From: Verrucomicrobiota bacterium
GTDB taxonomy: Bacteria > Chlamydiota > Chlamydiia > Chlamydiales > Rhabdochlamydiaceae
Assembly (NCBI GenBank): GCA_018240015.1
Contig: JAFEGJ010000005.1
Span: 236,570-300,569, forward strand
Direction of reading: 5' to 3'
DNA length: 64,000 nucleotides
Part shown: positions 1-64,000 of the stretch, in pieces
How the letters are laid out: each line of letters starts with the position of its first letter
Position numbering within the stretch: the stretch's first letter is position 1
Notes under the pieces: generated by a model
The model's input: the letters and a program-made list of their open reading frames with translations, nothing else
Told to the model about the DNA's origin: nothing
Database searches by the model: none
Translations under genes and position numbers: made by a program

Positions 1-2
1 AC

Positions 3-599
3 ATGCGTATGGGAAGGGATTTGTTGAAAAATCCTCACCGGCGGATCTATGGTCCAGGACTGCCACTTCAAGAGAATCTTTCTGGAGAATTTTCTCTCGA
101 CAATTTTCACTTTCTTTTAAGGGATGCTGCTCAGTTTCTTCATATGGAAATGCCAAGTGTTATCTCTCGCTATATTCCTCTTGTGAATGGAGAGCCAAAA
201 AGTATCCCAGAAATCGGTGACCTCCAGAAACTCGCAAAGGAATCTATCATCATTGCCACAGCCGATCCTATGCACCATGGCATCGCCTACGGCACTCCTC
301 CAGAAAAGTGCTTGCCCATTTCGCCTGCAGCTTATGAGCTGGCATCGCGGATTATCGATGGCGCCTTAAGCTTTTTGTCGGGGGATGATTTGGACGCTTT
401 TCAAAAATACTGCTGGGATAATCGCAGTGATGCTGACAACGTAGGGCAAATTCTTCGTTTTCTTTTAGGACCTCTCAAGGGCGTCATCCATGATCTTAAG
501 TTAATCAATGTCGAAAAGCTGTATCCCGAGAACTGCCATCCTAGCTGGGTTGCGGCTGCTTTGATTGAATTGATGCCTCTTCTAGGAGACCCTGAATAA
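3..599 (+). CDS. hypothetical protein, 5'-truncated by the window edge
   Basis: Frame is open to the window start and stops 9 bp before the next same-strand ORF. I can name no confident motif; the stretch TADPMHHG only faintly recalls Memo/LigB-type metal sites. Confidence 0.55.
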   Translation: MRMGRDLLKNPHRRIYGPGLPLQENLSGEFSLDNFHFLLRDAAQFLHMEMPSVISRYIPLVNGEPKSIPEIGDLQKLAKESIIIATADPMHHGIAYGTPPEKCLPISPAAYELASRIIDGALSFLSGDDLDAFQKYCWDNRSDADNVGQILRFLLGPLKGVIHDLKLINVEKLYPENCHPSWVAAALIELMPLLGDPE

Positions 600-608
600 C
601 TGCTTTCC

Positions 609-1661
609 ATGCCAACTATAAATACGATAAGAAATAGCATTTTTTCTTCTTGGTCATTAGAACTCACTCGTGCGTACCACCGCGATATTGCGACCGTTGG
701 GGCTGGTCTCATAGGGTTTGATAAAGCTGCTAACCTGATAGGTGATTATTTTAAAAAAGAGTCAGCATGCAGTTCCTTGAGTCCAGCTCAAATCGACAGA
801 TATAAATTTTTCTTTCCAGTGTCTCTGCTTCCTGCTGCCCTTCTTAATCAGAATATAACAATTGCTGGTGCATCGATCGTACCCGACATATGGCGCAGGA
901 TTTGCGAGTTTCTCACCAATCCTAAGGATGTTTTACAGTTAAGCCAGACCAGCAAAGCGCTTGTAGGTCTTCGAACCGACGCCCAAGTCTTAAAAATAAT
1001 GTGGCAAAATCATATTACTGATCTTGAAAAAGTCGTCTTTGGAAAAGAAGCCTGGAACACCCATTTTGGAGACGTCGGAGAAGTAGATCCCATTCCCGAA
1101 GCCCTGGTAAAAGCCCTCGAAGAGCCCTGTCCCTTTATTGCAGGCAAGAAAGTCAAAGAAACCCATATCGCTTGTTGGATCCCTACCCACGTGAATGGCA
1201 CCTCCCTCACCCTCAATACGCTTGGTAAGCTCGTCCAAAATCCGCTCCAGGGCCACACAAGTAAGTATAATTACTTCTGGGCTCAAGCCAAAAGAGACCA
1301 TGGGAATAAACCCATAGAGAAAGGTCACTGGATCCTTTTGACAAAAACCGTTCTTGAAGGAAGCCGAACTACACCCAACAAACAGAAAAAACAGCTTGTT
1401 GAAGGTTATCCAGGTTACGAAATGCCGACCGTGCTATCCACAGCCATAGCCCTCTTTATGCACCACGCAAGAACTGGAGAGCGACTATATAATGACGATC
1501 CTGGGACTTACACTCTGTGCCAAGAGAAAAGCAATGGATGGTCCTTCGTTGTTGGGAGCTTCGTGGCCGGCGGCCTCACCGTCAACTTCGGCTTGGACTT
1601 CGAATGCTACGCCCACATTGGCGTTGGGGGCCTGCGGAAGTTCCCGGCACTTGGGACTTGA
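609..1661 (+). CDS. F-box-like domain protein with an uncharacterised C-terminal domain
   Basis: VPDIWRRICEFLTNPKDVLQLSQTSKALVGL fits the F-box consensus (P-x-[DE]-[IL]-x-x-x-I-x-x-x-L ... D-[LV]-x-x-L ... S-K-x-[LW]). The ORF is 350 codons long. Confidence 0.7.
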   Translation: MPTINTIRNSIFSSWSLELTRAYHRDIATVGAGLIGFDKAANLIGDYFKKESACSSLSPAQIDRYKFFFPVSLLPAALLNQNITIAGASIVPDIWRRICEFLTNPKDVLQLSQTSKALVGLRTDAQVLKIMWQNHITDLEKVVFGKEAWNTHFGDVGEVDPIPEALVKALEEPCPFIAGKKVKETHIACWIPTHVNGTSLTLNTLGKLVQNPLQGHTSKYNYFWAQAKRDHGNKPIEKGHWILLTKTVLEGSRTTPNKQKKQLVEGYPGYEMPTVLSTAIALFMHHARTGERLYNDDPGTYTLCQEKSNGWSFVVGSFVAGGLTVNFGLDFECYAHIGVGGLRKFPALGT

Positions 1662-1743
1662 ACCATTGGCATTGGTCTCTCCTTGGTCTTTGGGAAGGCC
1701 GGCGTCAGCCGGCCTTAGAGTAATTCGACTACTTGTAGATATC

Positions 1744-2652
1744 TCAGGGAATTTGTGCTAGAGCCTGATCACTAGCATATTTTTCGGTGTAAGCCTTGTA
1801 TTGGACATCGAAGTGGGCTTCGAGCTCAGGGAATTTGGCATGGAGATATTCTTTAAACTCTTTATGGATGCAGGGGTAGTGTTTCGGTTTTTTGAGAGAA
1901 AAACGGCCCACATCGATTTGGACAGCTTTATTGTCGATAAAGGCAAAGTTTTTCTCGAAGTTGGGATGGCTGTCGCTGATCCCTTTTTGGCAGCGCTGGT
2001 AAAGATATTCGAGTAGTGAATCGATTCCTTCTTTCGCCAAATGGATGTCTCCGTTTGCCATGTGTTTTTCGATAGTAGGATGCACGAGGTCTGCCACGTC
2101 TTGGAGAACAAATTCAAAGTCATGTAGATCGACATTGTATTCGGTATGATCAGGACCCACGAGCGTTATTTTGTGATGGAAATCATCTTGGGGATTTAGA
2201 TGAACAAAGTGAAGAGCCGTTTCTTTTTGGAGCTGATCGAAGGCGATTTTGTAACTATAGATATCGCGATCGAGATTATGTTGCTTATGGGCAATTTCTT
2301 TGCCGCGGTAAGAGATAAATGGAGGAATTAAATACCGGATCCACCTATACACTCGGTAGTGCCGTTGCTTGACGAACTTCAAAACGTATTTGTTATCTTC
2401 ACTGAAAAAGGTATAAATCTGATTTCCAAATCCCACGTATCTAAATTTTTGATTTAAAATAGAATGAATATGGGATTTTTCTTCTAATGAAACAGAATGG
2501 ACTTCCCAATTTGGATTATAAGGGTGCTCCGGAAACATATTATCGAGGCGAAATTCCTTATTTCTTTGACGTTCGATATATTCCCCGACGGTGAAGAAAT
2601 AAACTCCGTAAAGAAGAAGTAAACTTGAGCTAAAAACAAGTAATTTTTTCAT
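1744..2652 (-). CDS. membrane-anchored protein-kinase-like (PKL/APH/Kdo-kinase-like) protein, paralog 1
   Basis: N-terminal hydrophobic anchor, then motifs YVGFGNQ...KYVLK, KETAL, FVLQ, ISDSHPNFEKN and VQIDVG. Its start has an ATGA overlap with the stop of the upstream paralog. Confidence 0.8.
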   Translation of the reverse strand: MKKLLVFSSSLLLLYGVYFFTVGEYIERQRNKEFRLDNMFPEHPYNPNWEVHSVSLEEKSHIHSILNQKFRYVGFGNQIYTFFSEDNKYVLKFVKQRHYRVYRWIRYLIPPFISYRGKEIAHKQHNLDRDIYSYKIAFDQLQKETALHFVHLNPQDDFHHKITLVGPDHTEYNVDLHDFEFVLQDVADLVHPTIEKHMANGDIHLAKEGIDSLLEYLYQRCQKGISDSHPNFEKNFAFIDNKAVQIDVGRFSLKKPKHYPCIHKEFKEYLHAKFPELEAHFDVQYKAYTEKYASDQALAQIP

Positions 2653-3530
2653 TGTGCGTATTTCTCACTATAGGCTAGGTATTGTTCATCGTAGTGCTTT
2701 TCTAATTCAGGGTATTTGTTGTGAAGGAAATTCTTAAATTTTTCGCTGATATGGGGAAAATCTTGGGGCTCCCCTAAAGAAAAGCGTCCAATATCGATCT
2801 GCACAGCTTTATCGTTGATAAATGCGTAGTTCTTTTCGAGGTTGGGATCGCTGTCATCGATTTTCTTTTTGCAGCGGTTGTAGAGAAGCTCAAATAAGGA
2901 ATCGATAGAAGCTTTTGCCCCTGCTAGGTCACCACTTTCCATGTGTCTATTGATATTAGGGCAGACCATTTCAGCTTTGTCTTGGAGGATGAATTCACAG
3001 TCGTGAAGATCGATGTTCAATTTATTATTTTCTCTATCGATGAGCGTAACCGTATGGTGAAAGTCATCGCCAGGGGACTTAAGGTGTACGAACCGGAGGG
3101 CGGTCTCATCACGAAGCTGTTCGAAAGCAATCTTATAACTATTAAAATCCCGCTCTAATGTGCGCTCTATGTGGCCTATTTTTTTTTCGCGGTAAGATAA
3201 AAACGAAGGAACCAGATACCTCATCCAACGTGGAACGGTGTAGCGGCGTTGCTTGAAAATTTTTAAAACATACTTGTTGTCAGTGCTAAGCAGCACGTAA
3301 ACTTGTGTGCCGCCGCCAATATATCGAAAATCTTGGTTTAATATCGTGTGAACGCTTGTCTTTTCTTCTTGCGAAAGAGGTCGAATATTCCATTTGCTCT
3401 CATAGGGGTGGTGGGGGAGCATGTTGAGTAAATTAAATTCTTTGGTTTGATTGTAGTCTCCAAGGGTTAAGAAGTAGATGCCATAGGAAAAAAGCAAAGA
3501 AACGCCCATGATCGAGATTTTTTTCAACAT
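2649..3530 (-). CDS. membrane-anchored protein-kinase-like protein, paralog 2
   Basis: Same block order as paralog 1 (YIGGGTQ...KYVLK, DETAL, FILQ, IDDSDPNLEKN, VQIDIG). I chose the start MLKKISIMG at 3530 by alignment to paralog 1; the longer ORF extends to 3548. Confidence 0.8.
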   Translation of the reverse strand: MLKKISIMGVSLLFSYGIYFLTLGDYNQTKEFNLLNMLPHHPYESKWNIRPLSQEEKTSVHTILNQDFRYIGGGTQVYVLLSTDNKYVLKIFKQRRYTVPRWMRYLVPSFLSYREKKIGHIERTLERDFNSYKIAFEQLRDETALRFVHLKSPGDDFHHTVTLIDRENNKLNIDLHDCEFILQDKAEMVCPNINRHMESGDLAGAKASIDSLFELLYNRCKKKIDDSDPNLEKNYAFINDKAVQIDIGRFSLGEPQDFPHISEKFKNFLHNKYPELEKHYDEQYLAYSEKYAQ

Positions 3531-3624
3531 AGACAAACAGAGTAGCAATTAGAACCTGTGTTTGTCAATCATTCTTGACCAAATTAACCGGCTAAGGATA
3601 GAAGCTAAATTAGGAGGTTTTATT

Positions 3625-3840
3625 ATGGGTATGCTAACTTTTTTGTTTTTAGTTTTAGCTGCTATCACCGGTTATTTTGCCTTTAAGAAGGGGCCAAAAA
3701 CGGGGGGAAAGCAAGTTGCAAAGGCATTTTTTTATGTGTTTGTCGTTCTTTTCGTGATCATGATCGCGCTCATATTGGTGGAGATGTTTTTCCATCCTAA
3801 AGTCGACGTGAACGTGAAAGGCATGTCATTCCCTAAATGA
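3625..3840 (+). CDS. small two-TM membrane protein
   Basis: ATG at 3625 sits 8 nt after AGGAGG. The protein is hydrophobic (MGMLTFLFLVLAAITGYF...). The stop overlaps the next start (ATGA). Confidence 0.6.
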   Translation: MGMLTFLFLVLAAITGYFAFKKGPKTGGKQVAKAFFYVFVVLFVIMIALILVEMFFHPKVDVNVKGMSFPK

Positions 3841-4877
3841 ATAAAGACGTCATCATCGTTACAGGAAGCTGTGGACGTATTGGCTCAGCCGTTGTGAAGC
3901 GGCTGGGTCAAAATTTTCGTGTCGTCGGCTTCGAATTGTTAAAAGCCATTTATGCCTCCGCGAGCGAAGAGCTCGTCCCCGTGGATTTAGGATCCGATGA
4001 GAGCGTCCATCAAGCGTTCATGCACATTCGGCACTTTTATGGTAATCGGATAGCATCGGTCATTCATTTAGCTGCCTACTATAGCTTCGACCAGCAGCAC
4101 TCGCCCCTCTATGAGAAAGTCACCGTCGAGGGAACCAAGCGCCTTCTAAATGCTTTGCAAAAGTTTGAAGTGGAGCAATTTCTATTTTCCAGCACCATGC
4201 TCGTCCATGCCCCGACAAAGCCGGGCAAGAAAATCACCGAAGAATCTCCCGTCATCCCCAAATGGGATTATCCTCTCTCCAAAGTGCGCACGGAAGAAGC
4301 CATCCACGAGCTTCGAGGAAAAATTCCTTCCGTGGTTTTGCGCATCGCGGGCGTCTATGATGACAAATGCCATTCGATTCCGATCAGCCATCAAATCCAG
4401 CGCATCTATGAAAAACAGCTCGAAAGCCGCCTTTTTGCTGGTGACGTTTCTCACGGCGCGGCCTTCCTTCACATGGACGACCTTGTCGACGTGATCGAAA
4501 AAGCTGTCATGCAAAGAAAAAGTCTACCTTCCGAGTTAACACTCCTCATCGGCGAGCCAAAAACCCTGAGCTATGATGACCTACAAAGGCAAATCAGCCG
4601 CCTGCTCACAGGGAAAGAAATCCATACCTTTTCCATCCCCAAACCCCTAGCCAAAATGGGGGCGTTTGTTCAGTGCCATCTTCCCTTCGTCAAACCCTCC
4701 TTTATTAAACCTTGGATGATTTCTCTTGCTGATGACCATTATGAACTCGATATCAGTAAGGCAAAGAAGGTTCTCGGCTGGGAGCCTAAACGATCGCTGG
4801 GTGAAATCCTTCCAAAAATGATTGCCGATCTCAAAAATGATCCCACCCAGTGGTACAAAGAAAATCAATTGAAATGA
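3837..4877 (+). CDS. NAD-dependent epimerase/dehydratase family (extended SDR) protein
   Basis: Rossmann motif IIVTGSCGRIGSAV and catalytic YPLSK. Confidence 0.85.
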   Translation: MNKDVIIVTGSCGRIGSAVVKRLGQNFRVVGFELLKAIYASASEELVPVDLGSDESVHQAFMHIRHFYGNRIASVIHLAAYYSFDQQHSPLYEKVTVEGTKRLLNALQKFEVEQFLFSSTMLVHAPTKPGKKITEESPVIPKWDYPLSKVRTEEAIHELRGKIPSVVLRIAGVYDDKCHSIPISHQIQRIYEKQLESRLFAGDVSHGAAFLHMDDLVDVIEKAVMQRKSLPSELTLLIGEPKTLSYDDLQRQISRLLTGKEIHTFSIPKPLAKMGAFVQCHLPFVKPSFIKPWMISLADDHYELDISKAKKVLGWEPKRSLGEILPKMIADLKNDPTQWYKENQLK

Positions 4878-6064
4878 TTTGGACATCCTTTGCACTCATT
4901 TTTCTCGGTCTTTGGCAGTGCGCGGCGCCGGCAACTTTCGGATACGAGGATCCAACCCATTTTTTCACGGGACTTCTCCTCATCATCGGCGGTTTTTATT
5001 TGCGCCGCCAGTCATCGTTTCCGGTTCGGTGGGCTCTTGCCTTTGTGGGACTCTTTTTGCAGCTCTCTCCGCTACTTTTTTGGGCTAAATCGCCAGCGCA
5101 GTATCTGAACGACACACTCATCGGCGTCCTCGTCATCTTATTTGCGATCATTTTCCCCAGCCATGAAAAAGCAGAAACTCCCAGCCTCCCTCCTGGCTGG
5201 TCCTACAATCCCTCGACCTGGCCCTCGCGCATCCTCATCGCTTTTTTTGCAACGATTGGTTGGTTCATCTCCAGATATCTTGCCGCCTACCAACTCGGAT
5301 ACATCCATACGATGTGGGATCCTTTTTTTGGCAATGGAACAATCAACGTCATCACATCAGCCGTCTCTCGAGCGTTTCCTGTGTCGGATGCAGGTCTGGG
5401 TGCAGCGAGCTATACGATCGAACTCCTCTTAGCCTGTTACGGCGGACGCATGCGGTGGTGCCATAGCCCTTGGCTCGTGATCATCTACGGCATCCTTGTC
5501 GTTCCGGTTAGCATCGTCAGCATCGTGCTCATCATCTTGCAACCCCTTGCCGTAGGCTCTTGGTGCACGCTCTGCATCCTGACCGCGATATGCATGCTTG
5601 TGATGGCGACGCTCGCGGTCGGCGAACTGGTACTCGTCGTACAAATGCTCATCAAAAGTAGGGGGACTGGCTTTTGGAAAGGGTTCAACGTCCAGCAAAC
5701 GAGCGCCGATAAACGCACCCTTGCTGTCCATTCTCCATTGAAGGACCTACTTTTATTTGCTTTAACTGGCATCACTCCCACGTGGCGTCTTCTCGTCAGC
5801 GCCGTCCTCGGCGTTATTTTAATCACCTCGCAGTCCCTCAAGGACTTGGATCCCATTTTTGGCGCGCTCGTCATAGTGACCTCCGTTCTCTCCATGGTAG
5901 AACCCATCCGTTCGTGGCGTTTTGCCAATGCAGCGTGGGGATGTCTTATTTTAGGAGCTCTTTTTTGGACAGGCTCGGTTCTTCTCATGCATGGAGCCAT
6001 AGCGATTCTACTAATTTGGCTGAGTCTGAAAGCCGGAACTAAACGGGAGGAGTGCCGATGCTAG
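4874..6064 (+). CDS. polytopic membrane protein with CX7C and intramembrane CXXC motifs (possible VKOR/DsbB-like thiol oxidoreductase)
   Basis: About 10 hydrophobic segments. Contains CYGGRMRWC followed one helix later by SWCTLCIL. The start is ATGA-coupled to the epimerase stop. Family assignment is tentative. Confidence 0.6.
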   Translation: MIWTSFALIFLGLWQCAAPATFGYEDPTHFFTGLLLIIGGFYLRRQSSFPVRWALAFVGLFLQLSPLLFWAKSPAQYLNDTLIGVLVILFAIIFPSHEKAETPSLPPGWSYNPSTWPSRILIAFFATIGWFISRYLAAYQLGYIHTMWDPFFGNGTINVITSAVSRAFPVSDAGLGAASYTIELLLACYGGRMRWCHSPWLVIIYGILVVPVSIVSIVLIILQPLAVGSWCTLCILTAICMLVMATLAVGELVLVVQMLIKSRGTGFWKGFNVQQTSADKRTLAVHSPLKDLLLFALTGITPTWRLLVSAVLGVILITSQSLKDLDPIFGALVIVTSVLSMVEPIRSWRFANAAWGCLILGALFWTGSVLLMHGAIAILLIWLSLKAGTKREECRC

Positions 6065-6561
6065 ATCTTTTAAGAGCGATTCCTTGGTGGGGCTACATCT
6101 TATTTTTTTCTCTGATAGGACTGGCCCTCAAAGCGCGCAAACCCCAAGTGATGTCCGTGAGCAAAATTTTCCTCATGCCTCTGATCTTCACCCTTTGGTC
6201 TCTCTATAGTGTTTTTGCATCGCACACCATTTTCTTCTCTACATTCATCTGGCTTCCGTTTCTGGTTGCCGGCGCAGTCTTCGGATGGATTCTGTACCGG
6301 CCCGTGACCGTTCGTGCAGATCACAAAAAACGGCTCATTGAAATTCCCGGAACGTGGGCAACACTTGCCCTGGTTCTCATCATCTTTATTATCGAATACA
6401 CTTTGGGATATCTATACGCCAAACATCCCAAAGCCGATAAGAGCCATTTAATTTTTGGCCTGCGCATGGTGACATCGGGGGCGATTACCGGAATCTTTGC
6501 TGGAAAGGCGCTTTTACTGATGCAGAAGTTTCATAAGGCGCCTCAAACGGATTTGACTTAA
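6058..6561 (+). CDS. membrane protein, function unknown
   Basis: ATG at 6058 is 7 nt after GGGAGG and overlaps the upstream stop. Four to five hydrophobic helices. Confidence 0.65.
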   Translation: MLDLLRAIPWWGYILFFSLIGLALKARKPQVMSVSKIFLMPLIFTLWSLYSVFASHTIFFSTFIWLPFLVAGAVFGWILYRPVTVRADHKKRLIEIPGTWATLALVLIIFIIEYTLGYLYAKHPKADKSHLIFGLRMVTSGAITGIFAGKALLLMQKFHKAPQTDLT

Positions 6562-6571
6562 GAGGATTCTG

Positions 6572-7570
6572 CTATACTTCGACCAGTTGTTTGCCGAGGT
6601 TTTCTCCTGAAAAAAGACCCAAAAAAGCAAGGGGAATATTTTCTAGGCCCTTGACTATGCTCTCGCAAGATTTAACTTTTCCATCGTGCCACCATTCTAA
6701 CAATTGCTGGCGCCCTTCAGGATATCGTGTGGGATAGTCTTGAGTAATCAGGAATCCTCTTGCTGTGGCGCTTTTAACGATCAAATGACGAAAGTTGCGA
6801 GGGCCAGTATCAGGACTTACTAGATTGTAAGAAGAGATTTGGCCACAAAGGACAACACGCGCATGCCGATTGATTTGCTTCATGACTTCATCGGTGATAG
6901 TGCCGCCAACATTGTCGAAATAAATGTCCACCCCATCTTTGCAAGCATTTTGTAGAGAGCTCACCCAATCGGAATTCTTATAATTAACGGCTGCATCAAA
7001 TCCCAGCTTGCTTTCAAGGTAACGAGTTTTTGCATCCGTTCCAGCAATCCCTACGACTCGGCATCCTTTAATTTTGGCAATTTGGCCCACAATCATTCCT
7101 ACCGCTCCAGCAGCTCCGGAGATGACCACCGTTTCTCCCGGTTTGGGTAGGCCAATATCTAGCAAACCAAAATAGGCCGTCATCGCCGGCATTCCTAGGA
7201 CGCTTAAGGCTGTGGCGACAGGCACACCCTTATCAATTTTCCATAGAGAAGATCCAGACAAAGCAGAGTAGTCGGCCCATTCTAAGTAGCCGCAAACATG
7301 ATCACCTTTTTGAAAATCAGGATGCTTCGACATAACAACTCGGCCCGCTCCATCCCCATTTGCCGGGGAATTTAAGGGAAAAGGAGGGTGCGAAGAAGGG
7401 CGTCCACCTATTCGGCCGCGCATATACGGATCGACAGATAGATAAAGCGAACGAACGAGGACCTCTCCTTCTTTTAATTCTGGCACCGAACCCCTATGCA
7501 GAGTAAAGTTATCTACGGTCGGCAGTCCTTGAGGTCGTGATATGAGATGAATTTGGCGGTTATTTTCCAT
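6572..7570 (-). CDS. NADP-dependent oxidoreductase, MDR superfamily (YncB/CurA/PTGR1-like)
   Basis: ISGAAGAVGMIVGQIAKIKGCRVVGIAG cofactor loop and typical N-terminus (RPQGLPTVDNF). Start taken at MENNRQ. Confidence 0.85.
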   Translation of the reverse strand: MENNRQIHLISRPQGLPTVDNFTLHRGSVPELKEGEVLVRSLYLSVDPYMRGRIGGRPSSHPPFPLNSPANGDGAGRVVMSKHPDFQKGDHVCGYLEWADYSALSGSSLWKIDKGVPVATALSVLGMPAMTAYFGLLDIGLPKPGETVVISGAAGAVGMIVGQIAKIKGCRVVGIAGTDAKTRYLESKLGFDAAVNYKNSDWVSSLQNACKDGVDIYFDNVGGTITDEVMKQINRHARVVLCGQISSYNLVSPDTGPRNFRHLIVKSATARGFLITQDYPTRYPEGRQQLLEWWHDGKVKSCESIVKGLENIPLAFLGLFSGENLGKQLVEV

Positions 7571-7638
7571 TAGATTAAGTATGCGGATCCTACTTTTCCC
7601 TGACAAATAAAAATTCGCGCTTTAAAATGAGGCTTAGT

Positions 7639-7935
7639 TTAAGCCGCTTTCCATGGCTTGGGTGAACCCTTGGCATTTTGCCGGCGCGTGATTTCCCATT
7701 GACGATAGGGCTTTTCCAGGCGCTCCCAAAATGCAGGGGAAGTACCCAGTGCCGCAGCAAGGAGTGCAGCCGTTTCCTGATTGATCCCTTCCTTGCCCTT
7801 CAAAAGATCTTCGACCTTTTTTTCGGGCCACTGGAGTTTGGCTGCGAGCTGCTGGGGTGTCATACCCAGCGGCGCTAAAAAATCTTCCTTGAGGATTTCT
7901 CCGGGGGCTGTCGGTCTGCGGCGTTTGGGTGTCAT
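7639..7935 (-). CDS. higA: HigA-type antitoxin (XRE helix-turn-helix)
   Basis: PGEILKEDFLAPLGMTPQQLAAKL...INQETAALLAAALGTSPAFW matches HigA/VapI-type antidotes. There is a 4-bp overlap with the upstream toxin gene. Confidence 0.85.
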   Translation of the reverse strand: MTPKRRRPTAPGEILKEDFLAPLGMTPQQLAAKLQWPEKKVEDLLKGKEGINQETAALLAAALGTSPAFWERLEKPYRQWEITRRQNAKGSPKPWKAA

Positions 7936-8216
7936 CGTATGGCTACATCCTCGGCGTTATTACCATTCCATCGAAAACAGAGCCGAAAGTTCCCTGTGAG
8001 TGGAATGCTATAAAAATCTTGAACATCTCGTTTAAGTCCTCCGCCTCGATGCGAAGGAATGGCCTCGAGAGTCTCAAACGTCTCTACGCTATTGAGAAGA
8101 TCGAGTTTGCGCTCGGCCATCTTCACGATGGAGGAGGAGAACTTTTTTCGAATGGCATGTGTATAAATACCTTCGAAAATCTCCTCGGTCATAGCATCGG
8201 CAAAAGAGTTAATCAT
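7932..8216 (-). CDS. higB: HigB-type toxin (RelE/ParE superfamily, plasmid-maintenance killer)
   Basis: About 94 aa starting MINSFADAMTEEIF. Contains ...LEAIPSHRGGGLKRDVQDFYSIPLTGNFRLCFRW, typical of HigB. Toxin-first gene order. Confidence 0.8.
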   Translation of the reverse strand: MINSFADAMTEEIFEGIYTHAIRKKFSSSIVKMAERKLDLLNSVETFETLEAIPSHRGGGLKRDVQDFYSIPLTGNFRLCFRWNGNNAEDVAIR

Positions 8217-8287
8217 AATTTTTCTTATATGGGTATATCCGATTTGAATCAATGCCTGTTTTTTCTCAGTTATGTATACTCATATTA

Positions 8288-9118
8288 ATGTTGAAACGAC
8301 TACTCATTTTAGTTTGTCTCGTGGTGCTTTATTTTCCGCTCAGCCGGTGGTGTCATAAGCAAACCCATGGCTTTACGATTACCGGTATTACCCAGCAGCA
8401 TCGAGGAACTCTTTCTCAAGTCGCTTATGATCCCGAAGTTTTTGCGCAGCCGTATCATTACCTCGGTTACGGCGCTCAAGCCTTTGTTTTTGCAAGCGCT
8501 GACGGCAAGTACGTGATCAAATTTCTAAAGCAAAAGCGGCACCAGATTCCCTTATGGGTCAAATTGCTTCCTCATACATCCACCTATGAAAGGTATGCTA
8601 GGAAAAAGGGGCGCAAAAAGGCGCGCGAGCTAGCCGGCTATGAAATGGCCCTCAGTGAGCTGCAAAAAGAGACGCAGCTCGTGATGCTCCACTACAAGCG
8701 CTCGACCAACTTGCCCCATCTTCAGCTCACCGACCCTTTGAACATTCAGCATGAAATCGATCTCAATCGCACCGATTTTATCGTCCAAAGAAGAGCCCAG
8801 ATGATTTATCCCACGATTGAGGCTATGTTTTCTCAAGGGAAGCAAGAAGACGTTAAAAAAGTGATCCATTCGCTGTGCCAAAATATCGTTTCTCGCTGCA
8901 AGAAGGGGATACATGATCGTGATCCCAACATTGGGACCAATATGGGCGTGATCGGAACCGACGTAGTCCAAATCGACTTAGGCAAACTTGTCCCTAGAGA
9001 AAATATTGACTGCCAAGAAGAGCTGATGAGGGCTATAGCTCCTTTTCAGGAGTGGACTATGCGGTGCCATCCCGAGCTTACTTCGATGCTCCAAACAGAA
9101 TTGGAATTGAGGAAATAA
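8288..9118 (+). CDS. membrane-anchored protein-kinase-like protein, paralog 3
   Basis: YLGYGAQAFVF...GKYVIKFLKQ, KETQL, FIVQ, IHDRDPNIGTN and VQIDLG, in the same order as the two paralogs at 1744-3530. Confidence 0.8.
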   Translation: MLKRLLILVCLVVLYFPLSRWCHKQTHGFTITGITQQHRGTLSQVAYDPEVFAQPYHYLGYGAQAFVFASADGKYVIKFLKQKRHQIPLWVKLLPHTSTYERYARKKGRKKARELAGYEMALSELQKETQLVMLHYKRSTNLPHLQLTDPLNIQHEIDLNRTDFIVQRRAQMIYPTIEAMFSQGKQEDVKKVIHSLCQNIVSRCKKGIHDRDPNIGTNMGVIGTDVVQIDLGKLVPRENIDCQEELMRAIAPFQEWTMRCHPELTSMLQTELELRK

Positions 9119-9142
9119 TCCACTTCAATTAGGTTGGGCATT

Positions 9143-11935
9143 ATGGATGCTCGTAAAACCCTTTCTGCAAATCGTGTCTATTATTCTCTTCCAGCACTAG
9201 AAGAACAAGGGATTGGTAAAATCTCTCGGCTTCCGATTTCGATTCGGATCATGCTCGAATCTCTCGTGCGTAATTGCGATGGACAGCGCGTCACAGAAGA
9301 TGATGTAAAACGTCTGGCGCAGTGGAGCCCGAAAAAAAATCCCGATGTCGATGTTCCTTTTGTGGTGGCGCGGGTGATTCTGCAAGATTTTACCGGCGTG
9401 CCACTTCTAGTCGATTTAGCAGCGATGCGCGATGCCGTGGCTGCGAAGGGCAAAGAGCCATCGCTGATTGAACCGAAAGTTCCGGTCGATTTGGTGGTGG
9501 ACCACTCGGTGCAAGTCGATAGAGCGGGCACAAAAGATGCGTACATGTTCAATCTCAAGCTGGAGTTTGAACGCAACCTGGAGAGGTATGCGTTTCTCAA
9601 GTGGGGACAAGAGGCTTTCGAGACGTTTAAAGTTGTGCCACCGGGCATCGGCATTGTCCACCAAGTCAATTTAGAGCAAATCGCGAAGGTCGTGATCGAA
9701 GAAAATGGCGTGGTTTTCCCCGATACGCTGGTAGGAACCGATTCGCATACGACGATGATCAATGGTCTGGGTGTTTTGGGGTGGGGAGTCGGCGGTATCG
9801 AAGCGGAGGCCGCGATGCTGGGCCAGCCTTATTTTTTCCAGATGCCCGAGGTGATAGGCTTTCATTTAGCGGGAAAGCTGCAAGAAGGGGTGACCGCTAC
9901 CGATTTGACTCTCCGGGTCACTGAAATCCTGCGTAAAGAAAAGGTCGTGGGAAAATTTGTCGAGTTTTTTGGCGAGGGTGCCGCGAGTTTGTCGGTGGCA
10001 GACCGCGCGACGATCGGCAACATGGCTCCCGAATATGGAGCGACCGTGGGCTTTTTCCCTGTCGATGAGAAGACGCTCGATTATTTGAAGAAGAGCGGGC
10101 GCACGGACGCAGAAATTGCTCTTGTGAAAGAGTATTTTCTCGCGCAGAAGATGTTTGGCATTCCCAGGAGAGGCGAAGTCGATTTCACCAAGGTCATAGA
10201 GCTCGATTTGGGCAGTGTGGTCCCTTGTGTAGCAGGTCCCAAGAGGCCGCAAGATCGGATCGATTTACCGGATCTCAAGAAGCAATTCGAGATGCTTTTG
10301 ACAAAACCTACAGCTGATGGTGGGTATGGCAAAAGCGGCAAAGATCTTGTGCGGCACGTGGGCGTGCACAGCGACGGGATTTTTTCTCTGGATGCTCCGC
10401 ACCAAACGGGCGGTACCGAGAACATGAATGGAAAAGGAGAAGTGCTCGGGCGCAATGAAACGGAAATGGTGACCAACCGTCCGATAACGACGCCGGCTGT
10501 GAACCCTGGCTACAGCGAACATAAACATTTCGACATTGCACTGAGACACGGATCTGTTGTGATTGCGGCGATCACGAGCTGCACGAATACGAGTAATCCC
10601 AGTGTCATGATCGGGGCGGGACTGCTAGCCAAAAAAGCGGTGGAAAAAGGGCTGAAAGTCAATCCGATGGTCAAGACGAGTTTGGCTCCGGGCTCGCGGG
10701 TTGTGACCGATTATCTAGAGAAAACGGGTCTTCAAAAATACTTAAATCAGCTGGGCTTTGAGCTCGTTGCCTACGGATGCACCACCTGCATCGGCAACAG
10801 TGGTCCGCTCGATGAAAAAATCGAGCAGGCGATCAAAGATTATGAACTGGTGACGGCTAGTGTCTTAAGTGGAAACAGGAATTTCGAAGCCCGCATCCAC
10901 GGCTCGGTGCGCGCGAATTTTCTCATGTCGCCACCCCTCGTCGTTGCTTTTGCCATCGCGGGAAGGGTAGACATCGATCTCGTCGATGAGCCGCTCGGCT
11001 ATGGAAAAGACGGCAAACCGGTGTTTTTGGGAGAAATTTGGCCGACATCGGAGGAAATTGCCGAAGCTGTCCGCCAGATCACGCCGGAGATGTTTAAAAA
11101 ACGGTATGCCCACATTTTAGAAGACAATCCTTTGTGGTCAGAAGTCAAAACGAAAGGGGGAGTCCAATACCAGTGGAGCCCTAAAAGCACGTATATCCGT
11201 TGCCCGCCTTATTTTTCTGATTTCGAACTAAAAAAACCTCCCGCACCGGTGTTAAAAGAGATGAAAGCTCTCGCAATTTTTGGCGACTCCATCACGACGG
11301 ATCATATTTCGCCGGCGGGTGCTTTTAAATCGGATACACCAGCTGGAAAATATCTCCTCTCGTGTGGTGTCCAACCGGATGAGTTCAATAGCTACGGCAG
11401 CCGCCGCGGCAATCACGAAGTGATGATGCGCGGCACCTTTGCGAATGTGCGCATCCGCAACAAAATGGCGGACGGCAAGGAAGGCGGTTTTACCAAAGTA
11501 GACGGGAAAATCTTGCCGATCTTTGAAGCCTCAGAGATCTACCAAAAGAAAAAAATCCCCCTCATTCTTTTTGCGGGGAAAGATTATGGCATGGGCAGCT
11601 CCCGGGACTGGGCCGCTAAAGGGACAGCGCTTCTCGGTGTTAGAGCCGTCGTCGCCTGTAGTTTTGAGCGCATCCATCGCAGCAACTTAGTCGGCATGGG
11701 CGTACTTCCTCTCGAATTTTTAGAAGGGGAGTCGGCCGAAACGCTCGGCATCCAAGGGGATGAAACTTTTTCTTTGATAGGCCTCGAAAAGGAAATCAAA
11801 CCGAGGCAAGAAGTCACACTGCAGATGGGGAAAAATAAGACAGTCAAACTAAAGATTCGTCTCGATTCTCCTATAGAGGTGGCCTATTACCAAAATGGTG
11901 GTATCCTCCCTTGCGTTCTTCGTCAACTTTTATGA
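9143..11935 (+). CDS. acnA: aconitate hydratase A
   Basis: [16 protein letters not shown] and [11 protein letters not shown]e-S ligand motifs. About 930 aa, colinear with AcnA/IRP-type aconitases. Confidence 0.97.
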
Positions 11936-11969
11936 ACCGGAAATTAAGATTCGTGGTAATCTTTTTTAA

Positions 11970-13364
11970 ATGGTAGAACGTTGGGTCAGCCGGGTTTTCT
12001 TTCTTTTCCTCCTATGCATGCCCCTGACGCGCCGTTTTAGTAAAATTTTTAGATCCTATTTTGAGTCGATCATCCCTTCCGATATTCAGCTGCCCGGCAC
12101 TTTCGATTGGCATCATGGAGTGTACATAGGAGATTTTGCCTATCTATTGTTGTTTATCGTGCTAGCAATTGTGGGCAGATGGAGTTGGAAACTGTGGGTG
12201 CAAAGCCCCACTCAGCGGTATTTAACACTTTTTTTAGCCACTGTTTTTATTTCGATCCTCACATCTTCTTCGCCCCACTATCCTATCCACTACCTGCGCT
12301 TCATGCACTTGCTCCTGCCTTGTCTGCTCTTTTATTTCATGAGTGAAGGAAAAATTTTAAACGATCGCAAAACACTTCTGACCCAGGTGGCTACAGCTGT
12401 TGTTATTTTAGGGGCATTTGAGTCCCTGGTTTGCCTCGTCCAATATTTTACACAACACGGAGTGGGTTTAAAATATTTAGGAGAGCCCGCCTTGACCTCG
12501 CGCCATGTTCCGGCCCCGTCCATTAGTGTGGCGGATGGCTCTTTGACTCTTTTCGATCATTGGCTTTCCCCTGGAGAGCATAAGCCGATTATCCGCGCGG
12601 TAGGAACTCTTTACCATCCTAATATTTGCGCCGGTTTTTTAGTCTTTAGCCTGCTCTTTTCCTATGCTTTATATTTAAAAGTAGGTCGAAAAAGATGGAT
12701 TAATTTGGCTATCTTTTTGCAGATCGTAGCTCTTTTTGTCACGTTTTCTAGAGCTGCGCTATACGCCTGGGTACTAGGGACGGCGCTCTGGTTTTTCTTT
12801 TTAAAACTAAGAGAAAAAAAACTGGCTTTGCTTCTCCTCTCGAGCGCGGTGTTTTGCCTTGTTCTCTTTTATCCTCAACTATCAGATAGAGGAGGCGTTT
12901 TTTCCTATAATGCGACTGCACGAGGATCTGATTATACAAGGTTAGAATACGCCCTCATTGCGGGATCTATCATTCAGGACCATCCGTGGCTGGGGATTGG
13001 ATTTGATCATTATTTGATCGATGGCCCCGCTTATGCCTACAAACTAGGGTTTACAAACGGCTATTATTTCAATTATGTCCACAATATCTTTTTATTTATT
13101 GCGGCTGAAAACGGCCTCATAGGGCTGATCTTTTTTCTCTTATTTATCGTGACAGTGGTCCAACAAGGCTGGTCAGTACGCAAGGGGCCGGAAGGAGCCA
13201 CTCTCATGGCGCTCTTTATCTGTTTTCTCTTTTTAGGAAGCTGCGATATCTATTTATTCATGTCGCAGATCGGCCGGTTTATGCTTTTTCTCACCGCTGC
13301 TGGAATCGTTTCAATTGCGCCAGCCAGAAAACCAGCCACCGCCCCCCGTATTGCTATTGCTTGA
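11970..13364 (+). CDS. O-antigen ligase (WaaL/Wzy_C) family membrane protein
   Basis: About 12 TM segments. Contains YHPNICAGFL, FSRAALYAW and the HNIFLFIAAENGLIGL block typical of the Wzy_C domain. Confidence 0.8.
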   Translation: MVERWVSRVFFLFLLCMPLTRRFSKIFRSYFESIIPSDIQLPGTFDWHHGVYIGDFAYLLLFIVLAIVGRWSWKLWVQSPTQRYLTLFLATVFISILTSSSPHYPIHYLRFMHLLLPCLLFYFMSEGKILNDRKTLLTQVATAVVILGAFESLVCLVQYFTQHGVGLKYLGEPALTSRHVPAPSISVADGSLTLFDHWLSPGEHKPIIRAVGTLYHPNICAGFLVFSLLFSYALYLKVGRKRWINLAIFLQIVALFVTFSRAALYAWVLGTALWFFFLKLREKKLALLLLSSAVFCLVLFYPQLSDRGGVFSYNATARGSDYTRLEYALIAGSIIQDHPWLGIGFDHYLIDGPAYAYKLGFTNGYYFNYVHNIFLFIAAENGLIGLIFFLLFIVTVVQQGWSVRKGPEGATLMALFICFLFLGSCDIYLFMSQIGRFMLFLTAAGIVSIAPARKPATAPRIAIA

Positions 13365-14888
13365 AGGATTCGCTGGAGGAGGGGTAGGAGTCGGCGAGGA
13401 TGTGCGTGACATTTCATGCCATCCCGTGTCAAGAGCGTTGTTATTATTATTGTTGTTATTCGAATTGGGCAGAGGCGTAGGTGTTGGTGTTTCACCCATG
13501 ATCACAAAGTCATTCAAAAGCGGATCTGGGGTGGACGGTTTATCGACTTTAAAATCACCAAAATTATATGGAGGTCCCGCTTGGTTGTTAGGGGGATTGA
13601 TAACGGGATTCGCGGGCGGGGGAGGCTGGGGATTATTGGAAGCGCCCGGTTGCTGCGAAGAGCTGCCCGGATTGACTACCCAGGGTCCTTCCCAAGCATG
13701 AGCCCAGAAATAATATTGGTCGGGACTTAGGAAGAAGAAATCATCGAGATGGGTGTCGCCAGGGTTGGTGATGATCGGTTCCATGGGGTGGATATTGGTA
13801 ATCGTTGGCTTGCCATTAGTTAAAGCGGGAATAACGAGATTTTCCATGTCGAGCGGTGCGCCAGAGCTGGCGAGGCGTTGCCCGTCTTTTAGGACAATGC
13901 CTTCATTCATATTGCGCGCTGTGCCGTCGCCTTGGAAGACGTAGATGATATCGTTTTCTTGGGAAGCTGCTTCAGCGTCTTTTAGCTTCGAAAACGGCGA
14001 TTCAAAAGAGCCGTCTCCACCAGGAGCGGCTAAGTTATTCACAAAGTGCAGCCGTACAGGCTTGCCGTCTTCATCTTCTTGGTAATAAGCGACTCTGCGC
14101 GTTTTTTGGTGCAGCGGAATGATCTCGCTTCGATAGACAGGGGTGTCATAGAGATTGCGGCCCTGCGTTGTTTTTTCTTTTTTTCCGCCCAGAGGGATGT
14201 TGATAGCGAGATAGCCTTGCACTTTCGTATGGAAAATCTGATCGTAGGAGACCGATGCACCCAAAGAGATATATTTGTACACATCCATATCTAGGTGGGC
14301 TTTTCCTCCCGCTGAATTTCCCAGCTGGTGGCCGCGGACTTCACGCCCGAACAAATAATAAGGGCCGGCTCCCAGGTAAATCCAGGAGTTTATCGGTCCT
14401 CCCACTTCTAAATCCACTACAGGAAGAGCCGCGATCAGTTTTTGCTTTTCTATAATCTGTTTTCCCTGAAATTTAAGAAATTCTTCGTGTTTGTAGCGTG
14501 TATCGTCACCTACGGGGAAGTATCCATTGAGCCTGACATCGACACACCGGCTTAAAAACTCGAGACCGCCGCCCACTTGATTAGTATGGAGGTGCTTGCT
14601 CTCACGAAAATCGTAATAAAAATTGCCTCCCAGCAAATAGGCCCCGTCATAAATAGAGCGCCTTGCACCAATGCCTAAGTTCGAAGCAAACCTGGCGTCG
14701 TTGAATAGATGGCCTCTGGCATTAAGGAAGAATTGGGAAAGCTCGCCAATATGCGAAATCGTATAGTCGACAGTCGAATAACCTTTATTATAACCAATAC
14801 CCGCTGATTCTCGGTGCCGGACCTGCAGTTTTGACTCTGAAGCCAGCAGAGTGCAGGAGATGAATAAGAGAACTATTATTTTTCGCAT
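13311..14888 (-). CDS. inverse autotransporter (intimin/invasin-type beta-barrel) with short passenger and Pro/Asn-rich tail
   Basis: Signal peptide MRKIIVLLFISCTLLA. The block LGIGARRSIYDGAYLLGGNFYYDF...VGGGLEFLSRCVDVRLNGYFP matches the LG-G-R...G-N-F-D...G-G-E...NGYF pattern of the intimin beta-domain. The C-terminal passenger begins GGDGSFESPF. Confidence 0.75.
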   Translation of the reverse strand: MRKIIVLLFISCTLLASESKLQVRHRESAGIGYNKGYSTVDYTISHIGELSQFFLNARGHLFNDARFASNLGIGARRSIYDGAYLLGGNFYYDFRESKHLHTNQVGGGLEFLSRCVDVRLNGYFPVGDDTRYKHEEFLKFQGKQIIEKQKLIAALPVVDLEVGGPINSWIYLGAGPYYLFGREVRGHQLGNSAGGKAHLDMDVYKYISLGASVSYDQIFHTKVQGYLAINIPLGGKKEKTTQGRNLYDTPVYRSEIIPLHQKTRRVAYYQEDEDGKPVRLHFVNNLAAPGGDGSFESPFSKLKDAEAASQENDIIYVFQGDGTARNMNEGIVLKDGQRLASSGAPLDMENLVIPALTNGKPTITNIHPMEPIITNPGDTHLDDFFFLSPDQYYFWAHAWEGPWVVNPGSSSQQPGASNNPQPPPPANPVINPPNNQAGPPYNFGDFKVDKPSTPDPLLNDFVIMGETPTPTPLPNSNNNNNNNNALDTGWHEMSRTSSPTPTPPPANPSSNSNTGGGGWFSGWRN

Positions 14889-14935
14889 AATATCCTACCT
14901 TGCCAGAAAATATCGCCTAAACATATCTTTAAACT

Positions 14936-16021
14936 ATGCTCGATAAGTTCGTCAATGGGTTCATTTATTTTGGCCTGCCTGTTGTGGCGGCCTATCATGC
15001 ACTAACGGGCAATATTTTTCTCAATGTTGCTGCCGAAGATGCTAGTGGCCTTGAGTATTTAGGAAACGCCGCCCTGACTCCTGTACAATACCTCCTCAAC
15101 GGCAAAGTCGCTATCCGCGAGGGAGATAACTATGTTCTCGAGCAAAAGTTTGATTACCATAACCACCTTCCTTTAAAGAGCACCCTGTCCTTCTTATCCC
15201 TTCCCATCTCTCTTTCCGTCGGGACCCTTCTGAAAGCAGCTGCTTATTTTACAGAGGAAACACGCCGGCATCACGAACAAATTGCCTCGGCCCAAAATTC
15301 TCGCTCGGTCAAGCCCAATATCGATTACTATCGCAGTGTCGGACTTCCTATTTCTGACACCGCAGCGTCCATCGATTCTCCTGAGCACAAACGCCGCCCC
15401 TGCGATGAAAACAAACTCGCCTCCGAAAAAGCCCTTCTCAAAGAAATCTCTCAAATCCTCAAATCCAATCAAATCCCTTTTTGGCTCGATTGTGGTTCTT
15501 GTCTCGGAGCCTATCGCTACGGGGGACTCATTCCTTGGGATTGGGATATCGATGTTGCTATCTTAGCGAAAGATCATGACAACGTCATGCATGCCTTAAA
15601 GGCTCTCGATCCTGCCAAGTATCAAGTTCAAGACTGGTCCAATCGTATCCGTCCCAAAACCTATATCCGCGTCTACAACCGCGAAACCCGCAACCATCTC
15701 GATCTCTACCATTTTGCCATCGATTCCAAGACAAAAACGCTTGCCTCTATCCTATCCAACGAAGAGAGTTCTTTCATGGTTGAATCGTGGAAGATTAGGG
15801 AAAGACGCTTCACTATTCCCACCTCCTATGACATCATTTTTCCTCTCCGCGCCGCGAAATTTGATGGCATCGACGTCTTTGTTCCCAACCAAACAAAGAA
15901 ATACCTCCAACAGCGCTACGGCGAAAACATCGGTCCCGTCCGCATATACAACGAAACAACCGGCATCTACGAAAAAGACGAATCGCACCCCTACTGGCAA
16001 CTTCCCCACGCCAGTGGTTAA
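14936..16021 (+). CDS. LicD-family (phosphocholine/ribitol-phosphate-type) transferase with N-terminal extension
   Basis: LDCGSCLGAYRYGGLIPWDWDIDVAI is the LicD nucleotidyltransferase-fold signature. It is preceded by a ~170-aa hydrophobic/unknown region. Confidence 0.8.
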   Translation: MLDKFVNGFIYFGLPVVAAYHALTGNIFLNVAAEDASGLEYLGNAALTPVQYLLNGKVAIREGDNYVLEQKFDYHNHLPLKSTLSFLSLPISLSVGTLLKAAAYFTEETRRHHEQIASAQNSRSVKPNIDYYRSVGLPISDTAASIDSPEHKRRPCDENKLASEKALLKEISQILKSNQIPFWLDCGSCLGAYRYGGLIPWDWDIDVAILAKDHDNVMHALKALDPAKYQVQDWSNRIRPKTYIRVYNRETRNHLDLYHFAIDSKTKTLASILSNEESSFMVESWKIRERRFTIPTSYDIIFPLRAAKFDGIDVFVPNQTKKYLQQRYGENIGPVRIYNETTGIYEKDESHPYWQLPHASG

Positions 16022-16037
16022 TTCGATATAAAATAGT

Positions 16038-16404
16038 CGGGCTCTTCGAGCCCGATGAATTAAATTGAGATTTTTGGATTTCCTTAGACATGTCGGGGGC
16101 TGCGCCCCCAGCTGCCCCCTTGAGCCGACTACGGCTTTGCAAAACCGGATCCTCCCAAGTCCTCGGCGTGCGGAGCACAACCTCGGCTTGTTCAGACCGG
16201 TTTTGCTGTGCCATAGCGGCCGCGGGCTGCTCGCACGCGCTGTCCCTGCCTTCGGCAGAGCAGCATCGGCTCGCAGACACAGTTAAGCGAATCAGACATT
16301 TCTCTACACTCTTTAGTAATGTCTGCGAGGAGACGCGAACTTGAGCGTAGCGAAAAGGGCGCGCGATGAGCAGCCCGCTTAATTCATCGGACTCGCAGAG
16401 TCCG
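16038..16404. repeat. GC-rich structured element bounded by 26-nt imperfect terminal inverted repeats (candidate ncRNA or MITE-like insert)
   Basis: 16038-16063 CGGGCTCTTCGAGCCCGATGAATTAA matches the reverse complement of 16379-16404 at 23 of 26 positions. Each end is a 7-bp/3-nt hairpin. The interior has several strong helices. Confidence 0.6.
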
Positions 16405-16417
16405 CCTTTTCATATCT

Positions 16418-17395
16418 TTAATGCAGGATGCCGCTGCTTTTGTACCACTCAAAGGTGTCTTTGAGGGTGTCGGTGAGGGGGCGGGGATAGAACGCGAGTT
16501 CTCTTTTGGCTTTGGAACAGTTGATGTTGCGATTGCAGCGGAGCAGCACTTCTAGTGTTTCATTAGTATAGAGCGTCGGTGTGTTCGTGATCACGCTGTA
16601 GGCTTTGGCCAGGGGCACTCCCATGCGCGCCAGCCAGTTAGGTGTGGTGAACTTGGGCGCAGATTTCCCTGTGGTTTCTTGAACGAGAAGGGCTAGTTCG
16701 CGGACCGTTTTCCAGATGCCTGAGATCAGATACCGCTCGCCCGATTTTCCTTTTTCAAGCGCGGCAATGGCGGCTTTGGCGACATCGCGGACATCGACGT
16801 AATCGAATCCTCCGGAAATCAGCGCAGGAACTTTGCGATTATAAAGAGCGATCAGTCCTTGTCCCAGGAGAGACGATTGAAAATCATTGGGTCCGATGAC
16901 AGCCGTCGGAGTTAAAATCACGGCATCGAGTCCTTGGACGATTCCCTTGAGTACTTCTTTTTCGGCTTCGGATTTGGAGACGTCGTGCAAAAGACCCTCG
17001 CTTCCTACAAAGGGGCGGGTTTCATCGAGCTCTTCGTTGGGAGTTTGTTTGAGGGCGTGAATGGAGCTGACATAGAGAAGGCGGCGTACGCCTTTTGCGA
17101 GGCAAGCTTCGACGACATTTTTTGTGCCTGTTACGTTGACTTGGTGGACGGTTCCGTCGGGATCGCCATCGATGGAAATTTTCCCTGCTGCATGAATGAC
17201 ACAGTCGGCGTCGGTAACAAATTTTGCAAGACTTTCGGGGTCCATGATATCGCCACGGACTTTTTCGAGGTCGAGTCCTTCGAGGGCGTTGGAATGGATA
17301 TGGATCATCGCCTTCACCTTGTAGCCTTTTGCAAGCAAGGCGCGGCAGATGTTATTTCCGATGTGTCCAGAAGCTCCTGTGACCGCGATAGTCAT
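16418..17395 (-). CDS. NAD(P)-binding extended-SDR protein (dihydroflavonol-reductase/epimerase-like), possibly atypical
   Basis: IAVTGASGHIGNNI Rossmann motif. The usual YxxSK position reads HDVSK. The start at 17395 has an ATGA overlap with the umuC stop. Confidence 0.8.
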   Translation of the reverse strand: MTIAVTGASGHIGNNICRALLAKGYKVKAMIHIHSNALEGLDLEKVRGDIMDPESLAKFVTDADCVIHAAGKISIDGDPDGTVHQVNVTGTKNVVEACLAKGVRRLLYVSSIHALKQTPNEELDETRPFVGSEGLLHDVSKSEAEKEVLKGIVQGLDAVILTPTAVIGPNDFQSSLLGQGLIALYNRKVPALISGGFDYVDVRDVAKAAIAALEKGKSGERYLISGIWKTVRELALLVQETTGKSAPKFTTPNWLARMGVPLAKAYSVITNTPTLYTNETLEVLLRCNRNINCSKAKRELAFYPRPLTDTLKDTFEWYKSSGILH

Positions 17396-18582
17396 AGACT
17401 TACGAGTAATAACTCCTCCCAATTCGTTGTATACCTCGGCGACCTTTTTGAGCAAGCGGTTTTCCACGGCTGTTTAACCCCTTCTGCCGCGAAGAAAACA
17501 GCCCTCTTGCCTTGCCGGCGGTTGAGAGCGTCGATGATCGGCATAATACTTTTTCCTTTTTTGGCAAAAAGATCGAGCTGGTCCATGCCTGCTACAGAAA
17601 TTCCTTGGAACATCACGCCGGCTTTGCGATAGGCGATTCCTGGCTGAAATAGTTCCTTTACCAGACGCTTAGTCACCCCAATGAGCGTCGGTGTATCTTG
17701 CGTAGCGACGGATAGTCGCATGTAGGCTTCTACGGTAGGGGAGTGGCGCGGCATTAAAAAAACCGACACAAACGATGTTTGGCTGCCTTCCGAGCGAAGC
17801 TTTTCTGCATTACGCGAGGTAAAATGGGAGACGGCTTCTTCCATTTCAGAGAGAGTTTTGATGTCGCGACTAAAGGAGCGCGAAGTGACCATGCCCTTAC
17901 GCGGCGCGGGCGCTTCTTCAAAGTCCAGACATGACGTTCCTTTCAGTTCCATCACAATGCGAAGGCCCTGAACGGATAGGTGTTTTTGGATCCATGACTC
18001 AGTTTGCTGGCACAGCTGCCCCACAAACCTGATGCCGCATCCTTGCAAAAACTCAGCGGTTTTCCGGCCGATGCCCCACACATCTTCTACGGGAAATTTC
18101 TCCAGATCTTGAGGCTTGAGCTCCCAGACACCGCTTAAGTCTTTTTTCGCCAGCTCTCCAGCTGCTTTGGCTTGGGTCTTTGTCGTGCCGATCCCAATCG
18201 AGACAGGAATGCCCGTCCATTTGCGGACTTTCTCGCGCATCGCAGGGGCGACATTACCCTTCACTTCTACAAACGCCTCATCGATCGAGTAAACCTCCAT
18301 CGGATAGCCAAAAGTCTCGAGAGTCTCCATCACCCGCTGCGATAAATCTCCGTAGAGCTCGAAATTCGATGAGAGGACCGCTACATCATGACGGACAAAT
18401 GTTTCTCTACATTGAAAGGCCGGCGCTCCCATGGGAATACCCAGCGCTTTAGCTTCTTTTGAGCGCGAGATGACGCATCCATCGTTGTTGGATAAGACAA
18501 CGACAGGACGTCCTTTAAGCCGGGGATTAAAGACCTGCTCACAGGAGACGAAAAAATTATTGCAGTCGATTAAGGCGTACAT
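17392..18582 (-). CDS. umuC: Y-family DNA polymerase, UmuC-like
   Basis: MYALIDCNNFFVSCE, VVVLSNNDGCVISRS and SIDEAF motifs. It lies downstream of a UmuD-like gene. Confidence 0.9.
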   Translation of the reverse strand: MYALIDCNNFFVSCEQVFNPRLKGRPVVVLSNNDGCVISRSKEAKALGIPMGAPAFQCRETFVRHDVAVLSSNFELYGDLSQRVMETLETFGYPMEVYSIDEAFVEVKGNVAPAMREKVRKWTGIPVSIGIGTTKTQAKAAGELAKKDLSGVWELKPQDLEKFPVEDVWGIGRKTAEFLQGCGIRFVGQLCQQTESWIQKHLSVQGLRIVMELKGTSCLDFEEAPAPRKGMVTSRSFSRDIKTLSEMEEAVSHFTSRNAEKLRSEGSQTSFVSVFLMPRHSPTVEAYMRLSVATQDTPTLIGVTKRLVKELFQPGIAYRKAGVMFQGISVAGMDQLDLFAKKGKSIMPIIDALNRRQGKRAVFFAAEGVKQPWKTACSKRSPRYTTNWEELLLVSL

Positions 18583-18953
18583 TTATGAATGACAAAAGTG
18601 ACAACACCCCAGATCTCACAGTCTTCCGTGACTTCTATTGGAGGAAATTTTTTGTTTTCTGGCATCAAGAAAAAAACTCCATTTTCCTTGCGAAGGCGCT
18701 TGACCGTAAACTCACCGCTGACAATCGCCACGACGATGGCTCCATCGCGGGCCGGCTCGGCTCTATCGACGATCAAAAGATCACCGCTCGTAATTCCTGC
18801 ATCTTTCATCGAAGATCCGGAGGCGCGCACAAAAAATGTCGAGGCTGGATGGCGAATGAGGAGCTCGTGTAGGTCGAGTTTGCGCTCGATGATATCTTCG
18901 GCGGGGGAGGGAAAACCTGCTTGGACAGGCGTCTCAAAAAGAGGAAGTTTCAT
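18570..18953 (-). CDS. umuD: UmuD-like S24 self-cleaving peptidase
   Basis: AGFPSPAEDIIERKLDLHELL (cleavage site plus following block), GSSM (Ser nucleophile) and FTVKRL (Lys). Confidence 0.9.
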   Translation of the reverse strand: MKLPLFETPVQAGFPSPAEDIIERKLDLHELLIRHPASTFFVRASGSSMKDAGITSGDLLIVDRAEPARDGAIVVAIVSGEFTVKRLRKENGVFFLMPENKKFPPIEVTEDCEIWGVVTFVIHKCTP

Positions 18954-19627
18954 GGGAGATCGAAGAGTAAAAATTCAGCATTTTTGCCCACTAGCTTCAG
19001 CGACGATTCTTTTTCGATAGCCGCACCATCGCCTGCGCTGAGGGACTTGTCACTCACTTGCAGAGACCCTTTTACGACTTGGATCCAGTAGCGGCGCTTC
19101 GGATTGACGGTGTGTACAAGCTCTCCACTGAGGAGCGACGCATAAATCGTGGCATCTTGATGAATCTTCAGTCCGACCTCGCCTACGATGGGACACAGAC
19201 GGTTTGTTTTTTCTTTCGCCGTAAAAACCCTCTGTTCATACGAAGGAGGAAGACCTTTTTTTTCAGGATAGATCCAAATTTGCAGTAAATGCACAGGCTC
19301 TGTTTTTGAGGCATTTTTCTCGCTATGCTCAATGCCCGATCCCGCCGTCATCCGCTGCACTTCACCCGCTTTAATCGTCATCCCGTGGCCCCCGCTGTCT
19401 TTATGCTCGAGAGCTCCTTCGATGATGTAAGTGACGATTTCCATATTGGAGTGGGGATGCGTATCAAACCCGAACCCTGGCATGACCGTATCTTCATTGA
19501 TGACCCGAAGGTCTCCAAAGTTGGTATATTTGGGATCGTAGTAGTCACCAAAGGAAAACGTATGAAAAGTATCGAGCCACCCGTGATTCAGGTGGCCCCG
19601 CTCAGCTGACTTTCTTACTGTTATCAT
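18950..19627 (-). CDS. pirin-family (bicupin) protein
   Basis: HPHSNMEIVTYIIEGALEHKDSGGH metal-site block. The stop overlaps the umuD start (ATGA). Confidence 0.9.
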   Translation of the reverse strand: MITVRKSAERGHLNHGWLDTFHTFSFGDYYDPKYTNFGDLRVINEDTVMPGFGFDTHPHSNMEIVTYIIEGALEHKDSGGHGMTIKAGEVQRMTAGSGIEHSEKNASKTEPVHLLQIWIYPEKKGLPPSYEQRVFTAKEKTNRLCPIVGEVGLKIHQDATIYASLLSGELVHTVNPKRRYWIQVVKGSLQVSDKSLSAGDGAAIEKESSLKLVGKNAEFLLFDLP

Positions 19628-19666
19628 GTCTTTAGATGCTACGCTCTACCTCTAAAAGAGAAAAGA

Positions 19667-20035
19667 TTAATCTTTTTTGTACCAAAAACCAAAGTAAAGA
19701 GAGACAGCACCAATGACCAGATGAAGCCATGTATCGGCCATATTGTTCGCGATGATTCCGAGGACGGGCTTCGTGCCGTAGAAAAATCCTAGAAAACCAA
19801 CTATTGCATAAATCACGCCGAAGATCTGGAAAAACATTCTGCAGGAACGTGTATCGACGCGGGAGACCGCATAGGCGACCAAGCCGGTTACGATATGAAC
19901 CAAATTATGCACTGCATTGACATGAAACAGACCTAAAAGATGCTGATGATAGGTAATTCCAGGAACAAACCCTAAAATTCCTATAACTACGAAAACGATT
20001 CCATAAATTTTTGCTACATTTCTCAACATAGACAT
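19667..20035 (-). CDS. small 4-TM membrane protein (DUF4383-like)
   Basis: 122 aa with four hydrophobic helices and repeated NxxHxxxG-type motifs (VHNLVHIVTGL, WLHLVIGAV). Confidence 0.65.
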   Translation of the reverse strand: MSMLRNVAKIYGIVFVVIGILGFVPGITYHQHLLGLFHVNAVHNLVHIVTGLVAYAVSRVDTRSCRMFFQIFGVIYAIVGFLGFFYGTKPVLGIIANNMADTWLHLVIGAVSLYFGFWYKKD

Positions 20036-20046
20036 CTCCTTGTTTG

Positions 20047-20204
20047 CTCGGTACTAGATAAAAATTTTCTCGCAGGGCCGGCTGCGGCTTTGCATAATCG
20101 ATCCTCCTCCTCAGAAATAGCGCTTTGGCTATTTCTTTCGTCGGTCGGATCCATTCTGCTTTGCCTCGCTCGCCCCGGCGAAAAAATTTTTATCCAGCAC
20201 CGAG
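20047..20204 (-). repeat. ~158-nt extended imperfect hairpin (candidate structured 5' leader or palindromic element)
   Basis: 22-nt arms 20047-20068 / 20183-20204 pair with 2 mismatches, which become G:U only on the minus-strand RNA. A central 9-bp hairpin AGAAATAGC/GCTATTTCT is present. Confidence 0.5.
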
Positions 20205-20291
20205 CTAATTCCATCAAATAATCATTTTACAATTGAATTTCAAGGAAAAGAATTGAGCAAAACGACTTTTTCCGGTATCTTTTTGCCTTTT

Positions 20292-20364
20292 GGGGATTTA
20301 GCTCAGTTGGTAGAGCATCTGATTTGCATTCAGAGGGTCAGGAGTTCGAGTCTCCTAATCTCCA
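20292..20364 (+). tRNA. tRNA-Ala (anticodon UGC)
   Basis: Full cloverleaf folded by hand. Anticodon loop UUUGCAU, G3:U70 alanine identity pair, T-loop UUCGAGU. CCA is not encoded. Confidence 0.95.
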
Positions 20365-20372
20365 AAAGAGCT

Positions 20373-20540
20373 GGTTACAAAACCCTGGCGCAGCTAAAAA
20401 CGCCCTTTTGAGCCAGTTTGACATCCCACCCCCGAGCCCTACTCTACTTAGAGTATGTGCTCGGAGGTGGGAGAGCCGCATAGCGGCTGGCAAACTGGCT
20501 CAAAATCATCGTTTTTTTCTTGCGCCAAAGTTTTGTAACC
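20373..20540 (+). repeat. ~168-nt extended hairpin filling the tRNA-Ala/tRNA-Ile spacer
   Basis: Nested inverted repeats: GGTTACAAAAC/GTTTTGTAACC, TGGCGCA/TGCGCCA, TTTTGAGCCAGTTTG/CAAACTGGCTCAAAA (15 bp perfect), CCCACC..CCGAGC/GCTCGG..GGTGGG, and apex ACTCTA-CT-TAGAGT. Confidence 0.6.
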
Positions 20541-20552
20541 AACTCTGTTTTT

Positions 20553-20626
20553 GCGGTTATAGCTCAGTTGGTTAGAGCGCGACACTGATAATGTCGAGGT
20601 CCCTAGTTCAAATCTAGGTAACCGCA
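20553..20626 (+). tRNA. tRNA-Ile (anticodon GAU)
   Basis: Cloverleaf folded by hand. Anticodon loop CUGAUAA, T-loop UUCAAAU. Confidence 0.95.
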
Positions 20627-20662
20627 ATTGTCAAATAATTACTTCCCATCTATAGAAGAACC

Positions 20663-21967
20663 ATGGGAAGGTTTTTCCTCTGTTTTCTCATTGGCACGAC
20701 ATCTCTATTTTCTCTCACCGTCGAAGAGGTGGAGAAAATGGCGCTCGAGAATAACCCTGACATCCAGTCGGCCATCGCCCTTGTCGAAAAGGCCCATCAA
20801 AGCCGACTATCCGTCATCGGCAAATGGCTTCCGCAACTGTCTCTTCTGTCCCAAGCATTCCGAACGCAAAAACCCCTCGAGTTTTTTCAATTCAAAAAAC
20901 CTTCGGCCTTTTTCACGCAGCTCTCGCTAACACAAACGGTCATCTCGTCACCACTTTTGCACGACATCAAAGTATCGTCCTTCATTATAGATCAATTTAA
21001 ACAGCTCGTGGAAGCCGCGAAAAACGACATTTTGTACAAAGTTCGTTTGCAATATTATCTCGTCGCTCTCGACAGACAAAAAGTTGCCACAGCTGAAGAA
21101 CACATCAAGCTTCTGGAATACCTAGCCGAAGAGATGGCCTCGCGCCATCAAATCGGTGAAGCAACACCCTACAACGTCAACCAAGCCAGAGTCGCCGTCG
21201 CTAACGTCCAAGAGAGGTTTTACCGAGTATTTGAGCAGCTCAAAGCCGACCGTGACGAGCTCGCGCGTCTCATGGGCATCGATCCTTCCCAAAACCCCTA
21301 CGATTTTGCGCAGACTGACATCGATCTCACGAAGATTCCCAACCTCAACTTCGAGATCGAGCAGCTTCCGATGGAAGAGTTTACGAAGTGGCAAGAGATC
21401 GCCGATCGGTGCCGTCCTGACATACTCCTCAGCAAAACACTTTTGAATGTCGCGGAGGAAAAAGTCCGCACCCATGAAGGGGAGTATTGGCCCAAGCTCT
21501 CGATTTTGGGCGGTTATGGCGGCGGCTCCACGCCGTATTTGGAAGTTCCCTCGGAGCGATTTAACAACCAAGTCTTCCAGTGGGCTGTGGGCCTCTCGCT
21601 CAACTGGAACCTCTTCGACGGTCTCTCGCGCGAAAGGAATATCCGCGCTGCCAAGGCCGAAGTCTCATCAGTTCGCCAAGATGCGAAAAAAACACTCCAA
21701 GCCGCCCATACCGACGTGCGCCACCAACTCTACAAAATCGAAAAGTCCCTCGCCAAATACCGCACCGCTTCCGCCAACCTCGAGCTCGCTGTCGAGACGA
21801 TGGGGCAAGCTAGATCCCAGCTCGAGATCGGCTACAGCACCCTCTCGGACTATCTCATTTCTGTCGACGGCTGGGTGCAAGCCAAGACCAACTACGACGA
21901 GGGGAAATTTGAACTGCTGGCCTCCTATTTTGGCCTGCTACACGCATCAGGAGAAATGACACCATGA
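20663..21967 (+). CDS. TolC-family outer-membrane efflux channel
   Basis: Signal peptide, two-fold repeat architecture, and the typical N-terminal LTVEEVEKMALENNPDIQ block. First gene of a three-gene overlapping operon. Confidence 0.85.
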   Translation: MGRFFLCFLIGTTSLFSLTVEEVEKMALENNPDIQSAIALVEKAHQSRLSVIGKWLPQLSLLSQAFRTQKPLEFFQFKKPSAFFTQLSLTQTVISSPLLHDIKVSSFIIDQFKQLVEAAKNDILYKVRLQYYLVALDRQKVATAEEHIKLLEYLAEEMASRHQIGEATPYNVNQARVAVANVQERFYRVFEQLKADRDELARLMGIDPSQNPYDFAQTDIDLTKIPNLNFEIEQLPMEEFTKWQEIADRCRPDILLSKTLLNVAEEKVRTHEGEYWPKLSILGGYGGGSTPYLEVPSERFNNQVFQWAVGLSLNWNLFDGLSRERNIRAAKAEVSSVRQDAKKTLQAAHTDVRHQLYKIEKSLAKYRTASANLELAVETMGQARSQLEIGYSTLSDYLISVDGWVQAKTNYDEGKFELLASYFGLLHASGEMTP

Positions 21968-22854
21968 AAAAAAACACCTTTTTTATCACCATGCTCAGCC
22001 TTCTTTTTGTGCTGCTGGGCACCGGAGCTTGGATGCTTTGGTTTTGGCCCTACGTACGCACCAACGATGCTCTCATCGATGGCTTTAAAGCCGCGATCTG
22101 TCCCGACATCTCTGCGCGCATCGTCAAGCTCTACGTCGATGAAGGCAGTATCGTCCGTGCCGGTGATCTTCTCTGCGAACTTGATGACACGATTCTGCAG
22201 TCGCAGCGCGCCGAAGCTGAAGCCCGGGTTCTCACCCTCCAAACAAAAATTGTCCTCCAGCGCTTCCACTTCGAAAAAATCCGCAATGACTTTGAACGGG
22301 CCAAGCACGGGTTTGAAGATGGCGTCACAACAGCCCAGATGCTCGACCACGCGCAGAAAAACCACGGCATGGCCAAAGCACGTCTCGAAGCTGCCGAGGC
22401 CTCACTTGAGCAGGCTAAAAAAGAGCTCGGCGTCGTCGTCGAGACGATTGCCCACACCAAAATCTACGCACCGTTCGATGGCGCCATCGTGCGCCGCTGG
22501 CTCTATGCCGGCGACGTTCCCGCCGTAGGCCAAGCGATTTTTTCCCTCTACGATCTTAAAAACATCTGGGTCGTCGCTAATTTAGAAGAGACCAAAATGA
22601 AAAATGTCCGCCTCGGTAGCCCCGTCGATATCCACATCGACGCCTATCCAGGCATTACGTTCCATGGCAAAATTTTCGTGATCAAAGGCGCTGCCGCTTC
22701 CGAGTTTTCGCTCATTCCCCAAGATAATGCGACCGGTAACTATACCAAAGTCGCTCAGCGTGTCCCCCTTAAAATCTCCATCCAACCCGAAAAAGATGCT
22801 CCCTATCTTTTTCCGGGCCTTTCTGCTGAAGTCAGAATCCAGGTGCGCCAGTGA
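21964..22854 (+). CDS. HlyD/EmrA-family periplasmic adaptor
   Basis: N-terminal TM, coiled-coil centre, and IYAPFDGAIVRR / ANLEETK lipoyl/beta-barrel blocks. ATGA overlap with the upstream gene. Confidence 0.85.
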   Translation: MKKNTFFITMLSLLFVLLGTGAWMLWFWPYVRTNDALIDGFKAAICPDISARIVKLYVDEGSIVRAGDLLCELDDTILQSQRAEAEARVLTLQTKIVLQRFHFEKIRNDFERAKHGFEDGVTTAQMLDHAQKNHGMAKARLEAAEASLEQAKKELGVVVETIAHTKIYAPFDGAIVRRWLYAGDVPAVGQAIFSLYDLKNIWVVANLEETKMKNVRLGSPVDIHIDAYPGITFHGKIFVIKGAAASEFSLIPQDNATGNYTKVAQRVPLKISIQPEKDAPYLFPGLSAEVRIQVRQ

Positions 22855-24449
22855 CCTCGAGTTGGAACACGCCCCGCGGCATCGACCCGAAAGGCCGCCT
22901 CTTTCCCTGGCTCATCCTGGCCAACACCACCATCGCCACGTTCATCGGCGGGGGCTCGGCTGTCGCTGGCTTTGTCGCCGACTCTAACATCCGTGGCGCG
23001 TTGCAGATGAGCAGCGACGACCTGCAATGGATCTCTATCTCGTTCATCATGATGCTCGGCATCATCTTGCCCCTCGCTGTGTACTTGGCCGAGCGCTTTG
23101 GTTATAAGCGTATTTTCTTTGCTGGTATCGCCTTCCTCACATTTGGATCCCTGCTCAATGGCCTGGCCTTTAACTTCCACACGTTCTTACTCTCGCGCAT
23201 GCTCGCCGGCGCGGGCGCCGGTGCGCTCTTTCCTTTGAGCATCGCCATCATCAATCAAACCATGCCCGCCAGTCGCATGCCGCTTGCCATGGCTCTGAAC
23301 GTCGCGTTTGGATTTGGTTTTGGCAATGCCCTCGGTTACTATCTCAGCGGCTATCTTTGTCAGTGGCTCTCATGGCCCTATGCGTTCATCGTATTTTTTA
23401 TCCTCGGACTTCCCGTGCTTCTTGCCACCTGGATCATCCATCCCGAGACTCCTCCGCAAAAAGACCGCGTCTTTGACCGTTTTGGATATGTGCTCTTCAC
23501 GGTTTTTTTAACCGCTCTGTTACTGACCCTCAACAACGCCAAAGCCGCATGGAACACCGGAGGGTGGACCTCGCCCTGGATCCTTAGCACGATCTTTCTT
23601 TGTGTCTTAAGCCTTGCGATTTTGATTCCTTGGGAGTGGAAACATTCTCAGCCGATCATTCCCCTTCAGCTCTTTAAAACCCGGTCGTTCACCTTCGGAA
23701 TGCTCGCCGTGATCCTCATCGGTGCCTCTCTCTACGCCAGCCAAATCTACGCGGTTAATTTTTACGATGGCGCCCTCCACTGGCAAAAGCAAACCATCGG
23801 TGCCCAGATGGCCGTTCAGACACTCTATTTAGGGTTTATGAGCACCGCTGTGGCATTTCTCTCCAAGCGTGTGAGTATCTTGCTCCTGACGTTCTCAGGT
23901 CTTGCCATCCTAGCGATTTCGTGTTTCTTGCAAATGAACGTCACCCTCTACAGTGACCCCAACAAATACCAAATGCTCCTCAACGCGCGCATGATCGCCA
24001 CCGCCCTCGCGCTCGGCCCTGCCACAGCACTGGCTCTTCGAGAGATCCCCCAGGCACTCGGGGGCGCAGCTTCGATGCTCGTCACCTTTGCGCGCCAAGT
24101 CGGCGGCACCATCGGTGTGGTCGCGTTTTACGATGTGATCTATGACCGGGCGATCTTCCATGGACAGATGTTTGGAGCGCAGGTAGACATGACAAACCCC
24201 CGCCTGCAGCAAACACTGCGAAGTGTCCAGCTCCATCTTGAGCGAAACTGTGGACTACTGCCGCCAGAGGCTACAGTCCAAGCCACTGACATTTTTCGGG
24301 CGAATGTTGTCACTCAATCGCAGGTGACAGCAACGGCGGATGCTTTTTATGCCCTTGGGTGGATTATTGCTGTTGTTTCGAGTCTGTTGCTCTTAGAGGT
24401 GTTGTGGGGGTGGATGAAGAGAAATTCGGCTGTTGTATCGGCCGAATAG
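22851..24449 (+). CDS. MFS transporter, DHA2/EmrB-like (14 TM)
   Basis: About 14 hydrophobic segments. LSRMLAGAGAGALFP motif-C-like block. GTG start overlaps the adaptor stop. Confidence 0.85.
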   Translation: MTSSWNTPRGIDPKGRLFPWLILANTTIATFIGGGSAVAGFVADSNIRGALQMSSDDLQWISISFIMMLGIILPLAVYLAERFGYKRIFFAGIAFLTFGSLLNGLAFNFHTFLLSRMLAGAGAGALFPLSIAIINQTMPASRMPLAMALNVAFGFGFGNALGYYLSGYLCQWLSWPYAFIVFFILGLPVLLATWIIHPETPPQKDRVFDRFGYVLFTVFLTALLLTLNNAKAAWNTGGWTSPWILSTIFLCVLSLAILIPWEWKHSQPIIPLQLFKTRSFTFGMLAVILIGASLYASQIYAVNFYDGALHWQKQTIGAQMAVQTLYLGFMSTAVAFLSKRVSILLLTFSGLAILAISCFLQMNVTLYSDPNKYQMLLNARMIATALALGPATALALREIPQALGGAASMLVTFARQVGGTIGVVAFYDVIYDRAIFHGQMFGAQVDMTNPRLQQTLRSVQLHLERNCGLLPPEATVQATDIFRANVVTQSQVTATADAFYALGWIIAVVSSLLLLEVLWGWMKRNSAVVSAE

Positions 24450-25383
24450 GAGTGGATTGACGTGAATTTGTTTTGAACTTTTCAGCCGAAGCCTGCACTC
24501 CTTTACGGAAGTCATCATTTGATTGATCTGTATTTTGAAGATTTTTTTGCAGTTCTTGAACGAACTCCTTAAAAGCAACAAGTGAGGAAGGCATCGCTTC
24601 TAAATAACCCAATAAATTTCCACCAATATCGTCCTCGGAAGGGGCAGCATCATTCGATAATAGGGAGAACACCTCATAAGCAGAGCGGATCAGTTTGACG
24701 ACAAGAGTTGTATCCTTAGATAAGAGAAAAGAAACTTTATCAGCTGAATACGTCTTTAACTCTTGGACAAATTGAAGCGCAAAATTTCTTGGAATGTCTT
24801 CGTCAGGCATGTATTGTTTAAGATCGCTTTTTAGATTTTCGAGAAACTTTTTAAATTCCTCGAGGTTTTCTGGAAGATCCTTTAAATACGCATCAAGGTT
24901 CTGTTGTATATCTTCATCGGTTATTATTTGACTACTTACGAGCTGCATAAGGGCGTAAGATTTTTGCACGAGAGGAAATATTAGTTTTTTCGTTTCGGCT
25001 AACTCTATTTCTATTTTTTTCAGCCGTTCAATCTCTCTTTTGTCTGCGTCTGAGGCACTTTGTAATTGTTTGAATTCGACTTCAACCTGCTTTAGACGTT
25101 TTATTTCATCCTCATCGTATAATGCTTTCTGAGCTACAAGTTCAACTTTTCCACCTTTGTCATCGGTATTTCGAATACGACGATTATGCAGATAAATCGC
25201 AGAAAATGAGGTCAGAACTAAAATGAAAGGGCTAAGCTCTTTAGATAGGGAAGGGATTTTCGAGTTGGTAAGGATTTTATCTGCGCTGAAAGAAAAAATG
25301 CCTTGCAGCCCCGATAGACCAAAGCCAATGTAGGGCAAGAAATTGAAAAAACTAGATTTATTATTAGACGCGGGGTTAGACAT
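24364..25383 (-). CDS. Inc-like membrane protein: paired N-terminal hydrophobic segments plus coiled coil with an internal duplication
   Basis: FFNFLPYIGFGLSGLQGIFSF ... LSPFILVLTSFSAIYL, then an E/K/L/Q-rich region. The modules ITDEDIQQNLDAYLKDLPENLEEFKKFLENLK and PSEDDIGGNLLGYLEAMPSSLVAFKEFVQELQ are duplicated. Confidence 0.7.
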   Translation of the reverse strand: MSNPASNNKSSFFNFLPYIGFGLSGLQGIFSFSADKILTNSKIPSLSKELSPFILVLTSFSAIYLHNRRIRNTDDKGGKVELVAQKALYDEDEIKRLKQVEVEFKQLQSASDADKREIERLKKIEIELAETKKLIFPLVQKSYALMQLVSSQIITDEDIQQNLDAYLKDLPENLEEFKKFLENLKSDLKQYMPDEDIPRNFALQFVQELKTYSADKVSFLLSKDTTLVVKLIRSAYEVFSLLSNDAAPSEDDIGGNLLGYLEAMPSSLVAFKEFVQELQKNLQNTDQSNDDFRKGVQASAEKFKTNSRQSTPIRPIQQPNFSSSTPTTPLRATDSKQQQ

Positions 25384-25426
25384 TTACAGACTCCATTTTT
25401 TCTTTTAAATAAATTAATTCGACTAT

Positions 25427-26029
25427 TTAATTGTTATTATGCTTCTTTTCTGGTACTTTAATTTTGAATTCTAAAACAGGTTTTTTCGAATCACTTGGCG
25501 TTTGAGGGATAGAAGAAGGAATTTTTTTCAGCTGTTCTTCGAGAGCGGTGATCTTTTGCTTTTGTAGGGCATTTTCTTGGCGTAGCTCGGCTAAAGTATG
25601 AGAGGAGTTTAGCGCGGCATTCGATTCATTTGCTTTTAAACGCTGCTCAAGAGAAGAGATGAGACTTTGCTGCCTTTGATTCTCCTCTTTTAACTTTTGA
25701 AATTCCTCTGCTGATGGATGGTCTTGAGGGGGGGCAGAAGAAGGGGAGCTATGTTGAATTTTGTATCCTAAATCGCTAATTTTATCTTCTTGCTCGCCGT
25801 TTTTTTTGGTTAATTCATTGATAGTTTGGATATCTTGTCTTCTTAGAAAGATCGCCATAAACGTAATCCCTACAAGACTTGCCGTAGCTAATAGAGGAGG
25901 GATTTTAGAATCGATAAATTTGCTTAAACCTAAGGAAAGAACTCCAAAGCATCCAGCTCCGCCAAATCCATAATCCGATAAATCTGAGTTTAGAGGTTGG
26001 TTATTATTATATTTTTTTATAGATGTCAT
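25427..26029 (-). CDS. Inc-like membrane protein (bilobed hydrophobic domain plus coiled coil)
   Basis: YGFGGAGCFGVLSLGLSKFIDSKIPPLLATASLVGITFMAIFL, then a heptad-rich tail. It shares the G-rich lobe/SKIP/second lobe layout with 24364-25383. The start overlaps the upstream stop (ATGA). Confidence 0.7.
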   Translation of the reverse strand: MTSIKKYNNNQPLNSDLSDYGFGGAGCFGVLSLGLSKFIDSKIPPLLATASLVGITFMAIFLRRQDIQTINELTKKNGEQEDKISDLGYKIQHSSPSSAPPQDHPSAEEFQKLKEENQRQQSLISSLEQRLKANESNAALNSSHTLAELRQENALQKQKITALEEQLKKIPSSIPQTPSDSKKPVLEFKIKVPEKKHNNN

Positions 26030-35792: not shown

Positions 35793-36788
35793 TTATGTTT
35801 TCAATAAAAGAAGAGCTCTTTCGGATTGAGGGTTCATTGCGAGAACTTTTTCCAAGAGTTGTTTTTTCGTTAAGTTGAAAGTCGGGTCTGTTTCACCTTC
35901 TTTCAAAGTAATAGCCAGTGCCACTAAAGCATCCTCATCGGTGGGTTCCATTAGTGAGTAAGCGGCGAACAGTTGTTGCCGATTCATCTCACGGTCATCG
36001 ACAAGACGAATTTTCTGCACATTGTTCGGGAGAGCATATCCTAAATTGTATAAATGGATAGACACTTTGGGTTGCAGTTTGTAAGCCTCAAAAAAAATCT
36101 CCCATTGAAACATCTCTTGCTTGTTATGCAAGGTGACTTTTCCTCCTTGGGCGAGCCTGGTGCCGAGACGTGTCCAATTCACAGCCATTTGGGGGTTTGT
36201 ATCAACAGCGATTAGATAGGGCGTCAATGGGTCGAGTTTTTGTCTTTTAACGGGCCTTTCTTCCACAGTTGGAGTTAGAGGAAATTTTGCGTGGAGCTGG
36301 TCTTTTACCTCATCGCATAGCTCCTCTAAATCCAAGTCTTTGGATACCTTGTCTAGCCAATGGTTATTGAGGACGATCTCTTCGATCTTCTTAAAGCAGG
36401 CTGCGTAGGGGATAGACTTTCCTGTGCGCTCTACAAGAAGAGTCTGAATGACGATAAACTCCATGACGATAGGAGGTTTGTCTTTATAAGATATTAGTGC
36501 GCGCTGAAGAATCGGCTTTAATTTTTCAACGAGTTTCTTGTCGATGAGTTCGGGTTTGTTTGACAAAGCTTGCCAGATAATTCGGCGAATAATGGTAGTA
36601 GAAAAACCGATTGCCATGGGGGACAGCTGGGGCTTGAATAGGCATTCAAACAGAGCAGGGGCATTTTTGAGGAAATCGGGAATTTGTACGGGGACATCTG
36701 CTTCTTTTTGTTTCAAAGCAAGAATGGTGGCGTCATCGCCAGACTCCAGCGCTGTGACAAAAGATGTTTTATTGCGAATAGCTTCCAT
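35793..36788 (-). CDS. hypothetical protein with TPR-like C-terminus and a Myc-type basic cluster (PVKRQKLDP)
   Basis: 331-codon ORF. The C-terminal ...NWTRLGTRLA...EIFFEAYKLQP...HLYNLGYAL pattern is TPR-like. Confidence 0.6.
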   Translation of the reverse strand: MEAIRNKTSFVTALESGDDATILALKQKEADVPVQIPDFLKNAPALFECLFKPQLSPMAIGFSTTIIRRIIWQALSNKPELIDKKLVEKLKPILQRALISYKDKPPIVMEFIVIQTLLVERTGKSIPYAACFKKIEEIVLNNHWLDKVSKDLDLEELCDEVKDQLHAKFPLTPTVEERPVKRQKLDPLTPYLIAVDTNPQMAVNWTRLGTRLAQGGKVTLHNKQEMFQWEIFFEAYKLQPKVSIHLYNLGYALPNNVQKIRLVDDREMNRQQLFAAYSLMEPTDEDALVALAITLKEGETDPTFNLTKKQLLEKVLAMNPQSERALLLLKT

Positions 36789-36810
36789 AGGGAGTATAAT
36801 CTAGTGAAAA

Positions 36811-37710
36811 ATGGTAAATAATAAATCCTTAAAGATCAATGTTGCAATTCTAGGCGCTGGGTTCGCCGGGCTGGCTGCGGCCTATTTCCTCAGTGAAGAG
36901 TTTAAGGTCACCGTATTAGATGCCAAAGGACTTGGTGGAGGGGCTTCTGGGGTATCGACAGGTCTTTTGCACCCCTATGCGGGAGAAAAAGGCCGGAAGA
37001 GCTGGCACGCAGAAGAGGCCATGGGGGAAGCAAAACTTCTTTTGAAAATCGCAGAAATGGAACTGGGTAGGCTCGTGGCCGACTATGGCGGCATTGTCAA
37101 AAAGGGGGCTTGCATCGGAGCTGGTGACGATGTGGAGGTGCTTGGAGAGGACCATTTCCTGATCCGGTCGGGGATCACCGTTTTCCCCAAACTTTACTTG
37201 AGTGGACTATGGAAGGCCGCTGTAAGGCGCGGAGCCGAGCTAAAAATCCAAAAGATAGAGCAGCTATCGGAGCTAGAAAGTTTCGACTACATCGTACTAG
37301 CCGTGGGCAGCGGGATCTTCCATTTCCCCGAGGGCGAGCATTTAAAAATAAATGCCGTGAGAGGCCAGGCGCTCGTGTGCCGTCTCAATGGGCCAATGGA
37401 GAGAAGTCTCGTCGCAAAACAATATACAGCACTCACAGAAGACCCGCTTGTTTGCCATGTGGGAGCAACTTATGAGAGGGGAAGTCGCTCTGATGAGCCC
37501 GATCTAGCCGAAGCGATCAGATTACTACAACCTTCTCACGAAGTACTGGGCGTCCGCGCTGGAGTGCGTGTGACCAATCCCGCGCACTATTTTCCCATTC
37601 TAGAGAAAATAAATGCGAAGACGTGGGTTTTGACGGCCCTGGGCTCCAGGGGACTTCTCTACCACGCCTATTTCGCAAAAATGCTTGCCTCGCAGATCGT
37701 CTCAGCGTAG
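36811..37710 (+). CDS. FAD-dependent oxidoreductase (DAO family)
   Basis: INVAILGAGFAGLAAAYFL dinucleotide-binding motif followed by GASGVSTGLLHP. Confidence 0.8.
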   Translation: MVNNKSLKINVAILGAGFAGLAAAYFLSEEFKVTVLDAKGLGGGASGVSTGLLHPYAGEKGRKSWHAEEAMGEAKLLLKIAEMELGRLVADYGGIVKKGACIGAGDDVEVLGEDHFLIRSGITVFPKLYLSGLWKAAVRRGAELKIQKIEQLSELESFDYIVLAVGSGIFHFPEGEHLKINAVRGQALVCRLNGPMERSLVAKQYTALTEDPLVCHVGATYERGSRSDEPDLAEAIRLLQPSHEVLGVRAGVRVTNPAHYFPILEKINAKTWVLTALGSRGLLYHAYFAKMLASQIVSA

Positions 37711-37712
37711 GA

Positions 37713-37881
37713 CTACGTGAGCTCGGTTTTTAATTCATAGGAGAAATGGTCAGATTTTTGAGGATTTTTGATCACAAAAGCACAGCAAATAGCCCAGAGG
37801 GTACTATTTGCGCGCATTTTGGGGTCAAAAAGACCGAAAAGATGGCCATTTTGCCATGAAAGAAAAGCCGAGTTCACGTAG
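37713..37881 (+). repeat. ~169-nt extended imperfect hairpin in the intergenic region (candidate structured RNA)
   Basis: 14-nt arms CTACGTGAGCTCGG / CCGAGTTCACGTAG, with one G:U that works only on the plus-strand RNA. Inner pairs AAATGGTCA/TGGCCATTT. Apex GCAAATAG...CTATTTGC. Confidence 0.5.
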
Positions 37882-37892
37882 GATACTAAAAC

Positions 37893-38654
37893 ATGTCAGG
37901 AAAATTGCTCTTTTTAGGTACTGGGGGCTCAATGGGAACGCCTGTGATCACGTGCGCCTGCGCCGTTTGCCAGTCCAAGGATCCGAAAAATCATCGGCTC
38001 CGTCCTTCTGCCCTCCTCAAGGTGGGGGGCAAGCAGATTTTGATCGATGCAGGGCCCGATTTTCGGACGCAAGCGTTGAGAGCTGGTATCCAGGATCTCG
38101 ATGGCGTGATCGTTACGCACACGCACATGGACCATGTTGCGGGACTCGATGACCTGCGCGTTTTTGATTTTTATCACAAAAAAAAACTTCCATGCCTTGT
38201 CTCGGAGTCGTCTATGAAGGAAATACGTACGACTTTTCCTTTCTTTTTTAGGCCTGATAAGATGCGCTTTGAGTTTACGACTTTTGATGGAGATTTTGGG
38301 GAAGTCTCTTTTTTAGATCTCCAATGGAAATACGGAAGTTATATCCAAAATGGCATGAAAGTGTCGGCGTTTAGGCTGGGCTCTTTTGCTTACGTGCTCG
38401 ACATCAAAGAATACACCGACGAAATTTTTGTTTTTTTGCAAGGTGTCCAAACGCTGATTCTAAGCGCGCTGCGCGAGCGGCCATCTCCAGCGCATCTTAC
38501 CGTTGAAGATGCCATACAGTTTGCGAAAAAAGTCGGTGCTGCAAAAACCTACTTCTCACATATTTCGCATGACGTAGATCACGAGGCGGTGTCAAAAAAA
38601 TTGCCGCGTGGAATTGAACTGGCCTATGATGGATTGGAGGTGACCTTTGGCTGA
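37893..38654 (+). CDS. MBL-fold metallo-hydrolase (PhnP/beta-CASP-less type)
   Basis: LFLGTGGSMGTP, a Cys cluster CACAVC, and THTHMDHVAGLDDL (HxHxDH). Confidence 0.85.
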   Translation: MSGKLLFLGTGGSMGTPVITCACAVCQSKDPKNHRLRPSALLKVGGKQILIDAGPDFRTQALRAGIQDLDGVIVTHTHMDHVAGLDDLRVFDFYHKKKLPCLVSESSMKEIRTTFPFFFRPDKMRFEFTTFDGDFGEVSFLDLQWKYGSYIQNGMKVSAFRLGSFAYVLDIKEYTDEIFVFLQGVQTLILSALRERPSPAHLTVEDAIQFAKKVGAAKTYFSHISHDVDHEAVSKKLPRGIELAYDGLEVTFG

Positions 38655-38670
38655 AGCTGCATTATCTCTC

Positions 38671-39933
38671 ATGAAAAGGGCGCTCCTCGTTGCTGCCTAT
38701 ACCTCCAAAGAGGGACAAAAAGAGTGTCTCGATCACCTCGATGAGCTCTCGCGCCTCTGCGACACCTATGGTCTTGAGACTGTCGAAAAAGTTCCGTGCT
38801 CGCTTCGCAAGCCCGACGCTGCAACATATCTGGGAAAAGGGAAAGTCGAAGAGCTTCTGGCTCTCGTGCAAGAAAAAGCGATCGATGTGGTGATTTTCGA
38901 TGATGAGATCACTCCCAATCAGCAGCGCAACCTCGAGAAGTTTTTCCAAAAAGCTGTGATCGATCGGACCGAGCTGATCATCGAACTCTTTGCTCAAAGA
39001 GCGCAGACAAGAGAAGCGCGCCTCCAAATCGAAATGGCCAAGGTCAAATACCAAATGCCGCGCCTTAAGCGCATGTGGACGCACTTGTCTCGTCAAGCGG
39101 GAACGGGTGGAGCTGGGGCCTATCTCAAAGGCGAAGGAGAGAAGCAGATCGAGCTCGATCGGCGCCTTCTCAAGCGGCGCGTCGATCAGCTCAAAGAAGA
39201 AATCGAGGCGGTCCACGCTCAGCGCCAGACACAGCGTTCCCAGCGGCTGCGTACAGGTATTCCCACATTTGCTATCGTCGGTTACACCAATGCCGGCAAG
39301 TCGACGCTCCTAAGAGCGCTGACTAAAGCCAATGTTCTCGTCGAAGATAAACTCTTTGCCACGCTCGACACGACCACACGCAAATTTATTCTTCCCAATA
39401 AGCAAGAGATCCTTCTCGTCGATACGGTGGGATTTATACGGAAAATTCCGCACATGCTCATCGCGGCGTTTAAAAGCACGCTCGAAGAAGCTGTTTACAC
39501 CGACATTCTCTTGCATCTCGTCGATGTCAGCCATCCCGATGCCGAACTACAAGCTGAAGCAACCATGCATGTGCTCAAAGAGCTGAATGCTCTGGGCCGG
39601 CCTGTGATCACCGTGCTCAATAAAGTCGATGCTTGTACGGAACCCGGGCGCATGTACCGCCTGCGCCTTAAATATCCCAAAACCGTCTCCATTTCCGCTT
39701 TGAAAGAAGAAGGTTTTAACGAGCTCCTCGATCTCATGGAAAAGGAAGTTGCGGCGCTTCGCAAAGTCTACAAGCTTCGTGTTCCGCAAAGCCACTATGC
39801 GCTCGTCAGCGAGCTCATGCGTGAAGGTCGCGTCCTCTTTTGCGATTACCAGGAAAATGATATTCTTCTGCAAGTCGAGGTTCCCCAGCGTCTAGAATCC
39901 AAAGTTAAGGAGTTTACGCATGATTTTTCGTGA
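38671..39933 (+). CDS. hflX: GTPase HflX
   Basis: G1 GYTNAGKST, G3 DTVGFI and G4 NKVD, plus the HflX N-terminal domain with ARLQIEMAKVKYQMPRL. An alternative TTG start exists at 38647. Confidence 0.93.
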   Translation: MKRALLVAAYTSKEGQKECLDHLDELSRLCDTYGLETVEKVPCSLRKPDAATYLGKGKVEELLALVQEKAIDVVIFDDEITPNQQRNLEKFFQKAVIDRTELIIELFAQRAQTREARLQIEMAKVKYQMPRLKRMWTHLSRQAGTGGAGAYLKGEGEKQIELDRRLLKRRVDQLKEEIEAVHAQRQTQRSQRLRTGIPTFAIVGYTNAGKSTLLRALTKANVLVEDKLFATLDTTTRKFILPNKQEILLVDTVGFIRKIPHMLIAAFKSTLEEAVYTDILLHLVDVSHPDAELQAEATMHVLKELNALGRPVITVLNKVDACTEPGRMYRLRLKYPKTVSISALKEEGFNELLDLMEKEVAALRKVYKLRVPQSHYALVSELMREGRVLFCDYQENDILLQVEVPQRLESKVKEFTHDFS

Positions 39934-40585
39934 AATTCCTCACAGCGAACGTCCCCGTGAGCGCCTTCTTTCGCATGGTGCTGCAGCGCTCTCTCTACAA
40001 GAACTTCTCGCCATTCTTCTTTCGACGGGAACGACCGGCAAGTCCGTGATCGATCTTTCCCATGAACTCGTAGCAAAATTCCATAATTTAGAAGGCCTCC
40101 TTGAAGCTTCCATCCCTGAACTCATGGAAGTGAAGGGCATCGGCAAAGCCAAGGCCATTCAACTCAAGGCAGCTTTTGGCATTGCACTCAGGCGATCTCC
40201 ACGCACGTCCAAGATGAAAATCTCCTCCCAAGAAGCCTATGATCTCATCAAAGAAGAACTCGCTAGAGAAAAAAAAGAGATACTCAAAGTGATTCTGAAA
40301 GACGTGAAAGGATATCTCATTTCTTGCGAGACCGTTTCGATGGGAACGCTCTCCGAAGTCCTCGTTCACCCCCGCGAAGTCTTTTATCCCGCCGTTCGCA
40401 ACAAAGCCAGCAGCATGATCATCGCGCATAACCATCCCAGCGGCGATCCGACGCCCTCAGAATCGGACTTAAGCCTAACGCGCCATCTGGCGCGGTCGAG
40501 TCGGGTGATGGGAATTCATCTCGAAGATCATCTGATCGTCGGAGCCTCGCGGTTTGTCTCACTCAAACAGATGGGAGTGTTCTAG
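39920..40585 (+). CDS. radC: RadC-family JAMM protein
   Basis: HNHPSGDPTPSESD JAMM motif and an N-terminal HhH region (ELLAILLSTG). Confidence 0.92.
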   Translation: MIFREIPHSERPRERLLSHGAAALSLQELLAILLSTGTTGKSVIDLSHELVAKFHNLEGLLEASIPELMEVKGIGKAKAIQLKAAFGIALRRSPRTSKMKISSQEAYDLIKEELAREKKEILKVILKDVKGYLISCETVSMGTLSEVLVHPREVFYPAVRNKASSMIIAHNHPSGDPTPSESDLSLTRHLARSSRVMGIHLEDHLIVGASRFVSLKQMGVF

Positions 40586-40637
40586 CAGCACTGGGTGAAA
40601 ATTGATAGAATCGGCAAGACGTGATACTGTTTTTTTT

Positions 40638-41633
40638 ATGCAAGCTCTGAGTTATGACTCTCAAGGACCTTTTCAAGCCTTTGATCAAAAAGCAACAAGT
40701 AGCTCTATACCCAAAACTGAATGGCGCAATCTGGAGAAGAAAAATAATAACCAGATCATCGTCGATCGACAATTTCGGGCTTATTTTCCCCTTTTTAAAA
40801 GCACCCTTATCCGTGTGCCAGGAGAGGCATCCTATGTTCCTTTTAGTGAGATCAAAGATGGGTCCAACATATCGCTTGCAATCACAAGCTCTCCTTACGA
40901 GAAGCATTTTGGTATTTTTTGGAAAACCATAGCCCACATAGCAAATGAAAAAAAGAGCAGCGAAATTGCGATTGTAATGATATGCGCGCAAAGTCAGCAG
41001 CAATCAAAAGATGTTGGTTGGGACCCTTACTGGTCGGAAGGTACACTTTTCCTTGAAGATGTCTCGGTTAAGCTAGATTCTCAAGAATCCACGGAACACG
41101 TCATTTACCGAACATTTACATTGCAGTGCCAAAATAAAACGACAACTGTGAAACATTACCATTTCCACATGTGGCTAGATGGTGAGTATGATATACCTTC
41201 AATCGTTGAGTATGGGCCTGTATTTAAAAAGTTGACAGAATGCATTTGTCCTGTCGTTGTTCATTGCCGCGCTGGAATATTCCGTTCGGGTATTGTGAGC
41301 ATTGCTTTAATGACTCTCAAGAAGCTGCAAGTCTTTAATAAGTCAATTAATGAGGAAGTTGTAGACCGACATATTTGGGAAAGTCTTGATGCTCTGCGGC
41401 ATCCAGAAACTGGGCGATCCTACTTAATGGCACCCACAAAAGATAATTTGCTTGTAGCAAGAAAAATTGTCTATCACGTCTGGAACTCTATGAAAAGCCA
41501 ATCTTCTGACATGCAGAGTTTTCCCCAGCAAATTTCTGCCGAAAATAATAGTTTATCTTCCCTTCGGCTATGGACTTTGCTTATTAGGGAACAGTCAGCA
41601 TTTTTGACCATCCGAGTAAAACGCCGTTTCTGA
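40638..41633 (+). CDS. classical (eukaryote-type) protein tyrosine phosphatase
   Basis: VVHCRAGIFRSG fits [IV]HCxAGxxR[ST]G (nt 41262-41291). The upstream FHMWLDGEYDIP is WPD-loop-like. An alternative TTG start exists at 40602. Confidence 0.75.
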   Translation: MQALSYDSQGPFQAFDQKATSSSIPKTEWRNLEKKNNNQIIVDRQFRAYFPLFKSTLIRVPGEASYVPFSEIKDGSNISLAITSSPYEKHFGIFWKTIAHIANEKKSSEIAIVMICAQSQQQSKDVGWDPYWSEGTLFLEDVSVKLDSQESTEHVIYRTFTLQCQNKTTTVKHYHFHMWLDGEYDIPSIVEYGPVFKKLTECICPVVVHCRAGIFRSGIVSIALMTLKKLQVFNKSINEEVVDRHIWESLDALRHPETGRSYLMAPTKDNLLVARKIVYHVWNSMKSQSSDMQSFPQQISAENNSLSSLRLWTLLIREQSAFLTIRVKRRF

Positions 41634-41649
41634 CGCAGTCAAGCAACGG

Positions 41650-42237
41650 TTAAAAGAACTGTTCTTTGACGAGGTGGACAACCCCGGTCATGAGCATCTG
41701 GATGGCGATCAGACAGATGAGCATCCCGCCGAGGCGCTCGCATGCGAGAAGTCCTTTCTGACCTAGTAAAAATTTTATGTTAGAGGCTGCGAGGAGAATG
41801 ATCGTGGAGGGGATCCATGCGAGGAGGATGGCTGTGCCCACGAGCATGGGGTTGAGGGTCTGCTGAGCAAAGATCATGACGGTGGTGATGGCGCCGGGGC
41901 CGGCGATCACGGGGATCGCGAGGGGGAAAATGAACGGCTCCCGCTCGGGGTGCTTATGGGCGGTGTCTTTGGGGAAAATCATCGAGAGGGAGATCAGGAA
42001 TAGAAGGATACCGCCGGCGATCCCAACGACGCCCTGGCTAATGCCGATCAGGCCGAAGATCTCGTCTCCAAAAAAGTTAAAGAGCATGAGGATGCAAAGA
42101 GCGATGAGGCACTCGCGCAGGATGATCCGGCGCTGCCGCTTGACGGGGTAAGAGCCGAGGATGCCGACAAAGAAAGGGACGTTGCCCAGTGAGTTAAGAA
42201 TCAAAAAAATCGAAACAGCGATGGAAAAGAGAGCCAT
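41650..42237 (-). CDS. MarC/UPF0056 family membrane protein
   Basis: Six TM segments. N-terminal ...LNSLGNVPFF and mid-protein AIPVIAGPGAITT blocks typical of MarC. Confidence 0.8.
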   Translation of the reverse strand: MALFSIAVSIFLILNSLGNVPFFVGILGSYPVKRQRRIILRECLIALCILMLFNFFGDEIFGLIGISQGVVGIAGGILLFLISLSMIFPKDTAHKHPEREPFIFPLAIPVIAGPGAITTVMIFAQQTLNPMLVGTAILLAWIPSTIILLAASNIKFLLGQKGLLACERLGGMLICLIAIQMLMTGVVHLVKEQFF

Positions 42238-42263
42238 ACTTCTTTATAATCACAAAGTATCTT

Positions 42264-43481
42264 ATGGCGACAAGCAAAAAATTTAAAATAGCGACGCTGG
42301 GGTGCCGGACGAACCAGTACGAGTCGCAGGCGTATGGGGCGCAGCTGAGAGCTCAGGGTTATACGGAAGTAGCGGAGGGCGAGGCAGCCGACATCTGCAT
42401 CGTCAATACCTGCACGGTGACAGCTTCGGCGGATCAGCAGAGCCGGCAGCAACTACGGCGTCTGGCGAGGGAAAATCCGGGAGCCAAGCTCGTCGTGACC
42501 GGCTGCGCGGCAGATAGACTGGGAGATGCCAGTGGAGCGCTCGTTGTTCTCAACAAAGATAAAGAGCGTCTTCTTGAAATCGCTGTTCCCGAGGAGTCGT
42601 GGCCCGAGTTTAAGATCGACCATTTTGCTGCGCATACGAGGGCTTTTGTGAAGGTGCAAGATGGGTGTAATTCGTTTTGCACGTATTGCATCATTCCCTA
42701 CGTCCGTGGACGATCGCGATCGAGGAAGATGGATGATATTTTGCGCGAGATCGAAGATTTGGTGGCGCATGGATACAAAGAGGTCGTCATTACGGGGATC
42801 AATGTCGGAGACTTTGAAGGGGAGAAGGGCGAGAAACTGGCCGACTTGGTCCGGAGCGTGGATAGTGTCCAGGGTCTGAAGCGTCTTAGGATCTCGTCGA
42901 TCGATCCCGATGAGGTCGATGATAACTTGGCGAGCGCGGTGCTGGAGGGAAAAAACACGTGCCCTTCGATGCACATCGTCTTGCAATCGGGCTCCAATGT
43001 GATTTTAAAGCGCATGAACCGCAAATACACACGGCAGGTTTTCTTGGAGACGGTGCGGCGCCTCAAAAAAGCGCGACCCGATTTTACATTCACAACCGAT
43101 GTGATCGTGGGATTTCCGGGGGAGACGGAAGGCGATTTTGAAGAGACGCTCTCCATTATCGAGGAGATCCAATTTGCTAAAGTGCATATGTTCCCCTATA
43201 GCGATCGAGAGCGGACAAGATCTGCCTTGTACCCCAATAAAGTACCGGCAAATGTCATCGATGAGCGGAAAAATAAAGTGCTTCGACTCTCGGAACAGGT
43301 CGCGTTTTCTTTGCGCAAGTCCTATGTGGGACGCGAGATGGAAGTGCTTACAGAGGAGCGGGGCAAAGGACATACCGATAACTTTTTGCCAGTGCTCGTA
43401 GGTGACGTCTCCGCCAATGAGCTAGTTCGCGTACAAATTGTTGAAAATACCCCGGCAGGGCTGATAGGAAAAAGGTTATGA
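42264..43481 (+). CDS. mtaB: radical-SAM methylthiotransferase MtaB
   Basis: FKIATLGCRTNQYESQ (MTTase N-domain), CNSFCTYCIIPYVRG (CxxxCxxC), C-terminal TRAM-like end. Confidence 0.85.
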   Translation: MATSKKFKIATLGCRTNQYESQAYGAQLRAQGYTEVAEGEAADICIVNTCTVTASADQQSRQQLRRLARENPGAKLVVTGCAADRLGDASGALVVLNKDKERLLEIAVPEESWPEFKIDHFAAHTRAFVKVQDGCNSFCTYCIIPYVRGRSRSRKMDDILREIEDLVAHGYKEVVITGINVGDFEGEKGEKLADLVRSVDSVQGLKRLRISSIDPDEVDDNLASAVLEGKNTCPSMHIVLQSGSNVILKRMNRKYTRQVFLETVRRLKKARPDFTFTTDVIVGFPGETEGDFEETLSIIEEIQFAKVHMFPYSDRERTRSALYPNKVPANVIDERKNKVLRLSEQVAFSLRKSYVGREMEVLTEERGKGHTDNFLPVLVGDVSANELVRVQIVENTPAGLIGKRL

Positions 43482-44356
43482 AAATATCGATTGCACAAAG
43501 ACTAAGACCGTTTTCTCGCCTTCCGGGCACTTCGTGCCTCGTTCCGGGGACTGCATGGCAGGTCACGGCGTTTCCCACGCAGCTCAAATTCCATAATTTA
43601 CTCACGGACGAAGAACGCGAAGAGTCTATTGCCGCTACCGAAAGTTTTACGCTGACGCAAGATTTAGAGCGGGGAGAAGTGGTGATCTCCGGGAAAAAAT
43701 ACAAACACGTGGTGAAATTAGGGTCTCTGCCCGCTTCTATCGAAAGGCTGTCACTGGGCAGTCATAAAACTCTCGACTGGGACATGAGCCGACGGCGTCT
43801 GGACTTAAGCGATATTTTACCCGTGTGGTTTCGGCTAGGACAAATGGTGCCTGCCGATGGGAAAATTGATTTTCCTGAAATGGACAAATTAGAGGTTGTG
43901 CCTTTTCTTAAAAATGTCTTCCGTGCTTATTTTCAGGGGATTTTAGTGCCGCGCCTCTTCGATGATGATCATCAAGGACTTTTCCCCGAAGGCAAACCCA
44001 TTGCCACAGGATCGCTTGCTCTGCTTCATGAGGGAGCAAGGTGGATCCGAGGACTGTTTTTCCAAGAAGGCTTTCATTTTTTACCGCATTTGCCTCCTGA
44101 GTTCCATGCTGGGCGCCTTCTCCATCTTAAGACCAAGGAGGGAGATGATATCGACATGGAGTGGTCGAAAAAATTGCTCCGGCGGGTGGTCATTCGTCCT
44201 GGAAAAAGTCGGAGCGTCAAGCTCCATTTACAAAAACCTCTTGCTTCTTTTCGAATCCGTAGAGGCATGAAAGATCGCGGCGAGCGCCTAACTGTGCAAG
44301 ACGCAGTTGAAATGGTTGAAGGGCAAGTCCTTCTATTCGATCGCTTTGAGAAATAA
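43478..44356 (+). CDS. hypothetical protein
   Basis: 292-codon ORF whose ATG overlaps the mtaB stop (ATGA). No recognisable motif. Confidence 0.6.
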   Translation: MKISIAQRLRPFSRLPGTSCLVPGTAWQVTAFPTQLKFHNLLTDEEREESIAATESFTLTQDLERGEVVISGKKYKHVVKLGSLPASIERLSLGSHKTLDWDMSRRRLDLSDILPVWFRLGQMVPADGKIDFPEMDKLEVVPFLKNVFRAYFQGILVPRLFDDDHQGLFPEGKPIATGSLALLHEGARWIRGLFFQEGFHFLPHLPPEFHAGRLLHLKTKEGDDIDMEWSKKLLRRVVIRPGKSRSVKLHLQKPLASFRIRRGMKDRGERLTVQDAVEMVEGQVLLFDRFEK

Positions 44357-44397
44357 TTTTCTATACTGATTAAAATCTTAAGTCTTATAATGATTGC

Positions 44398-45069
44398 ATG
44401 CGCGTTAATGCTTTTTCATTTTCCCAAACTTTTCTGACTTATGTTGGAAATGGGGATAATAAGCGCATTTCAGAAATCGCTATCCATGCACTGCGACGAA
44501 TGATGCCCTCGATGTCCCAAAAAAGCTTTGTCATAGGTGCTATAGCGCTTTTTTCTTTGTGGTTCTTTATTTTTCGACGCGTTCCTCGAAATGTTTTGGT
44601 TTCGGTAGGCGGCTCAAAACCAACAACAGACGCCTCAGGTCGTGATACTTCTTATCAGGGGAGATATGTTGTAAAAGCATTAGAAAGACTACCTGTTTGT
44701 AACCATGGAAAAAACATATATACTTTAATACCTTCGAGTAATTATTCAAACACGCTTTTTGAAGAAGGCGATGGCGGTTTTGAACATCAATATGAAAAAA
44801 TACAAAGCGAAATAGATAATAGCGTTATTTTTATAATACCATCAGATAAAGATGCAGAAGGGTATTATGCAGGTTTTCAATCCCTAGTTAATGCCCAGGG
44901 TAAATTAGAGGCGCTGACTAAACAATTTGGATCAAGAGTCAAATACTACGAACTTAAGTTTTCTGAATATCAGTGGATTAATTCGACAGGTCTTTGTCCT
45001 CTCTGGGTCTATCGCGAGTTTCTTAAGCTCAAGTCTGAAGAACTCTTTCCTTCATCTAATAAGCAGTAG
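44398..45069 (+). CDS. hypothetical membrane-anchored protein
   Basis: One hydrophobic segment (FVIGAIALFSLWFFIF). Composition is visibly AT-rich. No motif recognised. Confidence 0.5.
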   Translation: MRVNAFSFSQTFLTYVGNGDNKRISEIAIHALRRMMPSMSQKSFVIGAIALFSLWFFIFRRVPRNVLVSVGGSKPTTDASGRDTSYQGRYVVKALERLPVCNHGKNIYTLIPSSNYSNTLFEEGDGGFEHQYEKIQSEIDNSVIFIIPSDKDAEGYYAGFQSLVNAQGKLEALTKQFGSRVKYYELKFSEYQWINSTGLCPLWVYREFLKLKSEELFPSSNKQ

Positions 45070-45093
45070 CATAGGCAATTACAACCTTTGCTC

Positions 45094-45123
45094 TTCCAAA
45101 AAAACAGGTAGCGTCGTTATAAT
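45094..45123 (+). promoter_or_regulatory. candidate sigma70-type promoter (TTCCAA-18-TATAAT) for the porin-like gene
   Basis: Perfect TATAAT at 45118-45123, 32 nt upstream of the ATG. The -35 match is weak. Confidence 0.3.
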
Positions 45124-45155
45124 CGCGTGCTTTATCCTGAACGAAGGGGAGAGAT

Positions 45156-46400
45156 ATGAACCGAACACGCCGTTTGACGCTACTGTCTGCCACTGTCTTG
45201 CTGTCGCAAGGCTTTGCTGCTGACGTCACGAATCAAGATCTCCAGTCTTTGCGTGACTGGTTCAACTCCAAACGTCTCGTCACGGTGAAAGAACTCGGTG
45301 GCCAGCTTTCTATCAGCGGCGATGTTCACGCAGAGCTCCAATCGACGACAGAGACGAAAAATGGTGAGCGTCAACGCGGACGAGGAAGTCCTCTGACCTC
45401 TCCTAATGGAACGTGGGATGTCGAATTCAACCTCAATATCGATTACCGTACCGAACGTTCCTGGGTAGCGGGAAGGATGAGATTTGACAATGACGCGGGA
45501 GTTGTGACCGATCACGTCAGCAAAGGTACATTTGGTAAAATCAAAGTCGATCGAGCTTACTTTGGATATCGCTTTGTAGACCATGATCAACATACGGCGG
45601 ATGCAGAAATTGGCCGACGTGGGATGTCTTACATTTTTGACTCCAAATTACAATTTGCCTCAAATTTTGATGGCGTGAATGTCAAGGATTCCTATGCTTT
45701 CGAGACGGTAGGAGACTTCTACTATCAGTTGGGTGCGTTTATTATCGACGAAAGAGTGTCGCGCGCCGGGTATATTGGCGAAACGGGACTTTTGAATATC
45801 GCTCATACGGGCTTCTACGCGAAATATTCACTTGTTGATTGGAATACCAAACACAACCCTGAGAAGACTCCTCATCAGTTCGATTTTATTATCTCCCAAG
45901 TGCTCCTTGGCTATAAGTTCATTCCTGTTATTTTGGATAGGCCGATCGAACTTTATATAGCTGGCATCTATAACCACCGCGCTCGAAAATTGGAGGTCTC
46001 TGACCATAAATTAGCCAATGCAGCGGGATATACAGGGTTCAAAATCGGGCAAACAAAAATTGCCGGCGATTGGTCCTTTGAAACTTGTTACCAAGTTGTT
46101 CAGGCGCAATCGATGCCCTCTTTTGATAACAACGGGATTGGGATGGGGGGGAGTGTCAACCACACCTTTTATTACAAGAAAGGTAAGGACAAAAAAGGCA
46201 AAGAGAGTCTTGTTCCGACGACTAGAAAAAACGCCGAAGGCAATGTCAACTATCAAGGCTTTTTCTTGAACCTCCAGTATCTGCTTACCAATAACATCAA
46301 CATCTTCCAGCAATGGCAGCAGTCAGTAACTCTTGACGATGATATTGGGCCATTTAGACGATTCAAGCAGTACGAGATCGATTTTATTTATCTCTTCTAA
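45156..46400 (+). CDS. outer-membrane beta-barrel (porin-like) protein
   Basis: Signal peptide MNRTRRLTLLSATVLLSQGFA, amphipathic strand pattern, and C-terminal EIDFIYLF. Confidence 0.75.
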   Translation: MNRTRRLTLLSATVLLSQGFAADVTNQDLQSLRDWFNSKRLVTVKELGGQLSISGDVHAELQSTTETKNGERQRGRGSPLTSPNGTWDVEFNLNIDYRTERSWVAGRMRFDNDAGVVTDHVSKGTFGKIKVDRAYFGYRFVDHDQHTADAEIGRRGMSYIFDSKLQFASNFDGVNVKDSYAFETVGDFYYQLGAFIIDERVSRAGYIGETGLLNIAHTGFYAKYSLVDWNTKHNPEKTPHQFDFIISQVLLGYKFIPVILDRPIELYIAGIYNHRARKLEVSDHKLANAAGYTGFKIGQTKIAGDWSFETCYQVVQAQSMPSFDNNGIGMGGSVNHTFYYKKGKDKKGKESLVPTTRKNAEGNVNYQGFFLNLQYLLTNNINIFQQWQQSVTLDDDIGPFRRFKQYEIDFIYLF

Positions 46401-46425
46401 TTTTATCTATGTCCCACTAAAGTGA

Positions 46426-46455
46426 AAATTGGCAGCGCATTTGCGCTGCCAATTT
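46426..46455 (+). terminator. perfect 14-bp stem hairpin downstream of the porin-like gene
   Basis: AAATTGGCAGCGCA-TT-TGCGCTGCCAATTT, starting 26 nt after the stop codon. No long T tract follows. Confidence 0.55.
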
Positions 46456-46471
46456 ACTTATGGGGGAGATC

Positions 46472-46702
46472 ATGCGTTATTTTTGGTTTCTTTTAGTTAT
46501 AGCTAGCGTTGCTTGGGGAGATAGCAAGCATGATCACGATCGTGATCATCATGAAAAAGAACACGAACATAAGAAAAAACACGATGACGAGTCCAAAAAA
46601 AGAGATCGTGATCGTGAAAAACATCACGATAAAGAAAAGCATCACTCGCAAGCTGAAGAGGTCGAGGAAAATTCCATAGAAGCGGCTACTGATACTCTCT
46701 AG
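46472..46702 (+). CDS. small secreted His/Asp/Lys/Glu-rich protein
   Basis: MRYFWFLLVIASVAWG signal-like N-terminus, then HDHDRDHHEKEHEHKKKHDDESKKRDRDREKHHDKEKHH. It stops 1 nt before the glgB ATG. Confidence 0.6.
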   Translation: MRYFWFLLVIASVAWGDSKHDHDRDHHEKEHEHKKKHDDESKKRDRDREKHHDKEKHHSQAEEVEENSIEAATDTL

Positions 46703-46703
46703 T

Positions 46704-51763
<5,060 letters not shown>

Positions 51764-51885
51764 TTCTCGATCCTCCGCTGCTCAGTATAGTTCGCCGCTC
51801 GAATAATTTTCCCTCTTTTCTAAAATAGCTCCTTTCGGATATCACAAAAATTGTATCACTAAACCTTGCAAGGAGTGTTATTTTT

Positions 51886-52437
51886 ATGAATCAAAAGCTA
51901 TTTAAATGCGCCTTAGCCGGCGGCTTTATCTTGTTCATTTGGGGGATGGTCTCTTGGGCCGTGCTTCCTTGGCACAAGATGTATATGCATAAATTCCAAG
52001 ATGAAGAGCGTGTAGCTCGGGTCATTAAAGACAATGCCTCAGAAAGCGGCATGTATGTTCTTCCGAACATGCTCAATATGAAAAGAGGCTCTGACGAAAT
52101 GAAAGAAGCTCAAGAGCAAATGCGCTCTGGTCCTTTTGTCTTTGCTTCTGTGTCATTAGAAGGGAAAAATCCTGACAGAATTGTGCCCATGGTTCAAGGG
52201 CTTATTCTGAATCTGGTCGTGGCTTGCTTTGCTAGCTGGCTCCTGATGCAGACAAGATTGAATTTCAACAAGAGCGTAGGGTTCATCACCGTTATCGGTG
52301 TGCTCGTAGCTCTGATGTCGACGATTCCTCACTGGATATGGTTCCATTTCCATGCAGGATTCATCGCAGCTTGTATCTTTGAAACAGTTCTTGGCTGGTT
52401 CTTCGCCGGTCTTGCAATTGCTAAAATTGCTCGCTAA
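51886..52437 (+). CDS. membrane protein, unknown function
   Basis: Four hydrophobic helices in a 183-codon ORF. Confidence 0.6.
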   Translation: MNQKLFKCALAGGFILFIWGMVSWAVLPWHKMYMHKFQDEERVARVIKDNASESGMYVLPNMLNMKRGSDEMKEAQEQMRSGPFVFASVSLEGKNPDRIVPMVQGLILNLVVACFASWLLMQTRLNFNKSVGFITVIGVLVALMSTIPHWIWFHFHAGFIAACIFETVLGWFFAGLAIAKIAR

Positions 52438-53870
52438 TTCGCGAGTAGTTCCAATGTAGAGGGGATTTTCCCCTCTACTAAATCTCCAATCAGTGTTTGA
52501 TGGCTATAACTGTGGACCTTCACCTTTTGCAGGGTTCCAATCAGTTCGTCTCCTCCAGAGAAAATGACATTTTTCCAACATCTGGTTCTTCCTTTCAGAT
52601 GTTTTTCATCGCGATTGCGTCTTTCGACGAGGACTTCGACTTCTTGTCCGAGCATCTTTTGGCGATCAGCTCCCGCAATCTCTTGGTAGAGTTCTAAAAG
52701 CCTATGGAGTCTGTCTTGTTTTACCTCTTCGGCGATATCGTCTTTCCATCGAAATGCTGGTGTGCCTTTACGGGCGCTGTAGGCAAAAAGGAAGGCGACA
52801 GAGAATCCGACCTCTCTAAATCGATCATACGTCTCTTGGAATTCTTCTTCGGTCTCTGTAGGAAAGCCGACGATGATGTCGGTTCCGAGCGCCACATCGG
52901 GAACGATCGAGCGGAGGAGGGCGACTTTTTCGAGGTACGTCTCAATGGTGTAGATCCGGTGCATTTTGCGCAGCACACGATTGGATCCGGCTTGCATGGG
53001 GAAATGGACAAACTCGCAAGCGGAAGGCAGGTCCCGGATCGCTTGCATGAGCTCTACCGTGATGTCGACGGGGTGCGACGTCATGAACCGAACGCGCTCA
53101 AGTCCCTCGATTTTATCAAGGCGATAAAGTAGGTCGTGAAATAGACAATTCCACTCGGGCTTGTCTTTTCCATAACTGTTGACGTTTTGACCGAGCAGGG
53201 TGATTTCTTTGTATCCCGCTTGTACGAGCCGGCGGCATTCTTCTTCTATACTTTCGGGGGGCCTTGAGACTTCTTGCCCGCGGGTATAGGGAACCACGCA
53301 GTACGTACAAAATTTATCGCATCCCCGAATAATGGAGACGTAGGCTTTGACCGGATCATCTCTCTTTGCAACTAGATAATCTAAATTTTCTTCGAACTGG
53401 TTATCGGTCCGAATCGACTGCTTGCCTGTTTCTAGCACCTCATCGAGCACTGAATTGAGGTCGGAGATGTTATTGGTCCCTAGGACAAAGTCGATGTGGG
53501 GGAGTTTGCGGAAGAGCGTTTCTTTTTTGGCCATGGCCATACAGCCGGTTACGCCAATGAGCGACTTTTTCTTTTTGAGCCCCAGCTTACCGATTTTACC
53601 CATCACCTTGCGCTCGGCCAGGTCACGGATCGAGCAGGTATTGAAGAGGAGAAGATCAGCGGCTTCTTCATCCTGAATGCGCTGCATACCCCGTTTTTCA
53701 AGGAGGCCGACCATGATCTCGGAGTCGAGCTCATTCATCTGGCAGCCGTAGGTACGAATAAAAAAAGTCTTTGGTTGTTGCATAAGAGAGGTAGATTCTA
53801 CCTTTAGGGGGAGATCTTTGGCAAGAGGGGGCATTTTTAATTCCTTACTTGGCAAAAAACCTTGCTTCAT
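52434..53870 (-). CDS. miaB: tRNA-i6A37 methylthiotransferase MiaB
   Basis: FFIRTYGCQMNELDSE, CDKFCTYCVVPYTRG and a TRAM end. The start may be the internal Met at 53783. Confidence 0.92.
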   Translation of the reverse strand: MKQGFLPSKELKMPPLAKDLPLKVESTSLMQQPKTFFIRTYGCQMNELDSEIMVGLLEKRGMQRIQDEEAADLLLFNTCSIRDLAERKVMGKIGKLGLKKKKSLIGVTGCMAMAKKETLFRKLPHIDFVLGTNNISDLNSVLDEVLETGKQSIRTDNQFEENLDYLVAKRDDPVKAYVSIIRGCDKFCTYCVVPYTRGQEVSRPPESIEEECRRLVQAGYKEITLLGQNVNSYGKDKPEWNCLFHDLLYRLDKIEGLERVRFMTSHPVDITVELMQAIRDLPSACEFVHFPMQAGSNRVLRKMHRIYTIETYLEKVALLRSIVPDVALGTDIIVGFPTETEEEFQETYDRFREVGFSVAFLFAYSARKGTPAFRWKDDIAEEVKQDRLHRLLELYQEIAGADRQKMLGQEVEVLVERRNRDEKHLKGRTRCWKNVIFSGGDELIGTLQKVKVHSYSHQTLIGDLVEGKIPSTLELLAN

Positions 53871-53902
53871 CTATCCTGTAAACTTAAACCTGGATATTCC
53901 CT

Positions 53903-54340
53903 ATGAAAAAGACAACCCTATTAACGAAAGAGAAAGCCGTTCAAGAGCGCAAATGGCTCCTTTTAGATGCTACCGGAAAGACTCTCGGACGCTTTGCTTC
54001 TGAGGTCGCCCAAATCCTCCGTGGAAAGCATAAAACAAATTTTACTCCCCATGTCGATTGCGGGGACGGCGTGATCATTATCAATGCCGATAAAATTAAA
54101 GTTACAGGGGCAAAAGAGGCTCAAAAAGTTTATTACTACCATACCGGCGCGATGAGCGGTCTGAGGGAAGTTCCTTACCGTGTGATGAAAGCACGTAAAC
54201 CGGCTTACATCCTCGAGCATGCGATTGCAGGTATGATGCCCCAAAGTCGTCTAGCAAAGCAGCAACTCCGCAAATTGCGTATTTTCGCAGGTGCTGAGCA
54301 CGATATGGTATCGCAACAACCCATCCCTTTAAACATTTAA
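53903..54340 (+). CDS. rplM: 50S ribosomal protein L13
   Basis: WLLLDATGKTLGRFASEVAQILRGKHK... is colinear with L13. Confidence 0.96.
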   Translation: MKKTTLLTKEKAVQERKWLLLDATGKTLGRFASEVAQILRGKHKTNFTPHVDCGDGVIIINADKIKVTGAKEAQKVYYYHTGAMSGLREVPYRVMKARKPAYILEHAIAGMMPQSRLAKQQLRKLRIFAGAEHDMVSQQPIPLNI

Positions 54341-54356
54341 TACGGAAGAATAAATC

Positions 54357-54746
54357 ATGGCAGAAGAAAAAATAGGTACTGGTCGTCGTAAAACATCCGT
54401 CGCCTCCGTGCGCGTAAGACCAGGATCGGGCGTCGTCACCGTCAATGGCCGTAAGTTTGAAGATTATTTTACCCTTCCTCTCCAACGAGACACTGTTTTA
54501 GCTCCTATGAAAAAATTCTCTAATCCCGAGAAGTTTGATCTCATCGTTCGCGTAAAAGGCGGAGGAGTGGAGGCACAAGTGATAGCAGCCCGTTTGGGTA
54601 TTGCCCGTGCTCTCTTGAAGGGCGATGTTTCTTTGAGAGGAAGTCTCAAAGCAATAGGATTTTTAACCCGCGACTCTCGTAAGAAAGAACGTAAGAAATA
54701 CGGTCTGCGCAAAGCCCGTAAACGTTCACAATTCTCTAAACGTTAA
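54357..54746 (+). CDS. rpsI: 30S ribosomal protein S9
   Basis: GTGRRKTSVA, GGGVEAQ..AARLGIARAL and C-terminal KARKRSQFSKR. Confidence 0.96.
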   Translation: MAEEKIGTGRRKTSVASVRVRPGSGVVTVNGRKFEDYFTLPLQRDTVLAPMKKFSNPEKFDLIVRVKGGGVEAQVIAARLGIARALLKGDVSLRGSLKAIGFLTRDSRKKERKKYGLRKARKRSQFSKR

Positions 54747-54772
54747 GAAAAAATTACTCCTTGTTGATACAG

Positions 54773-54800
54773 GTCCTCAGGTTTTCCTGGGGACTTTTTT
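54773..54800 (+). terminator. rho-independent terminator after rpsI
   Basis: GTCCTCAGG-TTTT-CCTGGGGAC (one G:U) followed by TTTTTT. Confidence 0.7.
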
Positions 54801-56019
54801 ATAAAATTTCAATTTTTTGCAAAATGATGAGACCCCTTTGAATAAAGGGATCGTTTTCACTGCGCCCTTCTTTGGCCTTTGCGAAAACTTCAGGAGGAAT
54901 ATTAGCGGCGTGATCACGCTTGTCGAAACTCAATTTTCGAGATGCTGCGATCCAGAAAGCGTCTATTAAGTCGTTATCTTTCGTATACATGATTTCGCCG
55001 GTCTTTGGGCGATATTCCGTCATTTCCATATCGACAAAGGCATTCCAAGAGTCTTTGAGTTGTTTGTTAGTAGGTTCGTGAGAAAGAATGATGTCGGCAA
55101 ATTGAACGTAGAGTTTCCGGTGCTCAGGAGGAATCAAAGAGCATAGCGAGCTATGATAGAAGTCGTGGTACCAAAAACGAAAGCCTTTCGCGGAGCTTCC
55201 ATCGGCCGATAATGGAAAATTAATATAGGGGAAAAGAAGACCCATATCGCGCTCATTATTTAGTCCATTATCATGGATGTCCTTTTCTGAAGAAAGCCCG
55301 AGGACTGGGTTGATTTTTACAGCTTGATTGCCATGACAGACATCGAGAAAAGCTTGCATCATTCCCATAGAGGGGAGCATATGGCGATCTTCGCTGCACG
55401 CTCCGAACACATTAAATCCCACGCGTTCGGAGTGAATGTCTCCAGCGAAGGTCATGAGATCGGCATTACCGCCGGCATACTCCTTTTCTTGAGAATACGG
55501 AATCAAAAAGAACTGCTGCTGTACGGGATCAGCCGTTTCCATTTTCTTAAAAAAAGCTGTCAGGTGTTCTTCTGTTTGTTGGTCAGGAGGCCAGGTTTCA
55601 ATGAGGAGTTTTTTTGCTTCTTCATTGACTTTTCCTTGGATAAAGAGGGGGACCGATCTGATATTTTTGGTTTCGGTCTGAGCGGAGTAGAAAATCAAAA
55701 TTGTGGCTAAGGCTTCGGGGGTAATTTGTCCTTCGTGTAAAGCAGCCAAGGCTAGATAGGGGTAATCAGCCTTATGAAAAACCGGAGCATCCCAATTTTG
55801 GGTATTGAGGGCGGCTTTTAAGGCATGGACGTCATCATTAAAGGAAGAGGAGTGGATAATTTTGGATAGCTTTGTTTCGATGTGTTTTTTTTCTTGCGGA
55901 GACACTCGTCGTATAAACTCATTAAACGCTTTTTCGCTTTGCTGAGCAGGTGCGCCCAAGGGCGTGGTGGCTGCAAATGGATTGGGAATGTTGGGTAAAT
56001 TAAAGCCAAATATCTTCAT
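54799..56019 (-). CDS. hypothetical protein (no recognisable domain)
   Basis: 406-codon ORF preceded by an extremely AT-rich 122-bp upstream region. Confidence 0.6.
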   Translation of the reverse strand: MKIFGFNLPNIPNPFAATTPLGAPAQQSEKAFNEFIRRVSPQEKKHIETKLSKIIHSSSFNDDVHALKAALNTQNWDAPVFHKADYPYLALAALHEGQITPEALATILIFYSAQTETKNIRSVPLFIQGKVNEEAKKLLIETWPPDQQTEEHLTAFFKKMETADPVQQQFFLIPYSQEKEYAGGNADLMTFAGDIHSERVGFNVFGACSEDRHMLPSMGMMQAFLDVCHGNQAVKINPVLGLSSEKDIHDNGLNNERDMGLLFPYINFPLSADGSSAKGFRFWYHDFYHSSLCSLIPPEHRKLYVQFADIILSHEPTNKQLKDSWNAFVDMEMTEYRPKTGEIMYTKDNDLIDAFWIAASRKLSFDKRDHAANIPPEVFAKAKEGRSENDPFIQRGLIILQKIEIL

Positions 56020-56141
56020 AATATATAATATTAATTATATATAATTTATATTTTAATTCAAATTAAGTGTAATTAACCTAATTTAAGTTATTTATAATTC
56101 TTATATTGTAAATTAATTTCTTTAATCTTATATTTAGGTCT

Positions 56142-56603
56142 ATGGAAGGAAAGAAGGTTTCAGAGTCGGCGGTTCACGATCAAACCACTGTCGTTTTTCC
56201 CAATGATCTCAATGCTTATGGAACCCTATTCGGAGGGCGCGTTCTCGATCTATGTGATCGGCTAGCCGGGGTGGTAGCCAAGCGGCATTCAGGGCGGATG
56301 TGCGTGACGCTGGGGATCGACTCGGTCCGTTTTTTGGCGCCGGCCAAGCACGGCGATATTTTGGTTCTTAAGGCTTCAGTCAACCGCGTGTGGAATAGTT
56401 CGATGGAAATTGGCATTAAGGTGTTTAAGGAAGATTTTCGGACGCAGGAAAAAGTCCATATTTTGTCGGCTTACTTCACGTTCGTGGCCCTCGATGACGA
56501 TATGAATCCGACCAAGATTCCTCCCCTCATCCCTGAAACGGAAGACGAAAAGCGTCGCTACAAAGCTGCTGAAGAGCGTCATCGACTTCGACTAAGAAAA
56601 TGA
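56142..56603 (+). CDS. acyl-CoA thioesterase (hotdog fold, YciA/BFIT-like)
   Basis: NAYGTLFGGRVLDLCDRLAGVVA and SMEIGIKV blocks typical of this thioesterase family. Confidence 0.85.
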   Translation: MEGKKVSESAVHDQTTVVFPNDLNAYGTLFGGRVLDLCDRLAGVVAKRHSGRMCVTLGIDSVRFLAPAKHGDILVLKASVNRVWNSSMEIGIKVFKEDFRTQEKVHILSAYFTFVALDDDMNPTKIPPLIPETEDEKRRYKAAEERHRLRLRK

Positions 56604-58106
56604 CCCATATTTTTTATTGAGATAAGCGATAAAGGGCTTCTCAGAGAGAGGGCTACCCGTCGCTCTTTGGATGAGCTCAGAGGGAGTATACATCCGGCCC
56701 CAGCGGTGGATGTTTTCTTTCTGCCACTCACGGATGTGAGAAAGATCGCCTTTTTTGACTTCTTCTTCCCAATTCGGACGCTGCCTGGAAAAAGCTTCGA
56801 TGAATTGAGCAGCATAGAGATTGCCGAGAGTATAGGTAGGAAAATACCCAAATCCTCCGGACGACCAGTGGATGTCTTGAAGGCAGCCCAGATCGTCTGA
56901 GGGAGGTCTAATCCCGAGGAGTCTTTCCATTTCACTATTCCACATTTCAGGGAGATCTTTGACCTTGAGCGATCCTTCGATGAGTTTTCTTTCGATGTTG
57001 TAGCGCAAAATGATGTGGAGGTTGTAGGTCATCTCGTCGGACTCGACACGGATGAGCGTCGGCTCTACGCGATTGATGGTTCTATAGTAATCTTGGAGGG
57101 GCAGTGTTTCAAAAGGCTGCGGGAAGAACTTTTGCAGTAGCGGGTAATAGTATTCCCAAAATGGAAGGCTATAGCCGATGAATCGCTCCCACCAGCGGGA
57201 TTGGCTTTCATCGATGCCAAGCGAGACAGATTCACACAGGGGCGAGCCGAACTCTTTCTCGGGGCGGCCTGCGTTGTAAAGGCCGTGGCCTCCTTCGTGC
57301 ATGACCGATCCTATATTCGACATGATATCCTGAGGAGCTGTCCGCGTCGTGAGTCTTGTGTCGAGGGGGTGGAGGCCGCTGCAAAACGGGTGGACAGCGG
57401 TGTCGAGTCGAAAAGCATTGGGATCAAGCCCCATCTTTTGGAGGATGTCTTTTCCGATTAAGAGCTGCTTTTCCGCAGGAAAATGGCCTTTGATGCGATC
57501 CGTGTTGCAGGCTGTTTTAACCGTCCATTCTTTGACTAAAGGTGTCAGGGCAGCTTCAAGCCTAGTTAGAAGGGGTGTTAGCTGAGCAACGGTAAGTTCG
57601 GGCTCATAGAGATCAAGAAGAGCATCGTAGGGATGGTCTTTGTATCCCAGAAGATCGGCTTTTTTGCGGCAAAGAGAGACGATTTTATCGAGCTCTTTTG
57701 AAAAGAGCGAAAACTTTTTCTCTTTGCGCGCGGCTACCCAGGCATGGTAGCCGGCAGAACTGGCATGCGCAAAGTTTTTCACAAAAGCGGGCGGCAATTT
57801 AATTGCTCTTAAGTGATCACGCCTGAGCTCTCTTAGGACAGCTTTTTGAGCTGCATCCATGTCAGAAGATAAAACTTGGCCAGATTCCAAATCGATAAGC
57901 TGGCTTAAAAGATGGGTGAATTTCACCCCCGTTGTGAGCTTGTGGATGTGCGTAGCGCACGTGGCAAAAGCATCGGCTCGTATATACGCTGCTGCCGGCG
58001 GCATCATCGTCTCTTGATCCCAATCGAGAAGTCCTCGCATCATGTCGTAGAGTTGGATCTCTTTCGAAAGATCCAGGAGCTTGTCGTAAGCACTCTTTTT
58101 TTTCAT
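56592..58106 (-). CDS. M32 carboxypeptidase (Taq type)
   Basis: HEGGHGLY zinc site, DIHWSSGGFGYFPTYTLGN and IRVESDE blocks. Confidence 0.92.
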   Translation of the reverse strand: MKKKSAYDKLLDLSKEIQLYDMMRGLLDWDQETMMPPAAAYIRADAFATCATHIHKLTTGVKFTHLLSQLIDLESGQVLSSDMDAAQKAVLRELRRDHLRAIKLPPAFVKNFAHASSAGYHAWVAARKEKKFSLFSKELDKIVSLCRKKADLLGYKDHPYDALLDLYEPELTVAQLTPLLTRLEAALTPLVKEWTVKTACNTDRIKGHFPAEKQLLIGKDILQKMGLDPNAFRLDTAVHPFCSGLHPLDTRLTTRTAPQDIMSNIGSVMHEGGHGLYNAGRPEKEFGSPLCESVSLGIDESQSRWWERFIGYSLPFWEYYYPLLQKFFPQPFETLPLQDYYRTINRVEPTLIRVESDEMTYNLHIILRYNIERKLIEGSLKVKDLPEMWNSEMERLLGIRPPSDDLGCLQDIHWSSGGFGYFPTYTLGNLYAAQFIEAFSRQRPNWEEEVKKGDLSHIREWQKENIHRWGRMYTPSELIQRATGSPLSEKPFIAYLNKKYGSFS

Positions 58107-58155
58107 AGATGGTATTATGGGTACTTACAAACAAATGCTTTTATGCGCAAGTGCT

Positions 58156-58253
58156 GATACTCAGCCAAAAGTGGCAAAAAAACGAGATTTGGCTGAGTAT
58201 CGATAGATAACCAGCCAAAACTATCCTTTCAGGACCACTTTTGGCTGATTATC
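58156..58253. repeat. four copies of the motif GATA-n-n-CAGCCAAA(A) in alternating orientation
   Basis: Copies at 58156-58174 (+), 58187-58201 (-), 58206-58220 (+) and 58235-58253 (-). Copies 1 and 4 share 18 of 19 nt (GATAnTCAGCCAAAAGTGG). Confidence 0.7.
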
Positions 58254-58385
58254 AGATATGCCATTATTTTGGAGGATTAGCACGAACAATTTAACCGCCT
58301 GGTTACCTGGTTATATGGTGCTTGCAATTGTGATATATTTGAATATATCAAAACTTGAGAAAATGTTGCATTGAAGTATATGAGC

Positions 58386-64000: not shown

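Follow-up and report, generated by a model that had tools for sequence, protein, structure and literature searches.

Three genes encoding related proteins, referred to here as A, B, and C, lie in the window, which is the whole 64 kb stretch of DNA analyzed, and their positions are given in Table 1 with those of their motifs and of the neighboring genes. The stop codon of B overlaps the start codon of A in the sequence caATGAaa, and A is translationally coupled to B. Alternative upstream starts exist for B (a TTG at position 3548, giving 299 amino acids) and for C (an ATG at 8252, giving 288 amino acids). Over the full alignment A is 57% identical to B and 28% identical to C; in BLASTP, A and C share 32% identity over 200 amino acids with an E value of 8e-38, a likeness far beyond chance. 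The initial annotation had reported three open reading frames at these positions, the ATGA coupling, and a series of ordered blocks common to the three proteins, and these features were all recovered by the open reading frame check and by regular expressions, which located every motif block in A, B, and C, confirming the three as genuine paralogous genes. They are also the only matches to the family HMM among the six-frame open reading frames of at least 120 amino acids in the window, with an E value of 4.8e-103 for B. Protein A is 100% identical to JSR58_05030, a protein of the metagenome-assembled genome (MAG) at NCBI, and protein C (P0027) corresponds to JSR58_05075.

Table 1. Genes, motifs, and membrane anchors of the kinase-like proteins and nearby genes, in window coordinates
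Feature	Position	Strand	Residues or length	Remarks
Gene A	1744-2652	-	302 aa	Second of tandem pair; paralogue of B
Gene B	2649-3530	-	293 aa from ATG	First gene of tandem pair
Gene C	8288-9118	+	276 aa from ATG matching homologues' starts	Diverged paralogue
G-x-G-x-Q ... K-Y-V-[LI]-K			A 74-92, B 72-90, C 60-78	Regular expression
[KD]-E-T-x-L			A 143-147	Regular expression
F-[VI]-[LV]-Q			A 181-184	Regular expression
A, Gly-rich β1-β2 turn to β3 Lys92	2377..2433	-	74-92	Gly76, Gln78, Ser84/Asp86
A, catalytic loop to DFG-like motif	1906..1980	-	225-249	I-S-D227-S-H229-P-N-F-E-K-N235, then V-Q-I-D247-V-G249
B, catalytic loop to DFG-like motif	2787..2861	-	224-248	I-D-D-S-D-P-N-L-E-K-N ... V-Q-I-D-I-G
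C, catalytic loop to DFG-like motif	8909..8983	+	208-232	I-H-D-R-D-P-N-I-G-T-N ... V-Q-I-D-L-G
A, hydrophobic anchor	2584..2643	-	~4-23	
B, hydrophobic anchor	3462..3518	-	~5-23	Flanks +2 (N side), -1 (C side)
C, hydrophobic anchor	8300..8338	+	~5-17	
Small membrane protein	3562..3840	+	92 aa	Divergent from B; followed by epimerase and VKOR genes
WaaL/Wzy_C-like gene	11970-13364			Pfam E 3.9e-19
LicD gene	14936-16021			E 2e-18

The full catalytic set of B comprises Lys90, the Asp226-x-Asp228 element, Asn234, and Asp246 (B numbering), and the full set is present in C as well. A keeps Lys92, Asp227, Asn235, and Asp247, but the near-invariant catalytic Asp is replaced by His229; thus B and C have the catalytic Asp, the Asn, and the DFG-like Asp of protein-kinase-like (PKL) enzymes, and A alone is without the first of these. 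Among 167 diverse members of the family Lys92, Asn235, and Asp247 are 100% conserved, and Gly76 (99–100% overall), Ser84, Asp86, His151, Gln184, and Gly249 are conserved to about 99%. Many of the invariant polar residues are located away from the ATP site, among them Asp166 in a family-specific β-hairpin, and Ser84 and Asp86 in segment 74–92 of A are also family-specific. In 185 genome-derived members Lys92 is found in 185, Asn235 in 184, and Asp247 in 182, the remainder being gaps, and position 229 is occupied by the catalytic Asp in 183, with A one of the two exceptions. Across more than 300 homologues, with identities down to about 25%, no variation is seen in the β3 Lys, the catalytic loop Asn, or the DFG-like Asp. 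The Lys, Asn, and Asp proposed in the initial annotation are thus conserved in homologues, and neither of the two outcomes that it had named as refuting it (no bilobal kinase fold, or unconserved catalytic residues) has come about. It had, however, read the [HD] position as tolerated variation, which is in fact the catalytic Asp that A lacks. The candidate αC Glu, Glu144, is 83–87% conserved and is positioned in a short helix (residues 142–145) just 3 residues before β4 in the model of A.

AlphaFold2 models were obtained for full-length A, with a pLDDT of 91.4, and for residues 31–302, with a pLDDT of 95.9 and a pTM of 0.91. Three strands (residues 69–75, 79–84, and 89–94) place Gly76 in the β1-β2 turn and Lys92 in the middle of β3. 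In both Foldseek searches the best 50 PDB matches are all PKL enzymes with a probability of ~1.0, including AceK, WbdD, PRPK/Bud32, and many ePKs (PDK1, MAPKs, PknB, and YabT), and nearly all informatively named entries among the best 50 BFVD matches are annotated as protein kinases or kinase-like proteins, viral Ser/Thr kinases included. One phage protein described as "APH-like" is found at rank 20 in BFVD. The likeness to every solved kinase is remote, with TM values of 0.3–0.5 and identities of at most 18%. These predictions support a bilobal PKL fold for A, B, and C, as the motif order had initially suggested. After the DFG-like motif the model of A has only two helices, the chain ending about 55 residues later, and it contains no activation segment or APE motif.

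Neither Pfam nor NCBIfam gave a match to A, B, or C even at E≤10, in agreement with the earlier statement that the proteins cannot be assigned to a named family. Searches of 66 members against kinase families at E≤1 found none apart from a faint match to FTA2, which we take to belong to the Pkinase clan of Pfam, in 3 of the 66 (best E 0.007). The candidate families considered were rejected as follows. Eukaryotic-type protein kinases (Pkinase, PK_Tyr_Ser-Thr) gave no HMM match in either search and are also set apart by their activation segment with APE motif and their αF–αI helices, against only two helices after the DFG-like motif here. The HMMs of the LPS core kinases (Kdo PF06293, WaaY PF06176, and their NCBIfam equivalents) were not matched. 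For APH and choline kinases (LicA-like; APH PF01636, Choline_kinase) and for the secretory-pathway kinases (Fam20C, POMK, CotH, and FAM69/PIP49) there was no HMM match, and none of them is among the top 50 PDB matches in Foldseek. The AceK family gave no Pfam match, and its Foldseek likeness is confined to the kinase core (TMt 0.22–0.28), with 578 amino acids compared with 276–302. The top 50 fold matches also contain no WaaP structure. In hhalign comparisons, each individually insignificant, position 229, Asn235, and Asp247 fall on D457, N462, and D475 of Escherichia coli AceK (E 0.05), its catalytic Asp and its Mg-binding Asn and Asp, and position 229 falls on the catalytic Asp of E. coli WaaP (E 0.49) and of E. 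coli WaaY (E 0.18), in which Asn235 and Asp247 coincide with the Mg-binding Asn and Asp. The catalytic loop in these alignments is one residue longer than in HRD...N kinases. The KINtaro catalogue holds 72 PKL families, and chlamydiae are unmentioned in its main text (PMC10870513).

Among the nearest known systems, the kinase domain of AceK, the isocitrate dehydrogenase kinase/phosphatase (PDB ID 6k5l, 3eps, and 3lcb), ranks first or close to first in Foldseek (E 2.6e-4, TMq 0.43–0.48). However, identity is only 9–10%, and AceK is a soluble protein kinase/phosphatase with a large extra domain, no membrane anchor, and a catalytic loop one residue shorter than the chlamydial one. The kinase domain of WbdD, the chain-terminating kinase-methyltransferase of E. 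coli O9a polymannose (PDB ID 4azs and 4ax8), is a top match with the highest identity of all (17–18%, E 2–4e-4). This bacterial PKL enzyme adds phosphate to a membrane-associated glycan, an activity similar to the one suggested below for the chlamydial family, but its TM values are 0.29–0.36, it carries a fused methyltransferase and coiled coil and has no N-terminal helix anchor, and no sequence relationship is detectable. Bud32/PRPK (PDB ID 4ww7 and 7sza) shares with the chlamydial proteins a comparably small size and a truncated C-lobe and gives the highest target-normalized TM (0.46–0.50); it differs in its low identity (11–13%) with no HMM match, in being a soluble KEOPS subunit that acts as a regulated ATPase or protein kinase, and in lacking the family-specific β-hairpin, the Ser84/Asp86/His151/Gln184 set, and the membrane anchor. 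WaaP, WaaY, and KdkA (Pfam Kdo and WaaY) are likewise small bacterial PKL enzymes, acting on a membrane-bound glycolipid; waaP and waaY are paralogues in one operon, and KdkA has an N-terminal anchor. Compared with these, the Glu-Thr, His-Leu-Asn, and Phe-x-Leu-Gln blocks are specific to the chlamydial family. A likeness of context only may be seen in the LicA-LicD phosphocholine pathway and in POMK with fukutin/FKRP, where a PKL kinase is paired with a LicD-family transferase and POMK is anchored by an N-terminal membrane helix, although neither POMK nor any choline kinase is among the top 50 fold matches, no APH or choline kinase HMM matched, and the chlamydial genes have no visible LicC-type nucleotidyltransferase beside them.

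A, B, and C each start with 2–3 basic residues, after which comes a hydrophobic stretch of some 17–20 residues, bearing out the anchor first noted for all three. In A this stretch has no cleavage site of the Ala-x-Ala type and forms part of a single continuous helix (residues 2–30) in the full-length model, and family members are probably tethered to the membrane by one uncleaved N-terminal helix. In A and B, and in sequences closely related to them, the charges flanking the anchors hint at a periplasmic catalytic domain, for which the supply of ATP would need a special explanation. WaaP and KdkA, cited in the initial annotation as facing away from the cytoplasm, are established to work on the cytoplasmic side of the inner membrane, in conflict with that description.

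The family comprises 2,545 clusters at 50% identity. All of its named members come from Chlamydiota MAGs and are annotated as "hypothetical protein," with representatives in Parachlamydiales, Rhabdochlamydiaceae, Simkaniaceae, and Anoxychlamydiales. It is a large, unnamed, and unstudied family, so far known only from environmental chlamydiae (Chlamydiota-restricted), and the proposal of a three-member, lineage-specific expansion does not hold. In most genomes its genes form head-to-tail arrays of 2–8 diverged paralogues, usually five to eight, with conserved order and overlapping genes. This old tandem array of conserved order, situated elsewhere in the genome, is the usual form of the family; the three copies in the window are dispersed members of a "solo type" and lie in a conserved neighborhood of aconitase, VKOR, and epimerase genes. 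Of the three only A and B are in tandem. Their pair recurs as such in another metagenome contig (L057), and at the syntenic loci L048 and L056 one gene is found in its place.

A, B, and C are probably minimal membrane-tethered PKL phosphotransferases that use ATP and act on a non-protein acceptor of the envelope. B and C would bind Mg-ATP between the two lobes and pass the γ-phosphate to a hydroxyl of this acceptor at the membrane surface, the likeliest candidates being a glycan or glycolipid of the envelope, or else a polar head-group feeding a LicD-type phosphotransferase. The base would be Asp228 of B, the counterpart of position 229 in A. The further invariant polar residues Ser84, Asp86, His151, Asp166, and Gln184 would form a shared acceptor pocket. 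With His at the base position, A may serve B as a weakened or regulatory partner, or its acceptor may be one for which no base is required. A non-protein substrate is suggested by the missing activation segment and APE motif, the two helices after the DFG-like motif, and the invariant polar residues outside the ATP site.

A role as atypical Ser/Thr/Tyr protein kinases, membrane-tethered or exported and directed at chlamydial envelope or host proteins, is unlikely. Most Foldseek matches are protein kinases, the faint FTA2 matches point the same way, and intracellular bacteria often have effector families with many copies. The minimal PKL enzymes Bud32, HopBF1, and RIO phosphorylate proteins or act as ATPases, making a small C-lobe compatible with protein substrates, and Bud32/PRPK in particular reaches a TMt of 0.5. 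Against this stand the unmatched Pkinase HMM, the same reduced C-lobe, and an N-terminal signal-anchor, which to our knowledge is not a typical feature of type III effectors. Moreover, all the diverged paralogues have in common the invariant polar residues away from the ATP site, a pattern better suited to one shared small acceptor than to varied protein targets.

Rather unlikely is a PKL fold put to other chemistry, such as the AMPylation of SelO, the glutamylation of SidJ, or the ATPase activity of Bud32, or serving as a nucleotide-binding pseudokinase scaffold, with tandem paralogues forming heteromers. Order-conserved arrays of overlapping genes would suit co-translated partners, the catalytic loop has one residue more than that of HRD...N kinases, and within the A/B clade the catalytic Asp has been swapped repeatedly, for His in A and P0005, Asn in P0002 and P0004, and Ala in P0006, in sequences that still keep the nucleotide-binding Lys, Asn, and Asp. 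Outside this clade, however, the catalytic Asp is essentially invariant, the whole canonical set occurs together as is the signature of active phosphotransferases, and neither SelO nor SidJ is found in the top 50 fold matches. That the motifs are a chance resemblance in non-enzymatic membrane proteins is very improbable. The lack of any kinase HMM match would agree with it, as would the sole PDB sequence match, to the cupin enzyme KduI (E 0.002, 68 residues), as a hint of a different fold, but that match is borderline and limited to the β1-β3 sheet, whereas two independent high-confidence models yield only kinase-fold neighbors and the motif residues stay invariant throughout the homologues.

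An extension of the phosphotransferase reading, which we consider quite improbable, is that the catalytic domains face the periplasm and use host-derived ATP, which in energy-parasitic chlamydiae must pass through the periplasm before it reaches the Ntt ATP/ADP translocases of the inner membrane. In that case the order-conserved arrays of five to eight paralogues would constitute a multi-step extracytoplasmic envelope phosphorylation system containing kinase/pseudokinase pairs such as B/A, and bacteria would have an equivalent of the glycan kinases in the eukaryotic secretory pathway.

As for the acceptor of the proposed envelope phosphotransferases, the WaaL-like and LicD genes were found downstream where the initial annotation had placed them, and its idea of a glycan or LOS substrate is a lead only. 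In the window and at L056 a family gene is kept near Wzy_C/WaaL-like, epimerase, and VKOR genes. At five sister-clade loci a LicD-family gene, 41% identical to the window LicD, lies divergent and close upstream, within about 2.5 kb, and from this adjacency the glycan idea gains a little. The recurrent LicD linkage is a weak lead on the substrate, coming from one moderately diverse lineage and from the window, where LicD is 6–11 kb from the family genes; the main arrays lie beside genes for unknown proteins and for a PHO4 phosphate transporter rather than beside glycan genes. The 92-amino acid membrane protein has a counterpart of 70–99 amino acids at the same place in 4 of the 4 loci of its clade and its link to the kinase-like genes may be one of synteny only. 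Gene C adjoins a HigBA module, and 16 bp separate its end from the aconitase gene.

The ORF listing contained the three kinase-like genes proposed in the initial annotation, a tandem pair (A and B) and a copy on the opposite strand (C), and every motif block described for them was found in each of the three proteins. The tetranucleotide ATGA is common to the stop codon of B and the start codon of A. Identity over the whole alignment is 57% between A and B and 28% between A and C, with a BLASTP E-value of 8e-38 for A against C, and no fourth copy was detected in the window when a family HMM was searched against six-frame ORFs of at least 120 aa. The NCBI MAG entry JSR58_05030, labelled "Verrucomicrobia bacterium", has the same sequence as the protein encoded by A, and the product of C is JSR58_05075. 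All three N termini carry two or three basic residues followed by a hydrophobic stretch of ~17-20 residues. A promoter and terminator scan of positions 1500-9300 is uninformative, because shuffled controls gave more sites than the sequence itself.

Coordinates of window features (nucleotides) and of structural elements (residues of protein A)
Feature	Position	Strand	Description
Gene A	1744-2652	-	302 aa, from ORF listing
Gene B	2649-3548 as ORF; homology-supported ATG at 3530	-	293 aa from that ATG
Gene C	8252-9118 as ORF; homology-supported ATG at 8288	+	276 aa from that ATG
ORF beyond gene A	609-1661	+	350 aa, no Pfam match
Block divergent from B	3562-6561	+	small membrane protein, NAD-dependent epimerase, VKOR-family protein, DUF6622 protein
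HigB-like toxin and HTH antitoxin	7639-8252	-	directly upstream of C
Aconitase	9134-11935	+	starts 16 bp after the end of C
525-aa protein	13311-14888	-	between Wzy_C/WaaL-like and LicD genes
LicD	14936-16021
Low-GC block	24364-31622	-	GC 0.40-0.42
F-box protein	58386-59990	-	534 aa
beta1	A residues 69-75		predicted structure; Gly turn next
beta2	A residues 79-84		predicted structure
beta3	A residues 89-94		predicted structure; contains Lys92
Long helix	A residues 114-140 plus 142-145		predicted structure; beta4 next
Family-specific beta-hairpin	A residues 161-175		predicted structure
beta5	A residues 181-185		predicted structure; F-x-L-Q; two helices next
Catalytic loop	A residues 224-235		predicted structure; two short strands next
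DFG-like I-D-V-G	A residues 246-249		predicted structure
Position 229	A residue 229		AceK D457; HRD Asp of WaaP; GDPHRGN Asp of WaaY (weak hhalign)

None of the three proteins matched a Pfam or NCBIfam model at E ≤ 10, in agreement with the earlier view that they cannot be assigned to a named family. When 66 family members were scanned singly against Pfam at E ≤ 1, only scattered noise and no kinase family was retrieved, the sole exception being a faint match in 3 of the 66 to FTA2, a member of Pfam's Pkinase clan. Structure prediction was decisive in settling the protein-kinase-like (PKL) fold. The full-length predicted structure of A has a pLDDT of 91.4, and the structure predicted without the anchor from the 66-sequence alignment has a pLDDT of 95.9 and a pTM of 0.91. 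In two Foldseek searches against the PDB, 50 of the 50 best matches were PKL enzymes, among them AceK (E 2.6e-4, TMq 0.43-0.48), the WbdD kinase (17-18% identity), PRPK/Bud32 (TMt 0.46-0.50), Rv3197, PDK1, PknB, and MAP kinases, and the informatively named matches in a viral structure library are nearly all annotated as protein kinases or kinase-like proteins. The bilobal kinase fold proposed from the motif order is thus seen both in the predicted structures and in their Foldseek matches. The only PDB sequence match obtained with the family profiles was to the cupin isomerase KduI (E 0.002), over 68 N-lobe residues from the Gly-rich loop to beta3 (A residues ~64-135, window ~2248-2463). KduI was rejected as the fold because the predicted structures and Foldseek are unanimous for PKL, and the borderline similarity was judged to be chance or convergent beta-sheet likeness. 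With TM scores below 0.5 to solved kinases, the PKL proteins A, B, and C belong to a separate branch of the superfamily, outside any solved family.

The N-lobe and catalytic core of A are predicted to follow the canonical order of secondary-structure elements, and in the model the DFG-like motif is followed by only two helices, with neither an activation segment nor an APE motif. Among 167 diverse members, Lys-92, Asn-235, and Asp-247 (numbering of protein A) are invariant, and Gly-76, Ser-84, Asp-86, His-151, Gln-184, and Gly-249 are ~99% conserved. A second census covered 185 members from 53 genome or metagenome loci and resulted in 185/185 for Lys-92, Gly-76, and Gln-184, 184/185 for Asn-235, and 182/185 for Asp-247, the remainder being gaps, so that the putative catalytic Lys, Asp, and Asn proved to be conserved in homologues. 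Position 227 is Asp in 154 of these 185 and Asn in 30, with whole subfamilies carrying Asn. Position 229 had been described initially as a variable His/Asp position. The variation is genuine, with His in A, but the description overlooked that this is the position of the catalytic Asp, which is kept in 183 of the 185 genome-derived members, His-229 of A being one of the two other residues. Within the clade of A and B, position 229 is Asp in B, in the protein of locus L048 from another genome, and in the homologue P0003, Asn in the homologues P0002 and P0004, His in A and P0005, and Ala in P0006, and despite this variability the clade retains the Lys, the Asn, the DFG-like Asp, and Asp-227. A further locus, L057, has the same layout as the window, with an Asp-bearing first gene (P0003) overlapping a second gene that lacks the Asp (P0004).

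Alignment of the family profile with the single Escherichia coli sequences of AceK, WaaP, and WaaY by hhalign gave weak E-values of 0.05-0.49 and was used for residue correspondence only. In all three weak runs position 229 aligns with the catalytic Asp, and in the similarly weak AceK and WaaY runs Asn-235 corresponds to the Mg-binding Asn (AceK Asn-462) and Asp-247 to the DFG-like Asp (AceK Asp-475). The chlamydial catalytic loop appears one residue longer than that of the three enzymes in these weak alignments. HMM-based membership tests failed for all of the known families compared. Structurally the family is closest to AceK, WbdD, and Bud32/PRPK, with a likeness confined to the common core; WaaP, WaaY, and KdkA are its closest analogues in function. 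By its predicted fold, the family would work like a minimal PKL kinase.

Together with their homologues, A, B, and C make up a sizeable new branch, uncharacterised so far, of the known PKL superfamily. It is set apart by a membrane anchor, its own hairpin and polar residue set, conserved arrays of several paralogues, and a sub-clade in which the catalytic Asp has been lost repeatedly. It has no Pfam model, NCBIfam model, or solved structure; literature searches found no description of it, nor does the KINtaro paper describe it in its main text. A profile search of 1.84 billion representatives returned 2,545 proteins at E ≤ 1e-3, of which 1,801 also reached E ≤ 1e-30, and this, together with arrays of 2-8 paralogues in most loci, replaces the three-member lineage-specific expansion suggested initially. 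All NCBI-named matches are "hypothetical protein" entries from MAGs labelled Parachlamydiales, Rhabdochlamydiaceae, Simkaniaceae, Anoxychlamydiales, Chlamydiales, or Chlamydiae bacterium, or from Verrucomicrobia-labelled JSR MAGs, the window's own group, and a single JGI entry has an automatically assigned glycosyltransferase name. The source record of the window is labelled 'Verrucomicrobia bacterium' (JSR58 locus tags), whereas its informative relatives, without exception, and the synteny indicate Chlamydiota, and this label therefore looks too coarse or wrong. A scan of GTDB species genomes gave 48 loci, all from MAGs, including Candidatus Rhabdochlamydia and Candidatus Acheromyda; it rested on one peptide pattern from a narrowed alignment, [AP][IV]QID[IV]GRF, and cultured chlamydiae are not thereby proven free of the family. 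A few of these loci are labelled Acidobacteria or proteobacterium, probably through binning or naming artefacts, because the array orders of two loci (L031 and L034) recur in chlamydial loci.

At most loci the family genes are arrayed head to tail, often with overlaps (for example L003:8001-12854 and L007:5962-12855, as well as L011, L019, L038, L039, and others). When the members were clustered, the order of subfamilies was found to be conserved between genomes, with a-c-b-e-g-f-k, a-d-l-r-m, and a-o-j-b-e-u-h recurring, indicating that the arrays are old and the paralogues long-lived, and the catalytic residues are intact in every subfamily. A secreted protein of ~265 aa precedes the arrays on the same strand in 32 of 53 loci, and further upstream, on the opposite strand, are a PHO4 phosphate transporter (25/53) and a protein of ~700 aa (23/53). 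The transporter is the only conserved array neighbour with a Pfam domain; none was found in the ~265-aa or ~700-aa proteins, or in a 715-aa protein of locus L001 that is unrelated to the ~700-aa neighbour.

The copies in the window are dispersed members of the family, and none of the array neighbours was found there. A and B cluster with the protein of L048, to which they are 62-66% identical. In L048, one family gene and then a homologue of window ORF 3-599 come after a syntenic block made up of aconitase, a HigA-like gene, DUF6622, VKOR, epimerase, and a small membrane protein; L056, in another genome, has the same block with Wzy_C beyond aconitase. The small membrane protein, epimerase, and VKOR genes are conserved beside the family gene in L048, L056, and L057; the small membrane protein of the window (92 aa) has a below-cutoff match to a choline-transporter family (E 3.5e-5). 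The tandem pair A/B thus occupies the place of a single gene in L048 and L056. A neighbour-joining tree of the clade did not resolve the timing of the duplication, which, given also the 57% identity, is not demonstrably recent. The 350-aa ORF between A and ORF 3-599 looks like an insertion, because L048 and L056 lack a counterpart here, their homologue of ORF 3-599 coming straight after the family gene. For gene C the fetched loci offer no close relative (38-40% identity at best); together with a HigBA module it sits between an oxidoreductase gene and the aconitase gene. The HigB-like toxin of this module matches PF05015 (E 5.8e-8), and its start lies immediately beside an alternative ATG of C at 8252; L048 has a HigA-like remnant only and no copy of C. 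The short gap and shared strand suggest that C and aconitase may be co-transcribed, and no terminator-like site was found between them.

The family combines a PKL fold and an uncleaved N-terminal hydrophobic helix with a nucleotide/Mg site that is complete and conserved, and B and C also have the catalytic Asp; it would act as an ATP-dependent phosphotransferase at the membrane. The side of the membrane on which the domain lies is ambiguous from the family-wide flanking charges, which average 1.8 Lys/Arg before the helix and 2.3 Lys/Arg with 1.4 Asp/Glu after it. Only the A/B clade leans toward an N-in/C-out orientation, A, B, and P0002-P0006 having N-flanks of +2 to +3 and C-flanks of 0 to -4, which by the positive-inside rule would place their domain in the periplasm. 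No conserved or co-varying cysteine pairs, a sign of periplasmic disulfides, were found in the family. The initial annotation had cited WaaP and KdkA as outward-facing precedents; these enzymes work on the cytoplasmic side of the inner membrane. Chlamydiae import host ATP via inner-membrane Ntt translocases, and ATP must therefore cross the chlamydial periplasm, so that a periplasmic kinase supplied with ATP in transit is conceivable. One family-bearing contig encodes a TLC transporter.

A non-protein acceptor is weakly favoured over a protein, because the C-lobe is without the elements by which protein kinases bind peptides and because polar residues outside the ATP site are invariant across paralogues of ~25-35% identity. 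This set, Ser-84, Asp-86, His-151, Asp-166 of the inserted hairpin, and Gln-184, suggests from conservation a common small polar moiety as acceptor. Gene context also favours a non-protein acceptor, since a LicD-family phosphotransferase gene lies divergently close upstream of a sister "solo" clade in five loci, its product being 41% identical to the LicD of the window, and genes for Wzy_C/WaaL-like, epimerase, and VKOR proteins are found near the A/B clade. The glycan or lipooligosaccharide substrate proposed initially gains a little from the LicD linkage, which comes essentially from one lineage, but the main arrays have no glycan genes nearby. The LicA-LicD and POMK-fukutin pairings are resembled by genomic context only. 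Ordered, conserved arrays of membrane-tethered kinases with intact sites imply a sizeable overlooked phosphorylation system. The family amounts to thousands of sequence clusters, and as many as eight members are present per genome in environmental chlamydiae, a group in which both the envelope and the interaction with the host are little understood. Should the acceptor be a glycan or lipid of the envelope, this would mean new surface chemistry in Chlamydiota, and a periplasmic domain would be an unusual instance of chemistry that depends on ATP beyond the cytoplasm. It is now possible to define the family by an HMM, to give it a domain entry, and to test it with simple biochemistry, which is of relevance to specialists in chlamydiae and in kinase evolution.

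Several other genes of the window were noted. The 525-aa protein has a weak match to the inverse-autotransporter beta-domain (PF11924, E 2.2e-6) and a Pro-rich C-terminal part with a run of eight Asn. The low-GC block encodes ORFs of 1,121, 339, and 200 aa without a Pfam domain and a 724-aa ORF with weak, below-cutoff matches to helical-repeat families such as apolipoprotein. Host-directed effectors of the F-box-protein kind are known from amoeba-associated chlamydiae, and the 534-aa protein, which contains a eukaryote-type F-box (PF12937, E 4.9e-8) and is encoded where the GC content of the window is lowest (0.38), is a candidate for such an effector.

Follow-up and report, generated by a model that had tools for sequence, protein, structure and literature searches.

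Genomic context and ends of the element

The window analysed here, the whole stretch of 64 kb under study, carries two convergent genes separated by an unannotated and highly structured intergenic segment. The gene on the left (14936-16021, + strand) encodes a LicD-family protein (Pfam PF04991) with 100% identity to MBS0615910.1, and the gene on the right (16418-17395, - strand) encodes an NAD-dependent epimerase/SDR protein (Pfam PF01370), the start of which at 17395 was backed by 325-aa orthologues in relatives. The element between them has a length of 392 bp (16025-16416), beginning 3 nt after the LicD stop codon and finishing 1 nt before the stop codon of the epimerase gene.

The first-pass annotation had bounded this element with 26-nt inverted repeats. 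These ends were found as quoted, with 16038-16063 reading CGGGCTCTTCGAGCCCGATGAATTAA and the reverse complement of 16379-16404 reading CGGACTCTGCGAGTCCGATGAATTAA, and the two match at 23 of 26 positions. The repeat was under-called there, as it really extends over 39 nt: the left terminal inverted repeat (16025-16063, GATATAAAATAGTCGGGCTCTTCGAGCCCGATGAATTAA) and the right terminal inverted repeat (16379-16416, TTAATTCATCGGACTCGCAGAGTCCGCCTTTTCATATC) showed an inverted match of 84.6%. With ends of this length, the element spans the distance from the LicD stop codon (16019-16021) to the epimerase stop codon (16418-16420) almost exactly. A search of the 64 kb with a degenerate pattern of the ends and 3 mismatches allowed returned 2 sites, both of them ends of the element, where 0 were expected from 100 shuffles. 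The part ATATAA.A.AGTCGGGCTCT of the left repeat was common to the window copy and to a homologous copy at the related locus L009, which is described below.

The interior of the element was confirmed to be GC-rich. Its GC content was 0.59, with a peak of 0.667 at 16100-16249, compared to 0.472 for the window and 0.48-0.52 for the flanking genes, which places the interior 12 points above the window mean.

End hairpins and terminator-like signals

A hairpin with a 7-bp stem and a 3-nt loop was present at each end as had been proposed. The terminator scan reported the left end hairpin (16037-16055) on the - strand, with a stem of 7-8 bp and a GAA loop on that strand followed by CTATTTTATA, and the right end hairpin (16388-16404) on the + strand, with a 7-bp stem and a GCA loop followed by CCTTTTCATA. 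The G>A / C>T difference between the two ends is a compensatory change of one stem pair, as the first-pass annotation stated, and by rough hand arithmetic the chance that two of the three differences fall on one stem pair and keep it is approximately 2-3%. When oriented outward, six hairpins could all be aligned, namely the two ends of the window element, the two ends of the L009 copy and the solo hairpins that follow the LicD gene at L001 and L003. In this alignment 89.6% of the cells were paired, 2 stem pairs were compensated, the stems had 7-8 bp and the loops 3-4 nt, and the loop was always G(N)NA.

Read outward, both ends of the window element and the left end of the L009 copy showed a T-rich tail after the hairpin and were terminator-like in the consensus scan. 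Read inward, the end hairpins had no T-run. The proposal that the element is flanked by matched terminators is thus half right, as the hairpins resemble terminators for transcription that leaves the element and not for transcription that enters it. Since the T-rich tail lies on the outward side of each hairpin, incoming transcripts should run through the element as far as the opposite hairpin and stop there, and judging from these signals the element probably also stops transcription in both directions between the convergent LicD and epimerase genes. No promoter-like site of the sigma-70 type was found by scan in 15700-16700.

Folding and internal organization

The predicted fold of 16030-16412 reached -175.4 kcal/mol for the + strand RNA (z = -7.3 vs shuffles) and -196.1 kcal/mol for the - strand RNA (z = -9.9 vs shuffles), and folding of 16022-16417 with DNA parameters resulted in z = -6.8. 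The internal helices that had been listed by eye were recovered. The 11-bp perfect pair was found at 16222-16232 / 16368-16378, and the helices 16129-16148 / 16197-16216, 16263-16279 / 16320-16336 and 16293-16303 / 16315-16325 were seen with the repeat finder as well as in the predicted folds. A hairpin described as a UUCG tetraloop had been misread, and CTGCCTTCGGCAG (16246-16258) forms a 5-bp stem with a UUC triloop.

Three internal parts were identified between the ends. A linker (16064-16120) holds a GC hairpin and the invariant block TAGACATGTCGGG (16085-16097), which is identical in the window and L009 copies and includes the perfect palindrome GACATGTC. Comparison of the window and L009 sequences showed that the ATG within this block opens no conserved reading frame. 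The linker is followed by module A (16121-16225), an imperfect hairpin of approximately 105 nt and the most repeated part of the element, and by a right-hand palindromic domain of 157 nt (16222-16378), which contains the UUC-triloop hairpin and folds at -71 (+) and -79 (-) kcal/mol. Another invariant block, GCCGCGGGCTGCT, was located at 16219-16231 and was likewise identical in both copies. Overall, a core of approximately 215 nt (16025 to about 16291), including module A, was conserved between genomes with the core blocks TAGACATGTCGGG, CCTCGGCGTG..CCTCGGCTT and GCCGCGGGCTGCT, and the invariant blocks are mutually complementary on the + strand with G.U pairs.

The folded structure itself was kept unevenly between the two copies. 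In the UUC-triloop hairpin the loop was unchanged and three of the five stem pairs were altered with compensation (CUGCC/GGCAG in the window vs ACCCC/GGGGU in L009). The block GCGGGCUGCU has its partner at 16368-16378 in the window and at the upstream AGCUAGCCC in L009, and the long stem of module A was poorly kept in L009; the set of helices is therefore only partly conserved. Within the right-hand domain, homology to L009 covers the left arm as far as about 16291. L009 has no counterpart of the right arm (about 16300-16378), which gave an inverted match to the left arm (nhmmer E = 0.0075), so that either part of the domain was duplicated in inverted orientation in the window or L009 has lost it by deletion. 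The - strand of the window copy folded 21 kcal/mol better than the + strand, with 16 vs 8 G.U pairs, and the L009 copy reached -142.5 vs -144.3 kcal/mol on its two strands and showed no asymmetry. An assignment of the functional strand from the G.U counts was rejected as too weak, given the values of 16 vs 8 in one copy and the equality of strands in the other.

Comparison with known RNA families and proteins

A search of Rfam 15 at the gathering threshold identified only two tRNAs in the whole window. The element matched no Rfam family credibly either at that threshold or at E ≤ 10, and the same was found for the L009 copy. The best sub-threshold scores were 19 and 14 bits with miRNA models and 15 bits with Acido-Lenti-1, for which the gathering score is 37.

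The ORFs of the interior were short and overlapping, in agreement with the first-pass annotation, and they had no match in Pfam and no homologue among 5.8 billion proteins. A phmmer match to P0127 (E = 3e-6; 1.84 billion representatives) was discarded as spurious, as BLASTP with composition correction found nothing. In addition, the reading frame was not kept between the window and L009 copies. The first-pass annotation had considered that the region might turn out to be a decayed fragment of a GC-rich protein gene, and these three results (no Pfam match, no homologue and no conserved frame) speak against such an origin.

Copies and empty sites in related genomes

The window was compared with the contig loci L001, L002, L003, L006, L008, L009, L010, L013 and L014 of relatives, of which L009 is another stretch of the L001 contig. 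The three related genomes were approximately equally distant from one another, with 75-78% nucleotide identity in genes. At the junction of the LicD and epimerase genes, L003 has 46 bp with a single hairpin and is empty of the element where the window is filled. The same junction is occupied by a hairpin and then a 515-aa Ank/SET gene in L001 and L002, by three small ORFs in L008 and by Fic and BNR genes in L006. The interior of the window element had no similarity to the junction contents of relatives with blastn or tblastx. The junction (window 16022-16417) is a hot spot, with contents that differ in every lineage examined.

A search for homologous copies and empty sites had been proposed as a check, and it returned both. 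The homologue of the element was identified in L009 at approximately 7290-7640, within a 372-bp intergenic region between a Legionella_OMP gene and the next gene. Its ends are inverted hairpins, GGGCTCTGGCGAGCCCGAGGG and CCTTCGGGCTCGCTAAAGCCC, at 7304-7324 and 7586-7606 (21 nt at 86%). Alignment of the window and L009 copies with blastn gave two segments, one of 73 nt with 78% identity and one of 72 nt with 75% identity (E of about 9e-7 for each), and the alignment extends from the left terminus to about 16291 with several invariant blocks. The site of the L009 element was empty elsewhere, with spacers of 16-18 nt in the window (34962-34979), L010 and L013. The two genomes thus carry the element at different loci, and each of these loci is empty in other genomes, which argues for dispersed repeat DNA and not for a conserved RNA gene. 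At L009 7626-7653, the DNA that arrived with the element gives a -35-like TGCACA 16 nt upstream of a resident TAAAAT before the next gene, which may be a case of promoter donation.

Module A was also found on its own. A second copy lies in the window at 20074-20178, with a local alignment z of 9.1, a score reached by 0 of 200 shuffles, and with both arms conserved. A covariance model (R1) built from the module A copies at 16121-16225 and 20074-20178 recovered a third one at 7404-7506, within the L009 element (25.5 bits, E = 2e-4). In the 64-kb window there were one full copy and one additional module A, and 42 kb of the sister genome contained a full copy together with a solo hairpin. The MITE-like reading offered by the first-pass annotation gained support from the absence of the element at the L003 junction, the homologue at another locus and the recurrence of module A at a distance of 4 kb.

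The solo hairpin after the LicD gene has the orientation of the window left end in L001 and that of the window right end in L003. The presence of these solo hairpins at the same junction suggests that the window copy may be old and vertically inherited from an ancestral element, and not a recent insertion. In addition, the identity between copies (75-78%) equals that of the coding genes of both genomes, which points to sequence constraint beyond selfish spread.

Searches of wider collections did not extend the family. The end pattern CGGNCTCNNNGAGNCCGATGAATTAA had 0 matches in an exact-pattern scan of public genome and metagenome contig collections. The module A pattern had 2 chance matches inside Firmicute coding sequence in the genome collection and none in the metagenomes, and of two core motifs searched in viral contigs, one had no match and the other had two chance matches. 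No blastn match to the element was found in plasmid and phage records. Comparison with the empty sites showed no target-site duplication, neither at 16025/16416 in the window nor at the junctions of the L009 copy, although such a duplication may have decayed. Finally, a Pfam scan of window ORFs with 150 aa or more, which covered about 46 of approximately 52 main ORFs, detected no transposase, integrase or tyrosine-transposase (Y1) domain.

Other palindromes in the window

Five long palindromes were present in the window, and only the pair formed by the 16-kb element and the 20.0-kb palindrome, which share module A, was significantly related. Three of the others (20041-20213, 20366-20545 and 37713-37878) were absent from the orthologous sites of relatives. 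The palindrome at 20041-20213 has a length of 173 bp and 62-nt arms that are 76% complementary, lies just upstream of tRNA-Ala and carries module A nested in its centre. It is absent from L003, where there is a 6-bp gap, and its outer arms show no relation to the 16-kb element's ends. The imperfect palindrome at 20366-20545 (180 bp) lies between tRNA-Ala(TGC) and tRNA-Ile(GAT), where the gap in L001 is 10 nt. No rRNA genes are found near this isolated tRNA pair.

The imperfect palindrome at 37713-37878 (166 bp) lies between a DAO-type oxidoreductase gene and a metallo-beta-lactamase-fold gene and is absent from L009, L010, L013 and L014. It has the ends CTAC...GTAG and is flanked by a 7-nt direct repeat CGTAGGA (empty site AGCGTAGGA|TAGTAAG), folds at -88 (+) vs -66 (-) kcal/mol and is more REPIN- or MITE-like than the main element. 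The first-pass annotation had reported that a string from the right repeat, TTAATTCAT, recurs near 37730. The string does occur there, inside this unrelated palindromic insertion, and the two regions are no more alike than expected by chance (z = 1.3, with 30 of 200 shuffles as high). The fifth palindrome (58150-58260, 111 bp) has 21-nt arms that are 95% complementary, lies between M32 carboxypeptidase and F-box-like genes and is weakly similar to the 20.4-kb palindrome (z = 4.3).

Outside the window, a near-perfect palindrome of 158 nt (76-nt arms, 91% complementary) follows the citrate synthase gene at L006 20699-20856; it is unrelated in sequence, and L006 belongs to a relative that is more distant, with a LicD protein 63% identical. 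The clade seems to acquire long palindromic insertions repeatedly.

Interpretation of the element

Overall, these results are best explained if the segment 16025-16416 represents a single copy from a family of non-coding, non-autonomous palindromic repeats of the MITE/REPIN-like kind that had not been described before, and we place the probability of this reading at about 0.65. No description of such a family in Chlamydiae was found in the literature. The family is dispersed, as seen from the homologue at another locus with empty sites elsewhere and from the recurrence of module A. The window copy carries an extra inverted duplicate that turns its right-hand part into the 157-nt palindrome. 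A trans-acting enzyme that recognises the hairpin ends would spread the copies, as for MITEs and REPINs. Once in place, the element would act as a two-way stop or insulator for the convergent LicD and epimerase genes, and a transcript from either gene that crosses it and stops at the far hairpin would leave a long, stable and structured 3' end on both mRNAs. The single bidirectional hairpin of L003 would serve as the same two-way terminator at that junction.

The first-pass annotation had also offered a stand-alone structured small-RNA gene, in which the core would be functional as RNA and the end hairpins would terminate its transcription. The very negative folding z-scores of both copies, the 75-78% identity across loci at the level of coding genes, the UUC-triloop kept through three compensated stem changes and the complementarity of the invariant blocks on the + strand with G.U pairs are all in keeping with such a gene, as is the better fold of the window - strand (21 kcal/mol, 16 vs 8 G.U pairs). 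However, neither copy has an Rfam match at E ≤ 10, no promoter-like site accompanies the element, and relatives lack the element at the syntenic site, whereas a copy lies at a non-syntenic position. The strand asymmetry, itself weak, is not seen in L009 (-142.5 vs -144.3 kcal/mol), nearly all helices are plain inverted repeats that fold approximately equally on either strand, and helices differ between the copies, with other partners for GCGGGCUGCU and a poorly kept module A stem in L009. An RNA gene of its own is thus unsupported and is considered unlikely. The element could instead have been built on the spot, by inverted duplication of a resident terminator hairpin and growth of the interior at a recombination hot spot, through copying by template switch or fold-back. 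This would fit the L001 hairpin oriented as the left end and the L003 hairpin oriented as the right end, the lack of a target-site duplication, the right arm of the palindrome, which repeats the left arm in inverted orientation and has no counterpart in L009, and the LicD|epimerase junction with contents that differ in every lineage examined. Local construction would leave unexplained why the sister genome has a homologous core of 215 nt, with the same ends, at an unrelated locus that is empty in other genomes, and why module A recurs at 20074-20178, and the interior resembles nothing else nearby, so that we regard this origin as improbable.

A decayed gene remnant, or foreign DNA integrated at an insertion hot spot, would account for a GC content 12 points over the window mean at a junction that holds cargo genes (Ank/SET, Fic and small ORFs) in relatives. 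Such an origin is most doubtful, as the element had no blastn or tblastx similarity to the cargo genes, no Pfam match, no protein homologue and no match in plasmid or phage records, its frame is not conserved between copies, and nested inverted repeats are not a product of gene decay. Within the preferred reading of a dispersed repeat family, the core of approximately 215 nt might act as a folded RNA or single-stranded DNA in the movement of the element itself or in the control of neighbouring genes. This reading comes from a core as conserved between genomes as the protein genes are and from the mutual complementarity of its invariant blocks, and we hold it to be quite improbable. If true, it would describe a mobile structured-nucleic-acid module in chlamydia-like bacteria, akin in spirit to the guide or bridge RNAs of some insertion sequences, but in a transposase-less element.

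Comparison with known repeat elements

The element was compared with MITEs by their general properties, in part as given in PMC10969869, PMC5896051 and PMC3184786. It resembles MITEs in being short, non-coding and intergenic, in its terminal inverted repeats and long-hairpin fold, in its presence at some orthologous sites and absence at others, and in that it can carry transcription signals. Its length of 392 bp is within the criterion of under about 600 bp, yet larger than that of most MITEs. It differs from MITEs in that no target-site duplication and no known partner insertion sequence were found, in that the ends are themselves hairpins, and in its modular composition, with module A found alone inside another palindrome.

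REPINs are similar to the element in that two short inverted hairpin units pair and enclose a folding spacer, which results in one long hairpin overall. The REP unit is an imperfect palindrome of 20-40 nt, which the end hairpins of the element fit, and compensatory changes and solo hairpins are features in common. REPs are located mostly downstream of genes, and GTAG-tagged REPs have been reported in the PVC superphylum (PMC3116915, PMC3337134, PMC3733652). The spacers of REPINs are 71 or 110 nt in P. fluorescens and 20-100 nt in most dimers (PMC3116915, PMC3733652). In contrast, the spacer of the element is 315 nt (261 nt in L009) vs 20-110 nt. The GTAG/CGTC tag is also absent, as the left end in the window reads ATAG-T-hairpin and the right end, in reverse complement, AAGG-hairpin, and GTAG-T-hairpin is read only in the solo hairpin of L003. 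In addition, REPINs are present in high copy number and are mobilised by RAYT tyrosine transposases, which are encoded by a single-copy gene, whereas only two end hairpins were present in 64 kb and no RAYT gene was seen in the scanned ORFs. The element therefore fails one defining feature of each class, namely the target duplication of MITEs and the GTAG tag with short spacer of REPINs.

Rickettsia palindromic elements (RPEs) and comparable repeats in obligate intracellular bacteria are also palindromic non-coding insertions that multiply in the genome of an intracellular lineage and vary between close relatives. RPEs measure about 100-150 bp, carry a CGTC tag and often sit inside genes, in frame. 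They are mentioned in PMC3733652, and the element showed no similarity to them in sequence. Bidirectional intrinsic terminators share with the element a GC-rich hairpin that is A-rich on one side and T-rich on the other and lies a few nt after both stop codons, a description that is exact for L003. In the window, by contrast, the hairpin is doubled, with 315 nt of structured DNA in between and T-tails on the far sides.

An IS200/IS605-derived element was rejected as a candidate. Such an element requires subterminal hairpins in the same orientation with the same loop, and the ends of the element match only as inverted repeats. The end loops read TTC and GCA on the + strand and GAA and GCA when read outward, and the inversion extends to the 9 nt on the inner side of each hairpin, so that the ends are truly inverted and do not fit this class.

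Mobile DNA in Chlamydiota is poorly described. In this setting, an unannotated structured segment that reads as repeat DNA and not as a new RNA gene helps to guard against false ncRNA calls in metagenome-assembled genomes. Five long palindromic insertions were present in 64 kb, with four of the four testable ones absent from relatives, and their positions are the ends of genes, the gap within a tRNA pair and the junction of an operon. Elements of this type can provide terminators, promoters and RNA-processing sites, and they are useful markers of recent genome change in unculturable bacteria. Unusual features of the element are its hairpin ends with G(N)NA loops, a spacer that is long and structured, the lack of target duplication and gene-like conservation, and they make it a reasonable candidate for studying element movement in Chlamydiota.

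Host and other features of the window

The record of MBS0615910.1 is labelled "MAG: Verrucomicrobia bacterium", and the named homologues of this LicD protein are from Rhabdochlamydiaceae, Chlamydiales and Chlamydiae. For two window proteins the closest named homologues are from Rhabdochlamydiaceae or Chlamydiales. The window encodes eukaryote-like domains in an F-box-like protein (58386-59990) and a tyrosine phosphatase (40602-41633), and a Legionella-type outer-membrane (Legionella_OMP) protein. On these grounds the host is taken to be an uncultured chlamydia-like bacterium of the PVC group (Planctomycetes-Verrucomicrobia-Chlamydiae), and the Verrucomicrobia label may be wrong.

Three gene-sized insertions were specific to the window in comparison with the sister genomes: an OEP/HlyD/MFS efflux operon after tRNA-Ile (20648-24257), a tyrosine-phosphatase gene between radC and marC (40587-41653) and a zinc-type alcohol dehydrogenase gene (6533-7638). 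Finally, a small ORF at 46473-46703 follows a strong hairpin (46431-46454) and encodes a product with a signal-peptide-like N-terminus and a tail rich in His, Asp, Lys and Glu (HDHDRDHHEKEHEHKKKHDDE...), a composition from which it may be a metal-binding secreted peptide.
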